Positions 1 through 64,000 of a stretch of DNA of 64,000 bases are shown piece after piece (within the stretch, counting starts at the first letter, position 1; every line of letters begins with the position of its first letter). The translations under genes were made by a program, and so were the position numbers. The notes below the pieces were generated by a model. It saw only the letters and a program-made list of their open reading frames with translations, was not told the origin of the DNA and did no database searches. Source of the DNA: an uncultured Isosphaeraceae bacterium (lineage in GTDB: Bacteria; Planctomycetota; GCA-002687715); assembly GCA_964507445.1 (NCBI GenBank), contig CAZDQF010000017.1, positions 28,613 to 92,612 on the forward strand, given 5' to 3'.

Positions 1-488
1 GGTTCGGACCCGTACAGGCGTTCGACGCCGTGGACGGGGCAGAGGCCGGAGCACCACGCGCTCTTCCAGTCGAAGCGCGTTCCAAGGGTGGCGGACACGA
101 CGGCGACGATGATCAGCGTGACCGCCGTGCTGACGCCACTCGTGTCGAGGATGACGTGCCGCAGCGGAACGAGCAGGAAGAGGAGGATGACGCCGATGAG
201 GAAGAGCCGGCCCTGCAGCTTCGCCGAGGGCCGACGGCGATCGGAGATGCCCATGTGCCGCGCCGCGAGGGCCGTCGTCGCGAGGGGGCAGATGTTGCGC
301 CACAGACCGGGAGCGATGGCGAGGATCGCCGGGGCCGCGGGGATGAGGACGTTCCAGAACGCGTGCAGGCCGACCGTTGGCCAGGCAAGCAACAGGACCA
401 CGATCGCGAGGCCGACGAGCCAGACCGCTCCCTGAGCGGTCCTCCAGGCCCGGATGTTGGTGGTCGTCGTGGTGGCGTTCACGGACAT
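1..488 (-). CDS. N-terminal part (gene continues past window start) of a polytopic membrane protein with two TM-embedded C-x-x-CP motifs (WRNICPLAT, WCSGLCP), reminiscent of NapH/MauN/CcoG-type polyferredoxin membrane proteins
   Basis: ATG at 488-486 on the minus strand; the frame is open to position 1; the residues are hydrophobic with conserved Cys-Pro motifs. It is absent from the ORF track because no stop codon lies inside the window. Confidence 0.35.
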   Translation of the reverse strand, partial: MSVNATTTTTNIRAWRTAQGAVWLVGLAIVVLLLAWPTVGLHAFWNVLIPAAPAILAIAPGLWRNICPLATTALAARHMGISDRRRPSAKLQGRLFLIGVILLFLLVPLRHVILDTSGVSTAVTLIIVAVVSATLGTRFDWKSAWCSGLCPVHGVERLYGSE

Positions 489-778
489 GTCCTCGCAAGC
501 AAGTCGTATGCCGTCATTGGAGATTCCACCCGGATCGGGCGTGAGGGAGCCCCCCGTTCGATGCGTGGCACGGTCGGTCGATCATGAACATCCACGACTC
601 CCATACGCACCTGTTCTCCAGACCGTTCTTCGACGCTCTGGCCGCTCTCTCTGCTTCGGGAGGGGATTCTCCCGAGTTGCTCGCGGAGGTCTCTGCGAAA
701 GGGGGGTGGAGGTGCCTGGCCCCGATCGCGGTCCCCGCCCGGCGATCCTGCAGACACAGACGGCGGGTAGGCGGTTGC

Positions 779-863
779 AATCCCCTGCGCATCGATCCCC
801 TGCGTGTTAATCCCCTGCGTGTTAATCCCCTGCGCGTTGGTCACCTGTGCATTAATCCCCGCC
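779..863. repeat. About 5.5 copies of a degenerate 15-bp direct tandem repeat (atcccctgcgtgtta) in the region upstream of the FG-GAP lipoprotein gene
   Basis: Read directly from the sequence: units at 779-794, 795-809, 810-824, 825-839, 840-854 and 855-863, with 1-4 mismatches per unit. Confidence 0.7.
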
Positions 864-1023
864 GACCGGGCAGGATCAGCGGGCTTCTTGTGGGCCCGCC
901 GCGGGTCTCGCGGGGACACGGAAACAGACGCACCCAGGGAGGGCGGGAAGACCGCCCCCGTCGCGATAGAATCAACGCGTCCCCGCCATGCCCCGGTCCG
1001 GCCCGACGCCGGCGAGGAACTTC

Positions 1024-2742
1024 ATGCGACCTGTCATCGCCACGACCATCGCGGCAACGATCCTCCTCATGCTGCTCGGAGCCTGCTGCGACGCCGAACC
1101 CGATTCGACGTCGGCGACGCCGACCGGCCCCGTCACGTACGAGGACGCGACCACCGCAGCCGGGATCGCGTTCCAGCACTTCAATGCCATCCGGGCATCG
1201 GTCCTTCCCGAAGACATGGGATCGGGAGCTGCCTGGGGAGACGTCGACGGCGACGGCGACGAGGACCTCTATCTCCTCAACTACGCCGGCCCGCTGCTCG
1301 CGCCGATGGAGACCATCAAGAAGCGCAAGGGCAACGAGTTCTTCCGCAATCAGGGCGACGGGACGTTCGTGAACGCGACGGCCGACGTCGGCCTCGCCCG
1401 CAGCGCCCGCGACGCCGCCGCGTTGTTCGCCGACCTCGACCGCGACGGCGACCAGGATCTGGTCGTCACCGGGATGGACGGCTGCATGCTGTACAGGAAC
1501 GACGCCGGCAAGTTCACCGACGTCACGGCGGGCTCCGGCATCGATCGGGTCTCAGGGATGGCGCTCGGCCCGGCCCTGGGCGACTTCGACCTCGACGGCG
1601 ACCTCGATCTCTACATCCCCTGCTACGTCACCTTCCCGACGGAGAAGGCGCGCGACCGCCGCCTCGTCGGAGGGCGTCCCGAACCGTGGACGACGCCGGC
1701 GAGCTATCCCGCCCAACCGAACGTCCTGCTGCGCAATGACGGCGCGCTGAGATTCGTCGACGTCACCAAACAGGCCGGCGTCGAGAACGGCAACGGTCGC
1801 AGCATGCAGGCCGTCTTCGTCGACCTCGACGGTGACCGCTACCCCGAGCTCTTCGTCGGCAATGACCAGTCACCGGACATCCTCTTCTCGAACCGGGGCG
1901 ACGGCACGTTCGAGGACGTGAGCCTCGCTTGCGGCCTGTGGGACCCGCGCGCCAGCATGGGCGTGGCCGTCGGCGACATCGACGGCGATCGCGACGTCGA
2001 CCTTCATCTCACGCACTTCGTGCAGGAGCCTCCTGCGCTCATGCGCAACGACTCGCGCAAGGCGACGGCGGACGAGCCCGGTCACCTCCTGTTCCGGGAC
2101 GTCGCCGAGCAGAGCAGTCTGCTGGCGGCGTGGTACCGCAGCCTGGTCGGCTGGGCGACGGCGCTGCAGGATCTCGACAACGACGGCGACGTCGACCTGA
2201 TCGCGTTCCACGGCAGCACCATCGAGGACGAGCTCACGCAGGAGGTCTTCACCGACCCGAAGCTCCTGCCGCAGCACCCCCTGATCCTCACCAACGATGG
2301 CAAGGGTAACCTGACCGACGTCCGCGCGGGTGCCGGGCCTTTCTTCGAGGAGCTCATGGTCGTCCGCGGCGGCGCCTTCGCCGACTACGACCAGGACGGA
2401 CGCCTCGACGTGGTCGTCAACGTCCACGCGGGGCGCGCCCGGCTGCTTCGAAACACGTCTGGCAACGAGCACGGCTGGCTACGGGTGAAGCTCGTCGGCA
2501 CCAGGTCGAACCCGGACGGGGTCGGCGCCGTCGTCGAGCTCGAGCTCGACGATGGGCGCATCCTGCATCGACAGATCGTCTGCGGGTCGAGCTACCTCGC
2601 GGGTGACTCCCTTGTCGCCGCGTTCGGGACGGGCGCAGCCGCACCGAAGACTCTATCCGTCACCTGGCCGGTGACCGGTCACACCCAGGTCGTCGAAGCG
2701 CCGGAGCCAAACCGCACGATGACCGTCAGGGAGCCTGAATGA
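1024..2742 (+). CDS. CRTAC1/ASPIC-UnbV family FG-GAP (VCBS) repeat lipoprotein
   Basis: Lipobox LLGAC; repeated DxDGDGdxDL FG-GAP/VCBS motifs (DVDGDGDEDLYL, DLDRDGDQDLVV, DLDGDLDLYI, DIDGDRDVDLHL, DLDNDGDVDLIA); C-terminal UnbV-like region (RVKLVGTRSNPDGVGAVVELE). The ORF opens at 988; ATG at 1024 precedes the signal peptide. The stop overlaps the next gene's ATG (ATGA at 2739-2742). Confidence 0.85.
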   Translation: MRPVIATTIAATILLMLLGACCDAEPDSTSATPTGPVTYEDATTAAGIAFQHFNAIRASVLPEDMGSGAAWGDVDGDGDEDLYLLNYAGPLLAPMETIKKRKGNEFFRNQGDGTFVNATADVGLARSARDAAALFADLDRDGDQDLVVTGMDGCMLYRNDAGKFTDVTAGSGIDRVSGMALGPALGDFDLDGDLDLYIPCYVTFPTEKARDRRLVGGRPEPWTTPASYPAQPNVLLRNDGALRFVDVTKQAGVENGNGRSMQAVFVDLDGDRYPELFVGNDQSPDILFSNRGDGTFEDVSLACGLWDPRASMGVAVGDIDGDRDVDLHLTHFVQEPPALMRNDSRKATADEPGHLLFRDVAEQSSLLAAWYRSLVGWATALQDLDNDGDVDLIAFHGSTIEDELTQEVFTDPKLLPQHPLILTNDGKGNLTDVRAGAGPFFEELMVVRGGAFADYDQDGRLDVVVNVHAGRARLLRNTSGNEHGWLRVKLVGTRSNPDGVGAVVELELDDGRILHRQIVCGSSYLAGDSLVAAFGTGAAAPKTLSVTWPVTGHTQVVEAPEPNRTMTVREPE

Positions 2743-3392
2743 TGAAGTCACTCACGACCTCGATCCTCGTCCTCGCCATGGCGTTCGCCTTCGCCGCTTG
2801 CGGCGAGGACGCGCCCGAACAGACCGACCACGAAGCGTCGCACGAGACCGCCCACGGTGATCGGAGCCCAACCGGCGGCAAGCTCGAAACCGATCCGATC
2901 CCGTACCGGGCCAAGGGATCGAAGCCGGCGCTCACCAAGCCCGAGTTCCGGGCGGCTGACGACGTCCCGCTCCCTGACGGGCTGAACGTCATCGGCGTCG
3001 TCATCAACGGCGAGGCCAAGGCCTACCCCACGTTCATCCTCAACCAACATCAGGTCGTGAACGACTGGCTCGGGGGCGTGCCCATCGCCCCCTCCTGGTG
3101 AAGCAGCGAGCAGACGGTCATGGTTCATGACCGACGCGTGGGCGAGAAGGTCCTCGAGCTCGAGATGTCCGGCGAGGTCAAGCTCGGCAACCTCATCATG
3201 TACGACAAGACCACCGACACCCGCTGGCTCCAGATGAACGGCGAGGCCCTTCGCGGCCCGATGAAGGGCGAGGCACTGAAGGCGCTCGAAGACGCCCAGG
3301 TCGAGAAGGCGATCTCGTGGAAGAAGTGGCAGGAGCGCCACCCCAAGACGCAGGTCCTCTGGTGCGGACACTGCTTCAACGAGGGTAAGTAG
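2739..3392 (+). CDS. DUF3179-family lipoprotein interrupted by one in-frame TGA (3099-3101); candidate selenoprotein or nonsense pseudogene
   Basis: ORFs 2739..3101 and 3120..3392 are in the same frame and are separated only by the TGA. The combined product (lipobox FAAC; ...VIGVVINGEAKAYP...VVNDWLGGVPIAPSW[TGA]SSEQTVMVHDRRV...LGNLIMYDKTTDTRWLQ...RHPKTQVLW) matches the DUF3179 family as I recall it. The TGA falls where I recall a conserved Cys. Confidence 0.6.
3116..3132 (+). other. Hairpin ggtcatg-gtt-catgacc, 15 nt downstream of the in-frame TGA, with a G/U-containing apical loop 22-24 nt after the A of the TGA; candidate bacterial SECIS-like element
   Basis: A perfect 7-bp stem read from the sequence. 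The position and the GU apical loop are compatible with a bacterial SECIS, but it is not diagnostic. Confidence 0.25.
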
Positions 3393-3580
3393 ACGGCAGC
3401 AACCAGTCCCCGGCCGGCGACGTCTACTCCCCCGCCGACAGCAGCTTCAGCACCGCCTCCCCCAGCGCCTCCCGAAGACCGGAAACGCCGCCCCATCATC
3501 ACGGTACGACGCCACCAGAGACGTCCATGCCAGATCCGTCGCCTTTGCATCAACGCCGCTGAACACACGACGGCGAACGG

Positions 3581-3830
3581 ATGCCAGCGTTCATCGTCCG
3601 CCTCGTGAACCTGTTCCGCGCCTTCGCAGCCGACGGTGCCCGCATCGCCCTGGAGAACGTCGCTCTCCGGCGGCAGTTGCTCGTCCTGAAGCGCTCGGCC
3701 TAGCGCTCACGCATCAACGAGAGCCGCCGCACCTTCCGGATCTTGATGCGCCGGACGCTCGGCGATTGGAAGGAGTCCCTGCACGTCGTCAAGCCAGGGA
3801 CCGTCATCAGATGCGACTCGATCGAAGATC
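3581..3830 (+). pseudogene. N-terminal fragment of an integrase-type (rve-family) IS transposase, with an in-frame TAG at 3701
   Basis: MPAFIVRLVNLFRAFAADGARIALENVALRRQLLVLKRSA* then ...GDWKESLHVVKPGTVIR. These motifs resemble transposase N-termini (…LEAENLALRQQLAVLQR… and …WRDALVIVKPETVIRWHR…). No catalytic domain follows. Confidence 0.4.
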
Positions 3831-3863
3831 GGCGTCCGTCCGGACGGAGTCAGCGTCACGGTC

Positions 3864-4038
3864 TACCGTCGGGCAATCCGCACGATGGCCCTGCGGATGG
3901 GGTCTTCGGGACCCCTGCACGCCACCATCCTGCACATCCTGGGGCTGGATCACACCCAGGTGACCTGGGTCCAGAACGGCAGCGAACGTCGGCTCACCGA
4001 CGTCCACGGCCACGTCATCACCGACGTGCTGGCCTGAG
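3864..4038 (+). pseudogene. Orphan C-terminal fragment (about 57 codons) of a DUF1501-family gene
   Basis: Translation YRRAIRTMALRMGSSGPLHATILHILGLDHTQVTWVQNGSERRLTDVHGHVITDVLA* parallels the C-terminus of the intact DUF1501 gene at 59921..61300 (…[44 protein letters not shown]). No upstream body is present. Confidence 0.5.
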
Positions 4039-4040
4039 CC

Positions 4041-5666
<1,626 letters not shown>

Positions 5667-5763
5667 GGCATGAACTCCGGTTGAAGCGTGATCCTAACGC
5701 CTGAGCGCGCCCCCGACCGCCCCTCCGGTTGACAGTTGCTCCCCGAGGCGCACAGTCAGCCCC

Positions 5764-6744
5764 ATGAGCGGGCAAAACGCGGACCTGACAGCGGAGGTGC
5801 GGGCGGCGGAGGAGCGCGTCCGGCCCTACGTCCGGGAGACTCCCCTGGAACGCTCCATCCCCCTCTCCGCCCTCGGCGGCGGCGAGGTGTGGCTCAAGAT
5901 GGAGAACCTGCAGCTCACCGGGTCCTTCAAGCTGCGCGGGGCGCTGAACAAGCTGCGCTCCCTGTCCGCGGACGAGCGCTCCCGTGGCGTGGTGGCGGCG
6001 TCGTCCGGCAACCACGGCCTCGGGGTGGCCCGAGGCTGCTCCGAGCTCGAGACCGAGGGGGTGATCTATGTCCCGGAAGACGCCTCCCCCTCCAAGCTGG
6101 ACTTGATCCGCGGCTACGGCGCCAAGGTGGAGATCCACGGCAGCGACTGCATCGAGTCCGAGGCGGAGGCACGGCGGGTGTCGTCGGAGACCGGCGCCGC
6201 CTACGTCTCCCCCTACAACGACGTGACGGTGCTGGCGGGACAGGGGACCATCGGCGTGGAGATCTGTCGGCAAGTGGACCACGCGGACGCCGTGTTCGTG
6301 TCCGTGGGCGGCGGCGGCCTGATCTCCGGCGTGGGCACCTGGATCAAGCACGCATGGCCCGACGCCGAGGTGGTCGCCTGCTCGCCAGCGGCCTCGTGCG
6401 TCATGCACAGTTCGCTCGAGGCGGGTCGCATGCTGGACCTCCCCTCCGATCCGACCCTGTCGGACGGCACGGCCGGCGGCGTGGAGGAAGACACGGTGAC
6501 CTTCCCCATCTGCCAGCGGGTGGTGGACCGGTCGGTGCTGGTGACGGAGGCGGAGATCGGAGACGCCATGCGCTCGGTCATCGAGGGGCACCACGTGCTG
6601 ATCGAAGGCGCCGCCGGCGTCGCCGTCGCGGCCTGGATGAAGGAACGTGACCGATACGAGGGCAAGCGCGTGGTCATCGTCCTCTGCGGCGCCAACATCG
6701 GCACCAAGATCCTGGCGCGGGTGCTGGCGGGAGAGAACGGGTGA
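5764..6744 (+). CDS. PLP-dependent threonine/serine dehydratase-like enzyme (fold type II)
   Basis: PLP-lysine motif LKMENLQLTGSFKLRGALNKL, SSGNHG, and a Gly-rich loop SVGGGGLISG. Confidence 0.8.
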   Translation: MSGQNADLTAEVRAAEERVRPYVRETPLERSIPLSALGGGEVWLKMENLQLTGSFKLRGALNKLRSLSADERSRGVVAASSGNHGLGVARGCSELETEGVIYVPEDASPSKLDLIRGYGAKVEIHGSDCIESEAEARRVSSETGAAYVSPYNDVTVLAGQGTIGVEICRQVDHADAVFVSVGGGGLISGVGTWIKHAWPDAEVVACSPAASCVMHSSLEAGRMLDLPSDPTLSDGTAGGVEEDTVTFPICQRVVDRSVLVTEAEIGDAMRSVIEGHHVLIEGAAGVAVAAWMKERDRYEGKRVVIVLCGANIGTKILARVLAGENG

Positions 6745-7673
6745 GGATCGTCCAGCGCGAGGACATGGACGGGGTGCTGGCGCGGCTGGACGTGGTGGGC
6801 GCCATGGAGGAGGCGTTCGTCGCCTACTCGGCGGGACGGTGCGTGGTGCCTCCCCCCGGAGAGCTCACCTTCGCCGACCCTCCCGGTGACGTCCACATCA
6901 AGTACGGCTATGTGAAGGGTGACGAACACTACGTGGTCAAGGTGGCCTCCGGGTTCTATGACAACCCGACCCTGGGCCTGTCCTCCTGCGACGGCCTCAT
7001 GCTGGTGTTCGCGCAACGGACCGGCGCCCTGGAGGCCATCCTCCTGGACGGCGGGCACCTCACGGACGTGCGCACCGCCGCGGCGGGGGCCGTATGCGCA
7101 CGGCACCTGGCGCCGCCGGCGCGACGCATCGGCGTGTTCGGCACGGGCATCCAGGGCCGGCGCCAGCTGGAGCTCCTGCGGAACGAGACCACCTGCCGCG
7201 ACGTCATGGCCTGGGGCCGGGACGCGGAGCGGCTCGCAGCCTACGCCGCGGACCTCGGCGCCCTCGGCTTCCGGGTCGAGACCTGTCCGGACCCGGACAC
7301 CATCACGTCGTCCTGCAACCTCATCGTCACCTGCACCCCGGCCACGGACCCGCTGATCCGGGCGGCGGCGGTGCAGCGCGGCACCCACATCACCGCCGTG
7401 GGCTCCGACACCCCCACCAAGCAGGAGCTGGAGGGCGCGGTCATCGAAGGCGCGGACGTGGTGGTGGCGGACAGCGTCTCCCAGTGCGAGACCCGCGGCG
7501 AGATCCATCACGCCACGCGGGCCGGCGGCGTCGTGGAGCTGGGCGCGGTCATCAACGGCGACGCGCCGGGGCGCACGTCCGACGACCAGATCACGGTCGC
7601 GGACCTGACCGGCGTGGCGGTGCAGGACGTGGCCATCGCCGCGGCGGTGCTGGGGGGACTGGACGGGCCGTGA
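6741..7673 (+). CDS. Ornithine cyclodeaminase / mu-crystallin family NAD(P)-dependent enzyme
   Basis: The family-typical N-terminus (MRIVQREDMDGVLARLDVVGAMEEAF) and a Rossmann motif GVFGTGIQGRRQLE. The GTG start overlaps the upstream stop (GTGA), so the genes are translationally coupled. Confidence 0.8.
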   Translation: MRIVQREDMDGVLARLDVVGAMEEAFVAYSAGRCVVPPPGELTFADPPGDVHIKYGYVKGDEHYVVKVASGFYDNPTLGLSSCDGLMLVFAQRTGALEAILLDGGHLTDVRTAAAGAVCARHLAPPARRIGVFGTGIQGRRQLELLRNETTCRDVMAWGRDAERLAAYAADLGALGFRVETCPDPDTITSSCNLIVTCTPATDPLIRAAAVQRGTHITAVGSDTPTKQELEGAVIEGADVVVADSVSQCETRGEIHHATRAGGVVELGAVINGDAPGRTSDDQITVADLTGVAVQDVAIAAAVLGGLDGP

Positions 7674-7764
7674 TCACGCGGCGCGTTGACAACGTCGCCG
7701 CCTCGGGCTTCCCTGAGGCCCGCGGCCAGGCCTCCATCTCCGGGATCGGGCCGCGCTGATCACC

Positions 7765-8373
7765 ATGGGCGCCATCCTCGCCGAGTTCATCTTCTTCTTC
7801 GCGGTCATCGACCCTGTCGGGACCGTGCCGGTGTTCATCTCCATCACGCGACAACACACCGCGGAGGAGAAGAAGCGGATCGCCGTCCGCGCCATCCTCA
7901 TCGCCGCCGCCGTGCTCCTGTTCTTCGTGGTGGTGGGAGAGATGCTCTTGAACGCCATGGCCATCGAGCTGGCGGCGTTCGAGATCGCCGGTGGCATCGT
8001 CCTGTTCCTGTTCGCGCTCTCCATGATCTTCGGGGACAGCAAGCCGGACGAGGAGCTGAAGATGGCCAAGCACTGGGGAGAGACCGCCGCCTTCCCGCTG
8101 GCCATCCCGTCCATCGCCGGCCCCGGCGCCATGCTGGCTGCGGTGCTGCTGACGGAGAACGACACCCACGGCTTCGGTGATCAGCTGCTGACCAGCGTGA
8201 TCATGCTCTCGGTGCTCGGGCTGGCCCTCGTGTCCATGCTCGCCGCCGGCTGGATCGGACGGGTCATCGGCAACAGCGGCGCCATCATCGTCAGCCGCGT
8301 CATGGGCCTGATCCTCGCCTCCGTCGCGGTGAACAGCGCCCTGGAGGGGATCAAGACCTACTTCGAGTTGTAG
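7765..8373 (+). CDS. MarC-family (UPF0056) integral membrane protein
   Basis: A 202-aa, 6-TM protein with the characteristic FFAVIDPVGTVPVF motif. Confidence 0.8.
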   Translation: MGAILAEFIFFFAVIDPVGTVPVFISITRQHTAEEKKRIAVRAILIAAAVLLFFVVVGEMLLNAMAIELAAFEIAGGIVLFLFALSMIFGDSKPDEELKMAKHWGETAAFPLAIPSIAGPGAMLAAVLLTENDTHGFGDQLLTSVIMLSVLGLALVSMLAAGWIGRVIGNSGAIIVSRVMGLILASVAVNSALEGIKTYFEL

Positions 8374-8386
8374 GGCCGAGGGCCCA

Positions 8387-9535
8387 TCACTCCGCGAGCG
8401 CAGCGGCCGTCCGCGCCAGACCGTCCAGCAGCTCCTCCGTGTGGGAGCCGAAGCCGATCCTCAGGTAGCGGTCCATGCCGTAGTGGTCTCCGGGCACCAG
8501 CAGCACGCCGTGCTCCGCCCGCATGCGCTCGCACAGCTCCGAGGAGTTCACGTCGTGGGTGTAGCGCAGCCAGAGCATGGCCCCCGCCGCCGGCTTGATG
8601 TGGGTGAGGGCCCCGCCGTGGGCATGAAGCCACTCCGCCATGACCGGGTAGTTCTCCCGCACGATGCCGCGGGTGCGCGCCAGGATGCGGGCCCGCTGAC
8701 CGGGCTCGAGGGCGTGGGCGGCCAGCCGGTCGGACAGGGCCGACGGGGCGATGGTGGTGTAGTCGTGGCGGGTCCAGCAGTCGTCCACCACGTCCGGCGG
8801 ACCGACGATCCAGCCGATGCGCAGCCCCGGTAATCCGTAGGCCTTGGACAGGCCGGAGGTGATGACCACGCGCTCGGACCTCCCCCACATGGAGGGGGTC
8901 TCCTCGTCCGTGTCGATCTCGGCGCCGCGGTAGATCTCGTCCGCGAGCACGTAAGCGCCGACCCGATCCGCCGCCGCTCCGATGGCGTCCAGCTCCTCCG
9001 CCGTGAGGCAGGAGCCGGTGGGGTTGTTGGGGTTGCAGATGGCGATGACCTTGGTGTCCTCGGTCACCAGCTCCTTCAACGCATCCATGTCCGGACGCCA
9101 GCGGCCCTGCTCCTCGTCCTCGATGAGGTTCCAGGCCACGGTCTCCGCGCCGTAGGCGCGACCGAGCCCCCAGACCTGCATGTAGTTGGGCAGCATCACC
9201 ACCATGCGGTCCCCCGGCTCCAGCAGGGTCCAGCACAGCACCTGGTTGGCCTCGGCGCCGCCGGTGGTGATCTCAACGTTCTCCGCCGTGGTGCCCGGAT
9301 ACAGGGCCGCCACCCGCTCCCGCAGAGCAGGTGTCCCGTTGGTCTCGATGTAGCGCAGCTGCATGTCGAGGACCGCGGACTCCAGCTCCGGGTTCCCCTC
9401 CACCAGCTCCCGCACGGTCAGGGGCTCGACCCCGCTCTCCGACAGGTTCACGTCCACGCGGTTCTCCCACGTGGACTGCCAGCGTTCCATCAAGAAGGGT
9501 TCAAATGGCATGAGGACGACCCCTTGCAAGGGCAC
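8387..9535 (-). CDS. Class I/II pyridoxal-phosphate aminotransferase (aspartate/aromatic aminotransferase-like)
   Basis: …ICNPNNPTG…, and SGLSKAYGLPGLRIGW with the PLP-lysine. Alternative ATG starts at 9511 and 9490. Confidence 0.8.
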   Translation of the reverse strand: MPLQGVVLMPFEPFLMERWQSTWENRVDVNLSESGVEPLTVRELVEGNPELESAVLDMQLRYIETNGTPALRERVAALYPGTTAENVEITTGGAEANQVLCWTLLEPGDRMVVMLPNYMQVWGLGRAYGAETVAWNLIEDEEQGRWRPDMDALKELVTEDTKVIAICNPNNPTGSCLTAEELDAIGAAADRVGAYVLADEIYRGAEIDTDEETPSMWGRSERVVITSGLSKAYGLPGLRIGWIVGPPDVVDDCWTRHDYTTIAPSALSDRLAAHALEPGQRARILARTRGIVRENYPVMAEWLHAHGGALTHIKPAAGAMLWLRYTHDVNSSELCERMRAEHGVLLVPGDHYGMDRYLRIGFGSHTEELLDGLARTAAALAE

Positions 9536-9711
9536 AGGAGAGGAGAATGACGCGCCCGTGGCGCGGCCCAGGCGCCACGCTACCTCAGGACCGATCCCGC
9601 AACCATGGACGTTCGGCCCGACCCCCGACGGACTCCACCCAAGACACGGTAGCCCCGCGCTCAGGCTACCAGCGCCAGCTCAGCGGCCAGGCGAGGGCGT
9701 CCCCTCCGCTT

Positions 9712-9737
9712 CGGGACGATCTCGGAGGATCGTCCCG
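9712..9737. promoter_or_regulatory. Perfect 10-bp inverted repeat cgggacgatc-N6-gatcgtcccg in the divergent intergenic region between the aminotransferase gene and the 593-aa lipoprotein gene; candidate operator
   Basis: Read directly from the sequence. It lies 50-75 bp upstream of the plus-strand gene start at 9789. Confidence 0.3.
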
Positions 9738-9788
9738 GGTCTTGCACTAAACTAAGGGGGGCTGGAGCACGCATTCCGCTGGAGGTCG

Positions 9789-11570
9789 ATGGTCATGAAT
9801 CGCACGATTCCCTGGAAGGTACGAGGGGCGTTGATCCTCGTCCTGTTGGTCGTGGCATGTAGCGACGGGGGGCCGGAGGCCACGACCCCGACCTGGGAGG
9901 ACAGGACCGTCCACTGGACCCCGGAGGGGATCCGGCATGACGGTGGTGACGGCAGCGCCCCGAGCTGGGCCTTCGATGCCAGCATCGAGGCCAACAACAA
10001 GCTCACCAGGCACGGGATGCAGATCGGCCTCGGCCTGAAGCAGGCCGGTTTCGCCCTGGAGCGCATCGTCATCCGGACCGAAGAGGCCCACCCCCTGCTG
10101 GGAATCGCCGCGGAACGGATGGTGGAGGAGCTGGCCAAGGTGCCGGGGGTCCAGTGGATCTGGTGCCCGGCGGCCGACAGCCCGCCGCAGGTGGGAGGGT
10201 TGAGACCGGACCTCGAGATCGCCCTCAGACTGGACGGCGCGGTGAGGCCGACGCAGGATCAAGGTCGGGTCAGGATCGAGGCCTACGCGGAGTGCCGCGC
10301 CGCCAACAACCCGGGGTCGTGGATGGTCGCCCGCAACGACCCGGTGTTGCCGTGGAACACCACCTACACCCTTGAACATCGTTCCCTGACCACCCTGTCG
10401 AAGAGCGTGGGGAGGAGCGCCCCCCTGATGCGGATGGCCGGCGTCAACATGGGTGAGCAGTTCGGCGTCGCCATCGCCAAGGCCATCACCGAGCTACGGG
10501 ACGAGAACGGCCCTCCGCCGGAGATGCCGGAGCCCCTGCGCAGGTCGTATGAACCGACGCCGCCCGTGGACTGGCCCGCGGAGTTGCCCTTCAAGCTGAT
10601 CGCCAGCTACCACGGCGACGCGGTCGCCAACATGACCACGTGGACGCTCTCCACCACGCTGGCGAAGCGGGAGGTGATGGCGTCCCTCACCGACGCCATG
10701 ACGGCCCAGGGGTGGGCCAAGGCCCGGGGCTCCAGCGACAACAACCTGCGCATGAGACGCGGCGACGACGAGCTGAACATCGAGGCATCCGTCGCCAGGA
10801 CACCCATCACTCCCGACCGACTCAAGGCGGAGGGACGACAGGCCGTGGACGAGGGGCTGGAGGGCGCCGCCCAGACGACCCGGCCGCCCATCATCTTCAC
10901 CGCGGGGTTCCTGCGCCAGACCCCCACCACGGACCTCACCGAACAGATCAAGGGTCTGGAGTTCTCCAACGAACAGCTGCCCTGGCTGCTCAGCCAGGCC
11001 TCGCTCCTCGATACCGTCACGGAGAAGCGACTCATCGCAGCCCTCGGCAGCCCTCCCGCGGGAGGATGGCGAACCTGTCTCCAGATCGCCCTCATGCAGG
11101 AAGGCCACGGAGACAAGGAAGGTGCTGATCGCTCCACCAGACGAGCGCGCACCCTGGCCTGGATAGCGAACCAACACGGCGCGCTGAAGCGTCAGTGGAT
11201 CGGGTTCCGGGACACCCCGGAGTCCACGCCGACCGCCCAGGACCTGGCGGACTGCGGCGCCGCGACGCTGACGCCCGGCGCAGTCCTGGAGCGCGTCCTC
11301 GGGGTCCATGAATCGGTCCTGGTCATGGACGCGGACGACTCGGGCCGCGTGCGAGCGGTCCGTCGGGTCTCCGTGGGACCCGGCCTCGTGCTCACCGGCC
11401 TGACTCGCACGGCCGGCGGCTCCAGCCGCCGCATCCAGGGCGGGCCGCCGATCGCAGCCAACCTCATGATCGACCTCGAAGGGAGCCGAATCCGGCTCTC
11501 CGCAGCCCTCGTGACCGACACAGACGGTCCTCGCCGCTGCCGGGTGAAGCTGTGGGTGGCGGACCGGTGA
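9789..11570 (+). CDS. Hypothetical lipoprotein (593 aa), with no recognisable domain
   Basis: Lipobox LVVAC at the N-terminus; protein-like amino-acid composition, in contrast to the R/G/P-rich antisense ORFs. Confidence 0.6.
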   Translation: MVMNRTIPWKVRGALILVLLVVACSDGGPEATTPTWEDRTVHWTPEGIRHDGGDGSAPSWAFDASIEANNKLTRHGMQIGLGLKQAGFALERIVIRTEEAHPLLGIAAERMVEELAKVPGVQWIWCPAADSPPQVGGLRPDLEIALRLDGAVRPTQDQGRVRIEAYAECRAANNPGSWMVARNDPVLPWNTTYTLEHRSLTTLSKSVGRSAPLMRMAGVNMGEQFGVAIAKAITELRDENGPPPEMPEPLRRSYEPTPPVDWPAELPFKLIASYHGDAVANMTTWTLSTTLAKREVMASLTDAMTAQGWAKARGSSDNNLRMRRGDDELNIEASVARTPITPDRLKAEGRQAVDEGLEGAAQTTRPPIIFTAGFLRQTPTTDLTEQIKGLEFSNEQLPWLLSQASLLDTVTEKRLIAALGSPPAGGWRTCLQIALMQEGHGDKEGADRSTRRARTLAWIANQHGALKRQWIGFRDTPESTPTAQDLADCGAATLTPGAVLERVLGVHESVLVMDADDSGRVRAVRRVSVGPGLVLTGLTRTAGGSSRRIQGGPPIAANLMIDLEGSRIRLSAALVTDTDGPRRCRVKLWVADR

Positions 11571-11579
11571 CCGGCCCCC

Positions 11580-12422
11580 CTACTTCCGCTTCTTCGCCTT
11601 GATGAACGTGAACGCGAGCGGGGCCGCCTTGCCACCCTCCACCGTCACCTTCTGGTTGTTCGCCCACTTGTACTTCTCGTGCCAGGCACGCACCTCATAG
11701 GTGCCGTCCGGCAGACCGGCGGTGGCGATGTGGAAGGTGCCGTCCTCGGCGGAGACGGCGAAGTAGGGGTGGTCGAAGATCGCGGTGACGGCCTTCATCC
11801 AGGGGTGGATGTCGCACTTGAAGACCGCTGTCCCCACCTCCGCCTTGGTGAATGGCATCCGCAGCCCGTCGGTGCGATCAGGAGACTGGGTGATGTTCCA
11901 GTCACCGTTGAGCTTCGAGGAGAAGCGGACGTTGTGCATGCCCGGATCCGAATTGCGGATCCTCACCTCCTGGCCCAGCTGCACCGTCAGGACGTGGGGC
12001 GTGTAGCGACAACCCACCTGATCCAGGATCGCCGTGGGGCGCTCCGCGCCCTGCACGCCCTTGTGATCGGAGGGCACGCCTTTCAGGTACACGACCACGT
12101 TCGCCAGATTGCCGTCGCGGTCGATACGGACGTGTTCAAGCTTGAATCCGTAGGGATTGGCGCTCGAACATTGGGGGTCACAGCTGACATCGATCACGCG
12201 CGGCTTGGGCCGCTCCCCCTCGAAGGTCACGCGGCCAACCAGCCCCGACCCTTCAGGCTGAGACACGTCCGTGCTGCGGGCGGCCGAATCCCCTGACCCA
12301 CCGGCGCCCGGGCCATCATCGGAACGAGCGCAGGCCCCCAGGGTCACCAACCCTCCCAGCAGGATCACCACCAACAATCGGCGCGCAGATCTAGGAGCTA
12401 CTGAGTCTCCGTGTCGGCTCAT
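11580..12422 (-). CDS. Secreted cupredoxin-like (type-1 copper?) domain protein
   Basis: Signal peptide/lipobox (LVTLGAC). Candidate copper ligands H…C-x2-H-x2-M (GMHNVRF … KCDIHPWMKA). ATG at 12422; the track ORF begins at the upstream TTG 12575. Confidence 0.5.
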   Translation of the reverse strand: MSRHGDSVAPRSARRLLVVILLGGLVTLGACARSDDGPGAGGSGDSAARSTDVSQPEGSGLVGRVTFEGERPKPRVIDVSCDPQCSSANPYGFKLEHVRIDRDGNLANVVVYLKGVPSDHKGVQGAERPTAILDQVGCRYTPHVLTVQLGQEVRIRNSDPGMHNVRFSSKLNGDWNITQSPDRTDGLRMPFTKAEVGTAVFKCDIHPWMKAVTAIFDHPYFAVSAEDGTFHIATAGLPDGTYEVRAWHEKYKWANNQKVTVEGGKAAPLAFTFIKAKKRK

Positions 12423-12608
12423 GGGTGGGGTCTCCCTTGCATGCGGAACCGGTGCGCGGCGGTTCGCCCTATCCCATGTGGAGCATGGTGAACAGGACAA
12501 ACGAAGTGGTTGAAGCCCGTTTGATCTGGACCGGCGCCTGCCACGGGCGTGAGGCCGCAACGGAGGGCCGAGCACGAGGCCCGCTGTCGAAGGTCGCGGG
12601 CGGGGAGC

Positions 12609-13394
12609 TCAGACGCCCGCCGCCACCCGCAGCCCGAGGCTGCAGTTGCGGAGGGTCGGCTCGAAGGCGAGGAAGTACGCGGGCCGGCAAGCGGAGCGAT
12701 CCAGCAACCAGGACCCGCCACGCACGGTGCGAGCGTTACCGTCCTTGATGAGAGGGTCGATGAGGCTGCCGCGGCAGGCCTCCACGTCGCCGTCACCGTC
12801 ACCGTCACCGTCGGCGCACCACTCGAACACGTTGCCGTGCATGTCGTGGAAGCCCCAGGGATTCGCAGCCTTGGTCCCCACGTCGTGGGTCCTGTTGCTG
12901 GCGTTGCCACCATGCCAGGCCACCGCGTCCAGGTCCTCAGGCAACGCGCCCTCGACTCCGGCGCGACACGCGTACTCCCACTCGGCGTCGGCGGGGAAGC
13001 GCAGACCGGTCTGCTGCAGGAAGGTGGAGGCGTCCTGCCACGAGACCTGCTCAACCGGGCGGTCCCGGCCGTCGAACAGGGAGGGGTTGGCGCCGATGAC
13101 ATCGAACCACTGGCCCTGGGTCACCGGATAGCGACCGAGATAGAACGGACGGCTGATGATCACACGATGCTGTGGGCGTTCGTTGACGGCGACGAACGGG
13201 TCGTCGGGCCCGGAGCCGCGCAGGTAGGAGCCCGCGGGGACCAGCAGAAGCTCGATGCCCGCCCGATCCTCGCGGATATGCCACGGGTGCCCGCTCTGGA
13301 GGATGGCCTCACGGGCGGCCGGCTCCGTGACCACCTCGGCGTCGGGCTCGTAGGCAACAACCTTCGAGACAATGGTTTGTGTCGTCATGCCCAT
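12609..13394 (-). CDS. Formylglycine-generating-enzyme (FGE/SUMF1) family protein
   Basis: Family motifs RFPADAEWEYACRAG and GGSWLLDRSACRPAYF…LGLRVA. Alternative starts at 13472 and 13388. Confidence 0.8.
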   Translation of the reverse strand: MGMTTQTIVSKVVAYEPDAEVVTEPAAREAILQSGHPWHIREDRAGIELLLVPAGSYLRGSGPDDPFVAVNERPQHRVIISRPFYLGRYPVTQGQWFDVIGANPSLFDGRDRPVEQVSWQDASTFLQQTGLRFPADAEWEYACRAGVEGALPEDLDAVAWHGGNASNRTHDVGTKAANPWGFHDMHGNVFEWCADGDGDGDGDVEACRGSLIDPLIKDGNARTVRGGSWLLDRSACRPAYFLAFEPTLRNCSLGLRVAAGV

Positions 13395-13542
13395 CCCCCT
13401 CTCTCGGAACGACGGAAGGAAAAGGGCTCGCCCCACGCTCGCCTCTGAGGGACCGCGTGCGACCAGCACCATGAGAGAATACCCCCAAATTGGGCGCGGA
13501 ATCTAGGAAAAACCGCGCACAAACGGAGATATGGAAAGGACT

Positions 13543-14580
13543 TCAGCGAGAGAGGGCCGCGTGGCTGCCGTCCAGGAAGGACGCGCACTCGGTCACGTCG
13601 TCACCGGAGCCCATGAAGATGGACGTGCGCTGATGCAGCTCCGTCGGTTGCACGTCCAGGACCCGCCCTCCGGTCCCGGTGATGGCGCGGCCGCCCGCTT
13701 GCTCGACCACGAACGCCAGCGGGTTGACCTCGTACTGCAGCCGCAGCTTGCCCCCCGGCTTGGACACGGTCCCCGGATACATGAAGATCCCGCCCTTGAT
13801 CAAGGTGCGGTGCACGTCGGAGATCATGCTGCCGATGTAGCGCGACGTCCGGGGGCGTCGGGTCTCGCCGTCGCTCTCCTTGAGCCAGCCGACGTAACGC
13901 TGGAGGTTCGGATCCCAGGAGTGGGTGTCCCGCTCGTTGATGGAGTAGATCTTGCCGTGGTCGGGGATCCGGATGTTCTCATGAGAGAGCAGGAACTCGC
14001 CGAGGGTCGGGTCCAGGGTGAACCCGTGGACCCCGTGCCCCGTGGTGTACACCATCACGGTGGATGATCCGTAGATCACGTATCCGGCGGCCACCTGGGC
14101 GTGCCCGGGCTGCAGACAATCGTCCTCCGTGCCATGAGCGCCAGAGGAGATACGTTGGTGGATGCTGAAGATGGTGCCGATGGAGGCGTTGCAGTCGATG
14201 TTGGACGACCCGTCCAGGGGGTCGAACATGAGCACGTATTTGGCGTCCTCTGAGGCGAACTTCTCCGGGATGGGGATGATCTCCTCCTGCTCCTCGGAGG
14301 CCATGACGCACACCCGGCCGGTGTGGTCGTTCATCCGGTAGATGGCCTTGTCCGCGTAGATGTCGAGCTTCTTCACCTCATCGCCGGAGACGTTCACCGT
14401 CCCTTCGTCTCCCAGGATGTCCCCGAGCCCGGCCCGGCGAACCTCCCTGGAGATGATCTTGGCGCTGGCCGCCACGTCGTTGAGGAGCAGGGTGAGGGCT
14501 CCCGTGGCGCCCGGCCGGAAGCTCTGCTGCTGGAGGATGTGACGCTCGATGGTGACGATCTTGCTGGAGAAGGTAGCCAT
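13543..14580 (-). CDS. fbp: Fructose-1,6-bisphosphatase class 1
   Basis: 345 aa with characteristic segments (…LMFDPLDGSSNID…, GYVIYGSSTVMVYTTG, MRYIGSM-like YIGSMISDVHRTL). Confidence 0.9.
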   Translation of the reverse strand: MATFSSKIVTIERHILQQQSFRPGATGALTLLLNDVAASAKIISREVRRAGLGDILGDEGTVNVSGDEVKKLDIYADKAIYRMNDHTGRVCVMASEEQEEIIPIPEKFASEDAKYVLMFDPLDGSSNIDCNASIGTIFSIHQRISSGAHGTEDDCLQPGHAQVAAGYVIYGSSTVMVYTTGHGVHGFTLDPTLGEFLLSHENIRIPDHGKIYSINERDTHSWDPNLQRYVGWLKESDGETRRPRTSRYIGSMISDVHRTLIKGGIFMYPGTVSKPGGKLRLQYEVNPLAFVVEQAGGRAITGTGGRVLDVQPTELHQRTSIFMGSGDDVTECASFLDGSHAALSR

Positions 14581-14625
14581 GGGCTCCGAGATTAGGCCTC
14601 GAGGAGGCCCAAATCAACGCATGGC

Positions 14626-15744
<1,119 letters not shown>

Positions 15745-15757
15745 CCCGGTAACCCCG

Positions 15758-17137
15758 TTGAACCCACCTCGATCCCGAACTCGCGAGATCGTCGCCCTGG
15801 CGGCCCCGGTGGTCCTGGGGCAGGTCTCCAACGTGGTGGTCGGCCTCACCGACACCATCATGATCGCGGACACGGGACAGGCGCCCCTGGCGGCGCTCGG
15901 CCTGGCGGCGCCGGTCTTCCTCATCGGATTCCTGGTGTTCTCCGCCTTGTTTCAAGGCACCCAGACCATCTGCGCCCGACGCCTGGGCGAGGAGCGGGTC
16001 AAGGAGACCGGCGTGGTCCTCTCCAGCGCCCTGGTGCTGGCCATGGTCATCGGCATCCCGGCCAGCGCCCTGGGGTTCCTCCTCCCCGGCCCGCTGATGG
16101 ATGTGATCGCCACCGACGGCGAGACCGCAACCATCGCCACGGAGTACCTCAACTACCGCTGGGGCGGCGGCATGTGGCTCATCGTCATGGCCTTCGCCTT
16201 CCGCGGCTTCTACTGGGGCCTCGGGCTGACGCGCACGGACCTGCTGGTGAGCCTGATCTTCAACCTGGCCAACGTGGTCCTCAACTGGGTCTTCATCTAC
16301 GGCAACCTTGGGGCCCCCTCCATGGGCGCCGCGGGTGCGGGACTGGCCTCCGCCCTGGCGAACCTCCTCTCCGTGGTGACGTTCCTCGTCCTGACCCTGA
16401 GGCCGAAGATCCAGGCCCGCTGCGGCGGGTTCCCCTGCCGTCCGCAACGGAAGATCTCCCTCAACGTACTCCGGCTCTCCCTGCCCAGGTCGGCCCAGGC
16501 CATCGCCTTCACCCAGACCATCCTGTTCTTCAAGATCGTCGGCGACAGCGCCGGCCAGGAAGGGCTGGCGGCGTCCGCGGTGATCTGGCGCTTCATCGGC
16601 TTCACGGTCCTCGTGTCCCTCGGGTTGGGCACGGCCACCGCCACCCTCGTGGGTCGCGAGCTGGGCGCCGGACGCCCGGACTCCGCCGAGAAGTTCGGCT
16701 GGGCGTCCATGCGCGTGGGCATGGTCACGGTGTTCTGCCTGGCCGGGATCTTCGCCCTGTTGCGGGAGCCGATCCTGGTGATGTTCTTCCAGCGGGACCC
16801 TGACGTGGGGTCGACCACGGCTCTGACCCCCGAACAGCTCGTGGCCCTCACCACGGCCCCGTTCCTGCTGATGCTCGGCTTCCAGGTGGTGGACGCCGTG
16901 GGCATCGTCCTGGCCCGCGCCCTCAACGGCGCCGGCGCGGTGATGTACGTCATGTGGACGGAGTTCGTCGTGGCCTGGGCGGTGTGCATCCCGGCGACGT
17001 ACCTGGGCGTTCACCTGTTGAACGACTCCGACCCGCTGCTCGGTGCGTGGTGGGGATGGGCCGCCTACTGCACCGCCTGGGCCGCCGCCATGCTCTGGCG
17101 CTGGCGGGGCGGCACGTGGAAGGGCATCAAGGTCTGA
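15758..17137 (+). CDS. MATE-family multidrug/solute efflux transporter
   Basis: A 459-aa 12-TM protein with the NorM/DinF-like N-terminus (IVALAAPVVLGQVSNVVVGLTDTIMIA). Confidence 0.85.
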   Translation: MNPPRSRTREIVALAAPVVLGQVSNVVVGLTDTIMIADTGQAPLAALGLAAPVFLIGFLVFSALFQGTQTICARRLGEERVKETGVVLSSALVLAMVIGIPASALGFLLPGPLMDVIATDGETATIATEYLNYRWGGGMWLIVMAFAFRGFYWGLGLTRTDLLVSLIFNLANVVLNWVFIYGNLGAPSMGAAGAGLASALANLLSVVTFLVLTLRPKIQARCGGFPCRPQRKISLNVLRLSLPRSAQAIAFTQTILFFKIVGDSAGQEGLAASAVIWRFIGFTVLVSLGLGTATATLVGRELGAGRPDSAEKFGWASMRVGMVTVFCLAGIFALLREPILVMFFQRDPDVGSTTALTPEQLVALTTAPFLLMLGFQVVDAVGIVLARALNGAGAVMYVMWTEFVVAWAVCIPATYLGVHLLNDSDPLLGAWWGWAAYCTAWAAAMLWRWRGGTWKGIKV

Positions 17138-17186
17138 CCGTCGATCACACCTTGACCTGACGGACCCCACCGGGTGTCATGCGCCC

Positions 17187-17678
17187 ATGCCCGGCTCACC
17201 TCCGCAGGTCAACGCCTTCGTCATCTGTGATCAGGCCTTCCCCCAGGCAGGGACGGGGAAGTGGTGCGTCATCGGGACGTTCGGCGTCATCTGGGCGCAA
17301 CGGTTCCCGGTCACCCACGCGCCCCTGGTGCTGTTCATCGGCCTCTCCGACTTCGAAGGCAACTGCACCGTGGCGGTGGGGATCCGGAACGGGAGCGGCG
17401 CCCCGGTGACCCTCCCCGCTCAGGATCAGGAAGGCAATCAGATCACCGAGATCAAGATGCAGTTCCAGGCCGTGCCCATGAGCGTGGCGGAGTTCGCCGT
17501 GCCGTTCCCTCCGGTGACCTTCGAAGAGCCGGGGAGCTACACGCTGGAGCTGAGCGCGGACGGCGTCATGCTGGCGGCCCGCTCCTTCCGGGTGGAGAAG
17601 GCCCCACCCGCACCGCCTCCGGGCAAGATGCCCCCCGGCGGCTTCCCCCAACCTCCCATGTCGGGGAACGAGGAATAG
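17187..17678 (+). CDS. Hypothetical protein (about 163 aa) with a Pro-rich C-terminus
   Basis: ATG at 17187 inside the longer ORF 17043..17678. It has non-antisense-like composition and sits between MATE and top6A. Confidence 0.4.
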   Translation: MPGSPPQVNAFVICDQAFPQAGTGKWCVIGTFGVIWAQRFPVTHAPLVLFIGLSDFEGNCTVAVGIRNGSGAPVTLPAQDQEGNQITEIKMQFQAVPMSVAEFAVPFPPVTFEEPGSYTLELSADGVMLAARSFRVEKAPPAPPPGKMPPGGFPQPPMSGNEE

Positions 17679-17696
17679 CGGGCAGCCCCGTCGGCC

Positions 17697-19103
17697 TCAG
17701 GGCAGGAACCCGCGGGGGTTCTTGAGCTTGGCCGGCAGGTACGTGTCCAGCACGTAGTTCAGGCCCCATTTGGCGAGGGCCTGCTGCTCCGCCCTGACCC
17801 CCATCTTCAGCAGCTGCTGCATGGCCTTCGTCCACGGCTTGTGGGCCTTGAAGAACGGGTCGTTCTTCAAGGCGTCCTTGGCCCGCCTCACGTCCACGTC
17901 CTTCAGCGGGTGGGTCGGCAGCTTGTAGTCCAGGATGTCCTGGGGAGTCACCCCCAGGAAGCGAGCCTTGGGGACGCAGTAGAACTGGTTGATGTGGGCG
18001 GCGTTGCCCGATCCCACCTTCAGGCTGCGGTAGATGTTGCTGATCCCATAGGGGTCGCAATCCACGAAGGCGTAAACGGGGATCTTCTGGCTGTCCGACA
18101 GACGCCGGATGAACCGGCGGCAGGCCCGGGTGGGGACCCCGCTCATGGAGACGATCACACAGCGGGCATTGGCCGGGTAGGCGTGGTACTGCAGGCGCTG
18201 GAACATGCCGCCCGTCTCGATGGCGAGGATGAACCGGGCCTTGGTCCTGAACTTCAGGTGCTCCACCGAGTGCGGGATGGTGTAGGCGCCGGACCCGAAC
18301 TGGGTGCAGTCGATCTCGATCTGCTTGCCGGTGGCCGGATCGCGATCGATCACCACCAGCTCTCCCGCCACGGCGCCGCCATGCTCGTCCGGATAGAAGC
18401 GGAGCTGTTCTCGGGTGACGCCATCGAGGGAGAAGGTCGCCTCGATGTCATCCATGACCGTGTCCGACTCGGTCTGCTGATCGAACCGGGCGTCCCCCCA
18501 GTTCTTGCTCTGGTAGTAAGCGTCCCGCTTGGTGGCGAACGTGTCCTCGCGCACCATCTCCTTGGACAAGGCCATCATCCGCAGGGTCTGGGCGAAGGTC
18601 CGCACCGTGTTCACGGTCAGGGTACGGGTCTTGCGCTGGCGACCGATCTGGAAATAGCCCACGCGAGCGTCGTAGCGGACGTTGGAGAGGGCCCGCACGG
18701 GCAGACTGAGCTCGGGCTTGGCGCCCCGCTTGATGCGGGCGTGCACGCCCGCCGCCGCCTTGTCGATGGCCACGACCACCTTGGCCTTCTTCCACGCGTC
18801 CCGGCGAGCCCGCCTGCGGGACGCCCCGCGGGCCCGGCCACCCACCCCTGGTGGTAAGCCCTGGGGTTCATCCGCCGACTCCTGCCGAGGCAGCTCGTCC
18901 GCGGCGGCGTAGGCTCGCTTCCGCACGCTGACCGTGGCCTCCAGAGCGGCCTTGGGGGACGAACGGCCGCCGGCCGCGGGCTTCTTCCTCGCGGCGGGCT
19001 TCTTCCTGCTCGCCTTCTTCTTCGCGGCGGGCTTCTTCCTGCTCACCTTCTTCTTCGCGGCGGGCTTCTTGCGCTTGGCTGCGACCTTCTTCTTTCCGGC
19101 CAT
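17697..19103 (-). CDS. top6A: DNA topoisomerase VI subunit A (Spo11/Top6A) with a Lys/Ala/Pro-rich N-terminal tail
   Basis: Toprim motif YAFVDCDPYGISNIYRSLKVGS and a winged-helix region (…TLVRTFAQTL…). The first 55 or so residues are KKPAAKKK-type repeats. Its start lies 1 nt after the top6B stop. Confidence 0.85.
   Translation of the reverse strand: MAGKKKVAAKRKKPAAKKKVSRKKPAAKKKASRKKPAARKKPAAGGRSSPKAALEATVSVRKRAYAAADELPRQESADEPQGLPPGVGGRARGASRRRARRDAWKKAKVVVAIDKAAAGVHARIKRGAKPELSLPVRALSNVRYDARVGYFQIGRQRKTRTLTVNTVRTFAQTLRMMALSKEMVREDTFATKRDAYYQSKNWGDARFDQQTESDTVMDDIEATFSLDGVTREQLRFYPDEHGGAVAGELVVIDRDPATGKQIEIDCTQFGSGAYTIPHSVEHLKFRTKARFILAIETGGMFQRLQYHAYPANARCVIVSMSGVPTRACRRFIRRLSDSQKIPVYAFVDCDPYGISNIYRSLKVGSGNAAHINQFYCVPKARFLGVTPQDILDYKLPTHPLKDVDVRRAKDALKNDPFFKAHKPWTKAMQQLLKMGVRAEQQALAKWGLNYVLDTYLPAKLKNPRGFLP
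18976..19075. repeat. Imperfect roughly 39-bp tandem duplication (gcgggcttcttcctgctc[g/a]ccttcttcttcgcggcg) that encodes the KKPAAKKK tail of Top6A
   Basis: Read from the sequence; it is coding. Confidence 0.6.
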
Positions 19104-19104
19104 C

Positions 19105-20775
19105 TCAGAGCTTCCGACTACGCTCGAGGATGTCCTCGAGCCTGGCCACGGCCTTGTCCGTGTCCTTGTCCGACAGCTCCAGGATCTCCTGGAGCGCCAC
19201 GCCGATCTGGGGCAGGTAACGGGAGATGAAGTCGCGCTTCTTCATCTCGTCCGCCTCACGACGGCGGCGGGAGAGGAAGGCCCCGAGCTTGCGTCCGCAC
19301 TCGTTGAGGGCGAGGCGGATCTCCTTGATGATCTCCGGGTAGTGCGCCACCGCCTCCTTGCTCTCCGAGGTGAAGGGCACCCAGACGGACGCCACGTGAA
19401 CCAGGACGGTCAACGGGCCAACGGGCAACGCGCCTCGCGACTGCTGCAGGCCGTAGTTCTTCCACGACGTCCCGACAATGGCCTTGTTGATGGCGCAGGC
19501 GCCGGGCTGATACAGCAAGGGCACCCGGTTGGCCAGACGGAGCACCCGGGCCAGGTCGTCCGCGGGGAGGCTCCCCCCCCAGGCGATGCCGGCTTCAACC
19601 ACGAACGGGTTGCCCCGGTAGACCGCGGGCGGACGGGTGACGGCGGTGAAGAAGTCCGCGTCCACTTCCTTCTTGAGCCCTTCCAGGATCAGGTCCTGGC
19701 CCACCGGGACGACGCAATCCGTGGCGGGCGCCATGACCCTCGTCTTCTGGATGGCCTTGTAGAGCAGGTCCGCCTCTCGATTGGCGATGGTCGTGGGGCG
19801 AGCCTTGGGCGAGATCCCCGCCTGTTCGCAGATGGCGTCCGCCACCGCCGCGGACACCCTCGAGAACGTGTCCTGCAGCGCCCCCTTGAGGGTGCGTGCG
19901 CCGCTCTCCTTCATGAGGCGTGCGAGCACCCCCAGCTCCACGCCATGGGGGTGAGGCTTGATCTGCCTGGCGGGTTCCGGGACCACCTTGCAAGCGCGCC
20001 TGAACACCACCAGCTCCTCCCCCGGAGCGCGGTAACTGATGGCGGCGTGGGGGTTGGCCATGGCGGTCTGCTGCAGGTACTCGTCCACGGACTGCCGCCC
20101 CTTCAGGTAGCGACCCTCCAGCTCGATCTCCACCCGGGTCCCCGACCCCTTGCGGAAGCCCTTGGCCTCCCGCTCCCGGGACACCTCCGGACGGTTACGG
20201 GCGGTGTCGATGCGCACGTCCATTCGCACCGCCTTCCCGGTCCTCGAGGTGCGCGTGGTGATGCGCATGGGCTTGCCCGTGGTCAGCTGCCCGTACATCC
20301 CGGCGGCGGAGATGCCGATCCCCTGCTGACCGCGGCTCTGCTTCAGGCTGTGGAACTTGGAACCGTACAGGAGCTTGCCGAAGATCTTCCCCACCTGCGC
20401 CTTGACGATCCCCGGACCGTTGTCCTCCACGGCGACCACGAAGCGGTCGTCCTCACCCTCCACGGGGATGATCTCCACCAGGATGTCCGGCAGGATCTCC
20501 GCCTCCTCACAGGCGTCCACGCTGTTGTCCACCGCCTCCTTGATGGTGGTCAGCAGCGCCTTGCGGGGGTTGTCGAAGCCGAGGAGGTGCCGATTCTTGG
20601 CGAAGAACTCGGACACCGAGATCTCGCGCTGGCCGCGGGCCATGGTCTCCGCCGTGGCCTTGGTGCGCCTCGCCTTGGAGCGGGAAGGGGCCGCGCCGGA
20701 CGAACGCCCGACCGCCTTCTTGCGAGGCCGCTTCTTCGCCGCTGCCTTCTTCTTCCTGCCGCCGCCGACCGCCAT
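19105..20775 (-). CDS. top6B: DNA topoisomerase VI subunit B (GHKL/Bergerat ATPase) with a Lys/Arg-rich N-terminal tail
   Basis: …SEFFAKNRHLLGFD…, the Bergerat-fold ATP-lid VEDNGPGI, …GQQGIGISAA…, and a transducer domain. The N-terminal 45 or so aa are RKKKAAAKKRPRKK. Confidence 0.85.
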   Translation of the reverse strand: MAVGGGRKKKAAAKKRPRKKAVGRSSGAAPSRSKARRTKATAETMARGQREISVSEFFAKNRHLLGFDNPRKALLTTIKEAVDNSVDACEEAEILPDILVEIIPVEGEDDRFVVAVEDNGPGIVKAQVGKIFGKLLYGSKFHSLKQSRGQQGIGISAAGMYGQLTTGKPMRITTRTSRTGKAVRMDVRIDTARNRPEVSREREAKGFRKGSGTRVEIELEGRYLKGRQSVDEYLQQTAMANPHAAISYRAPGEELVVFRRACKVVPEPARQIKPHPHGVELGVLARLMKESGARTLKGALQDTFSRVSAAVADAICEQAGISPKARPTTIANREADLLYKAIQKTRVMAPATDCVVPVGQDLILEGLKKEVDADFFTAVTRPPAVYRGNPFVVEAGIAWGGSLPADDLARVLRLANRVPLLYQPGACAINKAIVGTSWKNYGLQQSRGALPVGPLTVLVHVASVWVPFTSESKEAVAHYPEIIKEIRLALNECGRKLGAFLSRRRREADEMKKRDFISRYLPQIGVALQEILELSDKDTDKAVARLEDILERSRKL

Positions 20776-20817
20776 GGGCCGGTCAGTATAGCGGCTGCGG
20801 ACCGACCGGTGCCCGGC

Positions 20818-22134
20818 TCAGGACCCGATGGCGCGATCCACCACGTGCAACGCCTTGTCAATGATGGCGAAGCCCTCCCGCAGCTGCTCCTCGTTGATCA
20901 CCAGGGGCGGGTTGACGAAGAAGGTCCCCCCCCAGACCACGGTGAACAGGCCGCGGTTCAGCAGCTCGGCGTTGAACTCCTTCATCACCGGGTGGGCGCC
21001 CCTGAAAGGCACCAGCCGGGCACCGTCCTGCGTACCCAATTCCACCAGACCGAACAGCCCGATGTTCCGTGTGGTGCGCACGGAGGGGTGGGCCTCCTCA
21101 AGGCGCTCCATCTCCTCCCGCATGACCGGTCCCAGACGAGCGGCGTTGCCGACCAGATCCTCGTCAGCGATGACGTCCAGCACCGCGAGGGCCGTGGCGC
21201 AGGCCAGGGCGTGGGAGTTGTAGGTCAACCCACCCCAGTACACGTTCTCGCGGAAGTGCTCCGCCAGGTGGCGGCGCATGCCCACGGCCCCCATGGGGAC
21301 GTAGGAGCTGGTCAGGCCCTTCGCCATGGTCACGAGATCCGGGACGATCCCCGCGTGCTCGAAGGCGAACATCCTGCCCGTCCGACCGAACCCGGACATG
21401 ACCTCGTCGCACACCAGGAGGATGCCGTGGCGCTCGGTCAGCTCCCTGACGCCTTCCACCCAGCCCGCCGGGGGCGGGACGACGCCGTTGGTGCCGATGA
21501 TCGGCTCCATGAAGAAGGCGGCGATGTGCTCGGGGCCCTCGTACTGGATCACCTCCTCCAGGTAGGTCAGGTGATTGCGCGTGATCTCCTCCGCGGACTC
21601 GCCGAAGGAGTAGTCGTAGGGCTGCGGGTCCATGACACGCACCACCCCCGGCATCCCCGGCTCATGTTGCAGGCGCCGCGGGTCACCGGACAGCTGCATG
21701 CAGGCGTGGGTACCCCCGTGGTAGCTGCGGTATCGGGACAGGATCTTGTGCCGGCCCGTGTACTGCCGCGACACGTTGATGGCGCTCTCGTTGGCGTCCG
21801 CCCCTCCGAGGGTGAAGAAGAAGGCGTCCATGTCCCCGGGCATGATGGCCGCCAGCCGCTCACCGAGGCGGGCGCGAGGCTCCGTGGCCGATCCGGGCCA
21901 GGCGAAGGTCAGCTTGTCCATCTGCTCCTTCATGGCTTCGAGGACGCGAGGGTGGCCGTGGCCCACGTGGACGGACATGAGCTGGCTGTTGAAGTCCAGG
22001 TACCGCTTGCCGTCCGGGTCCGTGAAGTGCACCCCCTGAGCGCTCTCCACCGGCAGGGGCTTCACCTGTCCGGTGGCGGACCACGCGAACAAGGTGTGCT
22101 CCTGACAGAGCCGGATCATCTCCTCTGCATTCAT
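20818..22134 (-). CDS. Class III (omega) aminotransferase, beta-alanine/3-aminoisobutyrate--pyruvate transaminase-like
   Basis: …LLVCDEVMSGFGRTGRMFAFEH… with the PLP-lysine in DLVTMAKGL. It lies 4 nt downstream of mmsA. Confidence 0.85.
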   Translation of the reverse strand: MNAEEMIRLCQEHTLFAWSATGQVKPLPVESAQGVHFTDPDGKRYLDFNSQLMSVHVGHGHPRVLEAMKEQMDKLTFAWPGSATEPRARLGERLAAIMPGDMDAFFFTLGGADANESAINVSRQYTGRHKILSRYRSYHGGTHACMQLSGDPRRLQHEPGMPGVVRVMDPQPYDYSFGESAEEITRNHLTYLEEVIQYEGPEHIAAFFMEPIIGTNGVVPPPAGWVEGVRELTERHGILLVCDEVMSGFGRTGRMFAFEHAGIVPDLVTMAKGLTSSYVPMGAVGMRRHLAEHFRENVYWGGLTYNSHALACATALAVLDVIADEDLVGNAARLGPVMREEMERLEEAHPSVRTTRNIGLFGLVELGTQDGARLVPFRGAHPVMKEFNAELLNRGLFTVVWGGTFFVNPPLVINEEQLREGFAIIDKALHVVDRAIGS

Positions 22135-22138
22135 CGCT

Positions 22139-23626
22139 TCAGCTCATCCATGTCTGGTCTCTCTGCGACGCCCACTTGGACGTGATCTTCCGTGGTCGGG
22201 TCCAGAACCGGAACCCGTCCCGGCCCGTGAGGTTGCCGTGTCCGAACAGGGAGTTGTTCCAGCCACCGAACCCGAAGGGCTCCCGCGGCACCGGCACCCC
22301 CACGTTGACGCCGCACATGCCCGCGGACACCCGCTCCATGACCTCCCGGGCCACCTCCCCGGAGGTGGTGTAGACGCTGGAGGCGTTGCCGTACTCGGAC
22401 CCGTTCTCCACGGCGATGGCCTGATCCAGGCTGTCCACGCGGATCACGGAGAGCACCGGCCCGAACACCTCCTCGCTGCCCACGGGCATCTCCGGCCGGA
22501 CGCCGTCGAGGATCGTGGGGCCGACCCAGTACCCGCCGTCCGTGGCCCGCTGCCCCCGACCGTCCACCAGCACCCGGGCCCCGGCCGCCACGGCGGCGTC
22601 GATGTAGGCGTTGATACGCTCCATGGAGTGCTGGCTGGTGACCGGTCCCATGTCCTCCCCCACCCGGATACCGGCGGCGCTCTGCACCACCTCGTCCAGG
22701 ATGTGATCCACGTCGCCGACCCCCAACATGACCGACGCGGCCATGCAACGTTGACCGGCGCATCCGGTGAAGGAGTCCACCACATTCCGGGCGGTCAATT
22801 CCACATCAGCGTCGGGGACGACGATGAGGTGGTTCTTGGCGCCGCCGAGGCACAGCAGGCGCTTGCCCGTGGCGGCTCCCCGTTCGTAGACGTTCCGGGC
22901 GACGGCCGTGGACCCCACGAACGCCAGGGCCGCGATGTCAGGAGCAACCGCCAACGCCTCCACCGCCTCGCGGCCACCGTTCACCACGTTCAGGATCCCG
23001 TCCGGGAGCCCCGCCTCCTTGAACAACGCGGCCAGACGCTGCATGGACAGGGGCACCTGCTCCGAGGGTTTGATGATGAAGGCGTTGCCGCCGACGATGG
23101 CCTGGGGGAGCATCCACATGGGGACCATCACCGGGAAGTTGAAGGGGCAGATCCCCGCCACGACCCCCAGGGGCTCGTGCACCATCATGCAGTTGACGCC
23201 GCGGCTCACGTCCAGCTGCTGTCCCGTGGCCAGGTTGGGCAGCGAGCACCCGAACTCGACGCACTCGATGGCCTTGGCCACGCTGGCGGACGCCTCCGCG
23301 AAGGTCTTGCCGTTCTCGTGGGACGCCAGCCACGCCAGCTCTTCCTGGTCACGGATCAGGAGCTCGCGCAGCCCATAGAACACCTGCGCCCGGTCCCGGA
23401 TGGACGCCTGCCCCCAGCTGGGCTGGGCCGCCCGCGCCGCCTTCACGGCCGCCTCCACCGCCGCGGCGCCGCTCAACGGGACGCGCCCCATGGCCTCACC
23501 GTGCCGCGGATTCACCACGTCCACCAACGCCGCGTCCGGGTCCTCCACGAACACCCCGTCGATGAAGTTCCGCGCGTCCACGAACCGGCGGAAGGCGTAG
23601 CTGGTGGCCTCGAACTTGCCGAGCAT
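22139..23626 (-). CDS. mmsA: Methylmalonate-semialdehyde dehydrogenase (CoA-acylating)
   Basis: ALDH fold with the mmsA-type catalytic region FTGCAGQRCMAAS and …FVGSTAVA…. ATG at 23626; the track ORF begins at TTG 23653. Confidence 0.85.
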   Translation of the reverse strand: MLGKFEATSYAFRRFVDARNFIDGVFVEDPDAALVDVVNPRHGEAMGRVPLSGAAAVEAAVKAARAAQPSWGQASIRDRAQVFYGLRELLIRDQEELAWLASHENGKTFAEASASVAKAIECVEFGCSLPNLATGQQLDVSRGVNCMMVHEPLGVVAGICPFNFPVMVPMWMLPQAIVGGNAFIIKPSEQVPLSMQRLAALFKEAGLPDGILNVVNGGREAVEALAVAPDIAALAFVGSTAVARNVYERGAATGKRLLCLGGAKNHLIVVPDADVELTARNVVDSFTGCAGQRCMAASVMLGVGDVDHILDEVVQSAAGIRVGEDMGPVTSQHSMERINAYIDAAVAAGARVLVDGRGQRATDGGYWVGPTILDGVRPEMPVGSEEVFGPVLSVIRVDSLDQAIAVENGSEYGNASSVYTTSGEVAREVMERVSAGMCGVNVGVPVPREPFGFGGWNNSLFGHGNLTGRDGFRFWTRPRKITSKWASQRDQTWMS

Positions 23627-23804
23627 GGTGCGGTCTCCGTCAGAGGACGCCAACCGGGCGGGGGGTGCCGCCGGGGTGATCCTCCTGGAAGACCACCGGA
23701 CCGGACGTCGCGGTCATCTCAACGCCGGAGCGCACCGTTGTCCAGCACCGGGTTCAAGCAGAACGGAGTTGGCGAGTACGGACCTGGCAGCGTCGGACTG
23801 CGCC

Positions 23805-26800
23805 TCAGGGGCTGGTGCGGACGTCCACCTGACGGATCCGGATGAGCTCCGCGCCCTCCAGGGGTGCCACGCGGAACCAGCGGACGCCGACCCCCTCGAG
23901 AGGCGGGAACACCGCGGTCCGCTCCACCCACTCACCGTCGGCGGGGATGGGCAGGTTCATGGAGCGCATGGGAGCCTCCCCCGGCATGGAGCCGTAGGCC
24001 ACGTCCACCCTGACGCGAGCCACCTCCTGGTGACGGGAGACCGCGGCCAGCGCCACCTTGACCTGCAACGGCTGCCCCTCGTCCTTCAGCAACGGGCTCA
24101 TGAGCCATGCCTCGTCGCCGGTGGCGGCCCACGTGAACGCTCCCTCCGCGTCCACGGACGCCGCGGTCACCTGCGGCGACAGGATCCAGGCACCTCGGAT
24201 CGCCTCCCCATCGTGGGACAAGGCTGCGGGGTCCGCCCCCTCCGCACCGCGCCCCGGAAACGACAGCGGCAGGGTGCGTTCGAACGCCGCGGGCACGTTC
24301 ACCGCGTCGGCTCCGGGCCAGACCCCTGCCAGGCGCACGGACAGGTCCCCCCCTTCCGCGGGCGCCACCCCGGGCAACCACACCCACGCGGTCTCACCGG
24401 CCGGGAGTCCGCCGTCCGCCAGGGGGAGCTTCCTCACGCTGAAGGGCAGCCGATCCTCACCACGGGCAAAGCCCGCCAGGAACAGGGGCGCCACAGGCCA
24501 GCGGCCTCCGGGCAGGAAGGCCGGCCCCGGATTCCGCACCCGAGCACGCCACAGCCCGGGCTGCGACGGCACCTGAGACACCAGGGGCGACGCCTCCACC
24601 TCCTCGATCACCAAGGGGAGGCGATCCGGCGCCCGGAGCGCCGCGGGCAGATGGCGCGCCGCCGTCTTCCACGCGTCCACGGCGCCGCTGGCACGCACAC
24701 GGTCACACAGGGCGTCCCGTTCTTCCGTTCGGCCCAGCAGATGCCACGAGCGCGCCGCCTGCAACAGGCACGGCGCGGCGGAACGATCGTCTCCCAGTGA
24801 CGCCGCGGCCTTCAACCAGAGGTCCACGGCCGCCCGCGTCCGCCCTGCGGCCGCACCATCCCGGGCCTCCGCGGCCGCACGACCTGCCGCCTCGAGCTCG
24901 GCGCGACGCGCCGGCCCCAGGACCTGATCCGCCACCTGACGGGCGCGCTGCTGCCCCTCCGGGTCCCACGCGGAGAGAGAGGCGGACCAGGCGATGGCGG
25001 CGTCCGCGGGATCAAGCCGCGACAGCAACGAGAGGGCGGCGGCCCGCACCCGATGATCTACGAACGGCTCCTGCAGCAGGTCCCAGAGCGCCGGGACCAC
25101 GGAAGAGGCAGGCACGCCGGCGAGGCCCTCCAGCACCAGCACCGCACGCTCCGGATGGGTCGCCAGCGGAACGACGCGGGCCTCGAGAGAGGGACGGTGC
25201 GAGGCGTCCCCCGACATGCTCAGGCCCACCTGACCCAGGAGCCGATCCAACCCTCGCGGCCCCGCCGCCGCACCCTGCAAGACCGTACGCCCGGCGTCGT
25301 CCCCGGCCCGCGCCAGCATCACCGCGGCGCGCAGCGCGACAGGTCGCGGCGCCGTCAACAGAGACCGCAGGGTCTCGTCGCGCTCCTCGGCGGCGGTCCG
25401 GTCGTCCCGCGGCCCCCGCAACAACAAGTCCAGCCCCGCCACGGCGCTGGCCCACCCATGGTCCGGCGCCAGCAGGCCCCAGGCGAAGGGGCGCACATCC
25501 GATCCCAGCACCGGCTCACAGGCCAGCAACAGGAGCCGACGCTCCCGCTCGCCCACCCCGGGGTCCTGGAGCACCAGGGGCAACGCCTCCCTCAGGCCCG
25601 GCTCCCGACCCCGCACCGCCTTCATGAGCCGCCCGACGCGCTCCTCCGACGGCAGCTCGCGGACCTGATCCAGCAAGCCCGGCGCGGCCTCCACCGGGTC
25701 ACGGTTGATGGTCCTGCACTCCCGCTTCAACACCGCCAGCATGCCCTGCATGCGCGCCAGGACATCGGGTCGCTCGGCGGCGACGTTCAACAACTCCCCC
25801 GGGTCCACCGCCATGTCATAGAGCTCGGCGATGCCGTCCGTGGGGTTCCAGATGAACTTGTACTGCTCGTGACGGAAGGCGTCCCGGTTGGCGGAGGTGG
25901 AGGACAGCTCCGCGATGGTCCCGGGGAGCTCCGCCAGCTGCACCTGCTCCGGTGCGTCCTCGTCGCCGTCGCCTCCGAGCATGAGGGGGATCAGGCTGCT
26001 GCCCTGCAAGGGGAGCTCGTGGTCGATGTCGAGCAGGTCGAGCACCGTGGGCATGATGTCCACGTTCTCCACCAGGTTGGTGATGACCCGCGGCCCCACC
26101 TGGGGGGCGCGCACGATCAAGGGAACATGGAGCTGTTCTTCATAGAGGGTCGAGCCGTGATACCAGGTGCCGTGGTGGCCGAAGGCCTCGCCGTGGTCCG
26201 AGTTCACCACGATGACCGTCCTGTCCAGTTCCCCTCGCTCCCGCAGGGCCTCCATGACCCTGCCGATCTCCGCGTCGGCGCGGGCGATCTCCGACAGGTA
26301 GCGCTCCTCGAGACCGTTGCCGAAGTCGTGCTCCTCGTGGAATCGATAGGGGCGGTGCGGCTCCATGTAGTGCAGCCACAGGCACCACCGGCGATCCCCC
26401 GCCTGCTCCAGGAAGGTCAGGGCGCAGTGGGTCTGCGCCGGCCCGTCATATCGCCAGGTCTTGGGTCTCCCCGGCTGGACCACCTCGAAGCCCTCGGCCA
26501 TGACCTGGTATTGACCGGCGCCCAGCTCCGTCGCCGGCACCCCCGGGACCGTCCCCGTGTAGAACCCGCGCTCTCGCAGCAGGCCCGCGAGGGTCAGGTT
26601 GTTCTCCTGTCGCTCGTCGATGTCGCGGCTGGACCGGAACAGCGGCGTGGCCGTGGGGTATCGGCCGTAGAACATGGACTGGAAGGAGTAGTGGGTGATG
26701 GGGAATTGGGACGCCGCGTTGGCGAACCGGGTCCCCTTGGCGGCCAGCTGGTCCAGCACCGGCGTGGTCACCGGACGCCGACCGTAGCAGGACAGCCCGT

Positions 26801-27710
26801 CGGCCCTCAGGGTGTCCACGGTGATCCAGAGCAGGTTCCAGTCCCCGCGGTCCGGCACCGCGGCGTCCAGTCGGCTCCGGATGCGATCGCGACGGGCGGG
26901 GCTCAACTCCGCCAGCCTGCGAGCGGCGAACCCCTCGTCCTCCGTCACGTCACCGCGGTCCGTCTCGGAGCGCGACAGCAGCCGCCACAGATCCAGGCAC
27001 CGGGCGCCGTAACGGGTGCGCTCTCGAAACGCGAAGCGGACGAAGTCCTCCGGCGGCGCCAGCGCCGCGAGGAGCCCCGCCACCAGCACCAGCGTCATGC
27101 CCCGCCCGGCGCCGTGGCCGCACTTGGCGCTCCAGGGGATCGCCACCGCCAGCCCCAGGCACGCCATCACCAGGACCCACAGGATGGTGCGCAGGTAGCC
27201 GTACGCTCCCAGGACCGCCCATGTATCCAGGGTGTCTCCGCAGACCGCCGCGGCGACGAACACGGACGCCACGACGGCCCCTCCCAACGAGGATCCGGAC
27301 CGGCCCGCGGCGAAGGCCAGCACCCGGACGAACACCGCGGCGCCGACCGCCACCGCCAGAGGAGTCACCAGCCGCAACGGCCACACCATGGGGTGGTCGC
27401 TGATGGCGGGACCGGAGTAGAGCTTCCAGGAGAGGGCCGCGCCCAGCCCCAGGCCCACCAGCGCCGCCGCCCGGTCGCGCCCGCGCGGGGCCAGCCGCCG
27501 CCCGGTGACGGTCATGAACCCGAACAACAGCCCCAGCGCCGCGCCCGTGACTCCGTAGCGGCCCAGCAACGCCATGCACAGGGGGATCACGTTGCCCGAC
27601 GACTGGGATCCCAGGGCCGCGACGCCCCGGGCCGTATCCACCAGACCGATCCCCAGGCCGCCCACCGCGCCGGCGACACAGACCACCACGAGGGTCCGCG
27701 GAGCGCTCAT
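23805..27710 (-). CDS. About 1300-aa membrane protein made of N-terminal multi-TM helices, an LtaS/sulfatase-like alkaline-phosphatase-superfamily domain (Thr in place of the FGly-Cys) and a roughly 700-aa HEAT-like/beta-rich C-terminal extension
   Basis: WITVDTLRADGLSCYG metal-binding N-motif. The nucleophile position reads ...FPITHYSF... and the sulfatase C-x-P-x-R is absent. Alpha-repeat stretches follow (…LLQDPGVGERERRLLLLACEPVLG…). ATG at 27710 overlaps the upstream stop (ATGA). Confidence 0.7.
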   Translation of the reverse strand: MSAPRTLVVVCVAGAVGGLGIGLVDTARGVAALGSQSSGNVIPLCMALLGRYGVTGAALGLLFGFMTVTGRRLAPRGRDRAAALVGLGLGAALSWKLYSGPAISDHPMVWPLRLVTPLAVAVGAAVFVRVLAFAAGRSGSSLGGAVVASVFVAAAVCGDTLDTWAVLGAYGYLRTILWVLVMACLGLAVAIPWSAKCGHGAGRGMTLVLVAGLLAALAPPEDFVRFAFRERTRYGARCLDLWRLLSRSETDRGDVTEDEGFAARRLAELSPARRDRIRSRLDAAVPDRGDWNLLWITVDTLRADGLSCYGRRPVTTPVLDQLAAKGTRFANAASQFPITHYSFQSMFYGRYPTATPLFRSSRDIDERQENNLTLAGLLRERGFYTGTVPGVPATELGAGQYQVMAEGFEVVQPGRPKTWRYDGPAQTHCALTFLEQAGDRRWCLWLHYMEPHRPYRFHEEHDFGNGLEERYLSEIARADAEIGRVMEALRERGELDRTVIVVNSDHGEAFGHHGTWYHGSTLYEEQLHVPLIVRAPQVGPRVITNLVENVDIMPTVLDLLDIDHELPLQGSSLIPLMLGGDGDEDAPEQVQLAELPGTIAELSSTSANRDAFRHEQYKFIWNPTDGIAELYDMAVDPGELLNVAAERPDVLARMQGMLAVLKRECRTINRDPVEAAPGLLDQVRELPSEERVGRLMKAVRGREPGLREALPLVLQDPGVGERERRLLLLACEPVLGSDVRPFAWGLLAPDHGWASAVAGLDLLLRGPRDDRTAAEERDETLRSLLTAPRPVALRAAVMLARAGDDAGRTVLQGAAAGPRGLDRLLGQVGLSMSGDASHRPSLEARVVPLATHPERAVLVLEGLAGVPASSVVPALWDLLQEPFVDHRVRAAALSLLSRLDPADAAIAWSASLSAWDPEGQQRARQVADQVLGPARRAELEAAGRAAAEARDGAAAGRTRAAVDLWLKAAASLGDDRSAAPCLLQAARSWHLLGRTEERDALCDRVRASGAVDAWKTAARHLPAALRAPDRLPLVIEEVEASPLVSQVPSQPGLWRARVRNPGPAFLPGGRWPVAPLFLAGFARGEDRLPFSVRKLPLADGGLPAGETAWVWLPGVAPAEGGDLSVRLAGVWPGADAVNVPAAFERTLPLSFPGRGAEGADPAALSHDGEAIRGAWILSPQVTAASVDAEGAFTWAATGDEAWLMSPLLKDEGQPLQVKVALAAVSRHQEVARVRVDVAYGSMPGEAPMRSMNLPIPADGEWVERTAVFPPLEGVGVRWFRVAPLEGAELIRIRQVDVRTSP

Positions 27711-28348
27711 GAGCTCACCCCTCCCGGCCCTCCACCGAGCAGTCCATGGTTCCACGCAGCCACCACGGGGGCGTCCCCCTGATAGCGAATGACGCTGAGT
27801 CCGAACGGGTCGAGCTGCATACGCTGCACCTGTTCCAACCCTACCCCCAGGGCGTTGGCCAGCAGGCAACGAATCGGCCCGGCGTGGCCGACGTAACAGA
27901 CCACCTGCCGCTGCTGCCGCCGCAGCTCGGCGTTGACCCCCTTGAGGACGCGGCGGGAGACGGTCACCAGGCTCTCCCCCTCGGGAGGTTCGGAGCGGCA
28001 GAAGTCATGCAGGAACTCCACCGCCGCGGCCTCCTCGCTGGCCACGATCTCGCTCCACGCCCTCCCCTGCCAGGACCCGAAGCGCTGCTCTCGCAGATCG
28101 CGGCGCACGCCGAGGGAGGCGTCCGCGTACCGCGCGATGCGCTCCGCCGTGCCGCGGGCGCGGCGCAGGTCCGACGTGATGACACGGCTGGGGTTCAGGG
28201 TGGCGATGGTCTCGCAGACCTGCCGCTCGTCCGCCGAGGCCTCGCGGGCGAGGGGCGGGTCCGACTGGCCGAGGGCCGCCTGGTCCCACCGAGCGGCCAC
28301 GGGGCCCCGTCGAAGCAACAGCAGGGTGGCGTGGATCTCTCGCGCCAC
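27707..28348 (-). CDS. Histidine phosphatase (phosphoglycerate-mutase-like) family protein
   Basis: 213 aa; …VVCYVGHAGPIRCLLANALG… is characteristic of the CobC/PGM-like branch. It is translationally coupled to the downstream giant gene. Confidence 0.65.
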   Translation of the reverse strand: MAREIHATLLLLRRGPVAARWDQAALGQSDPPLAREASADERQVCETIATLNPSRVITSDLRRARGTAERIARYADASLGVRRDLREQRFGSWQGRAWSEIVASEEAAAVEFLHDFCRSEPPEGESLVTVSRRVLKGVNAELRRQQRQVVCYVGHAGPIRCLLANALGVGLEQVQRMQLDPFGLSVIRYQGDAPVVAAWNHGLLGGGPGGVSS

Positions 28349-28350
28349 GG

Positions 28351-29127
28351 TCAGCTCCTCCTCCGCAGCACCAGGGTCACGTCGCCGCAGTTCGGGTGCA
28401 GCCCCCGGTCCGGGTAGCCCTCCTCCTCCATGGCGTGGACCGCCATGAGGTCGAACCCACCCAGGTCCTCCAGGAGCTGGAGCAGCTCCGGGTAGCGAAA
28501 GGTCTGCAGCTCGTACTCGTCATCCAGCCGCGGTGGGCAGGCCGCCACGCTGCTGGTGAGCAACGTCAGCCTGATGGTCTCGCGACAGGTCGCGGGATCA
28601 CGGCGCACGCTCTCGTAGCGCACCGCCGCCATGCCGCCGGATGGGATCAGGGTCGGGGGGCTCTCGAACAGCTCCAGGACCTCCTCGTCCACCCGGTCGC
28701 CGTCGAAGACACAGAGCCCCATGAAGTAGAGGCCCCCGGGGCGCAGCTGACCGTGCACGGACCGCAGGTGCGCGGTCACCGCCTCCAGATCCGGGAGGTG
28801 CCCGACGGAGGCGCTCATGTTCACCGCCACGTCGAAGGGGCCGCCCGTGAACTCCAGGGCGCGCATGTCTCCCTGGATCAGCTCCGCGCCCTCTCCGAGC
28901 CGTCGGCGTGACTCCTCGATCATCACCGCGGACAGGTCGTTGCCCGCCACCCGATGACCGTAGACGGAGAACGGCAGCAGCCAGGTCGCGGGCCCGCAGC
29001 AAGGGTCCATGACCGACTCCCGCGGGCCGTCCATGTACAGGTCAAGCCAGCGGAGCACCTCCTGAAACAGGTCCGGCTCCGGGGCGAGCAGCGTGGCGTA
29101 GACCTCCGGGTGTGCGTAGAGCTTCAT
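28351..29127 (-). CDS. Class I SAM-dependent methyltransferase
   Basis: Motif I (VMDPCCGPATW) and the overall 258-aa MTase fold pattern; its stop directly abuts the phosphatase start. Confidence 0.7.
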   Translation of the reverse strand: MKLYAHPEVYATLLAPEPDLFQEVLRWLDLYMDGPRESVMDPCCGPATWLLPFSVYGHRVAGNDLSAVMIEESRRRLGEGAELIQGDMRALEFTGGPFDVAVNMSASVGHLPDLEAVTAHLRSVHGQLRPGGLYFMGLCVFDGDRVDEEVLELFESPPTLIPSGGMAAVRYESVRRDPATCRETIRLTLLTSSVAACPPRLDDEYELQTFRYPELLQLLEDLGGFDLMAVHAMEEEGYPDRGLHPNCGDVTLVLRRRS

Positions 29128-29175
29128 CTGCGCGCACAGGGTAGCACCCCGCCCGGTCCGGTTAGACTTCCGTCC

Positions 29176-31089
29176 ATGCTGTCTCTGCTGAAGGCCCTTC
29201 GATCCACGCTCAAGACCCTGAACGGCGATTCCACGCCGGCGTCATGCGCCGCCGCGGTGTTGTTCGGCGCCCTGCTGGGGCTCACGCCCTTCGGGTTCCA
29301 CACCGTGCTGCTGTTCGCCCTGTTGCTGGTCTTCCGGGTCCCCGTGGGTCTTGGGATGGTCTGCGGCGCCGTCATGGGCCTGCTACGGCTGGCGGTGCTG
29401 CGGCTGGCCATCGGCCCCCTCGGGGCCACCCTCCTCGCGGAGGGGAGCGCCACCCGGGGCCTCGTGACCTGGCTGCTCGACATCCCCGTGGTGGGCCTGA
29501 TCCCCCTGGAGCGCCACGCGGTCCTGGGAGGTCTGGTCATGGCCTCGGTGATCGGAGCGCTGCTCTGGTATCCGACGGTGCTCCTGGTCCGCCGGTATCG
29601 GGAGCGGCTGCAGGACCGGCTGACCGGCTCCCGCGCCTACGACAAGGTGGCGTGGCTGCTGGGGCGCCCTCCGCAGCCCGACCCCGACCGCAAGGCCCCG
29701 TCCATGATCCGGTTCAAGCTGACGGGGACGGTGCTCGTGCTCCTCGTGCTCCTCGGATGGTGGGGCGCCGGCCCCGCCGTGGATCGGGCGTTGTCCTCGT
29801 CCCTGGAGGAGCTCCTGGCGGAGGACGTGGAGATCGGCCGGGTGACCTGCTCCGTGTTCTCCGGCGACCTGCTCATCGAAGACCTCCGGGTCGGCGGCGA
29901 CGGCGCCGAAGGGACCGAGACCCTGGGGGCGGACCGGGCCCGGGCCAACGTCTCCGTCCTCGACCTGCTGCGACGCAAGGCGGTCATCGAGGACCTGGAG
30001 ATCGACCGGCCCCGGCTGCGGCTGGAGACGGACCAGGACGGCAAGCTGGTGATCCTCAAGCGCCACGAAGAGCGCGACCGGGAGACCGGCCTGGACCCGG
30101 TGGAGATCCTCCAGGTCGCCCGCGAGAATCACGGCAAGCTGAGCGAAGCCCGCGACTGGTTGCAGCGGGTCCGCGAGCTGATGGCCTATCTGGGAGCCCG
30201 GGACGACGCCGCGGAGGAGCAGGACCTGCTCGACTTCACGGAGCTGCCGGAGCTCGGCCCTCGGCTGGTGGTGGGGTCTCTGCGCATCAGCGGGCTCCGC
30301 GTCGGCCTGGGAGACGACGGTCCCGCGCTGCGGGAGTTCCGCATCGACGGCACCCAGATCAGCACCGACCCTGCGCGCCACCCGGAGCCCATGACCGCCG
30401 GGGTCACCGGGCTGCTGGGGACCGACGACCCGGCGAACCTGGTGCTGCAGAGCACGTCGCGGAGCGCGGGGGGCGTGCTGCGGGTGGACTTCCCATCCGG
30501 CGAGCTCAGCAACGTGGGGGTCTCCATGATCGGGCCCTTGCTCTCCGACACCCTTCCCTTCGTCTTCAAGGGCGGCACCGTGGCCCTGGATCTGGGGGAA
30601 CCCAACGACTGGATCACCGGTGACGGCCGGCTCGACCTCACCACTCGCCTGATCCTGAAGGACATCCGGGTGGCCCCCCGCCCCGGCTTCAAGACCCTGG
30701 CGGGCATCGACGCGGGCAAGCTCTGCGCCGCCATCTCCGACGCCGGGACCTTCGGGCTCGACGTCCGGGTGAGCGGGGACTCCTCCGATCCTCAGGTGGA
30801 CGTGGGCGACACCATGGACAACCTCATGCGGCTGGGAGCGGCGGCCTTCCGCAAGCAGGCCCTGGGAGAGCTGGAGCGACGCTACCCCGGCATCGGCGCC
30901 GTCCTCTCCAACGACGGGCCCCTGGGGCTGCCCACGGACGCGGCCGGGATCGCCGGCGCCGTGGGTGGGCTCCTCGACCTGAAGAAGAAGCCCTTGGGGT
31001 CCGGCGCCAAGCCCGACCCCAAGGATGAGCTCATCAAGGGCCTCGGCGGCCTGCTGGGCGGCAAGAAGAACAAGAAGAAGAAGGACTGA
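29176..31089 (+). CDS. Membrane protein with an N-terminal DUF2062-like domain and a long AsmA/DUF748-like C-terminal region; the C-terminus is KKNKKKKD
   Basis: ATG at 29176 (MLSLLKALRSTLKTL…, TM helices), then roughly 500 aa of beta-rich repeats. Confidence 0.55.
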   Translation: MLSLLKALRSTLKTLNGDSTPASCAAAVLFGALLGLTPFGFHTVLLFALLLVFRVPVGLGMVCGAVMGLLRLAVLRLAIGPLGATLLAEGSATRGLVTWLLDIPVVGLIPLERHAVLGGLVMASVIGALLWYPTVLLVRRYRERLQDRLTGSRAYDKVAWLLGRPPQPDPDRKAPSMIRFKLTGTVLVLLVLLGWWGAGPAVDRALSSSLEELLAEDVEIGRVTCSVFSGDLLIEDLRVGGDGAEGTETLGADRARANVSVLDLLRRKAVIEDLEIDRPRLRLETDQDGKLVILKRHEERDRETGLDPVEILQVARENHGKLSEARDWLQRVRELMAYLGARDDAAEEQDLLDFTELPELGPRLVVGSLRISGLRVGLGDDGPALREFRIDGTQISTDPARHPEPMTAGVTGLLGTDDPANLVLQSTSRSAGGVLRVDFPSGELSNVGVSMIGPLLSDTLPFVFKGGTVALDLGEPNDWITGDGRLDLTTRLILKDIRVAPRPGFKTLAGIDAGKLCAAISDAGTFGLDVRVSGDSSDPQVDVGDTMDNLMRLGAAAFRKQALGELERRYPGIGAVLSNDGPLGLPTDAAGIAGAVGGLLDLKKKPLGSGAKPDPKDELIKGLGGLLGGKKNKKKKD

Positions 31090-31093
31090 AGAG

Positions 31094-31717
31094 GTGAGCG
31101 CTCGCGTCCCCCGAGACATGCCCGCGGAGGTCCTGGCTCCCTACATCGTGGAGCTACCGGACCCGCCGCGCCCCCTGGACCTGCCCGGGCTGTTCCGGCA
31201 GCAGGGCCCCCTGGAGCTGGAGATCGGGTTCGGCAAGGGGCGGTTCCTGGTCACCGCCGCGGAGCTGGAGCCCCACAAGAACCTCCTCGGCATCGAGGTC
31301 CGTCACGTCCTGCGGGACTTCGTGGCCTCACGCCTGGCGCGGCGAGCGCTCACCAACGCCCGGGTCATGCAGGGAGACGCGGTCACGTTCATGGCCCACA
31401 TGGTCGGCGACGGATGCCTGGACGCCATCCACTTCTACTTCCCTGATCCGTGGTGGAAGAAGCGCCACCACAAGCGACGCATCTGGACCGCCCCCCTGTT
31501 CGCCGACCTGGAGCGCGCGCTGCGCCCTGGTGGCGTGCTTCACCTGGCATCCGATGTCCCCATGGTGTTCGAAGAGCTGTGCGCACAGGCCGAGGCCCGG
31601 CCCGGATTGACCCGGGACGACGACGCCACCCTGGCGCCGCCGTGCACCACCAACTTCGAGGACAAGGCCGCACGGGACGCCAGGACCGTGGGACGTACGG
31701 CCTTCCTGCGCGCCTGA
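31094..31717 (+). CDS. trmB: tRNA (guanine46-N7)-methyltransferase
   Basis: …LELEIGFGKGRFL…, …IHFYFPDPWWKKRHHKRR…; GTG at 31094 or ATG at 31118. Confidence 0.8.
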   Translation: MSARVPRDMPAEVLAPYIVELPDPPRPLDLPGLFRQQGPLELEIGFGKGRFLVTAAELEPHKNLLGIEVRHVLRDFVASRLARRALTNARVMQGDAVTFMAHMVGDGCLDAIHFYFPDPWWKKRHHKRRIWTAPLFADLERALRPGGVLHLASDVPMVFEELCAQAEARPGLTRDDDATLAPPCTTNFEDKAARDARTVGRTAFLRA

Positions 31718-31723
31718 ACGGCC

Positions 31724-33670
31724 CTACTTCCAGTGGAACCGGGCCCGCTGCTTCACGTGGCAGTCACGGCAGGAGGCGTCCGATTCCGACGGGATCGGCA
31801 CGTCCTGGAGGCGCGAGGCCCCCTCGGTTCCCCGATGGCAATCGGCGCAGTCGGCGTCCACGTGGCCACGACTGCGGTGCGAGAAAGTGTTGGGCTGGGG
31901 CCAGGACCGCATGAGCTCGCCGCCGGTGTAGACCGGGTCCCCTTCCAGGTGACACGCGTCGCAGTCCCCGCCGCCCACGTTGTCATGGTTCTCGTGACAC
32001 GGCGTGCAGGATCTGGCCTCCGCCGTGGTGCCGGGCACACTTGAAGACCGCAGGTCGTCCCCCATGGTGTGGCAGGAGAAGCAACCGTTCTTAAGGCCGG
32101 GCTTGCTGGTGTCCAGGTGCTTGCCGTGGGGGAACTGGTTGACCCCGATCAACCCCGGCAGCCCCGGACGCAGGCCCGCCTCGGGGACGCCGGTGTCATG
32201 ACACTCCGCGCAGGCGGCGTCGCCCGCCGGCCCGCGGTAGATCCCCTTGGTCAATCCCGCCGACGCCTCCCCGGAGACCACGTCGAGGTGACATGACCGG
32301 CACTCGCCGTCCGCCGCCGCGTCCATGGACGAGAGGTGCACGCCGTGCAGGAACGGTCGGTCCGCGAGCTTCGAAGCAAACACCTTGCCGTCGCGATGAC
32401 AGTCCGCGCAATCCTTCCCGCCGGTGTCGAACTCGTGCTGATGGTCCCGCAGGGCCAGGGCGTAGACGTGGGCCCCCACCGTGAGCTCCGCCCGGGCCAG
32501 GCGCTCCACGGTCTTCAATGGAGCCGCGTGCAGGGTCTGGTGGCACTGGGCGCAGCTGACCCCCTGGTCCGCGTCCGCCCCGTGCCACGTCGCCTGCCAG
32601 CGCACCGCCTCCGGCGCCGCCTCCGACCCGTGGCACTCCTGGCAGCGCTCGTACTTGATGCGTTTGAACTCCCGCTCCGGGATGCCCCGCGATGGATCGG
32701 ACGCCTGGGCCACGTCCGCGTACTCGTGGCAGGTCTCACAATCCTCGATCCGCATGGCGCCGGCGCCCTCTCCCATGGCCTCCGCAGACAGGTGCTTGTC
32801 ATGGGGGAAGGTGTCGTAGGTCAGCGCCACCCAGGGGGTGTCGTCACGGGGAGGCACCGGCGCGGTGATCTCCGGGATCAGGTCTCCGTGGCAGTCCACG
32901 CACGTGTCCTCCGCGCGCACGGAGGTCAGGCTCGCCGTGTCCGTGCCGCGATGATCCACGTGACACGGCTGACACGATTGCCCGTCCCAGGAGACGGGGT
33001 GGGTCGGGTTCTCCACGATGTCCGCGTGGCAGGCGCTGCAGGCGGAGGGAGGTGTCCCCACCCAGCCCGAGTGGCACGCCGCGCACGAGCCGTCCCCGTG
33101 CCCCGCCGCCCGGAGCGCCGCCAGCTGCTCCGGCGCGTGGGTCGCCCAGTACCCCGGCGTGTGCACGCGGGCCAGGGAGCCGGGGTTCACCAGGGGCTCC
33201 TCCACGGCGTCCACGAACGACAGGGCGAACAGCGCGCCCACCAGCACCACGGCGGCGTAGTTGCCCCAGCGCAGAGGGCGGAACCGGCCGAACTCCACCT
33301 CGTAGCGAGACCACCGCAGCGGGTCCTCCTTCTTGTCATAGAAGAAGGACTGCTCCTTGAGGGCGCAGGTGAGGGTCCCCTTCTCCTCGTCGATCTCGCA
33401 GGTGAACTTGGAGACCCCGATGACGACGCCGATCTTGCCCTCGCCCTTGATCTCCGTGCGCTCGTCCACGGAGACCCCGGCCATGTAGGTCCCGGACGAG
33501 GTCCCCAGGTCCTCGATGAAGAAGCGGCCGTCTTCGTGGGTGAACGCACAGTGACGTTCCGCGACCATGGGGTCGTCCACCACCAGGTCGCAGGTGGAGC
33601 GTGTCCCCACCACCCCCGCGCGGTTCTCGATGGTGGCGGTCGCGCCTTTCTTCTTCAGGACAATCGCCAC
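31724..33670 (-). CDS. FHA domain - transmembrane helix - multiheme cytochrome c (15 CxxCH) fusion protein
   Basis: N-terminal FHA signature (VGTRSTCDLVVDDPMVAERHCAF…IEDLGTSSGTYMAGV), a TM segment (YAAVVLVGALFALSFV), then 15 CxxCH motifs. The probable start is GTG 33670, 1 nt after the upstream stop; the track ORF begins at GTG 33736. Confidence 0.8.
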   Translation of the reverse strand: MAIVLKKKGATATIENRAGVVGTRSTCDLVVDDPMVAERHCAFTHEDGRFFIEDLGTSSGTYMAGVSVDERTEIKGEGKIGVVIGVSKFTCEIDEEKGTLTCALKEQSFFYDKKEDPLRWSRYEVEFGRFRPLRWGNYAAVVLVGALFALSFVDAVEEPLVNPGSLARVHTPGYWATHAPEQLAALRAAGHGDGSCAACHSGWVGTPPSACSACHADIVENPTHPVSWDGQSCQPCHVDHRGTDTASLTSVRAEDTCVDCHGDLIPEITAPVPPRDDTPWVALTYDTFPHDKHLSAEAMGEGAGAMRIEDCETCHEYADVAQASDPSRGIPEREFKRIKYERCQECHGSEAAPEAVRWQATWHGADADQGVSCAQCHQTLHAAPLKTVERLARAELTVGAHVYALALRDHQHEFDTGGKDCADCHRDGKVFASKLADRPFLHGVHLSSMDAAADGECRSCHLDVVSGEASAGLTKGIYRGPAGDAACAECHDTGVPEAGLRPGLPGLIGVNQFPHGKHLDTSKPGLKNGCFSCHTMGDDLRSSSVPGTTAEARSCTPCHENHDNVGGGDCDACHLEGDPVYTGGELMRSWPQPNTFSHRSRGHVDADCADCHRGTEGASRLQDVPIPSESDASCRDCHVKQRARFHWK

Positions 33671-33671
33671 C

Positions 33672-35147
33672 CTACATCCCCACGATGTCCGCCGGGTCCA
33701 CCCTGGAGATGGCGCTGCACGGACAGTTATAGACACACGCTTCGAACGGCAGGCCCGCGCACAGGTCGCACTTGATGGCCTTCTTGTCGGGCTTCTTGGG
33801 TTTCTTGGGCTTCTCCGCCTCCTCCGAAGCCGCCTCCGGTTCCTGCGCCGGTGTCCCCTTGGAGCGCTTGATGAAGGGCAGCATGCGGGAGAAGAATGAG
33901 CGCCGCTCCTTCTCTTCGCCGCCGGGCTCCGTCAGGGTGGCCATGCGGATGACGCCGTAGGGGCACTTGATCTCGCACGCCATGCATCCGGTGCAGTTGG
34001 GCAGGATGAAGTGGATGGCGCCGTTGACGTCACGGCGGATGGCGCCGTAGTTGCAACCGATCATGCACTCGGGGACCGTGCAGTTGTAGCAGGCGCTGGT
34101 GAGCATGACGTCGCCGGTCTTGATGCCACGCTTGGACAACCGGGGGACACCGTCCTCGTGGACCGAGACGCAGGCCTCCACGCAGGCGTTGCATCGGGTG
34201 CAGCGCTTGAGATCGATGAGCAGGGCCTCCCCTCCCTTCACCGCCTCCTTGCCCACCATGAGGTCCATGGCCGCGGTCCTGGACAGGTCCACCACAGGCG
34301 CCGGGTCGTTCTTCACCTCCTGCCCCTGCTCCTGGGCCAGCAGCAATCCCACGGTCTGCTGGATGCGGGTCCCCGCCTGCACGTCGCGCTTGTACAGGGC
34401 CAGGAAGACCTCTCGGCGCAGCCGCACAACGTCCACCCGGGTCATGGCCACCATGCTGGATGGCCAGGTCTTGTCATCCGCCAGGGACCGCTCACCGAAG
34501 GAGGAGTTGTCCCGCAGGAACGCCACCACCTTGGAGCCCTCCGGCGTGGCCCGCTCTTCCTTGACGATGCCGCTGCGGACCAGATAGACGGCGTCCGCCT
34601 CCTTGCCCTCTTCTGCGATGGCCTTGCCCTCGGCGAACGTCAGCAGCTCCGCGTCCTCCGCCACGGCGGCGAGGACGTGACGATCAACGCCCTTGAACAC
34701 CGGCGCCGACCTCAGGTGGACCGCGAGGGCCCGCTCCCGGTATCGCTCGTCGATCAGGTCCCTGAACGACCCGCCGCCCTTGTAGAGGGTCTTGAACAGC
34801 GGCGCCCCCACCACCATCAGGGTGCAGTGGGCCTCCGCCTTCACGGTGCTGAACTGAGGCTGGTTGGCCAGGGCCGTCATCTCTCCGAACCAGTCATGGA
34901 CCCCGTGGGAACCCATGTTCTCGACGCTGCCGTCCGACTCCGTCCGGTAGGCGGTGGCGATGCCGTCCAACACCACGAACAGCTCTTCCAGGAACTCCCC
35001 CTGCCGGACCAGGGTGTCCCCTGGCATGGCTCGGCGAAACTCCACCTCGCTCTCAGCCGCAGCCATGGCCTTCGGCTTCACCTTGCCGAACAACGGGACC
35101 TGCGTCAGCAGGGCCTTGAGTTCTCCAAACTGCGCAGCGCCGCTCAT
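33672..35147 (-). CDS. Cytoplasmic protein with two cyclic-nucleotide-binding (cNMP) domains and C-terminal multi-cluster 4Fe-4S ferredoxin domains
   Basis: cNMP signatures (…WFGEMTAL…, …FGERSL…); Cys motifs CTRCNACVEAC, CYNCTVPECMIGC, CTGCMACEIKCP and CDLCAGLPFEACVYNCPC; no signal peptide. Confidence 0.8.
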   Translation of the reverse strand: MSGAAQFGELKALLTQVPLFGKVKPKAMAAAESEVEFRRAMPGDTLVRQGEFLEELFVVLDGIATAYRTESDGSVENMGSHGVHDWFGEMTALANQPQFSTVKAEAHCTLMVVGAPLFKTLYKGGGSFRDLIDERYRERALAVHLRSAPVFKGVDRHVLAAVAEDAELLTFAEGKAIAEEGKEADAVYLVRSGIVKEERATPEGSKVVAFLRDNSSFGERSLADDKTWPSSMVAMTRVDVVRLRREVFLALYKRDVQAGTRIQQTVGLLLAQEQGQEVKNDPAPVVDLSRTAAMDLMVGKEAVKGGEALLIDLKRCTRCNACVEACVSVHEDGVPRLSKRGIKTGDVMLTSACYNCTVPECMIGCNYGAIRRDVNGAIHFILPNCTGCMACEIKCPYGVIRMATLTEPGGEEKERRSFFSRMLPFIKRSKGTPAQEPEAASEEAEKPKKPKKPDKKAIKCDLCAGLPFEACVYNCPCSAISRVDPADIVGM

Positions 35148-35149
35148 GA

Positions 35150-36160
35150 TCAGTACCAGATCACCGAGACCGTGTGGACGATGGCGAAGCCGAGCAGCAA
35201 CAACGAGCAGGGCACGTGGACGACGCGCCAGACGTTGATGCTGAACTTGACCCGGGCAGCGGCGGCCAGGTCATCGAGGATCCGGCGTCGCTGGGAGACC
35301 AGCACCATGACATCTTGCAGATCCTGCCGCCCCTCAGGCGCCTCCTCCATCATGCTCATGAGAGCGGTGCGGTGCACCAGGGCCCGGGTCGTCGCCTTCC
35401 CCGCCCCCTTGAGCCGCTTCACCTCGTGCGCGTCCAGCCCATCGTAGGCTTCCCGGATCTTGGCCTTCAGGCTCCGCTCCAGCACGAAGGCCTGCTCGTG
35501 GTTCATGTCGCGCTCCGCGCGGGTCATCCAACGCGGGCCCAGGGCGAACAACACCGTACCGACGACGCCGGTGACGATGACCAGCACGGCCAGCCCGTTG
35601 AGGATCACCCCCATGGGCGAGACCATGGAGAACCCTCCGTGGACCCACAAGGTGACGCCGGAAGCCAGACCCAGGTAGACGTGGAAGTGGAGCCACCTGG
35701 ACATGCGCCCGAGGGGTTCCGTGGGCTCCACCCCGACGATGAACGCCGGTCCACCGACCGCTCCCGGAGTGACCTTGGCCTTACAGATCCGATCGGCCCC
35801 GTGAGCCGCCAACTCCCGCTGCGCCATCTCCCTGATCTCGGCGGCGTTGTTCAGCAACCCCAGGAGCACCCGGCGTCGGATGTCGTTCAGGCCTTGCTCC
35901 GCCTGCTCCAGCTGCTCCAGGGGCACCTTCAGCTTGAACTCGGGCGAGATCCCCAGGCGATGCATGAACTTGCGCAGAGAGTAGACGCAAACCGCCACCA
36001 TGATCCCCAACGTGGTCCACCCACTGGCGAGCACGATGTCCACGTCGGAGCCTTCCCGGGCCCCCGCAGCGCTCCCAGCGGCCGCCAACCACCAGACGAA
36101 CCCGCCTGACACGATGACGGCGACCACGGACCACCAGCTCCTGAACAGGGAGACGTTCAC
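35150..36160 (-). CDS. 5-TM integral membrane protein with conserved intramembrane histidines (possible b-type haem or quinone-interacting subunit)
   Basis: TM helices containing WLHFHVYLG…WVHGG and RVVHVPCSLLLLGFAIVHTV. It overlaps the upstream gene by 4 nt and sits 2 nt from the downstream gene. Confidence 0.55.
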   Translation of the reverse strand: MNVSLFRSWWSVVAVIVSGGFVWWLAAAGSAAGAREGSDVDIVLASGWTTLGIMVAVCVYSLRKFMHRLGISPEFKLKVPLEQLEQAEQGLNDIRRRVLLGLLNNAAEIREMAQRELAAHGADRICKAKVTPGAVGGPAFIVGVEPTEPLGRMSRWLHFHVYLGLASGVTLWVHGGFSMVSPMGVILNGLAVLVIVTGVVGTVLFALGPRWMTRAERDMNHEQAFVLERSLKAKIREAYDGLDAHEVKRLKGAGKATTRALVHRTALMSMMEEAPEGRQDLQDVMVLVSQRRRILDDLAAAARVKFSINVWRVVHVPCSLLLLGFAIVHTVSVIWY

Positions 36161-38193
36161 CGGCGTCTCCCAGGGAAGCCATCGAGCTCGCCGCCGAGCG
36201 ATTCAGCGATCCGCCTCCACTCCGGACGCGTCTTCCCCGAACCGGTGAGCCCCTTCTCGATCAGCTCGTGCCAGTGGCAGTCCGCACAACCTTCCGGGTC
36301 GCTCCGGGACGCCTGCCGCGCGCCCCTGTGATAGCCGTTGCGCTCGTACTTCATGTCCGCATGGACCAGCACGTCCTCCCGGACGTTGAACACGGCCGCG
36401 CCGGGCAGGTGGCAGGTGCCGCACTTCTGTTCCGCCGGATAGGGGTGCCACTGAGCCCCGGCGACGCCCGTCACCCGGACCCGGAAATCGCTCACCGCGA
36501 CGTCCGCCTCGGGGCCGTCAGGGCCGTGGCAACGGGCGCAGGACTGGACGTAGTCCCTCCCCTTGTCCGCGCAGATCTCCGGACGCTCGCCGTGGTCGTG
36601 GCACGCCGAGCAGTCCATGGCGCCGGGCAGGGTCCCGACCCCTGGCGCCCCTCCCTGCGCCGGCACGTGGCAGGACACGCAACCGTCCTCGAGGAGCGGG
36701 TCTCTCAACGCCTTCGCCGTCATGTGGACGTCGTGGGGGAACGTCGGCACCCTGCGAGGAGCCACCGTCTCCTCGCTCCGGATCACGCTCAGCTCGCCGC
36801 CCTTGTGACACTCTCCGCACGCCTTGTCGGAGTAGAGGCTCAGGTCCTCGGGCCGGGTCGACCCCGTGATGTCGCCGTGGCAGGCCACACAGTCCTGGTT
36901 GGTGGGGTTCGGCGGCAGGTGGGTGTCATGAGAGAACGCCTTGCCGCTGATACGAGAGGGCAGCCCGCCCTCGATCCTGGCCCGATGGCACTTGCGACAG
37001 TCTTCCCCCTGCACCAGCTTCCCGCCCCGGCGGGTGATCATGGGGTGGTCGTGGCTGGTCACGGCGAACCCCACCGGCCGGGTCCGCGACACCTCCACCT
37101 GGGGGCGGAGAGTCTTCATGGGGCCGTCGCCGAAGGCGTGGCACGGCGCGCAGCTCTCCACCTTGCCGTGGTCGTCGATTCCCTGGGCGTCCCGCACCGC
37201 CAGCGGGTTGTCCTCGAGGCGGTCGTGGCATTCCGCGCAGGCGCTGTAACGGCGCTCCCGGAACTTGCTCTGCAGCCCGTAGGTGCGGCCTTCCTCCGCC
37301 GGCTCGTGGCAGGCGAGGCACCCCTTGGAGCGCAACGCCGGGTCCTTGTTCAGCGCATCCGCGTCCATGTGAGGACCGTGGGGGAAGGTCCCCAACAGGA
37401 CACACTCGTGAGCAGCGCGTTCCAGCTGCTCGGGCCCCAGCAGTCCCTCCCCCGACCGGTCCTTGTGACAGTCGGCGCAAGAGTCCAGCTTCACCATGGA
37501 GGGGCCGATGGCGGCGCCTGGGTCCGTGAGGAGATCGCCGTGGCATGTCCCGCACGCCGCCGCGTCCGCGCCGCTGCCCGCGGGCAGGTGCTCATCGTGG
37601 CGAAACGCCGCGGGCCGAGGGCCCGTCGCCTTGCCGAGGTAGGCGTTCAGTCCATCGACGAATTCGACGTTCTTCGTCCCCGACGGGTCGGCGTCGATGG
37701 CGTTCGCACCCTCCGGATCGTGACACTCGAAGCAGGTGTGCCACCCGGGCCGGAACTTGATGTCACCGCGCCTGCCCAGATCATCCGGGCGTCCGGAAGC
37801 CCCCTCGTGGCATCGCTTGCAGTCGTAGGCCGCATGGGACCAGTGCCTGAACGGACGCCCGTCAGCGCGGAGCACGTCCAGGTCTTCCAGGAACGACGGA
37901 CTCGTGTCCTCTCGGTCGAGCTCCAGGGCTGGGGCGCCTCCGCCGCTGCTGTGGCAGGCGTCGCACACCTGCTGCGGGTCCCGGGTCTCGGTCTCGCTCT
38001 TGTAGAGATGGCAGCCCCGACAATCCCTGGCGTATTCGCTGCCGCCCTCCTGGCGCCAGCCCGCACGGACGTGGTCCGCGTGTCGAAACGGCTTGCTGGT
38101 CGACGGCGGCGAGTCGCTCCGCTCGTTGGAGGACGGCACCATCAGGACGAGCTGGGCGGTGGTCACAACCGCCAGGGCCAGAGACCGTCCCAT
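36157..38193 (-). CDS. Secreted multiheme cytochrome c (17 CxxCH)
   Basis: ATG at 38193 precedes a signal peptide (MGRSLALAVVTTAQLVLMVP); 17 CxxCH motifs. The start lies 2 nt after the stop of the tandem-FHA gene. Confidence 0.8.
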   Translation of the reverse strand: MGRSLALAVVTTAQLVLMVPSSNERSDSPPSTSKPFRHADHVRAGWRQEGGSEYARDCRGCHLYKSETETRDPQQVCDACHSSGGGAPALELDREDTSPSFLEDLDVLRADGRPFRHWSHAAYDCKRCHEGASGRPDDLGRRGDIKFRPGWHTCFECHDPEGANAIDADPSGTKNVEFVDGLNAYLGKATGPRPAAFRHDEHLPAGSGADAAACGTCHGDLLTDPGAAIGPSMVKLDSCADCHKDRSGEGLLGPEQLERAAHECVLLGTFPHGPHMDADALNKDPALRSKGCLACHEPAEEGRTYGLQSKFRERRYSACAECHDRLEDNPLAVRDAQGIDDHGKVESCAPCHAFGDGPMKTLRPQVEVSRTRPVGFAVTSHDHPMITRRGGKLVQGEDCRKCHRARIEGGLPSRISGKAFSHDTHLPPNPTNQDCVACHGDITGSTRPEDLSLYSDKACGECHKGGELSVIRSEETVAPRRVPTFPHDVHMTAKALRDPLLEDGCVSCHVPAQGGAPGVGTLPGAMDCSACHDHGERPEICADKGRDYVQSCARCHGPDGPEADVAVSDFRVRVTGVAGAQWHPYPAEQKCGTCHLPGAAVFNVREDVLVHADMKYERNGYHRGARQASRSDPEGCADCHWHELIEKGLTGSGKTRPEWRRIAESLGGELDGFPGRRR

Positions 38194-38195
38194 GG

Positions 38196-39707
38196 TCACG
38201 CGCCGATCCCCAGCACCGCCGGGAACCAGAAGAACAGCACCACGAGGACGACGAGTAGAAGCGCGAGCGCCACGACCGCGACCTTCAGCCCTGCGCCGCC
38301 ACCGCTCTGCTGCCGCATGACGCTCAGGAACGGAGCCTTCGCCATGGCATCGCACCACTGAGCCACCGTCACCCGACCCGACAACAGCAGCGCCTCGCCC
38401 GGGTGCTCCGAATCCGATGCCGCCTCTGCGCTCACCCGCTTCATGGCCGACGCGCTCACCACGTCCTCCGCCGAGAGGATCTCCAACGCATCATGCCAAC
38501 TCTGAACGGAGACGCGGTTCCCGCCGCTGCCCACGTCCGCGACCCAGAGCGCGTCCACGGTTCCGAACCGGACATGGGTGTCCGGATGGAGCTCTCGAGG
38601 CTGATCCGGCATCACCCGATCGGGACCCAAGAACGTGCCGTTGCGGCTGTCCAGATCGTGCAGGAAGAACCGCCCACCCTGGAACCGGATCCGGGCGTGG
38701 GTCGAGGAGACCGCGTCGTGAGACAACCGGCAATGGACACCCTTCTCCTGGTCGTCACTCCTCCCCACCACGACGTTGGGGCCGGAGATATCAAACCGGG
38801 TTCGGATGGCCTCCGTGGCGATGATCAACCGGGCGTTCGCAACCCGGAACGCCGCCATCTCCGCCAGCCCCGCCGCAGCACCCGCCTCCGCCAGCGCTTG
38901 ACCGACGCCATGAGCGAACACGGTCCGCGGTTCGGACGGGGCCGGGCGAGGCTCCTCCGCTTCCGCCTCCTTGGCCGCCGCTTCCTTCGCCGCAGCTTCC
39001 TTGGCCGCCGCCTCCTTGGCCGCCGCCTCCTTGGCCGCCGCCTCCTTGGCCGCCGCTTCCTTGGCCGCCGCTTCCTTGGCCGCCGCCTCCTTGGCCGCAG
39101 CTTCCTTGGCCGCAGCTTCCTTGGCCGCAGCTTCCTTGGCCGCCGCTTCCTTGGCCGCCGCTTCCTTCGCCGCCGCTTCCTTCGCTGCCGCTTCCTTCGC
39201 CGCCGCTTCCTTCGCCGCCGCTTCCTTGGCCGCCGCTTCCTTGGCCGCCGCTTCCCTGGCCTTCTCTGCTTCGAGGCTCCGGATCTTCTCTGCCGCCAAC
39301 CTCGCCTGTTCGGCCGCCGCTCGCGCCTGCTCAGCGACCGCACCGGGCAGCGTGCTCTGCTCGGCGAAGGCGAGCTCCGCTGCGCTGCCCGTCCCCTCCT
39401 GAGGCCCACCCGACACGACGATCGTGGTTCGGCCGATGGTGAGAGTCAGCCCACAGCGGATGGGGTAGGACTCGCCATCGCTGAGGATGGGGCCGGACTC
39501 AATGAGGGTCTTGTTCGTGCTACCACAATCCAGAATCGCGAGGCCACCGTCGACGCCCTCGGCGAACTTGGCGTGAAACGCCGACGCCTTCGCATCATCA
39601 AGAACGAGGTCGTTGCTCGGATGACGTCCTACTCGAAGACCGGCGTGACACGGGACGGTCCTCGGTGCCTTGTCGGGCTCCTCAACCCGCAATTCCCACT
39701 TGCTCAT
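38196..39707 (-). CDS. Tail-anchored protein with two FHA domains separated by an (A/E)AAKE pentapeptide-repeat spacer
   Basis: N-terminal FHA (LRVGRHPSNDLVLDDAKASAFHA…ILDCGSTNKT) and C-terminal FHA (VVVGRSDDQ…VSSTHARIRF…LHDLDSRNGTF); about 21 copies of KEAAA; a C-terminal TM helix (VAVVALALLLVVLVVLFFWF). Confidence 0.8.
   Translation of the reverse strand: MSKWELRVEEPDKAPRTVPCHAGLRVGRHPSNDLVLDDAKASAFHAKFAEGVDGGLAILDCGSTNKTLIESGPILSDGESYPIRCGLTLTIGRTTIVVSGGPQEGTGSAAELAFAEQSTLPGAVAEQARAAAEQARLAAEKIRSLEAEKAREAAAKEAAAKEAAAKEAAAKEAAAKEAAAKEAAAKEAAAKEAAAKEAAAKEAAAKEAAAKEAAAKEAAAKEAAAKEAAAKEAAAKEAAAKEAAAKEAEAEEPRPAPSEPRTVFAHGVGQALAEAGAAAGLAEMAAFRVANARLIIATEAIRTRFDISGPNVVVGRSDDQEKGVHCRLSHDAVSSTHARIRFQGGRFFLHDLDSRNGTFLGPDRVMPDQPRELHPDTHVRFGTVDALWVADVGSGGNRVSVQSWHDALEILSAEDVVSASAMKRVSAEAASDSEHPGEALLLSGRVTVAQWCDAMAKAPFLSVMRQQSGGGAGLKVAVVALALLLVVLVVLFFWFPAVLGIGA
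38942..39260. repeat. About 21 copies of a 15-bp tandem repeat (gccgccgcttccttg and variants) encoding the (KEAAA)n spacer
   Basis: Read from the sequence (39001-39240 is almost pure repeat); coding, in frame. Confidence 0.8.
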
Positions 39708-39757
39708 GGTGCTCGGTAATCCCCGCTTGTTTGCGGGTATGGTAGCGCATGGTGGGA

Positions 39758-43618
<3,861 letters not shown>

Positions 43619-43630
43619 CTTCCGACTCCC

Positions 43631-45556
43631 CTACCAGGTGAACGTGAGCTCAGCGAACGCGTGCCACAGCAGATCGTCGCTCTCGTAGATCTTCCGCAAC
43701 CCACCGCCGGGCCTGAGCACAGAGCCACCGAAGGTGAAGATGATGTTGTTGGTCAACAGCGGCCGGTACTGGACCCCCATGAGGGCCTCCACGCCGATGT
43801 CACGGGGGATCTCCTCCAGCTCCACCAACGTCTCCAGCGGGTTGGTGGTGGCGAAGCGCAGCCCCTGAATCGCGGCCGTCATCTTCACCGTCGGGGTGAG
43901 CTCGATGTCCGTGCCGATGCCGTAGATGGCGATGCCCGGATTGACGAACGCCGCCTGCCCCTCGAACTTGGACGCCTGCAGGTCCGCCAGCGGGCTCAGC
44001 CTGTTGGTCAGGAAGGTCCCGAACAGGGGCACCGCCTGACGGTTCCAGTAGGAGAACTCGCCGCCGGCGAAGTTGGGAGCGTCCACGATGGCGTCGAATC
44101 CGCCGCCCTTGCCGTCTCGCGCGTCGTGGTCGCCAGACCCGTAGAACACGTAGGCCTTGAGCCGGAACCAGTCCCAGTCATAGGAGACCTCCACGGCCGC
44201 CAGCTGCGCGTCGATGTCGATCTCCCGCGCGGCGATGGGGTCTTCCGTGTCGTGCCCCCAGACCTGGTAGACGGCCCCCGTGAGGTTGAAGCGTCCGATG
44301 TGGCCGTCGAACGCCCACCCCAGGTAGTAGGTGTCGATCTCGTGCTCCTGGAAGCTCCCGATGGGGGTCGGTCGCGTCAGGAAGTCGTTGTCGTTGAAGT
44401 GGACCCCGCCGCCGTCGTGGCTCCAATGGAACGACAGCTCCTGATTGAATCCCTTGAAGGGGAAGTCGAAGCGGTAGACGTTGGCGATCAGCACCTCCTG
44501 GTTGCGATCATCGAACGTGTTGAGCTCCGAGTTGGTGTTCTTCTCCAGCAGGTGGAAGTAGGCCAGGTTGTACTGCCACTTGTTGTCGTCCGCGTTGCCG
44601 AAGATCCGGGCGCCCAGATTCACGTCGTCAAAGATGAAGCCTCGGAAGTCACTCCGAAACTCGAGGATCCCCGCCTCGAAAGACAAGAAGTCGTAGCGGT
44701 CGTTCCAGTCCAGCAGGTGGATCTCGATGAACGCTTCTTCCAGCGCGATGTCGTCGGTCAGGCGATCCGTGCCCTGCCCGGGGTTGATGTTGACCCCGCC
44801 GGTCTCTTCCAGGTTCAGGTAGGTGACGTTGGCGGCGAGGACCGCCTTCAACCGCCAGTCCACGGGCTTGAAGAACTGCTGGCCCTTGAAGATGTCGATC
44901 TCCAGGGCGGTGATGTTCAGGAGGAAGTCCTGGTTCCCGTCACCGAAGAAGGGCTCGTTGTTGGGAACGGGGCCGGTGTTCCCGGTGCCGATGGGCACCT
45001 TGCGCGTCTCCAGGATGGAGAAGCTCTCCAGCTCCAGGGAGAGGAACACGTCATCGCCGATGATGGGGTAGTCCCCCTTCAGCGTGTTCAGGTTGTACGG
45101 GTCGAGGGAGCTCTTCCCCTTGTTGATCACGTAGGCGGGGTTGAACAGGGGGACCGGGTCAATGGCCCAGCGATCAGGCATGGGCTCGAAGTGACGCGGC
45201 TTCTCCTGGGGAGCGGTCACCGGCTTGCTCTCGGCGACGGTCACCGGCTTGCTCTCGGCGACGGCCACCGGCTTGCTCTCGGCGACGGCCACCAGCTTGC
45301 TCTCGGCGACGGCCACCGGCTTGCTCTCGGCGACGGCCACCGGCTTGCTCTCGGCGACGGCCACCGGCTTGCTCGACGCCACCGGACGGTCAACCGCCAC
45401 GGGGTCCGACCCAACCCGCGAGCCCACCATGGTCGGCTCAGGATGCGGAGGGTCCTCCGGCGGGGGCCGGTGCCCAGCGCTGGAGCAGGCCGCAACCAAC
45501 AACACGCAACCCCCAAGGCACGACCGCCCCAGGAATCTCCGCGAGCTTGTATCCAT
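43631..45556 (-). CDS. Putative outer-membrane beta-barrel (porin-like) lipoprotein with an N-terminal (ESKPVAVA)n repeat
   Basis: Lipobox LLVAAC; a G/D/N/aromatic-rich body with alternating hydrophobics; C-terminal …AFAELTFTW-COOH, the aromatic terminus typical of OMPs. It ends 12 nt upstream of the lipoprotein cytochrome gene. Confidence 0.6.
   Translation of the reverse strand: MDTSSRRFLGRSCLGGCVLLVAACSSAGHRPPPEDPPHPEPTMVGSRVGSDPVAVDRPVASSKPVAVAESKPVAVAESKPVAVAESKLVAVAESKPVAVAESKPVTVAESKPVTAPQEKPRHFEPMPDRWAIDPVPLFNPAYVINKGKSSLDPYNLNTLKGDYPIIGDDVFLSLELESFSILETRKVPIGTGNTGPVPNNEPFFGDGNQDFLLNITALEIDIFKGQQFFKPVDWRLKAVLAANVTYLNLEETGGVNINPGQGTDRLTDDIALEEAFIEIHLLDWNDRYDFLSFEAGILEFRSDFRGFIFDDVNLGARIFGNADDNKWQYNLAYFHLLEKNTNSELNTFDDRNQEVLIANVYRFDFPFKGFNQELSFHWSHDGGGVHFNDNDFLTRPTPIGSFQEHEIDTYYLGWAFDGHIGRFNLTGAVYQVWGHDTEDPIAAREIDIDAQLAAVEVSYDWDWFRLKAYVFYGSGDHDARDGKGGGFDAIVDAPNFAGGEFSYWNRQAVPLFGTFLTNRLSPLADLQASKFEGQAAFVNPGIAIYGIGTDIELTPTVKMTAAIQGLRFATTNPLETLVELEEIPRDIGVEALMGVQYRPLLTNNIIFTFGGSVLRPGGGLRKIYESDDLLWHAFAELTFTW
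45205..45394. repeat. About 7 copies of a 24-bp tandem repeat (ctcggcgacggccaccggcttgct) encoding ESKPVAVA
   Basis: Read from the sequence; coding, in frame. Confidence 0.75.
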
Positions 45557-45767
45557 GGCCCCTCTCTCCTTTGGCCGCCCCGGCTCTGGTCACCGCAGGT
45601 CCTCGCAGGAACACGGATGCGCCCCGGGCCTGCACAAGCTAATTCCGCGGCTGCCCCCCGTCAAAGAGAACCGGTCGGCCGCGTCCTGCCGCAGTGGCGC
45701 ACGGCGGGTGCTTGGCATAGCCTGTAGCCGTCGCAGGCAGGAGGAACCAAGAGGGGGATTCTGAGCG

Positions 45768-47498
45768 ATGAGAGAGAACTGCGTCCTGATCCGGCCGGCG
45801 GTCACCGTGCTGCTGATGCTGTGCCTCGGCACCACCCTCGGTTGCGGAGGCGCCGGCGGAGATGTGCCCGGGCAGTTGTTCTCCCCCGACTTCGGGACCG
45901 TAGATCCCCTGACGGCGGCGGACGTTCAGCTCATCGTCGAACGCGCGGTCGCCTCCATCGCGGCTCCCGATTTCCACGTGGCGGTCGTGGACCGACGCGG
46001 ATTTCCTCTCGCCGCGTTCAGCACCGCCGGCCCCGCCATCACCGACGAGGCGAACATCGCCCTGAGCCTCGCCCGCACCACGGCGTTCTTCTCCAACAGC
46101 CAGGCGCCGTTGACGTCGCGCACGGTCCAGGCCATCTCCACCTTCCACTTCCCGGCCACCTTCGGCAACGCCTTCGTACCCTCGGTCTGTCCCACCTCGG
46201 GGGTCGCCGGGTGCATGGACACGGCCATCGCTCCGCAGCAGGCCACCACCGGAGTGGACGGGACCCCGCAAGGGCCCCTGTGGCAGATCAACGCCACCAA
46301 CCGGGGGGCTCCCATCGCCGATCCGGATGGGCTCCCCAACTTCAACCTCCCGGTACAGACCGTCCGCCCGACGTTCTTCAACCCGGGACAGCAGTACCCG
46401 CGGTCCACCAACCTGGACGGCACGTTCCCGAGCCCCGGCATCACGGTGCTGCCCGGAGCCGTCCCCCTGTACAAGGACAACCTGGAGGGGACCATGAAGC
46501 GGCTGGTGGGCGGCGTCGGTGTCTTCATCCGGCCCGGCGGCGCCGCCGCGGACCCGGACATCCTGGGGGCGGAGTTCGCCGCGTTGAGCGGAGCCACCGG
46601 CGTCCCCGCTGGGGGGCCCACAGACTTCCGTCTGCCGGGGGTCCCCAACACGGGCGCGGTCTACCTGAACGGCATCCTCCTGCCCAACGTGGAGCAGACC
46701 ACCCTGCCCGCCGGCGCAGCGCCAGGGGCCCCGCCGCCACCGCCGGGTGACCCGCTCTGGATCGTGAACCCCATGGCCGGCGATGTCCCTGCCGACGGCT
46801 ACCTCATCGGCCCCCGGGCCAGCATGGAACCCAACGGGCCCACCCTCGCGGAGGTCATGCAGGTCATCGACCAGTGCCAGGCGACGGCGGACCTGAACCG
46901 CTCCGCCATCCGCCTTCCTCTGGGCAGCACCTCCAAGATCATCGCCACCGTGGTGGATACACGGGGCCTGATCCTCGCCCACTTCCGTATGGAGGACACC
47001 CTGACGGACGCCGTGGACGTGGTCCCCGCGAAGGCCCGCACCGTGGCCTACTACAGCCAACCCGGCGGTCCAGCGGCAGCGGATCAGTGGCCCGGGTTCC
47101 CCGTGGACCCGGTGAACGGGGTCGCCGTCACCACCACAGCCCTCGGCTTCCTGTCCCAGCCCTACTACCCGCCGGGCATCAGCTCCTCCGGCGTCCAGGG
47201 CCCCCTGTTCCCGCGCGCCGTGGACAACCAGCTCCCCGTGCAGGCCACCCTCATGGGCGCCGCGCCGCCGGACCCGGGCTACCAGAACGGCCTGATCTTC
47301 TTCCCGGGGGCGGTCCCCCTCTACCGCAACGGGGTGCTCATCGGCGCCCTCGGGGTCTCCGGAGACGGGGTCGAGAACAACGACTTCATCGCCGCCGGAG
47401 GAGCGGTCTCCTTCGAGCCTCCCCCGGCCCTCCGGATCGACAACTTCTTCTTCGACGGGGTGCGGATCCCCTACCTGAAGTTCCCCACCAACCCCTGA
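45768..47498 (+). CDS. Lipoprotein with two GlcG/HbpS-like (DUF336, haem/tetrapyrrole-binding-type) domains
   Basis: Lipobox LGCG; two copies of the GAVPL(Y)…GVSG…D…A motif (GAVPLYKDN…LVGGVGVF and GAVPLYRNGVLIGALGVSGDGVENNDFIAAGG). It is divergent from the porin-cytochrome operon. Confidence 0.55.
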   Translation: MRENCVLIRPAVTVLLMLCLGTTLGCGGAGGDVPGQLFSPDFGTVDPLTAADVQLIVERAVASIAAPDFHVAVVDRRGFPLAAFSTAGPAITDEANIALSLARTTAFFSNSQAPLTSRTVQAISTFHFPATFGNAFVPSVCPTSGVAGCMDTAIAPQQATTGVDGTPQGPLWQINATNRGAPIADPDGLPNFNLPVQTVRPTFFNPGQQYPRSTNLDGTFPSPGITVLPGAVPLYKDNLEGTMKRLVGGVGVFIRPGGAAADPDILGAEFAALSGATGVPAGGPTDFRLPGVPNTGAVYLNGILLPNVEQTTLPAGAAPGAPPPPPGDPLWIVNPMAGDVPADGYLIGPRASMEPNGPTLAEVMQVIDQCQATADLNRSAIRLPLGSTSKIIATVVDTRGLILAHFRMEDTLTDAVDVVPAKARTVAYYSQPGGPAAADQWPGFPVDPVNGVAVTTTALGFLSQPYYPPGISSSGVQGPLFPRAVDNQLPVQATLMGAAPPDPGYQNGLIFFPGAVPLYRNGVLIGALGVSGDGVENNDFIAAGGAVSFEPPPALRIDNFFFDGVRIPYLKFPTNP

Positions 47499-47589
47499 CC
47501 CCGCCAGCGGGGACACGATGCGCCCCGCTGATTCTCCCCCTTGGCGACGGTGCTCCAGGTCCTAAAGTGACGGACACGGAGGCCGTCCC

Positions 47590-49110
47590 ATGAGAGATCT
47601 GCTCAGAGAGTTGGGTGTTGAAGAGGTCAGCCACGGAGCCCACGACGGTGCCCGCTGGCTGGAGACCGATGGGGGCGATGAGCTCGTCTCCCACTGCCCG
47701 GCCACCGGGGAGCCCATCGGCAAGGTGATTCAGGCCAACGAGGCCACCTACGAGCGGCTCATGGAGCAGGCCCAGGAGGGGTTCCGCAAGTGGCGATCCA
47801 TGCCCGCCCCCGCCCGGGGCGAGGTGGTGCGCCAGATCGGCAACGCCCTGCGGGAGAAGAAGGAGCCCCTGGGCCGGCTGGTCAGCCTGGAGATGGGCAA
47901 GATCTACACCGAGGGCCAGGGTGAGGTGCAGGAGATGATCGACATCGCGGACTTCGCGGTGGGGCTCTCCAGGCAGCTCTACGGCCTCACCATGCAGAGC
48001 GAACGACCCGGTCACCGCATGTACGAACAGTGGCACCCCCTCGGCGTCATCGGCATCGTCACCGCGTTCAACTTCCCCGTGGCGGTGTGGGCATGGAACG
48101 CCATGATCGCCGGCGCCTGCGGCGACGCCATGATCTGGAAGCCCTCCTCCAAGACCCCCCTGTGCGCCGTCGCTACCCAGAAGATCATCGAGCCCATCGT
48201 CAAGGAGCACGGCATCGAAGGCGTGTTCTCCATGATCATCGGTCGCGGCTCCTCCGTGGGCGAGAAGCTCATCAGCGATCGCCGGGTCCCCCTGGTCTCC
48301 GCCACCGGGTCCTGCCGCATGGGCAGACGCATCGGTGAGGTGGTCAGCAAGCGCCTGGGCCGCAGCCTCCTGGAGCTCGGCGGCAACAACGGCATCATCG
48401 TCATGGACGACGCGGACCCCGAGCTGGTGCTGCGCGCCGTCCTCTTCGGCGCCGTGGGCACCGCGGGACAACGCTGCACCTCCACCAGGCGCCTCTTCCT
48501 CCACGAGAAGATCCACGATCAGGTGCTGGACCGTCTGGGGAAGGCCTACGGTTCGGTGAAGATCGGCGATCCGCTGGACTCAGAGACCGTCATGGGTCCG
48601 CTCATCGACGACGGCGCGGTGAAGGAATACGAAGACGCCATCACCCAGGCCGCGGATGAAGGCGGAGAGGTCCTGTGCGGAGGCTCGAGGGTCGGCGGCA
48701 CCGGCAGCTACGTACGCCCCACCATCATCAAGGCCCACAAGGACATGAAGATCGTCCGCGAAGAGACCTTCGCCCCGATCCTCTACGTGTTCCGTATCCG
48801 GTCCTTCGACGAGGCCCTCGAGATCCACAACTCCGTGGACCAGGGCCTGTCATCCGCGGTGTTCACCAACAACCTGCTGACCGCCGAGCGCTGGCTCTCC
48901 CCGGCGGGCTCCGACTGCGGCATCGCCAACGTCAACATCGGCACCTCGGGCGCCGAGATCGGCGGCGCCTTCGGCGGCGAGAAGGACACGGGCGGCGGAC
49001 GGGAAGCAGGCTCCGACTCCTGGAAGACCTACATGCGTCGCCAGACCGTCACCATCAACTACACGGACGACCTCCCCCTGGCCCAGGGGGTCAGCTTCGA
49101 CGTCGACTGA
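47590..49110 (+). CDS. Aldehyde dehydrogenase, ALDH7/AmaB-like (alpha-aminoadipic/piperideine-6-carboxylate semialdehyde dehydrogenase type)
   Basis: …SLEMGKI…, LELGGNN, catalytic Cys in GQRCTS, 506 aa. The subfamily assignment is from memory. Confidence 0.75.
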   Translation: MRDLLRELGVEEVSHGAHDGARWLETDGGDELVSHCPATGEPIGKVIQANEATYERLMEQAQEGFRKWRSMPAPARGEVVRQIGNALREKKEPLGRLVSLEMGKIYTEGQGEVQEMIDIADFAVGLSRQLYGLTMQSERPGHRMYEQWHPLGVIGIVTAFNFPVAVWAWNAMIAGACGDAMIWKPSSKTPLCAVATQKIIEPIVKEHGIEGVFSMIIGRGSSVGEKLISDRRVPLVSATGSCRMGRRIGEVVSKRLGRSLLELGGNNGIIVMDDADPELVLRAVLFGAVGTAGQRCTSTRRLFLHEKIHDQVLDRLGKAYGSVKIGDPLDSETVMGPLIDDGAVKEYEDAITQAADEGGEVLCGGSRVGGTGSYVRPTIIKAHKDMKIVREETFAPILYVFRIRSFDEALEIHNSVDQGLSSAVFTNNLLTAERWLSPAGSDCGIANVNIGTSGAEIGGAFGGEKDTGGGREAGSDSWKTYMRRQTVTINYTDDLPLAQGVSFDVD

Positions 49111-49236
49111 CCCCGCGCCCCCCGCTGCCTCCCGGACCTGCGGTGAGGCAGCGGCCTGAGGCCGGGAATATCCCCGAGGACGGCCCTCGCCACGGCACCC
49201 GGGCGCGCACGCCGCAAGTCGCGTATGTTCTGTGCC

Positions 49237-50934
49237 ATGACTCGAATCCTGCTGGCCACGTTGCTGCTCGTCACGACGGGGGGCGCCCAGACCCGCGACG
49301 CCCCTGACCCCAAGTGGACCGTGTATCACGACACCGCCGCGGCCCACGGCATGCTCGAGGAATGGAGCGTCCGGCATCCCCGGCTGTGCCGGTTGATCGA
49401 CATCGGACGCACCCTCAAGGGTACGCCGCTGCTGGTGCTCGAGATCACCAACCAGGACACGGGATCGGGTGACACCAAGCCCGGCTACTACTACGACGGC
49501 AACATCCACTCGTCCGAGCTGACCGGGTGCGAGGTGGTGCTGCGGTTCGCCGATCACGTCCTCACCTCGTATTCCCGGGGGCACGAGCGCAGCAAGCGAC
49601 TGCTCGACACCCGGGTCCTGTACCTGCGCCCCAAGTTCAACCCCGACGGCGCGGACCTCGCCCTGCACACCATCCATGGCCCGCGCAGCACGCCGCGGCC
49701 TTACGACCAGGACGCTGACGGGCTGTTGGATGAAGACCCTCCCAACGACCTGGATGGGGACGGCTTCGCGACCCGCATGCGGCGCCAGAACCCCAAGGGA
49801 GCCTGGCGCACGCACTCGGAAGAGCCCTCCCTCATGGTGCGCCGCCGCAAGGGCGACAAGGACGGCCCGTTCTACGACGTGTGGTCCGAGGGCATCGACG
49901 ACGACGGCGACGGCGAGATCAACGAGGACGGCGTCGGCGGCATCGACATGAACCGCAACTTCCCCCGCAACTGGGGCATGGAATTCGAGCAGCGGGGCGC
50001 CGGCCCGTACCCGCTGTCGGAGCCCGAGACCCGGGCCACGGTGGAGTTCTTCCAGTCACACAAGAACATCACCGGCGCCTTCCACGGCCACACCAGCGGC
50101 GGGTTCCTCTACCGGCTCCCGTCCACGGCCCCCTGGGACACGTTCCATCCCCTCGATCAGGCGCTGATCACGGAGCTGGCGGACGGCTACGCCAACACCA
50201 CCGGACAACCGGTGCGACCCAGCTACACCAACCCCAAGGTCCACCGCCACGGCACCCTGATCTCCTGGCTCTACTGGGATCGGGGCATGGTGGGTACGGT
50301 CCCCGAGTTCTGGGGCGGCATCCGCTCGTCGGCGGACCCGAAGAAGCGAGCCAGCGAGCTGGAACGATTCCGTTACGACCGGGATCACCTGGGGAGCGCC
50401 CACTTCGCCCCGTGGAAGAAGATCCAGCACCCGGCGCTCGGTGAGGTGGAGGTGGGCGGTTGGCGTGGTCGGTTCATCTCCAGCAACCCGCCGCCGTCCC
50501 TTCTGTCGGAGGAGACCGCGCGCTACATCCCGTGGATGGTCCAGCTGGCGGAGGTGGCCCCGCGCGTGGAGCTGGAAGACCTCAAGGTAGCGGCCCTCGG
50601 GGACGACCGGTACGAGGTCATCGCCACGGCACGCAACACCGGATACCTCCCGACCTTCCTCACCCAACGAGCCCTGGACAGCGAGATCGCCGTTCCGGTC
50701 CGGGCCCTGTTGACCATGCACGGAGCGAAGCTCGTCAGCGGCGATGGTCGCGGCGTCATGGGGCACCTCGTTGGGCAACGCCATGGCCTGCGGGCCATCA
50801 AGCGATCGGGACCTGCGGCGTCATCCGCCACGGTCCGGTGGCTCGTCAAGAAGACCGCGGCCTCCGCCACCGTCACGGTCACCGTGGTCTCCGAGAAGGG
50901 GGGCGTGGCGCGAGAGACCGCGCCCCTCCGCTGA
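49237..50934 (+). CDS. Secreted M14-family zinc carboxypeptidase
   Basis: Signal peptide; zinc-ligand HxxE (GNIHSSELTG), …IDMNRNF…, …FHGHTSGG…; the track ORF opens at 49225. Confidence 0.75.
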   Translation: MTRILLATLLLVTTGGAQTRDAPDPKWTVYHDTAAAHGMLEEWSVRHPRLCRLIDIGRTLKGTPLLVLEITNQDTGSGDTKPGYYYDGNIHSSELTGCEVVLRFADHVLTSYSRGHERSKRLLDTRVLYLRPKFNPDGADLALHTIHGPRSTPRPYDQDADGLLDEDPPNDLDGDGFATRMRRQNPKGAWRTHSEEPSLMVRRRKGDKDGPFYDVWSEGIDDDGDGEINEDGVGGIDMNRNFPRNWGMEFEQRGAGPYPLSEPETRATVEFFQSHKNITGAFHGHTSGGFLYRLPSTAPWDTFHPLDQALITELADGYANTTGQPVRPSYTNPKVHRHGTLISWLYWDRGMVGTVPEFWGGIRSSADPKKRASELERFRYDRDHLGSAHFAPWKKIQHPALGEVEVGGWRGRFISSNPPPSLLSEETARYIPWMVQLAEVAPRVELEDLKVAALGDDRYEVIATARNTGYLPTFLTQRALDSEIAVPVRALLTMHGAKLVSGDGRGVMGHLVGQRHGLRAIKRSGPAASSATVRWLVKKTAASATVTVTVVSEKGGVARETAPLR

Positions 50935-50940
50935 CGGGCG

Positions 50941-52086
50941 TCAGATCCAGTCGTTGACCCGGTCCCACCGACCGACCACCTCGTCCCCGTCCGTGACGTG
51001 GTAGCCGGAGTACGCGGCGGCGGTCATGCACGCGTGGTTGGGCAGGATCATGAGACGGGTCCCCAGGGGCAGGGAGCGCGGGTCGGCGCCGGGGCCGCGG
51101 ATCAGGCCGTGCTCCTGGTAGGCGTCCTCCACCTTGAGCCCCTCGAGCAATCGCCCATGCAGGTCGGTGACCAGGCCGTAGCCACAGTCTCCTCCCGGCC
51201 CCAGGTCCCGGGTGCTGCGGTCCTTGGAGAGGGCCATGCCACCGGCGTCCACCAGGACCGTACCGAACTGCGGCTGGTGCCCGATGACCGTGGTCAGCAC
51301 CACGGCGCCGATGTCCTCGAGGGAGCAGCAGCCGAGGGCGGCCTGATAGAGATCATGGAACACACAGACACCCGCCCTCGCCTCGGTGACCCCGTCCATG
51401 TGGGCCGCGTGGGTGAGGGTCGGCGTGGAGCCCACGGAGATGATCTCGCAGGGGCTCCCCTCGTGCGCGCAGCGCTCCGCCGCCGTCACCGCCGCCGCCC
51501 GCTCCTGCTCGGCGATCTCCGCGATCTCTTTCGATGAACGCGCGCCGTAGGCGTGCCCCCCGTGGGTGAACACACCGCCGAACGCCACGCCCTCGTGGTC
51601 GTTCAGCCGCCGCGCCAGGGCAGGCATATCGGGATCATCCGGGGACAACCCGGAGCGGTGTTCGCCGCAGTCGATCTCCAGCAGGACGTCGAACACCACA
51701 CCGGACTCCCGGGCCGTCTCCTCCACCGCCGCCGCCGCCGCCACGCTGTCCACCGCGAGGCGGAGGGTGACGCCGCTCCGCGCCAGCTCGGCGGCCCGGG
51801 GGAGCTTGTCCGGGGTGACGCAGACCGCGTACAGGATGTCCGAGAACTCGTGTCCCGCGAAATACTCGGCCTCCTTCAGCGTGGAGACGGTGATCCCGTG
51901 CGAAGAAGCCGACGGGATCATGCGGGCGATGTCCGCGGACTTGGCGGTCTTCAGATGAGGGCGGAAGCGGACCCCCAGGTCCCGGCAGCGTGCCTCCGCC
52001 CGCCCCACGTTGGCCGCGACGCGCTCGCGACGAACCACCAGCGCCGGTGTCTGAACCTGTTGCAGGCTACTTCCGCAAGAGGTCAC
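50941..52086 (-). CDS. DSD1/alanine-racemase-N-domain family PLP enzyme (D-serine dehydratase-like or D-threonine aldolase-like)
   Basis: …[38 protein letters not shown]… (PLP-Lys in HLKTAK) and a C-terminal DSD1-type beta domain. The start overlaps the tkt 3' end by about 20 nt and is uncertain. Confidence 0.7.
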
Positions 52087-54067
52087 GGGTCACGCGGGCC
52101 ACGTTCTCAGCGGTGAGGCCGAACTTCTCGAACAGGGTCTGCCACGGCGCCGACGCCCCGAACCGGTCAACGGTCACGAAGGCCCCATCAGGCCCGACCC
52201 ATCGATCCCAGCCCTGGCGGATACCCGCCTCGACCGCGACCCGGGCCGTCACTGCGGACGGCAACACGGACTCGCGATACGCCGCGTCCTGAGCCTCGAA
52301 CAGCTCGAACGAGGGCATGCTCACGACGCGAGCGGACACCCCCTCGCCGGCGAGGGCCGTGGCTGCATCGAGGGCCACCGCCACCTCGGAGCCCGTGGCG
52401 AGCAGGATGATATCCGGGTCCCCGTCCCCGCCATCCCGGACCACGTAGGCGCCGCGAGCCAGACCATCCGCGGGGCCGGTCGTGGAGCGATCCAGGGTGG
52501 GCAGATTCTGGCGGGTCAGGACCAGCGCGCAGGGACCCTCCGTCTCCATGGCGACCTTCCAGGCCTCACGGGTCTCGTTGCCGTCGCACGGACGGATCAC
52601 GGACAAGCCGGGGATGGCCCGCAGGGCGGCCAGGTGCTCCACCGGCTGGTGGGTGGGCCCGTCCTCCCCCAATCCGATGGAGTCGTGGGTGAAGATGTAG
52701 CGGGTGTTGAGCCCCATGAGGGCGGCCAGCCGGATGGCGGGCCGCATGTAGTCGCTGAACACGAGGAAGGTGGCGCCGTAGGGGATCACGCCGCCATGCA
52801 GCGCCATCCCGTTCATGATGGAGCCCATGCCGTGCTCGCGGACGCCGTAGTGAACGTTGTTGGGGACGCCCTCCCCCTGGTCGAACGACGCCTTGTCCTT
52901 CTGCCACGAGTTGTTGGACCCGGCCAGGTCGCAGGACCCTCCCACCAGATTGGCCACGCTGGCCGCCACGGCGTTGAGCACCTGACCGCTGGCCTTGCGT
53001 GTGGGGACCCCCTTGGGGTCGGGGCTGAACACCGGCAGCTCCGCGTCCCAGCCGTCGGGGAGGTCTCCGGCGAGGGTGGACTCCAGCGCTCGCGCCGCCT
53101 CCGGATGCGCGGCCTTGTACGCCTCGAGGCGCTCTCCCCACTCCGCCCACAGGGTGGCGCCACGGTCGCACACCTCAGCGGCCAGGGCGCTCACCGACTC
53201 CGGCACATGGAAGGGCTCATTGGGGAGACCGAGGATCTCCTTCGTCCTGGCGATCTCATCGTCCCCGAGGGGCGCCCCGTGAGCCCCGGAGGTGTCCTGC
53301 TTGTTCGGCGCGGGGTATCCGATGACCGTACGCAAACGGATCATGGAGGGGCGCGAGGTCTCCGCCGCCGCCGCGTTGGCCGCGGCCTCGATGGCGTCCA
53401 GGTCATTGCCGTCCTCCACGGTGGCGGTGTGCCACCCGTAGGACTCATACCGCGCGAGCACGTCCTCGGTGAAGCTGAGGTCGGTGCCGCCGTCGATGGT
53501 GATCCGGTTGTCGTCCCAGAACACGATCAGCTTGCCAAGGCCCAGGTGCCCGGCGAGGGAGGACGCCTCGGACGCCACGCCCTCCATGATGTCTCCATCG
53601 GAGGCGATGACCCAGACTCGATGATCGAAGAGCTCGTGCCCCGGCCGGTTGAAACGGGCCGCCAGGTGCCGCTCCGCCATGGCCATGCCCACGGCGTTGC
53701 CGATGCCCTGACCGAGCGGCCCCGTGGTGGTCTCCACGCCGGGGGTGTGCCCGTACTCCGGGTGCCCCGGCGTCCGGCTGTCCCACTGGCGAAAGTCCTT
53801 GATGTCCTGCAGGGAGACGTCGTAACCGCTCAGATGAAGCAGCGCGTACTGCAGCATGGAGGCGTGCCCGCAGGACAGCACGAACCGATCCCGATCCGGC
53901 CACTCCGGGTGACGCGGGTCATGCCGCCGGACCCGGCTGAACAGGACATGGCCCACGGGAGCCAACGCCATGGGTGTTCCTGGGTGACCGGAGTTGGCCG
54001 CCTGCACGGCGTCCATGGAAAGACACCTGACGGCGTCTACTGCTGCCTGATCTTGTGCGGGGGACAT
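52067..54067 (-). CDS. tkt: Transketolase
   Basis: TPP motif …GHPG…, GDGDIMEG, …[18 protein letters not shown]…; ATG at 54067 (the track ORF opens at 54115). Confidence 0.9.
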
Positions 54068-54444
54068 CGCGCAACCTCCCCGGAGGTCCTCTGCCTCCGG
54101 ACGTCGTTGTACCACGCACGGAACGAGTCAGAACCTCGCCCAAGAAACGCGCCCCGGGGATTGATTGTGGAGAACCTCACCCGCCCCGCGCGCCTCGCCT
54201 TCTGCACGTCTTCGTGCACGCCAGCGAACCGGCCACCGTCCCCTCGGGAGGACAGTCCCGCCGTCCGTGCGGACGGGCAGCAGCGGTGGATGGGGCCAGA
54301 AGTGACTGCTCAACAGTCTCTTGAGACCGGCCAGGGGCCATCCGACCGTCCCCGGCACGGCGGGTGCTCTTCTCTTCAACCCGGGCCGGTGACGACGCGG
54401 TCTGAAGAAGCCCGTCGTGACCGGACCCGCAAGGAGACAGGACG

Positions 54445-54885
54445 ATGAAGACACGAATCACCATGCTCGCCCTCGCCGGGCTCCTCGCCCTGTCTCTCGC
54501 CCCGACGGCCGCGGCCCAGGGAGGCATCAGCCTCTCGTTCGGGAAGCACAAGAAGGGCAAACACATCGGCTTGAACATCAACCTGCCCCTCGGACACGGC
54601 CGTCGGCACCACCGCCAGCCCCATGTCCACGTCCATGGTCACGCCTGCCGTCACTGGGTCGCGGGACGGGTCGAGCTCGTCCAGGAGAAGGTCTGGGTCC
54701 CCGGCTGCAGCCGCCAGGTCTGGATCGCCCCGGTCTACCGCACGGACCATGACGCCTGCGGGCACCCGGTCCAGGTGCTCGTGACCCCGGGACGCTATCA
54801 GACCGTGACCCAGCCAGGACGATTCGAGGTGCGACCGCGGCGGGTCCAGCGCCCCGGTCACTGGGTGTACGTCTGCGGGCGCTGA
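54445..54885 (+). CDS. Small secreted His/Arg-rich, 4-Cys protein of unknown function
   Basis: Signal peptide (MKTRITMLALAGLLALSLAPTAAAQG); a His-rich stretch HGRRHHRQPHVHVHGHACRHW. Confidence 0.5.
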   Translation: MKTRITMLALAGLLALSLAPTAAAQGGISLSFGKHKKGKHIGLNINLPLGHGRRHHRQPHVHVHGHACRHWVAGRVELVQEKVWVPGCSRQVWIAPVYRTDHDACGHPVQVLVTPGRYQTVTQPGRFEVRPRRVQRPGHWVYVCGR

Positions 54886-55059
54886 CCGCACGAGCCCCAG
54901 GAGACGACCCCATCCGATCCCCCCAGGAGGGGCTGCCCTCACGGTCGGCCCCCCGTGTCCGCTCCTCAACCCGCAAAACCCTTTGCGTCCGGCGGCCGTA
55001 TCGGTCGATAAACCCATTGGTGGTGGGACCGTGCCCTCACTCGAGGCACGAGGGGAACC

Positions 55060-55980
55060 GTGAGCTTGGACTTCAGTCGCTATCTGTCACCCGCCGGAGA
55101 TCCGGCGGGGAATCGGACGACCTCCATGGTCGCTCCGGCACGTCTGCGATCCGTCCAGGAGCTGGTCCGCCGCCTGCCACCGCTCCCCGGCATGATGTTC
55201 GAGTTGATCACCGAGCTGGGGGAACCGGACGCCGAGATCGACCGGCTGGAAGATCACATCTCCCGCGACCCCACCCTGACCACCCGCTTGCTGAAGATGG
55301 CCAACAGCGCCTTCTTCGCGCCGGCCGTACCCGTGGCCACCGTCGGCCACGCCCTCATGATCCTCGGGCTGGACGCCGCCCGAAACCTGGTCCTCGCCAC
55401 CGCCATGAGGGCCGCCATGGGCGCTTCACGATCCTCGCCGACGCACCAGGGAAGAGAGGTCTTCCGCCACAGCCTCGCCGTCGCCATCGCAGCCCGTCGA
55501 CTGTGCCGACTGCGAGACACCCGTGACCCGCACGAACCCGACCCGTTCGTAGCGGGCCTGCTCCACGATGTCGGCCTGGTAGCCCTCGCGCCGCTCTACG
55601 CCAACGAGGCGGGCGTCCTGGAATCCGCCGGAGGGCTCTCACCGGAGGTGGAACGGAGCGTCCTGGGGATTGACCACGTCCTCGCGGGACGCATGGTGCA
55701 CGCCCACTGGAAACTCCCCGACTCCCTGCTGGACCCGATCCTCGGCCACCACTCCGATCCACGAGACCTGGATGGAGGGTCCACCACCACCATCGTCGCC
55801 CTGGCCGACGCCCACGCGGAGGCCACGGGATGGGAGCCTCACCCGGCCACGAACCGTCACGGCGCCCTGGAGCGGCGAGACGCCATCATCGCCCACGTCG
55901 GTCTCGAACCGGACCGAGTCCATGACGTCCTCGACGGCATGGAGCAGGAGTTCGCCAGCTTCCTGGGGTCCGCGTCATGA
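55060..55980 (+). CDS. HDOD-domain signalling protein
   Basis: …DPTLTTRLLKMANSAFF… and GLLHDVG are characteristic of HDOD. Confidence 0.75.
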   Translation: MSLDFSRYLSPAGDPAGNRTTSMVAPARLRSVQELVRRLPPLPGMMFELITELGEPDAEIDRLEDHISRDPTLTTRLLKMANSAFFAPAVPVATVGHALMILGLDAARNLVLATAMRAAMGASRSSPTHQGREVFRHSLAVAIAARRLCRLRDTRDPHEPDPFVAGLLHDVGLVALAPLYANEAGVLESAGGLSPEVERSVLGIDHVLAGRMVHAHWKLPDSLLDPILGHHSDPRDLDGGSTTTIVALADAHAEATGWEPHPATNRHGALERRDAIIAHVGLEPDRVHDVLDGMEQEFASFLGSAS

Positions 55981-57626
55981 GCTCCGCCGCGGCCCAAGGG
56001 GGCATCGAGGGGGTCCGGGAGCTCTATCTCTCCCTCAACCCGGAGGAGGCTTATCAACGCCTGCGAGAGCTGGCGCCTCAGCTGCTCGGGGCTGAGATTC
56101 GGGGCGCGTACATGGCCGACGAGTCCCGCGGGTTCGTCCTGGACAAGGCGTTCGGCGTCACCGCCGCGCCGCGGACATGGCACCCCACCCGCGATCCCCT
56201 TCCCAGCTCTCTGGACGGGATCATCTTCCGCTACAAGGGGCGGCCCCTGGGCGCGGTTGTCGTAGATATGGCGGCGAGCGTGGATACGTCCGCCGCGCAG
56301 CAGTCCCTGGAGTGGCACTTCGCGCCGGTGCTGTTCCGCACCAGCTGGCTCAACGAGGCCATCGATGAAGTCGCCCAAGCCCGCGACCAGGTGCGCTTCC
56401 TCCTCGAGATGGGCGGCCTGTTGGGTCGCATCGACCTGGAGCCATTGCTCATCAACGTGCTGGAGCTGCTCAGCGACTTCCTGGACGTGCCCATCGGCGC
56501 GGTGGTGCTCCAGGAGGGGGACGAGGAGCCGAGCCTGGCCGTCGACTGGGGCCTCCCCATGACCGTGCTCGAAGGCATCCGAACCAGCTCGGGCACGGAC
56601 CTGCTGCGGTTCGCCCGAGAGCACCAGGAAGCCCACATCTTCACGGACGCGGAGCTGAGCGTGCGAGCAGGTGCGAGATCGCCGGACCGGCTGCTCGTCA
56701 TGCCCCTGGTCTCCAGCACGGGCTACATCGGGACCATCGTCCTGGCGTCCGGCGCCCCCGGCACGCGCCTCTCGGAGGACCTCCTGCACATCGTGGAGCC
56801 GGCGGTCAAGCTGGCGGCCACGGCCATCGAGAACGCCCGCCTGTTCGCCATCAAGCTGCAGCACGAGAAGGAGCAGCAGCAGCTGGCGCTGGCGCGCCGC
56901 ATCCAGGCGGGGCTGCTGCCCAGCACGCCGCCGGAAGTTGACGGCGTCCAGCTGGCGGCCACGTCCGTCTCCGCCAACATGATCGGCGGCGACTACTTCG
57001 ACTACTTCACCCTCCCGGACGGGTCCCTCGGATTGGCCGTGGCGGACGTCGCCGGGAAGGGGATCCCCGCAGGGCTCATCATGACCGCGGCGCGGGCCAT
57101 GTTCCGGACCGCCGCCCTGCAACACGCCAGCCCGGCCGCCATCCTGGACTGCGTCAACCGGAACCTCGCGGAGGAGGAGTTCAGCAACCGGTTCGTCACC
57201 GCCGTGTTCGCCCGCCTGGACCTGCGCTCCGGGGCGTGCACCGTCGCCTGCGCCGGACACGAACCGGCCATGGTGCGTCGCGCCGACGGCGCCATCGAGA
57301 GGGTCGGCGGACCGGCCCTCCCCCTCGGCGTCATGAACGACGCTCGCTACAAGGACCACCAGGTCCACGTCGCGCCGGGGGATGTGCTCGTGCTGTTCAC
57401 GGATGGCGTCACGGAAGCCATGAACGGCGACCGCCAGCAGTTCGGGGTGGAGCGGCTGGAGACGTTGCTCGCCGACGGGCTGCAGGAGGCGGAGGCCGTC
57501 CGGGATCAGATCCTGGCGGACATCTCGGACCACGTGGGATCGAGCCCCCGCCATGACGACACCACCCTGATCGTGGCCAGCATCGTCCCGCCGGACGGGC
57601 GCGGCGCCCTCCTCGAAGCACCGTGA
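55977..57626 (+). CDS. GAF-domain(s) + PP2C/SpoIIE-type Ser/Thr phosphatase (RsbU-like)
   Basis: …SANMIGGDYFDYF…, VADVAGKGIPAG, FTDGVTEA; its start overlaps the HDOD stop (ATGA). Confidence 0.8.
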   Translation: MSSAAAQGGIEGVRELYLSLNPEEAYQRLRELAPQLLGAEIRGAYMADESRGFVLDKAFGVTAAPRTWHPTRDPLPSSLDGIIFRYKGRPLGAVVVDMAASVDTSAAQQSLEWHFAPVLFRTSWLNEAIDEVAQARDQVRFLLEMGGLLGRIDLEPLLINVLELLSDFLDVPIGAVVLQEGDEEPSLAVDWGLPMTVLEGIRTSSGTDLLRFAREHQEAHIFTDAELSVRAGARSPDRLLVMPLVSSTGYIGTIVLASGAPGTRLSEDLLHIVEPAVKLAATAIENARLFAIKLQHEKEQQQLALARRIQAGLLPSTPPEVDGVQLAATSVSANMIGGDYFDYFTLPDGSLGLAVADVAGKGIPAGLIMTAARAMFRTAALQHASPAAILDCVNRNLAEEEFSNRFVTAVFARLDLRSGACTVACAGHEPAMVRRADGAIERVGGPALPLGVMNDARYKDHQVHVAPGDVLVLFTDGVTEAMNGDRQQFGVERLETLLADGLQEAEAVRDQILADISDHVGSSPRHDDTTLIVASIVPPDGRGALLEAP

Positions 57627-57701
57627 GCGGGCTCGGCCGGCGTCCCTCCGGTGATGACAACCGGGGCGCACGGATCGCCCGCGAGTCCGTAGAATGGGCT
57701 C

Positions 57702-59924
57702 GTGACCGCCCGCAACGGCATCCTCGTCCTCGCCCTGTTGACCGCCCTGTGCAGCGGCCAGGAGGTCTCCTTCAATCGTCAGGTCCTGCCGATCCTGTCG
57801 GAGAACTGCTTCCCCTGCCACGGACCGGACCCCACCACCCGGGAGGCCGGGCTGCGTCTCGATCAACGGGTCGCCGCCACCTCCATGGGTGAACGCGGCG
57901 CGGCGGTCGCCCCCGGCGACCCGGACGCCAGCCTCCTGATCCGACGCATCACCGCCACGGACCCGGCGGTCATCATGCCTCCCCCGGGCAGCCACAAGGA
58001 GCTGAGCGACCTCCAGCGGCAGACCCTGCGCCGGTGGATCTCGGAGGGGGCCCCCTATGAGCAGCCCTGGGCCCTCGTCCCCCCACGACGCACCCCCGCC
58101 CCCGCCGTCCGCGATCAGGCCTGGTCCTCCGCTCCCCTCGACCGTTGGCTGCGCGCCCGCATGGAACGCGAGGGGGTGAACCCGGCCCCGCCCGCCCCGC
58201 GACAGACCCTCATCCGTCGGCTCTCCCTCGACCTCACGGGCCTCCCGCCGTCACCGGCGCAGGTCAGGGAGTTCCTCGAGGACACCCGCGACGGCGCTTA
58301 CGAGGCCCTCGTGGATCGGCTCCTGGCTTCGCCCCACTACGGCGAACGCCTGGCCATGTACTGGCTGGACCTGGTGCGCTACGCCGACACCGTGGGGTAC
58401 CACGGAGACCAGGAACACCACATCGCGCCCTACCGGGACTGGGTCATCGACGCGTTCAACGCGGACATGGGCTTCGACCGGTTCACCATCGAACAGCTCG
58501 CCGGCGACCTCCTGGAGCAACCGAGCCCGCAACAGCTGATCGCCACCGGCTACAACCGGGTGCTGCAGACCACTCACGAGGGAGGCGCCCAGGCGAAGGA
58601 GTACCTGACCATCTACGCCGCGGACCGGGTGAGGAACTTCGGTCAGGTGTGGCTCGGCGCGACCACGGGCTGCGCCCAGTGCCACGACCACAAGTACGAC
58701 CCGTACACCACTCGGGACTTCTATCGCCTGGCGGCGTTCTTCGCGGACATCGAGGAGAAGGGGGACTTCGCCGGGAGCCCCAACTCCTCTCCCACCAAGC
58801 GGCCGCCGGAGATGGTCGTGGACGAGGCGTCCGGACGACGCAGCATGATCACCCGGGCCCGCAAGGAGCCGCGCACGGTGCGCGTCCTCCCCCGCGGCGA
58901 CTGGCTGGACGAATCAGGGGAGGTGGTGACCCCTCAGGTGCCGTCCTGCTATGAGCCCCTGGAGGAAGGGCAGGGACGGCTGACCCGCCTCGACCTGGCC
59001 CGATGGCTCGTCTCGGGAGAGCACCCGCAGACCGCCAGGGTCCTGGTCAACCGCCTCTGGTACCTGGTCTTCGGGGACGGCATCAGCCGGACCCTTGACG
59101 ACCTCGGGGCCCAGGGAGAGCCGCCGACCCACCCCGAGCTCCTGGATCACCTCGCCATCCGGCTGGTGGAAGCGAGGTGGAGCCTCAAGACCGTGATCAA
59201 GGAGCTGGTCATGTCCCGGGCCTACCGGCAGTCCTCCAGGGCGGCCCCGGACGAGCTCCGCAGGGACCCGGAGAACCGGCTCTACTCGCGGCAGGGCAGG
59301 TGGCGCCTGCCAGCGGAGATGATCAGGGACAACGCCCTCACGGCCGCCGGCCTGATGGTCTCCCGCGTCGGCGGAGACAGCGTCCGTCCCTACCAACCCG
59401 CCGGGCTCTACCGGCACATGAACTTCCCCCCGCGCAAGTACAAGGTCGACCAGGACGATCGGCAGTGGCGTCGCGGCGTCTACATGCACTGGCAGCGCAT
59501 GTTCCTCCACCCCATGCTCCTGGCCTTCGACGCCCCCACACGGGAGGAGGGCTGCGCCCGTCGCGCCGTATCCAACACGCCTCGAGCAGCGCTCACGCTG
59601 CTGAACGACCCCACCTTCGTCGAGGCCGCCCGACACCTCGCCGCTCGTTGCGCACGGGAAGGGGACACGGATCGGCGACGGCTGCGGCGCATGTTCAGCC
59701 TCGCCACCGGGCGGCTGAGCATGGAGGAACGGGAGGAAGAGGTCCTGCTCGGCCTCCTGAGGCGTCACCGGGAGGCCTACGGACGAGCCCCTAACGCGGC
59801 GGCGGCCCTGCTCGCCGTCGGAGTCAGCCCCGCCCACACCGGACCGGACACGGCCGACCTGGCGGCGTGGACATCCGTGGCCCGCACCATCCTCAACCTG
59901 GACGAGACGATCACGAGGCGATGA
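57702..59924 (+). CDS. Planctomycete-type PSCyt1/DUF1549/DUF1553 protein
   Basis: Signal peptide; N-terminal CFPCHG cytochrome-like motif; a second CAQCHD; DUF1549/DUF1553-typical segments. Confidence 0.8.
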   Translation: MTARNGILVLALLTALCSGQEVSFNRQVLPILSENCFPCHGPDPTTREAGLRLDQRVAATSMGERGAAVAPGDPDASLLIRRITATDPAVIMPPPGSHKELSDLQRQTLRRWISEGAPYEQPWALVPPRRTPAPAVRDQAWSSAPLDRWLRARMEREGVNPAPPAPRQTLIRRLSLDLTGLPPSPAQVREFLEDTRDGAYEALVDRLLASPHYGERLAMYWLDLVRYADTVGYHGDQEHHIAPYRDWVIDAFNADMGFDRFTIEQLAGDLLEQPSPQQLIATGYNRVLQTTHEGGAQAKEYLTIYAADRVRNFGQVWLGATTGCAQCHDHKYDPYTTRDFYRLAAFFADIEEKGDFAGSPNSSPTKRPPEMVVDEASGRRSMITRARKEPRTVRVLPRGDWLDESGEVVTPQVPSCYEPLEEGQGRLTRLDLARWLVSGEHPQTARVLVNRLWYLVFGDGISRTLDDLGAQGEPPTHPELLDHLAIRLVEARWSLKTVIKELVMSRAYRQSSRAAPDELRRDPENRLYSRQGRWRLPAEMIRDNALTAAGLMVSRVGGDSVRPYQPAGLYRHMNFPPRKYKVDQDDRQWRRGVYMHWQRMFLHPMLLAFDAPTREEGCARRAVSNTPRAALTLLNDPTFVEAARHLAARCAREGDTDRRRLRRMFSLATGRLSMEEREEEVLLGLLRRHREAYGRAPNAAAALLAVGVSPAHTGPDTADLAAWTSVARTILNLDETITRR

Positions 59925-61300
59925 TGGATCGACGGTTGTTTCTCAATCAAGCGGGCTTCGGACTCGGCGCCGCCGCCGTCCACTTCCTGGGCGGGCGCCC
60001 GGCTCCAGGCCTGATCGGGCGCAAGCCCGCCCGCGCACGGCGTGTCATCTTCCTCTGCATGGCCGGGGGCCCCTCGCAGCTCGAGACCTTCGACTACAAG
60101 CCGGAGCTCCAGCGTCGAGACGGCGAGCCCATGCCGCCGTCCTTCACCGCGAACCAGCCGATCGCACAACTCCAGGGTCAGAAGCTGCGCATCCTGCGCC
60201 CCCTGGCGAAGTGGGGGCGCTACGGTGAGTCAGGTCAGACCATCTCCCACTGGTTGCCCTGGACCTCCCGCCTGGCGGACGACATCGCCATCGTCCGCTC
60301 CATGACCACCACCCAGATCAACCACGACCCCGCCCACACGGTCATGAACACCGGCACCGCCATCTCCGGGCGCCCCTCCATGGGCTCCTGGATCCAGTAC
60401 GGGCTCGGCACCGACACCCACGACCTCCCGGGGTTCGTGGTGCTGACCTCCGCCAAGGGCCGGAACCCGCAGCCCATCGCCGCCCGGCAGTGGCACTCCG
60501 GGTTCCTCCCATCCCGCTTCCAGGGAGTGGAGTTCCAGTCCAAGGGGGACCCGGTCCACTACCTGTCGAGCCCGCCCGGAGTGACCAGCGATCGGCAACG
60601 GGATGTGGTGGACGCCGTCAACAGGCTCAACGGGCTGCGCAACGAGGTCGAGCAGGACCCGGAGACCGCGGCTCGCGTCGCCCAGTACGAGCTGGCGTTC
60701 CGCATGCAGGCCAGCGTCCCCGGCCTCGCCGACTTCTCGGACGAACCCTCCGAGGTCCTGGACATGTACGGGATCAAGGGGATGGACGGCAGCTACGGGG
60801 CCAACTGCCTGCTGGCGCGGCGTCTGGCGGAGCGCGGGGTGCGCTTCATCCAGCTCTATCACCGGGGATGGGATCATCACGGCGACCTGGATCGCTGGAT
60901 GAAGGTCTGCTGCGGCGCCACGGACCAACCCACCTGGGCCCTGGTGACCGACCTCAAGCGCCGCGGCCTGCTGGACGACACCCTGGTGGTGTGGGGCGGC
61001 GAGTTCGGACGCACCCCCATGTTCCAGGGCAAGGGCAAGACGCCGGGCCGCGACCATCACATCAAGGGCTTCTCCATGTGGCTGTGCGGCGGCGGCATCC
61101 GGGGCGGGGTCACCCACGGCGCGACGGACGAGCTCGGCTACCACGCGGTCGAAGACGTGGTCACCGTCCACGACCTCCACGCCACCATGCTCCACCTGCT
61201 CGGCATCGACCACCAACGGCTGACCGTCAAACACCAGGGCCTGGACATGCGCCTGACCGGAGTGGAGCCCGCCCGGGTGGTGCGCGAGATCATCACCTGA
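59921..61300 (+). CDS. DUF1501-family (sulfatase-like fold) protein with a twin-arginine signal
   Basis: MMDRRLFLNQAGFGLGAAAV Tat-like leader; …HDLHATMLHLLGIDHQRLT…; its start overlaps the upstream stop. Confidence 0.85.
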   Translation: MMDRRLFLNQAGFGLGAAAVHFLGGRPAPGLIGRKPARARRVIFLCMAGGPSQLETFDYKPELQRRDGEPMPPSFTANQPIAQLQGQKLRILRPLAKWGRYGESGQTISHWLPWTSRLADDIAIVRSMTTTQINHDPAHTVMNTGTAISGRPSMGSWIQYGLGTDTHDLPGFVVLTSAKGRNPQPIAARQWHSGFLPSRFQGVEFQSKGDPVHYLSSPPGVTSDRQRDVVDAVNRLNGLRNEVEQDPETAARVAQYELAFRMQASVPGLADFSDEPSEVLDMYGIKGMDGSYGANCLLARRLAERGVRFIQLYHRGWDHHGDLDRWMKVCCGATDQPTWALVTDLKRRGLLDDTLVVWGGEFGRTPMFQGKGKTPGRDHHIKGFSMWLCGGGIRGGVTHGATDELGYHAVEDVVTVHDLHATMLHLLGIDHQRLTVKHQGLDMRLTGVEPARVVREIIT

Positions 61301-61330
61301 TCTCCTCCCCTGGGGCCGCAGGCCGGCGAC

Positions 61331-62746
61331 TCAGGTCAACTCGCGGAGCAACCCACGCAGGGCGCGCTCCGCGGCGTCGGGCTCCCGTCCCTTCATCACG
61401 TCCTTGATGAGCCGCCGCAGTTCGCGGTCCATGGAAGCCCGCAGCCCTCCGTCCGCCACGGACACCACACCCTGCTTCGGCGACCCATCCTGCCCGCAGG
61501 TGAGGACGTCGGAGCGGGCGTGGGCACGGTCCCGGATCGCCGCGTGGTGTACCAGGGCCCGGTCGAGCACCATCCAGGCGAAGCGGGGGCTGGTGGCGGG
61601 CCCCATGGCGAGGAAGCGGCCGGTGTCGCCCGGGAAGAACGCGCGGGCGAGCCTGCTGCTCTCCCCCCAGGAACGGGCGACCCGCGTCCCGCCGAAGAAG
61701 CCCGCGACGCCGCCCGTCGCCGCACCCACGGCCGCCCCCGTCAAGAAAGACAGGCCTCCGGTCATGGCGTCGATGGCCCCGCCGATGGCCGCACCCCAGG
61801 CGGCTCCGTACTGGGACAGCTGCCGACGGGTCAGGCCGAACGCCCGCCAGCTCTCCTCCGAGAACAGGTCCGTCTCATGCATCCCGAGGGCCTGCTCTGA
61901 CCGCCTCACCTGACGGTGCCGGTAGATCCCCTCCACCTCGGTCCGCGCGCTCTCCTCGTGATCTCGCAGCCCCTCCAGGTACGCCCGCTCCAGAGCCTGG
62001 CGATCAGCGTCCGTGGCGGCCCCATCGAGGCGCCGGCGCTCCACGTGCCCGAGGACGCGCGCCATGAGCTCGGCGATCACCGCGGCGGAGCGATCCCGGA
62101 AGGCCTCCCGCTCTTCGCGCATGAAGCCGACGGCGGCGTCCAGGTCCCGGCGCCAGTCCTCCCGCAGGTCCCGGAAGCTCTCCAGCAACCGCACCCGGTC
62201 GTCGAAGCCGGCGCCCTGAGCGTCGAAGGTCCTGACCACGTTGAAGAACTGCTCCAGGTAGGGGCGCCAGGCCTCCGCGCAGTCCCGCTCCCGGGTCTGG
62301 TTGATGAGCGCCATCCCCGCCCGGCCGGTCCAGCGCAGGATCTCCATCTCCGCCTCGTTGGATGGCTGCGGAGGACCGGACGCGTCCACCACGTACAGGA
62401 CGCTCGCTCCGTCCAGGATCGGCTCCAGGAGGCGCACCTCGTCACGAAACCGCGCCTCCCCGCGGTGCTCCTCAACGAAGGAACGCACCACGTCCGGGTG
62501 ATCCACGGCGGAGACGGAGCGGCTCCGCATCCACTTGAGCGCGGCGCGGGCTTCCTGGAACCCCGGGGTGTCGATGACGCGGAACAGCACCCGGTCACCC
62601 GCTGCGAAGGCGTACTCCCCGCTCCGAGCCGTGGTCCCGGGGTCCGCGGAGATGGGGACTTCCGGGTTCTCCGCCAAGGTCGCCACGATGGACGACTTGC
62701 CCTGGTTGACGTTTCCCACGACGACAAAGGCCGGCCCGTCGCTCAT
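61331..62746 (-). CDS. P-loop GTPase with a DUF3482-like C-terminal region
   Basis: G1 GNVNQGKSS and G3 DTPG; the C-terminal Gly/Ala-rich amphipathic stretch is typical of DUF3482. It overlaps the upstream gene by 4 nt. Confidence 0.65.
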   Translation of the reverse strand: MSDGPAFVVVGNVNQGKSSIVATLAENPEVPISADPGTTARSGEYAFAAGDRVLFRVIDTPGFQEARAALKWMRSRSVSAVDHPDVVRSFVEEHRGEARFRDEVRLLEPILDGASVLYVVDASGPPQPSNEAEMEILRWTGRAGMALINQTRERDCAEAWRPYLEQFFNVVRTFDAQGAGFDDRVRLLESFRDLREDWRRDLDAAVGFMREEREAFRDRSAAVIAELMARVLGHVERRRLDGAATDADRQALERAYLEGLRDHEESARTEVEGIYRHRQVRRSEQALGMHETDLFSEESWRAFGLTRRQLSQYGAAWGAAIGGAIDAMTGGLSFLTGAAVGAATGGVAGFFGGTRVARSWGESSRLARAFFPGDTGRFLAMGPATSPRFAWMVLDRALVHHAAIRDRAHARSDVLTCGQDGSPKQGVVSVADGGLRASMDRELRRLIKDVMKGREPDAAERALRGLLRELT

Positions 62747-64000
62747 GCCGTGACCTCGTCGATCCTCAGGTAGGGATCACCCTCGTCGGCCACGCGAGCG
62801 GCCCACGCGTCCCCCTCCGCCTGATCAGGACCCGCCCACCGGTCACCGTCCCTTCTGACCAGCGACACCACCAGCTGGGCCCGGGCCCCGAGGCCGTCCC
62901 GCAGCTCCCGGAGGAAAGAGAAGATCTCCCGCGTCGGCTGCACGCCCACCTCCACGGCGACCACGACCATGGTCACGCCGGCCTCCGCCAGGACCCTGAT
63001 GGCGTCATCGTCCGCGTCCAGGTCAGGGCCGCCGGCGACGACCACGGGCTCCACCACACGATCGAATCTCCGCTGCACCACGTCAGGGAGCCCCGCGACT
63101 CCCTCCGCCAACCGGCCCCAGGTCACGAGGCCCACGGCGCTGGAGACCGGCGGCGCCGCGGCCTCACGTCGCCCGGCCCGGCCCTTCCGACGCCCCCGCG
63201 TCGAAGCGCGCACCTGGTCCGGGTCCGGCCCGGTCCAGCCCGCCGTCGGCGGCAGCAGGCGCTCATACAGCCGTTGGAAGGCGGCGTGGTCCAGGGAGGT
63301 GGTGGCCAGGGATCGCTGCACCCGCCAGCGCCCCAGGGAATAGGCCACCACCCGTGGCAGCAGCCCCCAACAGATCAGGGCCGCCACCAGGAACCGCCAC
63401 CACTGACCGGCCCAACGCCGGACCTCGTCAGGGTCCGCGCCGTCACCGACGAACCGACCGCCCCCTCTCCGCACCCACTGGCTCTGCTCGATCACCTCCG
63501 GCGACGGCACCGCATGGGAGACGCACCAGGACCACGGCGTCGCCACCACGTCGAGGACCGCGCGGACATCCTCCGCGTCCGTGTCCAGGGTGGTGCTCCA
63601 GGAGAACTCCAGGTCCGTGAAGCTGACGAGGGCCAGGGACGTCACCAGGGCGGCGCCGTTGAACACCACCCCGAGCCGTTGCGCCATGGAGAAGAGCAGC
63701 CAGCGCTCCACGTCGCCGTACAGCCGCACCCCGGCCCCAGCACGCAGCTCCGGCGGGCCGTCGTCCGGGGTCTTGAGGACCCGGTCCACCCACCGCGTGC
63801 GGCTGGCCCACACCACCAGCCCCTGCACCCAACCAACGGCGAGGGACGCCCCCAGGGCCCGACGCACGGACATGAGGCAGACCATGAGCACCAGCAGCAA
63901 CGCCTGCAGCAGCACGAACACCGCCATGAAACCGAACACGTTGACCGGAGTGCCGCCGTCGTAGGCGAGGGCAGCGCTCGCGGCGCCGGCCCCCGCGACC
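62743..64000 (-). CDS. DUF2868-like membrane protein, 5'-truncated by the window edge
   Basis: The frame stays open to position 64000 and the N-terminal TM helices are visible. It forms the usual pair with the DUF3482 GTPase. Confidence 0.5.
   Translation of the reverse strand, partial: VAGAGAASAALAYDGGTPVNVFGFMAVFVLLQALLLVLMVCLMSVRRALGASLAVGWVQGLVVWASRTRWVDRVLKTPDDGPPELRAGAGVRLYGDVERWLLFSMAQRLGVVFNGAALVTSLALVSFTDLEFSWSTTLDTDAEDVRAVLDVVATPWSWCVSHAVPSPEVIEQSQWVRRGGGRFVGDGADPDEVRRWAGQWWRFLVAALICWGLLPRVVAYSLGRWRVQRSLATTSLDHAAFQRLYERLLPPTAGWTGPDPDQVRASTRGRRKGRAGRREAAAPPVSSAVGLVTWGRLAEGVAGLPDVVQRRFDRVVEPVVVAGGPDLDADDDAIRVLAEAGVTMVVVAVEVGVQPTREIFSFLRELRDGLGARAQLVVSLVRRDGDRWAGPDQAEGDAWAARVADEGDPYLRIDEVTA

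Follow-up and report, generated by a model that had tools for sequence, protein, structure and literature searches.

Gene, Protein, and Genomic Module

The window, the entire 64,000-nucleotide stretch of planctomycetal DNA analyzed here, encodes on its reverse strand a 503-residue protein with two FHA domains. As seen in Table 1, the order within this protein is FHA1, an Ala/Glu/Lys helix, FHA2, a small helical domain, and a C-terminal membrane helix; an identical 503-aa protein is on record at NCBI, from a 110,646-bp contig. The gene headed the same module in all seven loci examined (L001, L003, L004, L008, and L089 to L091; 29 to 100% identity), where it was followed by genes for a multiheme cytochrome, an unannotated membrane protein, a cNMP-binding 4Fe-4S protein, and a second cytochrome, often fused to an FHA domain. 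The membrane protein matched no Pfam or NCBIfam family. The cNMP/4Fe-4S protein, in which hydropathy revealed no transmembrane (TM) segment, was kept in six of these loci (L001, L004, L008, and L089 to L091), and L003 ends before its position. In the FHA-cytochrome fusion, the TM helix lies at aa 160 to 178 of the extended open reading frame (ORF). The module thus holds three FHA domains, two on the tail-anchored protein and a third joined across the membrane to a 15-heme cytochrome. In distant loci, genes for an FHA-GAF-cyclase and a cNMP phosphodiesterase are also present. A literature search found no publication on this FHA-cytochrome cluster.

The ATG of the 17-CXXCH cytochrome lies 2 nucleotides past the stop codon of the double-FHA gene, and an alternative GTG overlaps that stop codon as GTGA. 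A preliminary description of this DNA had called the two genes translationally coupled; the tight adjacency and the 17 heme motifs held, but the coupling itself was drawn solely from the 2-nucleotide gap, and the spacing at orthologous loci varies from a 1-nucleotide overlap to an 86-nucleotide gap. A sigma-70 promoter scan of the operon returned no promoters, and terminator-like sites occurred there at a frequency near the shuffle expectation. Neither a Ser/Thr kinase nor a PP2C phosphatase was found in the operon, and the sole candidate in the window is a GAF-SpoIIE phosphatase 16 kb away.

Table 1. Positions in the window of the double-FHA gene, its parts, and neighboring genes
Feature	Positions	Strand	Basis or remark
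Double-FHA tail-anchored protein gene, 503 aa	38196..39707	-	ORF list, ATG start, Pfam FHA x2
FHA1, aa 25-92	39432..39635	-	PF00498, 40.6 bits, E 3.6e-10
Candidate phospho-acceptor T119, EQS-T119-LPGA	39339..39362	-	T-[LIVM] motif, statistically defined; QETVPGA in P0004
Degenerate Ala/Glu/Gln/Arg-rich helix start, aa 122-155	39243..39344	-	AF2 helix from aa 122
18 perfect KEAAA units, aa 156-245	38973..39242	-	Unit table; predicted single alpha-helix, ~13.5 nm
Second T-[LIVM] motif, EPR-T262-VFAHGVG, just past helix	38901..38933	-	Motif enrichment; alignment A1
FHA2, aa 312-382	38562..38774	-	PF00498, 57.6 bits, E 1.7e-15
Conserved helical C-terminal domain, aa ~398-465	38313..38516	-	Invariant columns; motif HPGExLLLxGxITVxQWxDA
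C-terminal transmembrane helix (tail anchor), aa ~476-498	38214..38282	-	Hydropathy, AF2 helix
678-aa cytochrome c, 17 CXXCH, signal/anchor N-terminus	36157..38193	-	Directly downstream in 7/7 loci
336-aa membrane protein, 4-5 TM helices with intrahelical His	35150..36160	-	In all loci examined
491-aa protein, two cNMP-binding domains and 4Fe-4S clusters	33672..35147	-	Pfam cNMP_binding E 2.4e-35, Fer4 families
648-aa FHA-cytochrome fusion: FHA at the N-terminus, single TM helix, 15 CXXCH	31724..33670	-	Pfam FHA E 6.3e-12
1286-aa lipoprotein-type cytochrome, 10 CXXCH, LVIVD beta-propeller repeats	39758..43618	-	Upstream also in L003, L008
641-aa predicted lipoprotein, outer-membrane-barrel-like C-terminus, (ESKPVAVA)n array at 45214-45374	43631..45556	-	

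Both FHA domains announced in the preliminary description were recovered by HMM search; scanned separately, each scored above the PF00498 cut-off of 20.7 bits. The canonical phospho-threonine (pThr)-binding pattern (G-R, S-x-x-H, S-x-N-x-T) is intact in both, with G27-R28, S42, H45, S63, N65, and T67 in FHA1 (S63-x-N65-K-T67) and G315-R316, S334, H337, S354, N356, and T358 in FHA2 (S354-x-N356-G-T358). In an alignment of 213 FHA domains, the pThr-binding columns were at least 93% conserved among the domains covering each column, except for T67 of FHA1 (86%) and T358 of FHA2 (89%). The AF2 model of FHA2 had a mean pLDDT of 94 and matched the FHA domains of GarA, OdhI, and MDC1 in Foldseek, with target-normalized TM-scores of 0.8 to 0.88; FHA1 was modeled with its strands present and a pLDDT of 74 to 86 across most of the domain. 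FHA1 and FHA2 are predicted phospho-threonine readers.

Hydropathy also bore out the C-terminal membrane anchor claimed previously, with a peak at aa 476 to 494 (mean Kyte-Doolittle value, 3.28) and high values until aa ~502 of 503, which leaves just a few residues beyond the helix. The N-terminus is hydrophilic, without a signal peptide, so the protein has the layout of a tail-anchored protein, that is, a single TM helix no more than about 30 residues from the C-terminus and no N-terminal signal. Therefore, its soluble portion is expected to lie entirely on the cytoplasmic side. Each of the 88 family representatives with the C-terminal domain likewise has a hydrophobic segment at its C-terminus. 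AF2 modeled this domain as four helices at high pLDDT, and no Pfam match was found in any of 24 members. The five best PDB matches of its family profile were the N-termini of MshE (5htl; E, 0.0015) and of four PilB proteins (E, 0.0018 to 0.01), in an alignment spanning tandem LLxxGxIT half-motifs. The domain may thus weakly and remotely resemble MshEN/T2SSE_N; however, its register differs from the R-L-G motif of MshEN (R-H-x-G), and c-di-GMP binding is not inferable from this likeness.

The KEAAA Array and Its Copy Number

TRF delimited a 15-bp array at positions 38963 to 39261, with 19.9 copies, 94% matches, and a score of 486. The preliminary description had counted about 21 KEAAA units; the array is real, but the count is about 20, that is, 18 perfect units and 2 imperfect ones, REAAA before and KEAEA after them. 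Six DNA variants of the unit were observed, differing at synonymous third positions only. The 4 to 5 sites at which the 18 units vary are without exception synonymous, although synonymous opportunities make up just 24% (P, ~0.004 to 0.0009). The coding of KEAAA by the array is thus no chance product, and because every variant site is synonymous, the peptide appears constrained; we propose that its sequence is maintained by purifying selection. Adjacent units identical in DNA occur at units 2-3, 6-7, 8-10, 12-13, and 14-16. We also propose that the array arose via a recent in-frame expansion of the 15-bp unit within an older Ala/Glu/Lys-rich helix.

The whole Ala/Glu/Lys helix spans aa ~122 to 250 and would be about 17 to 19 nm long. 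A continuous helix was modeled by AF2 at aa 122 to 232; the full-protein model was built from 3 sequences, has a mean pLDDT of 56, and loses helix confidence past aa ~226. Within the array, E(i)-K(i+4) pairs occupy all 17 possible positions, the net charge is 0, and large hydrophobic residues (L, I, V, M, F, W, Y) are absent. There is no heptad periodicity, and the hydrophobic moment is zero whether computed at 100 or at 102.9 degrees per residue. The array therefore combines what defines a single alpha-helix (SAH), namely, a long helix, dense opposite-charge pairs at i to i+4, and no hydrophobic seam. These predictions agree with the long single alpha-helix proposed earlier and suggest that the spacer is stiff and uncharged on average. 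Long Ala-rich helices may bend or self-associate.

Could the Ala/Lys/Glu segment instead be a coiled-coil oligomerization domain or a histone-H1-like nucleic-acid-binding domain? We consider this highly improbable. A GCN4 zipper has a hydrophobic moment of 1.3 to 1.5 at the heptad and helical angles, against zero for the array, and the coiled-coil reading was rejected on this value and on periodicity. The histone-like reading draws on a relative, P0108, with a basic AAAKK repeat and on compositional matches below threshold: with HC2 (PF07382), the whole protein scored 39.7 bits (cut-off, 40), and with NCBIfam histone-H1-like models, it scored 43 bits (cut-off, 80). However, the HC2 score drops to 34.6 bits on the linker alone, NF038052 scored 22.7 against 135, and the array has no net charge; histone H1-like HC2 was accordingly rejected.

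The preliminary description had predicted an unstable copy number, and the other assemblies of the same strain speak for it. All 22 contigs examined from these assemblies stop within the array, 12 entering from the 3' side and 10 from the 5' side, and in 21 of them the flanks carry 0 to 1 mismatches across the 4 to 10.8 kb compared (the flank of L002 is not comparable beyond a scaffold misjoin). Comparison of copy number among them gave a divided result, since the contigs match the window in the outer 11 (5') and 6 (3') units but disagree among assemblies on the middle of the array. The central join of the window (GGGC AGGC AGGC GGGC) was reproduced by none of the 22 contigs. L098 and L099 point to an array one unit shorter, and other contigs to longer or different middles; one contig covers 14.9 units and is still inside the array. 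The disagreement on the middle suggests either length polymorphism or misassembly, and the exact number and order of units in the window are provisional. In the window, k-mers of the array are unique at k of at least 45, the longest internal exact repeat being 44 nucleotides; therefore, short reads could suffice to resolve a single allele. A neighboring 24-bp array had 6, 7, or 9 copies among the contigs that do cross it, which suggests real polymorphism. Overall, the KEAAA array is probably length-polymorphic.

A Family with Hypervariable Linkers

The double-FHA family has no name and is fairly widespread. A phmmer search of 1.84 billion representatives gave 250 matches below 1e-10, among which 88 have the C-terminal domain together with the C-terminal hydrophobic helix and 63 are full length including FHA1; at a 50% identity level, the family thus comprises 88 clusters or more. 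A word-indexed search with the repeat removed from the query had returned 3 proteins, a false impression of rarity that the exhaustive phmmer search corrected. When metagenome contigs were scanned with the family alignment, only generic FHA proteins and no orthologues were found, since one of the patterns used was that of the generic FHA loop. A search for natural KEAAA arrays with the array and its flanks as the query gave 1078 candidates, none with an E value of 0.001 or less, for which the composition correction of HMMER is probably responsible. The literature found on EAAAK/KEAAA repeats concerned engineered linkers, and natural proteins were not found in it.

Among the 63 full-length members, the linker between the FHA domains ranges 16-fold, from 22 to 352 aa (median, 116), and is mostly rich in proline and polar residues and probably disordered. 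A perfect repeat occurs in the lineage of the window only, whose linker has a self-match of 0.59 at its best period of 15 residues (three KEAAA units); all others reach 0.31 or less. In the closest marine relative, a 15-bp periodicity is present in degenerate form (60% match). Linkers rich in Ala, Glu, and Lys recur in P0005, P0017, P0078, and P0108, and Pro-rich linkers in P0004, P0007, and P0054. In P0004, a close orthologue with the same operon context, the linker consists of 96 Pro/Lys/Glu-rich residues. Taken as a conserved element that defines length, the ruler-like spacer of the preliminary description is not supported by this variation, and the spacer is better regarded as a tether peculiar to its lineage.

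The linkers share a short motif. T[LIVM] occurred 187 times in the 63 linkers, against 71 +/- 7.6 in shuffles (about 15 standard deviations above), and was present in 61 of the 63 members; S[LIVM], sought in the same linkers, was not enriched over shuffles. The helix of the window protein has one such threonine on each side (Table 1), and T262 and F264 are invariant in alignment A1 (TVFAHG, TIFGGN, TIFAGN).

Origin of the Array and Putative Function

Several explanations of the array have to be weighed against each other. That the number of copies, or the assembled array itself, results from collapse, expansion, or a wrong join is a serious possibility, though one we hold to be somewhat less probable than its opposite. 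The ending of every examined same-strain contig inside the repeat, the central join unique to the window, and the shorter version in L098 and L099 would all be expected from such an error. That the array exists is certain, however, with 11 5'-units and 6 3'-units independently confirmed and one contig reading through 14.9 units without leaving it; a single allele could be assembled from short reads, and the neighboring array, which is crossed by contigs, varies as well. Neutral replication slippage in a permissive linker, leaving a helix that merely connects the two halves, is an unlikely but plausible origin. The hypervariable linkers of the family, the runs of identical neighboring units typical of recent slippage, and two further in-frame tandem arrays in the window, one of them length-polymorphic, fit with neutral slippage, whereas exclusively synonymous variation and the independent recurrence of Ala/Glu/Lys-rich helical linkers in four relatives argue against it.

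A molecular ruler, in which (KEAAA)n would set a precise distance of about 14 to 19 nm from FHA1 to the membrane-proximal FHA2 and C-terminal domain, with copy number as the means of tuning, appears decidedly improbable. The predicted stiffness, the apparent purifying selection on the amino acid sequence of the unit, and a 15-bp repeat that alters length in frame would suit such a device. Nevertheless, a distance of this kind is hard to reconcile with linkers of such different lengths and probable flexibility across the family, with the Pro/Lys/Glu-rich linker of P0004 in the same operon context, and with the several array lengths hinted at by assemblies of one population.

The reading we prefer, to which we give about an even chance, is that the protein is a membrane-tethered phospho-Thr adaptor, encoded by the first gene of a planctomycetal cytochrome module, in which the helix is a spacer and not a ruler conserved across the family. 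FHA2 and the C-terminal domain would lie against the cytochrome/FeS complex on its membrane face, with FHA1 held outward by the linker. A Ser/Thr kinase encoded outside the operon might phosphorylate the Thr motifs flanking the helix, T119 and T262, and possibly also sites on partner proteins. Contacts between FHA domains and pThr, in cis or in trans, could then lead to switching, recruitment, or clustering of the complex, comparable to the Rv1747 module, while the stiff helix with its (KEAAA)18 core would keep the two FHA-motif pairs apart.

The regulatory module of Rv1747, an ABC transporter of M. tuberculosis, has two FHA domains and a disordered linker of about 100 aa with the PknF sites T152 and T210; phosphorylation of the linker threonines by the STPK leads to FHA-pThr compaction, oligomerization, and phase separation or clustering (PMC8339232). 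Both proteins carry two FHA domains in one membrane-attached chain and a linker of at least 100 aa with Thr motifs, and their FHA domains are related in sequence (6ccd, E of 3.6e-07; 6cah, E of 1.2e-06). In contrast to Rv1747, the double-FHA protein lacks ABC NBD/TMD domains and stands alone as a tail-anchored protein that also has an MshEN-like domain. It has no cognate STPK in its operon and no Pkinase in the window, its linker is mostly a predicted rigid helix rather than disordered, and its genomic partner is a multiheme cytochrome/FeS module.

Other FHA proteins offer partial likenesses. The mycobacterial proteins FhaA (Rv0020c) and FhaB/FipA (Rv0019c) are bacterial FHA adaptors that bind the pThr of membrane proteins, and the FHA domain of FhaA (3po8/3oun) is a close structural and sequence match. 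FhaA also carries a long low-complexity linker. Nevertheless, each has a single FHA domain and a cell-wall context, FhaB is anchored N-terminally, and the NCBIfam FhaB model gave the double-FHA protein 77 bits against a cut-off of 125. The T6SS Fha/TagH and T3SS YscD proteins resemble it in that an FHA domain forms a scaffold on the cytoplasmic side of a machine spanning the envelope. Both assignments were rejected: TIGR03354 (TagH/Fha) scored 79.7 bits against 120.25, with no T6SS genes in the window, and PF16697 (YscD) exceeded its cut-off (49.7 against 33.2 bits) only as a whole-protein sum, the halves scoring 29.6 and 24.2 bits. No secretion-system genes were found in the window. The MshEN/T2SSE_N likeness of the C-terminal domain is limited by its E values (0.0015 to 0.01), by the lack of a Pfam match, and by the shifted motif.

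For the spacer, membrane anchors and distal binding domains are linked by an Ala/Lys/Glu helix in TolA domain II and by (Glu-Pro)/(Lys-Pro) rods in the Pro-rich spacer of TonB. Both styles occur among the orthologues, TolA-like in the window protein and TonB-like in P0004, P0007, and P0054; the TolA and TonB spacers, however, cross the periplasm, whereas the double-FHA spacer is predicted to be cytoplasmic, and there is no sequence homology. Read in a shifted register, the KEAAA array corresponds to (EAAAK)n, with a ladder of E(i)-K(i+4) salt bridges among alanines. Engineered (EAAAK)n linkers usually have 2 to 5 units, against about 18 to 20 here. In protein engineering, (EAAAK)n is listed as a rigid helical linker (PMC7039005). 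Natural SAHs are described as monomeric helices stabilized by salt bridges (PMC5347031, PMC12203971). The E/K/R-rich ones of myosin VI/X and drebrin are much more charged and less Ala-rich than the array.

A more far-reaching interpretation, which we regard as rather unlikely, is a new regulatory layer on a trans-membrane multiheme-cytochrome/FeS electron conduit in Planctomycetota. Through the three cytoplasmic FHA domains and the cNMP-binding ferredoxin, Ser/Thr phosphorylation and cyclic nucleotides would govern electron flow or the clustering of the complex. The length-polymorphic (EAAAK)n helix, in turn, would adjust how far the scaffold reaches, or its valency, from cell to cell within a population.

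For metagenome assembly, the breaking of 22 of 22 contigs in the array calls for caution, with the middle of the sole crossing contig, that of the window, to be treated as provisional. The array would represent a natural (EAAAK)n helix, apparently maintained by selection and about four times the usual engineered length, and may serve as a natural test case for the stiffness and usefulness of such helices in vivo. Control of respiratory or extracellular electron transfer by phospho-Thr and cyclic nucleotides is essentially unexplored, and the double-FHA family may provide a testable entry to it.

Domain architecture and family of the double-FHA protein

The preliminary description had claimed an open reading frame with two FHA domains and a C-terminal membrane anchor, and both claims held. 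Scanned on their own, FHA1 (residues 25 to 92; 40.6 bits) and FHA2 (residues 312 to 382; 57.6 bits) each exceeded the Pfam cut-off of 20.7 bits, and the canonical phosphothreonine (pThr)-binding residues are kept in both. An AlphaFold model of residues 286 to 503, built on a 24-sequence family alignment, had a mean pLDDT of 94, and the modelled FHA2 matched solved FHA domains with a target-normalised TM-score of up to 0.88. The hydropathy maximum falls at residues 476 to 494 (3.28), with few residues beyond this helix, and the N terminus is hydrophilic; the protein is predicted to be tail-anchored, and its soluble part should be cytoplasmic. The downstream cytochrome, with 17 CXXCH motifs, begins either at an ATG 2 nt past the stop codon or at a GTG overlapping the stop as GTGA.

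No Pfam or NCBIfam model names this family, and the best NCBIfam matches of the protein lie below cut-off (TagH, 79.7 bits versus 120; FhaB, 77 versus 125). A first, word-indexed search returned three relatives only, and an exhaustive phmmer search with residues 251 to 503 against 1.84 billion representatives gave 250 proteins below 1e-10. Among the matches listed, 88 combined the conserved C-terminal domain with a hydrophobic helix at the C terminus, and 63 of these were full length with an N-terminal FHA1. The most conserved part, between FHA2 and the membrane (residues ~398 to 465), carries the motif HPGExLLLxGxITVxQWxDA and has no Pfam match. The five best PDB matches to its profile were MshEN/T2SSE_N N termini, from MshE (5htl) and four PilB proteins (E, 0.0015 to 0.01), an apparent likeness that we take as a lead and not as membership.

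Features of the double-FHA locus, its module and other parts of the window (window coordinates unless a locus is named)
Feature	Position	Strand	Remarks
Double-FHA protein gene	38196-39707	-	503 aa, ATG start
15-bp array	38963-39261		Tandem Repeats Finder (TRF)
Perfect KEAAA units	38973-39242	-	18 units, aa 156-245, by translation
T119 motif EQSTLPGA	~39351	-	immediately before KEAAA helix
T262 motif EPRTVFAHG	~38922	-	immediately after KEAAA helix
Module gene 1			multihaem cytochrome, ~650-730 aa, directly after double-FHA gene
Module gene 2	35150-36160	-	polytopic membrane protein, ~325-353 aa, no family assignment
Module gene 3	33672-35147	-	soluble, ~473-512 aa, two cNMP-binding domains and 4Fe-4S clusters
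Module gene 4	31724-33670	-	second multihaem cytochrome, ~650-740 aa
Upstream LVIVD-repeat cytochrome lipoprotein			1286 aa, 10 CXXCH motifs
Upstream 641-aa protein	43631-45556	-	outer-membrane-barrel-like C terminus
(ESKPVAVA)n array	45214-45374	-	in frame, 24-bp unit, 6.7 TRF copies, inside 641-aa protein gene
FHA-GAF-adenylate/guanylate cyclase	L089 7160-9863; L090 29-2694; L091 7554-9512		divergently transcribed; class-II cNMP phosphodiesterase beside it in L089 and L090
HDOD-domain protein, then GAF-SpoIIE (PP2C-type) phosphatase	55060-57626	+	16 kb from FHA operon
Topoisomerase VI subunit A homologue	17697-19103	-	
33-bp tandem repeat	18976-19070	-	2.7 copies, 96% match, inside subunit A homologue gene
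Topoisomerase VI subunit A and B homologues	17697-20775	-	adjoining

The KEAAA array and its copy number

The KEAAA array, previously put at roughly 21 units, is present with a count of about 20: TRF reported 19.9 copies (94% matches; score, 486), and the perfect units are preceded by REAAA and followed by KEAEA. Six DNA variants occur among the 18 perfect units, differing at four third-codon positions only. With 11 of the 45 possible single-base changes in the 15-bp unit being synonymous, the probability that four to five independent changes would all be synonymous is ~0.004 to 0.0009, and the peptide sequence therefore looks constrained beyond periodicity alone.

A continuous helix was predicted by AlphaFold for residues 122 to 232 from a shallow alignment, with pLDDT values of 59 to 84 up to about residue 220. 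As E(i)-K(i+4) pairs fill 17 of 17 possible positions at a net charge of 0, the array has the features expected of a salt-bridge-stabilised single alpha-helix. A coiled coil is unlikely, because the residues L, I, V, M, F, W, and Y are all missing from the array and its hydrophobic moment is zero whether taken at 100 or at 102.9 degrees per residue, compared with 1.3 to 1.5 for the GCN4 zipper. A basic histone-like tail is likewise made unlikely by the net charge, and the HC2 and histone-H1-like matches were sub-threshold and compositional. The single helix would have a counterpart in the (EAAAK)n linkers, counted among the rigid helical linkers of protein engineering (PMC7039005), which are the same repeat in another register. 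With a rise of 0.15 nm per residue, lengths of ~13.5 nm for the perfect array and ~19 nm for the whole Ala/Glu/Lys/Arg-rich segment (residues 122 to 250) are expected. Being 90 residues long, the 18 units complete precisely 25 turns of an ideal helix with 3.6 residues per turn, and each of the 18 multiples of 20 degrees is occupied by one lysine azimuth; with the copy number uncertain, this match is probably a coincidence.

The longest exact repeat inside the array as assembled is 44 nt, and k-mers are all unique at k ≥ 45; therefore, a single allele should be resolvable from short reads. All 22 same-strain contigs read (L001, L002, and L092 to L111), which represent at least ten sample assemblies of JGI and ENA, terminate within the array, 12 reaching it from the 3' side and 10 from the 5' side, and the window contig is the sole contig read that crosses it. 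The flanks of 21 of the 22 differ from the window by 0 to 1 mismatches over the 4 to 10.8 kb compared, L002 having been left out past a scaffold misjoin. Agreement with the window extends inward over 11 units from the 5' end of the array and over 6 from its 3' end, with divergence beyond, and the window's central join is absent from all 22. Two contigs (L098 and L099) imply an array shorter by one unit, eight have a common middle differing from that of the window, and several imply longer alleles. Co-existing alleles would explain, through a branching assembly graph, why assemblers stop here; errors at contig tips are also visible among these contigs. As to an assembly artefact, the existence of the array and a length of about 15 units or more are secure, whereas the window's middle is not reproduced and its exact unit count is provisional.

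A second array of the same operon, which follows closely behind the lipobox of the 641-aa protein, is short enough to be crossed by contigs. The window and six same-strain contigs carry 7 ESKPVAVA units, L102 and L109 carry 9, and L107 carries 6. Together with the disagreement over the middle of the KEAAA array, this supports the earlier view of a copy-number-prone repeat, although variation in KEAAA length within the population is a plausible reading and not a proven one. A third in-frame repeat of the window lies within about 130 nt of the start of the gene for the topoisomerase VI subunit A homologue. Topoisomerase VI is characteristic of archaea and plants; here, homologues of its subunits A and B lie side by side in a planctomycete genome.

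Linker variation across the family

Linkers of the 63 full-length members range from 22 to 352 aa (median, 116) and are mostly Pro/polar-rich. At its best-scoring period (15 residues, or three KEAAA units), the window protein had a self-match of 0.59, and all others reached at most 0.31. The closest relative (P0005; 50 to 53% identical) has a degenerate ADKAA/AEKAA-like linker, with a weak 15-bp periodicity (60%) in its DNA, and the close orthologue P0004, 43% identical overall and with the same operon arrangement around its gene, has a linker of only 96 aa with a PKPKPEPKPE stretch; in other members the linker is of the AEKAA/EAEEKAAK, AAAKK, long mixed-helix, or poly-Pro type. The perfect array is therefore recent and lineage-specific, the outcome of homogenisation or expansion inside an Ala/Glu/Lys helix of greater age. 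With linkers this varied, the family taken together has no need of a defined spacer length; this speaks against a conserved ruler and weakens that part of the preliminary description; its observations were confirmed, and its interpretation was supported in part.

The linkers, otherwise unalignable, share a strongly enriched motif, [DE]-rich-[AGP]-T-[VLI]-x-[GAP][GAP], with acidic residues upstream of T[LIVM] and G/A/P at +3/+4. The 63 linkers contain T[LIVM] 187 times, versus 71 ± 7.6 when shuffled with composition preserved, and 61 members have it; S[LIVM] showed no such enrichment in the same linkers.

A conserved cytochrome module and its putative adaptor

In all seven loci compared (29 to 100% identity to the window protein), the gene order after the double-FHA gene is alike, the last two genes being checkable in six since one contig (L003) stops after the membrane protein, at an AAA-ATPase gene. 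The membrane protein and the cNMP-FeS protein are conserved at every module locus long enough to show both. The window's 336-aa membrane protein has no Pfam or NCBIfam family, and His residues within its transmembrane helices are possible haem-b ligands. The second cytochrome, in the window as at several other loci, has an N-terminal FHA domain, one transmembrane helix, and then 15 CXXCH motifs (FHA part recorded as Pfam FHA in L001 and L004 and as Yop-YscD_cpl only in L091), an arrangement predicted to connect a cytoplasmic pThr reader across the membrane with a cytochrome in the periplasm. Between 45556 and 31724, seven genes run in one direction, with spacing from a 4-nt overlap to 50 nt.

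Three distant, short-linker versions of the module (L089 to L091) carry the FHA-GAF-cyclase, beside which a class-II cNMP phosphodiesterase is found in two (L089 and L090), suggesting that a cyclic-nucleotide circuit feeds the cNMP-binding FeS protein there; neither gene is in the window. The window itself is planctomycetal, encoding PSCyt1/2, PSD1, and DUF1501 proteins, and the MAG titles of relatives concur. No Ser/Thr kinase was found within the 64 kb, and the HDOD and GAF-SpoIIE genes were the only Ser/Thr-phosphorylation-related pair.

From these features, we infer that the window protein serves the cytochrome/FeS module as an adaptor that is tethered to the membrane and depends on pThr. 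The membrane would be the site of FHA2 and the MshEN-like domain, with FHA1 held outward by the linker, and phosphorylated linker Thr motifs, or phosphorylated partner proteins, could make FHA-pThr contacts in cis or in trans. Speculatively, with the two FHA-motif pairs separated by a rigid 17- to 19-nm helix, as in this lineage, closure in cis would be disfavoured and contacts in trans, of the clustering type, favoured. The best-documented analogue is Rv1747, in which two FHA domains are joined by a ~100-aa disordered linker with PknF sites T152 and T210 and phosphorylation leads to compaction, oligomerisation, and phase separation (PMC8339232). The window protein is a variant within a known class, that of FHA adaptors whose linker is of low complexity. 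Its interest lies in a naturally occurring (EAAAK)n helix of some 18 units and in its membership of an unnamed family that links multihaem cytochrome complexes to signalling by FHA, cNMP, and possibly c-di-GMP.
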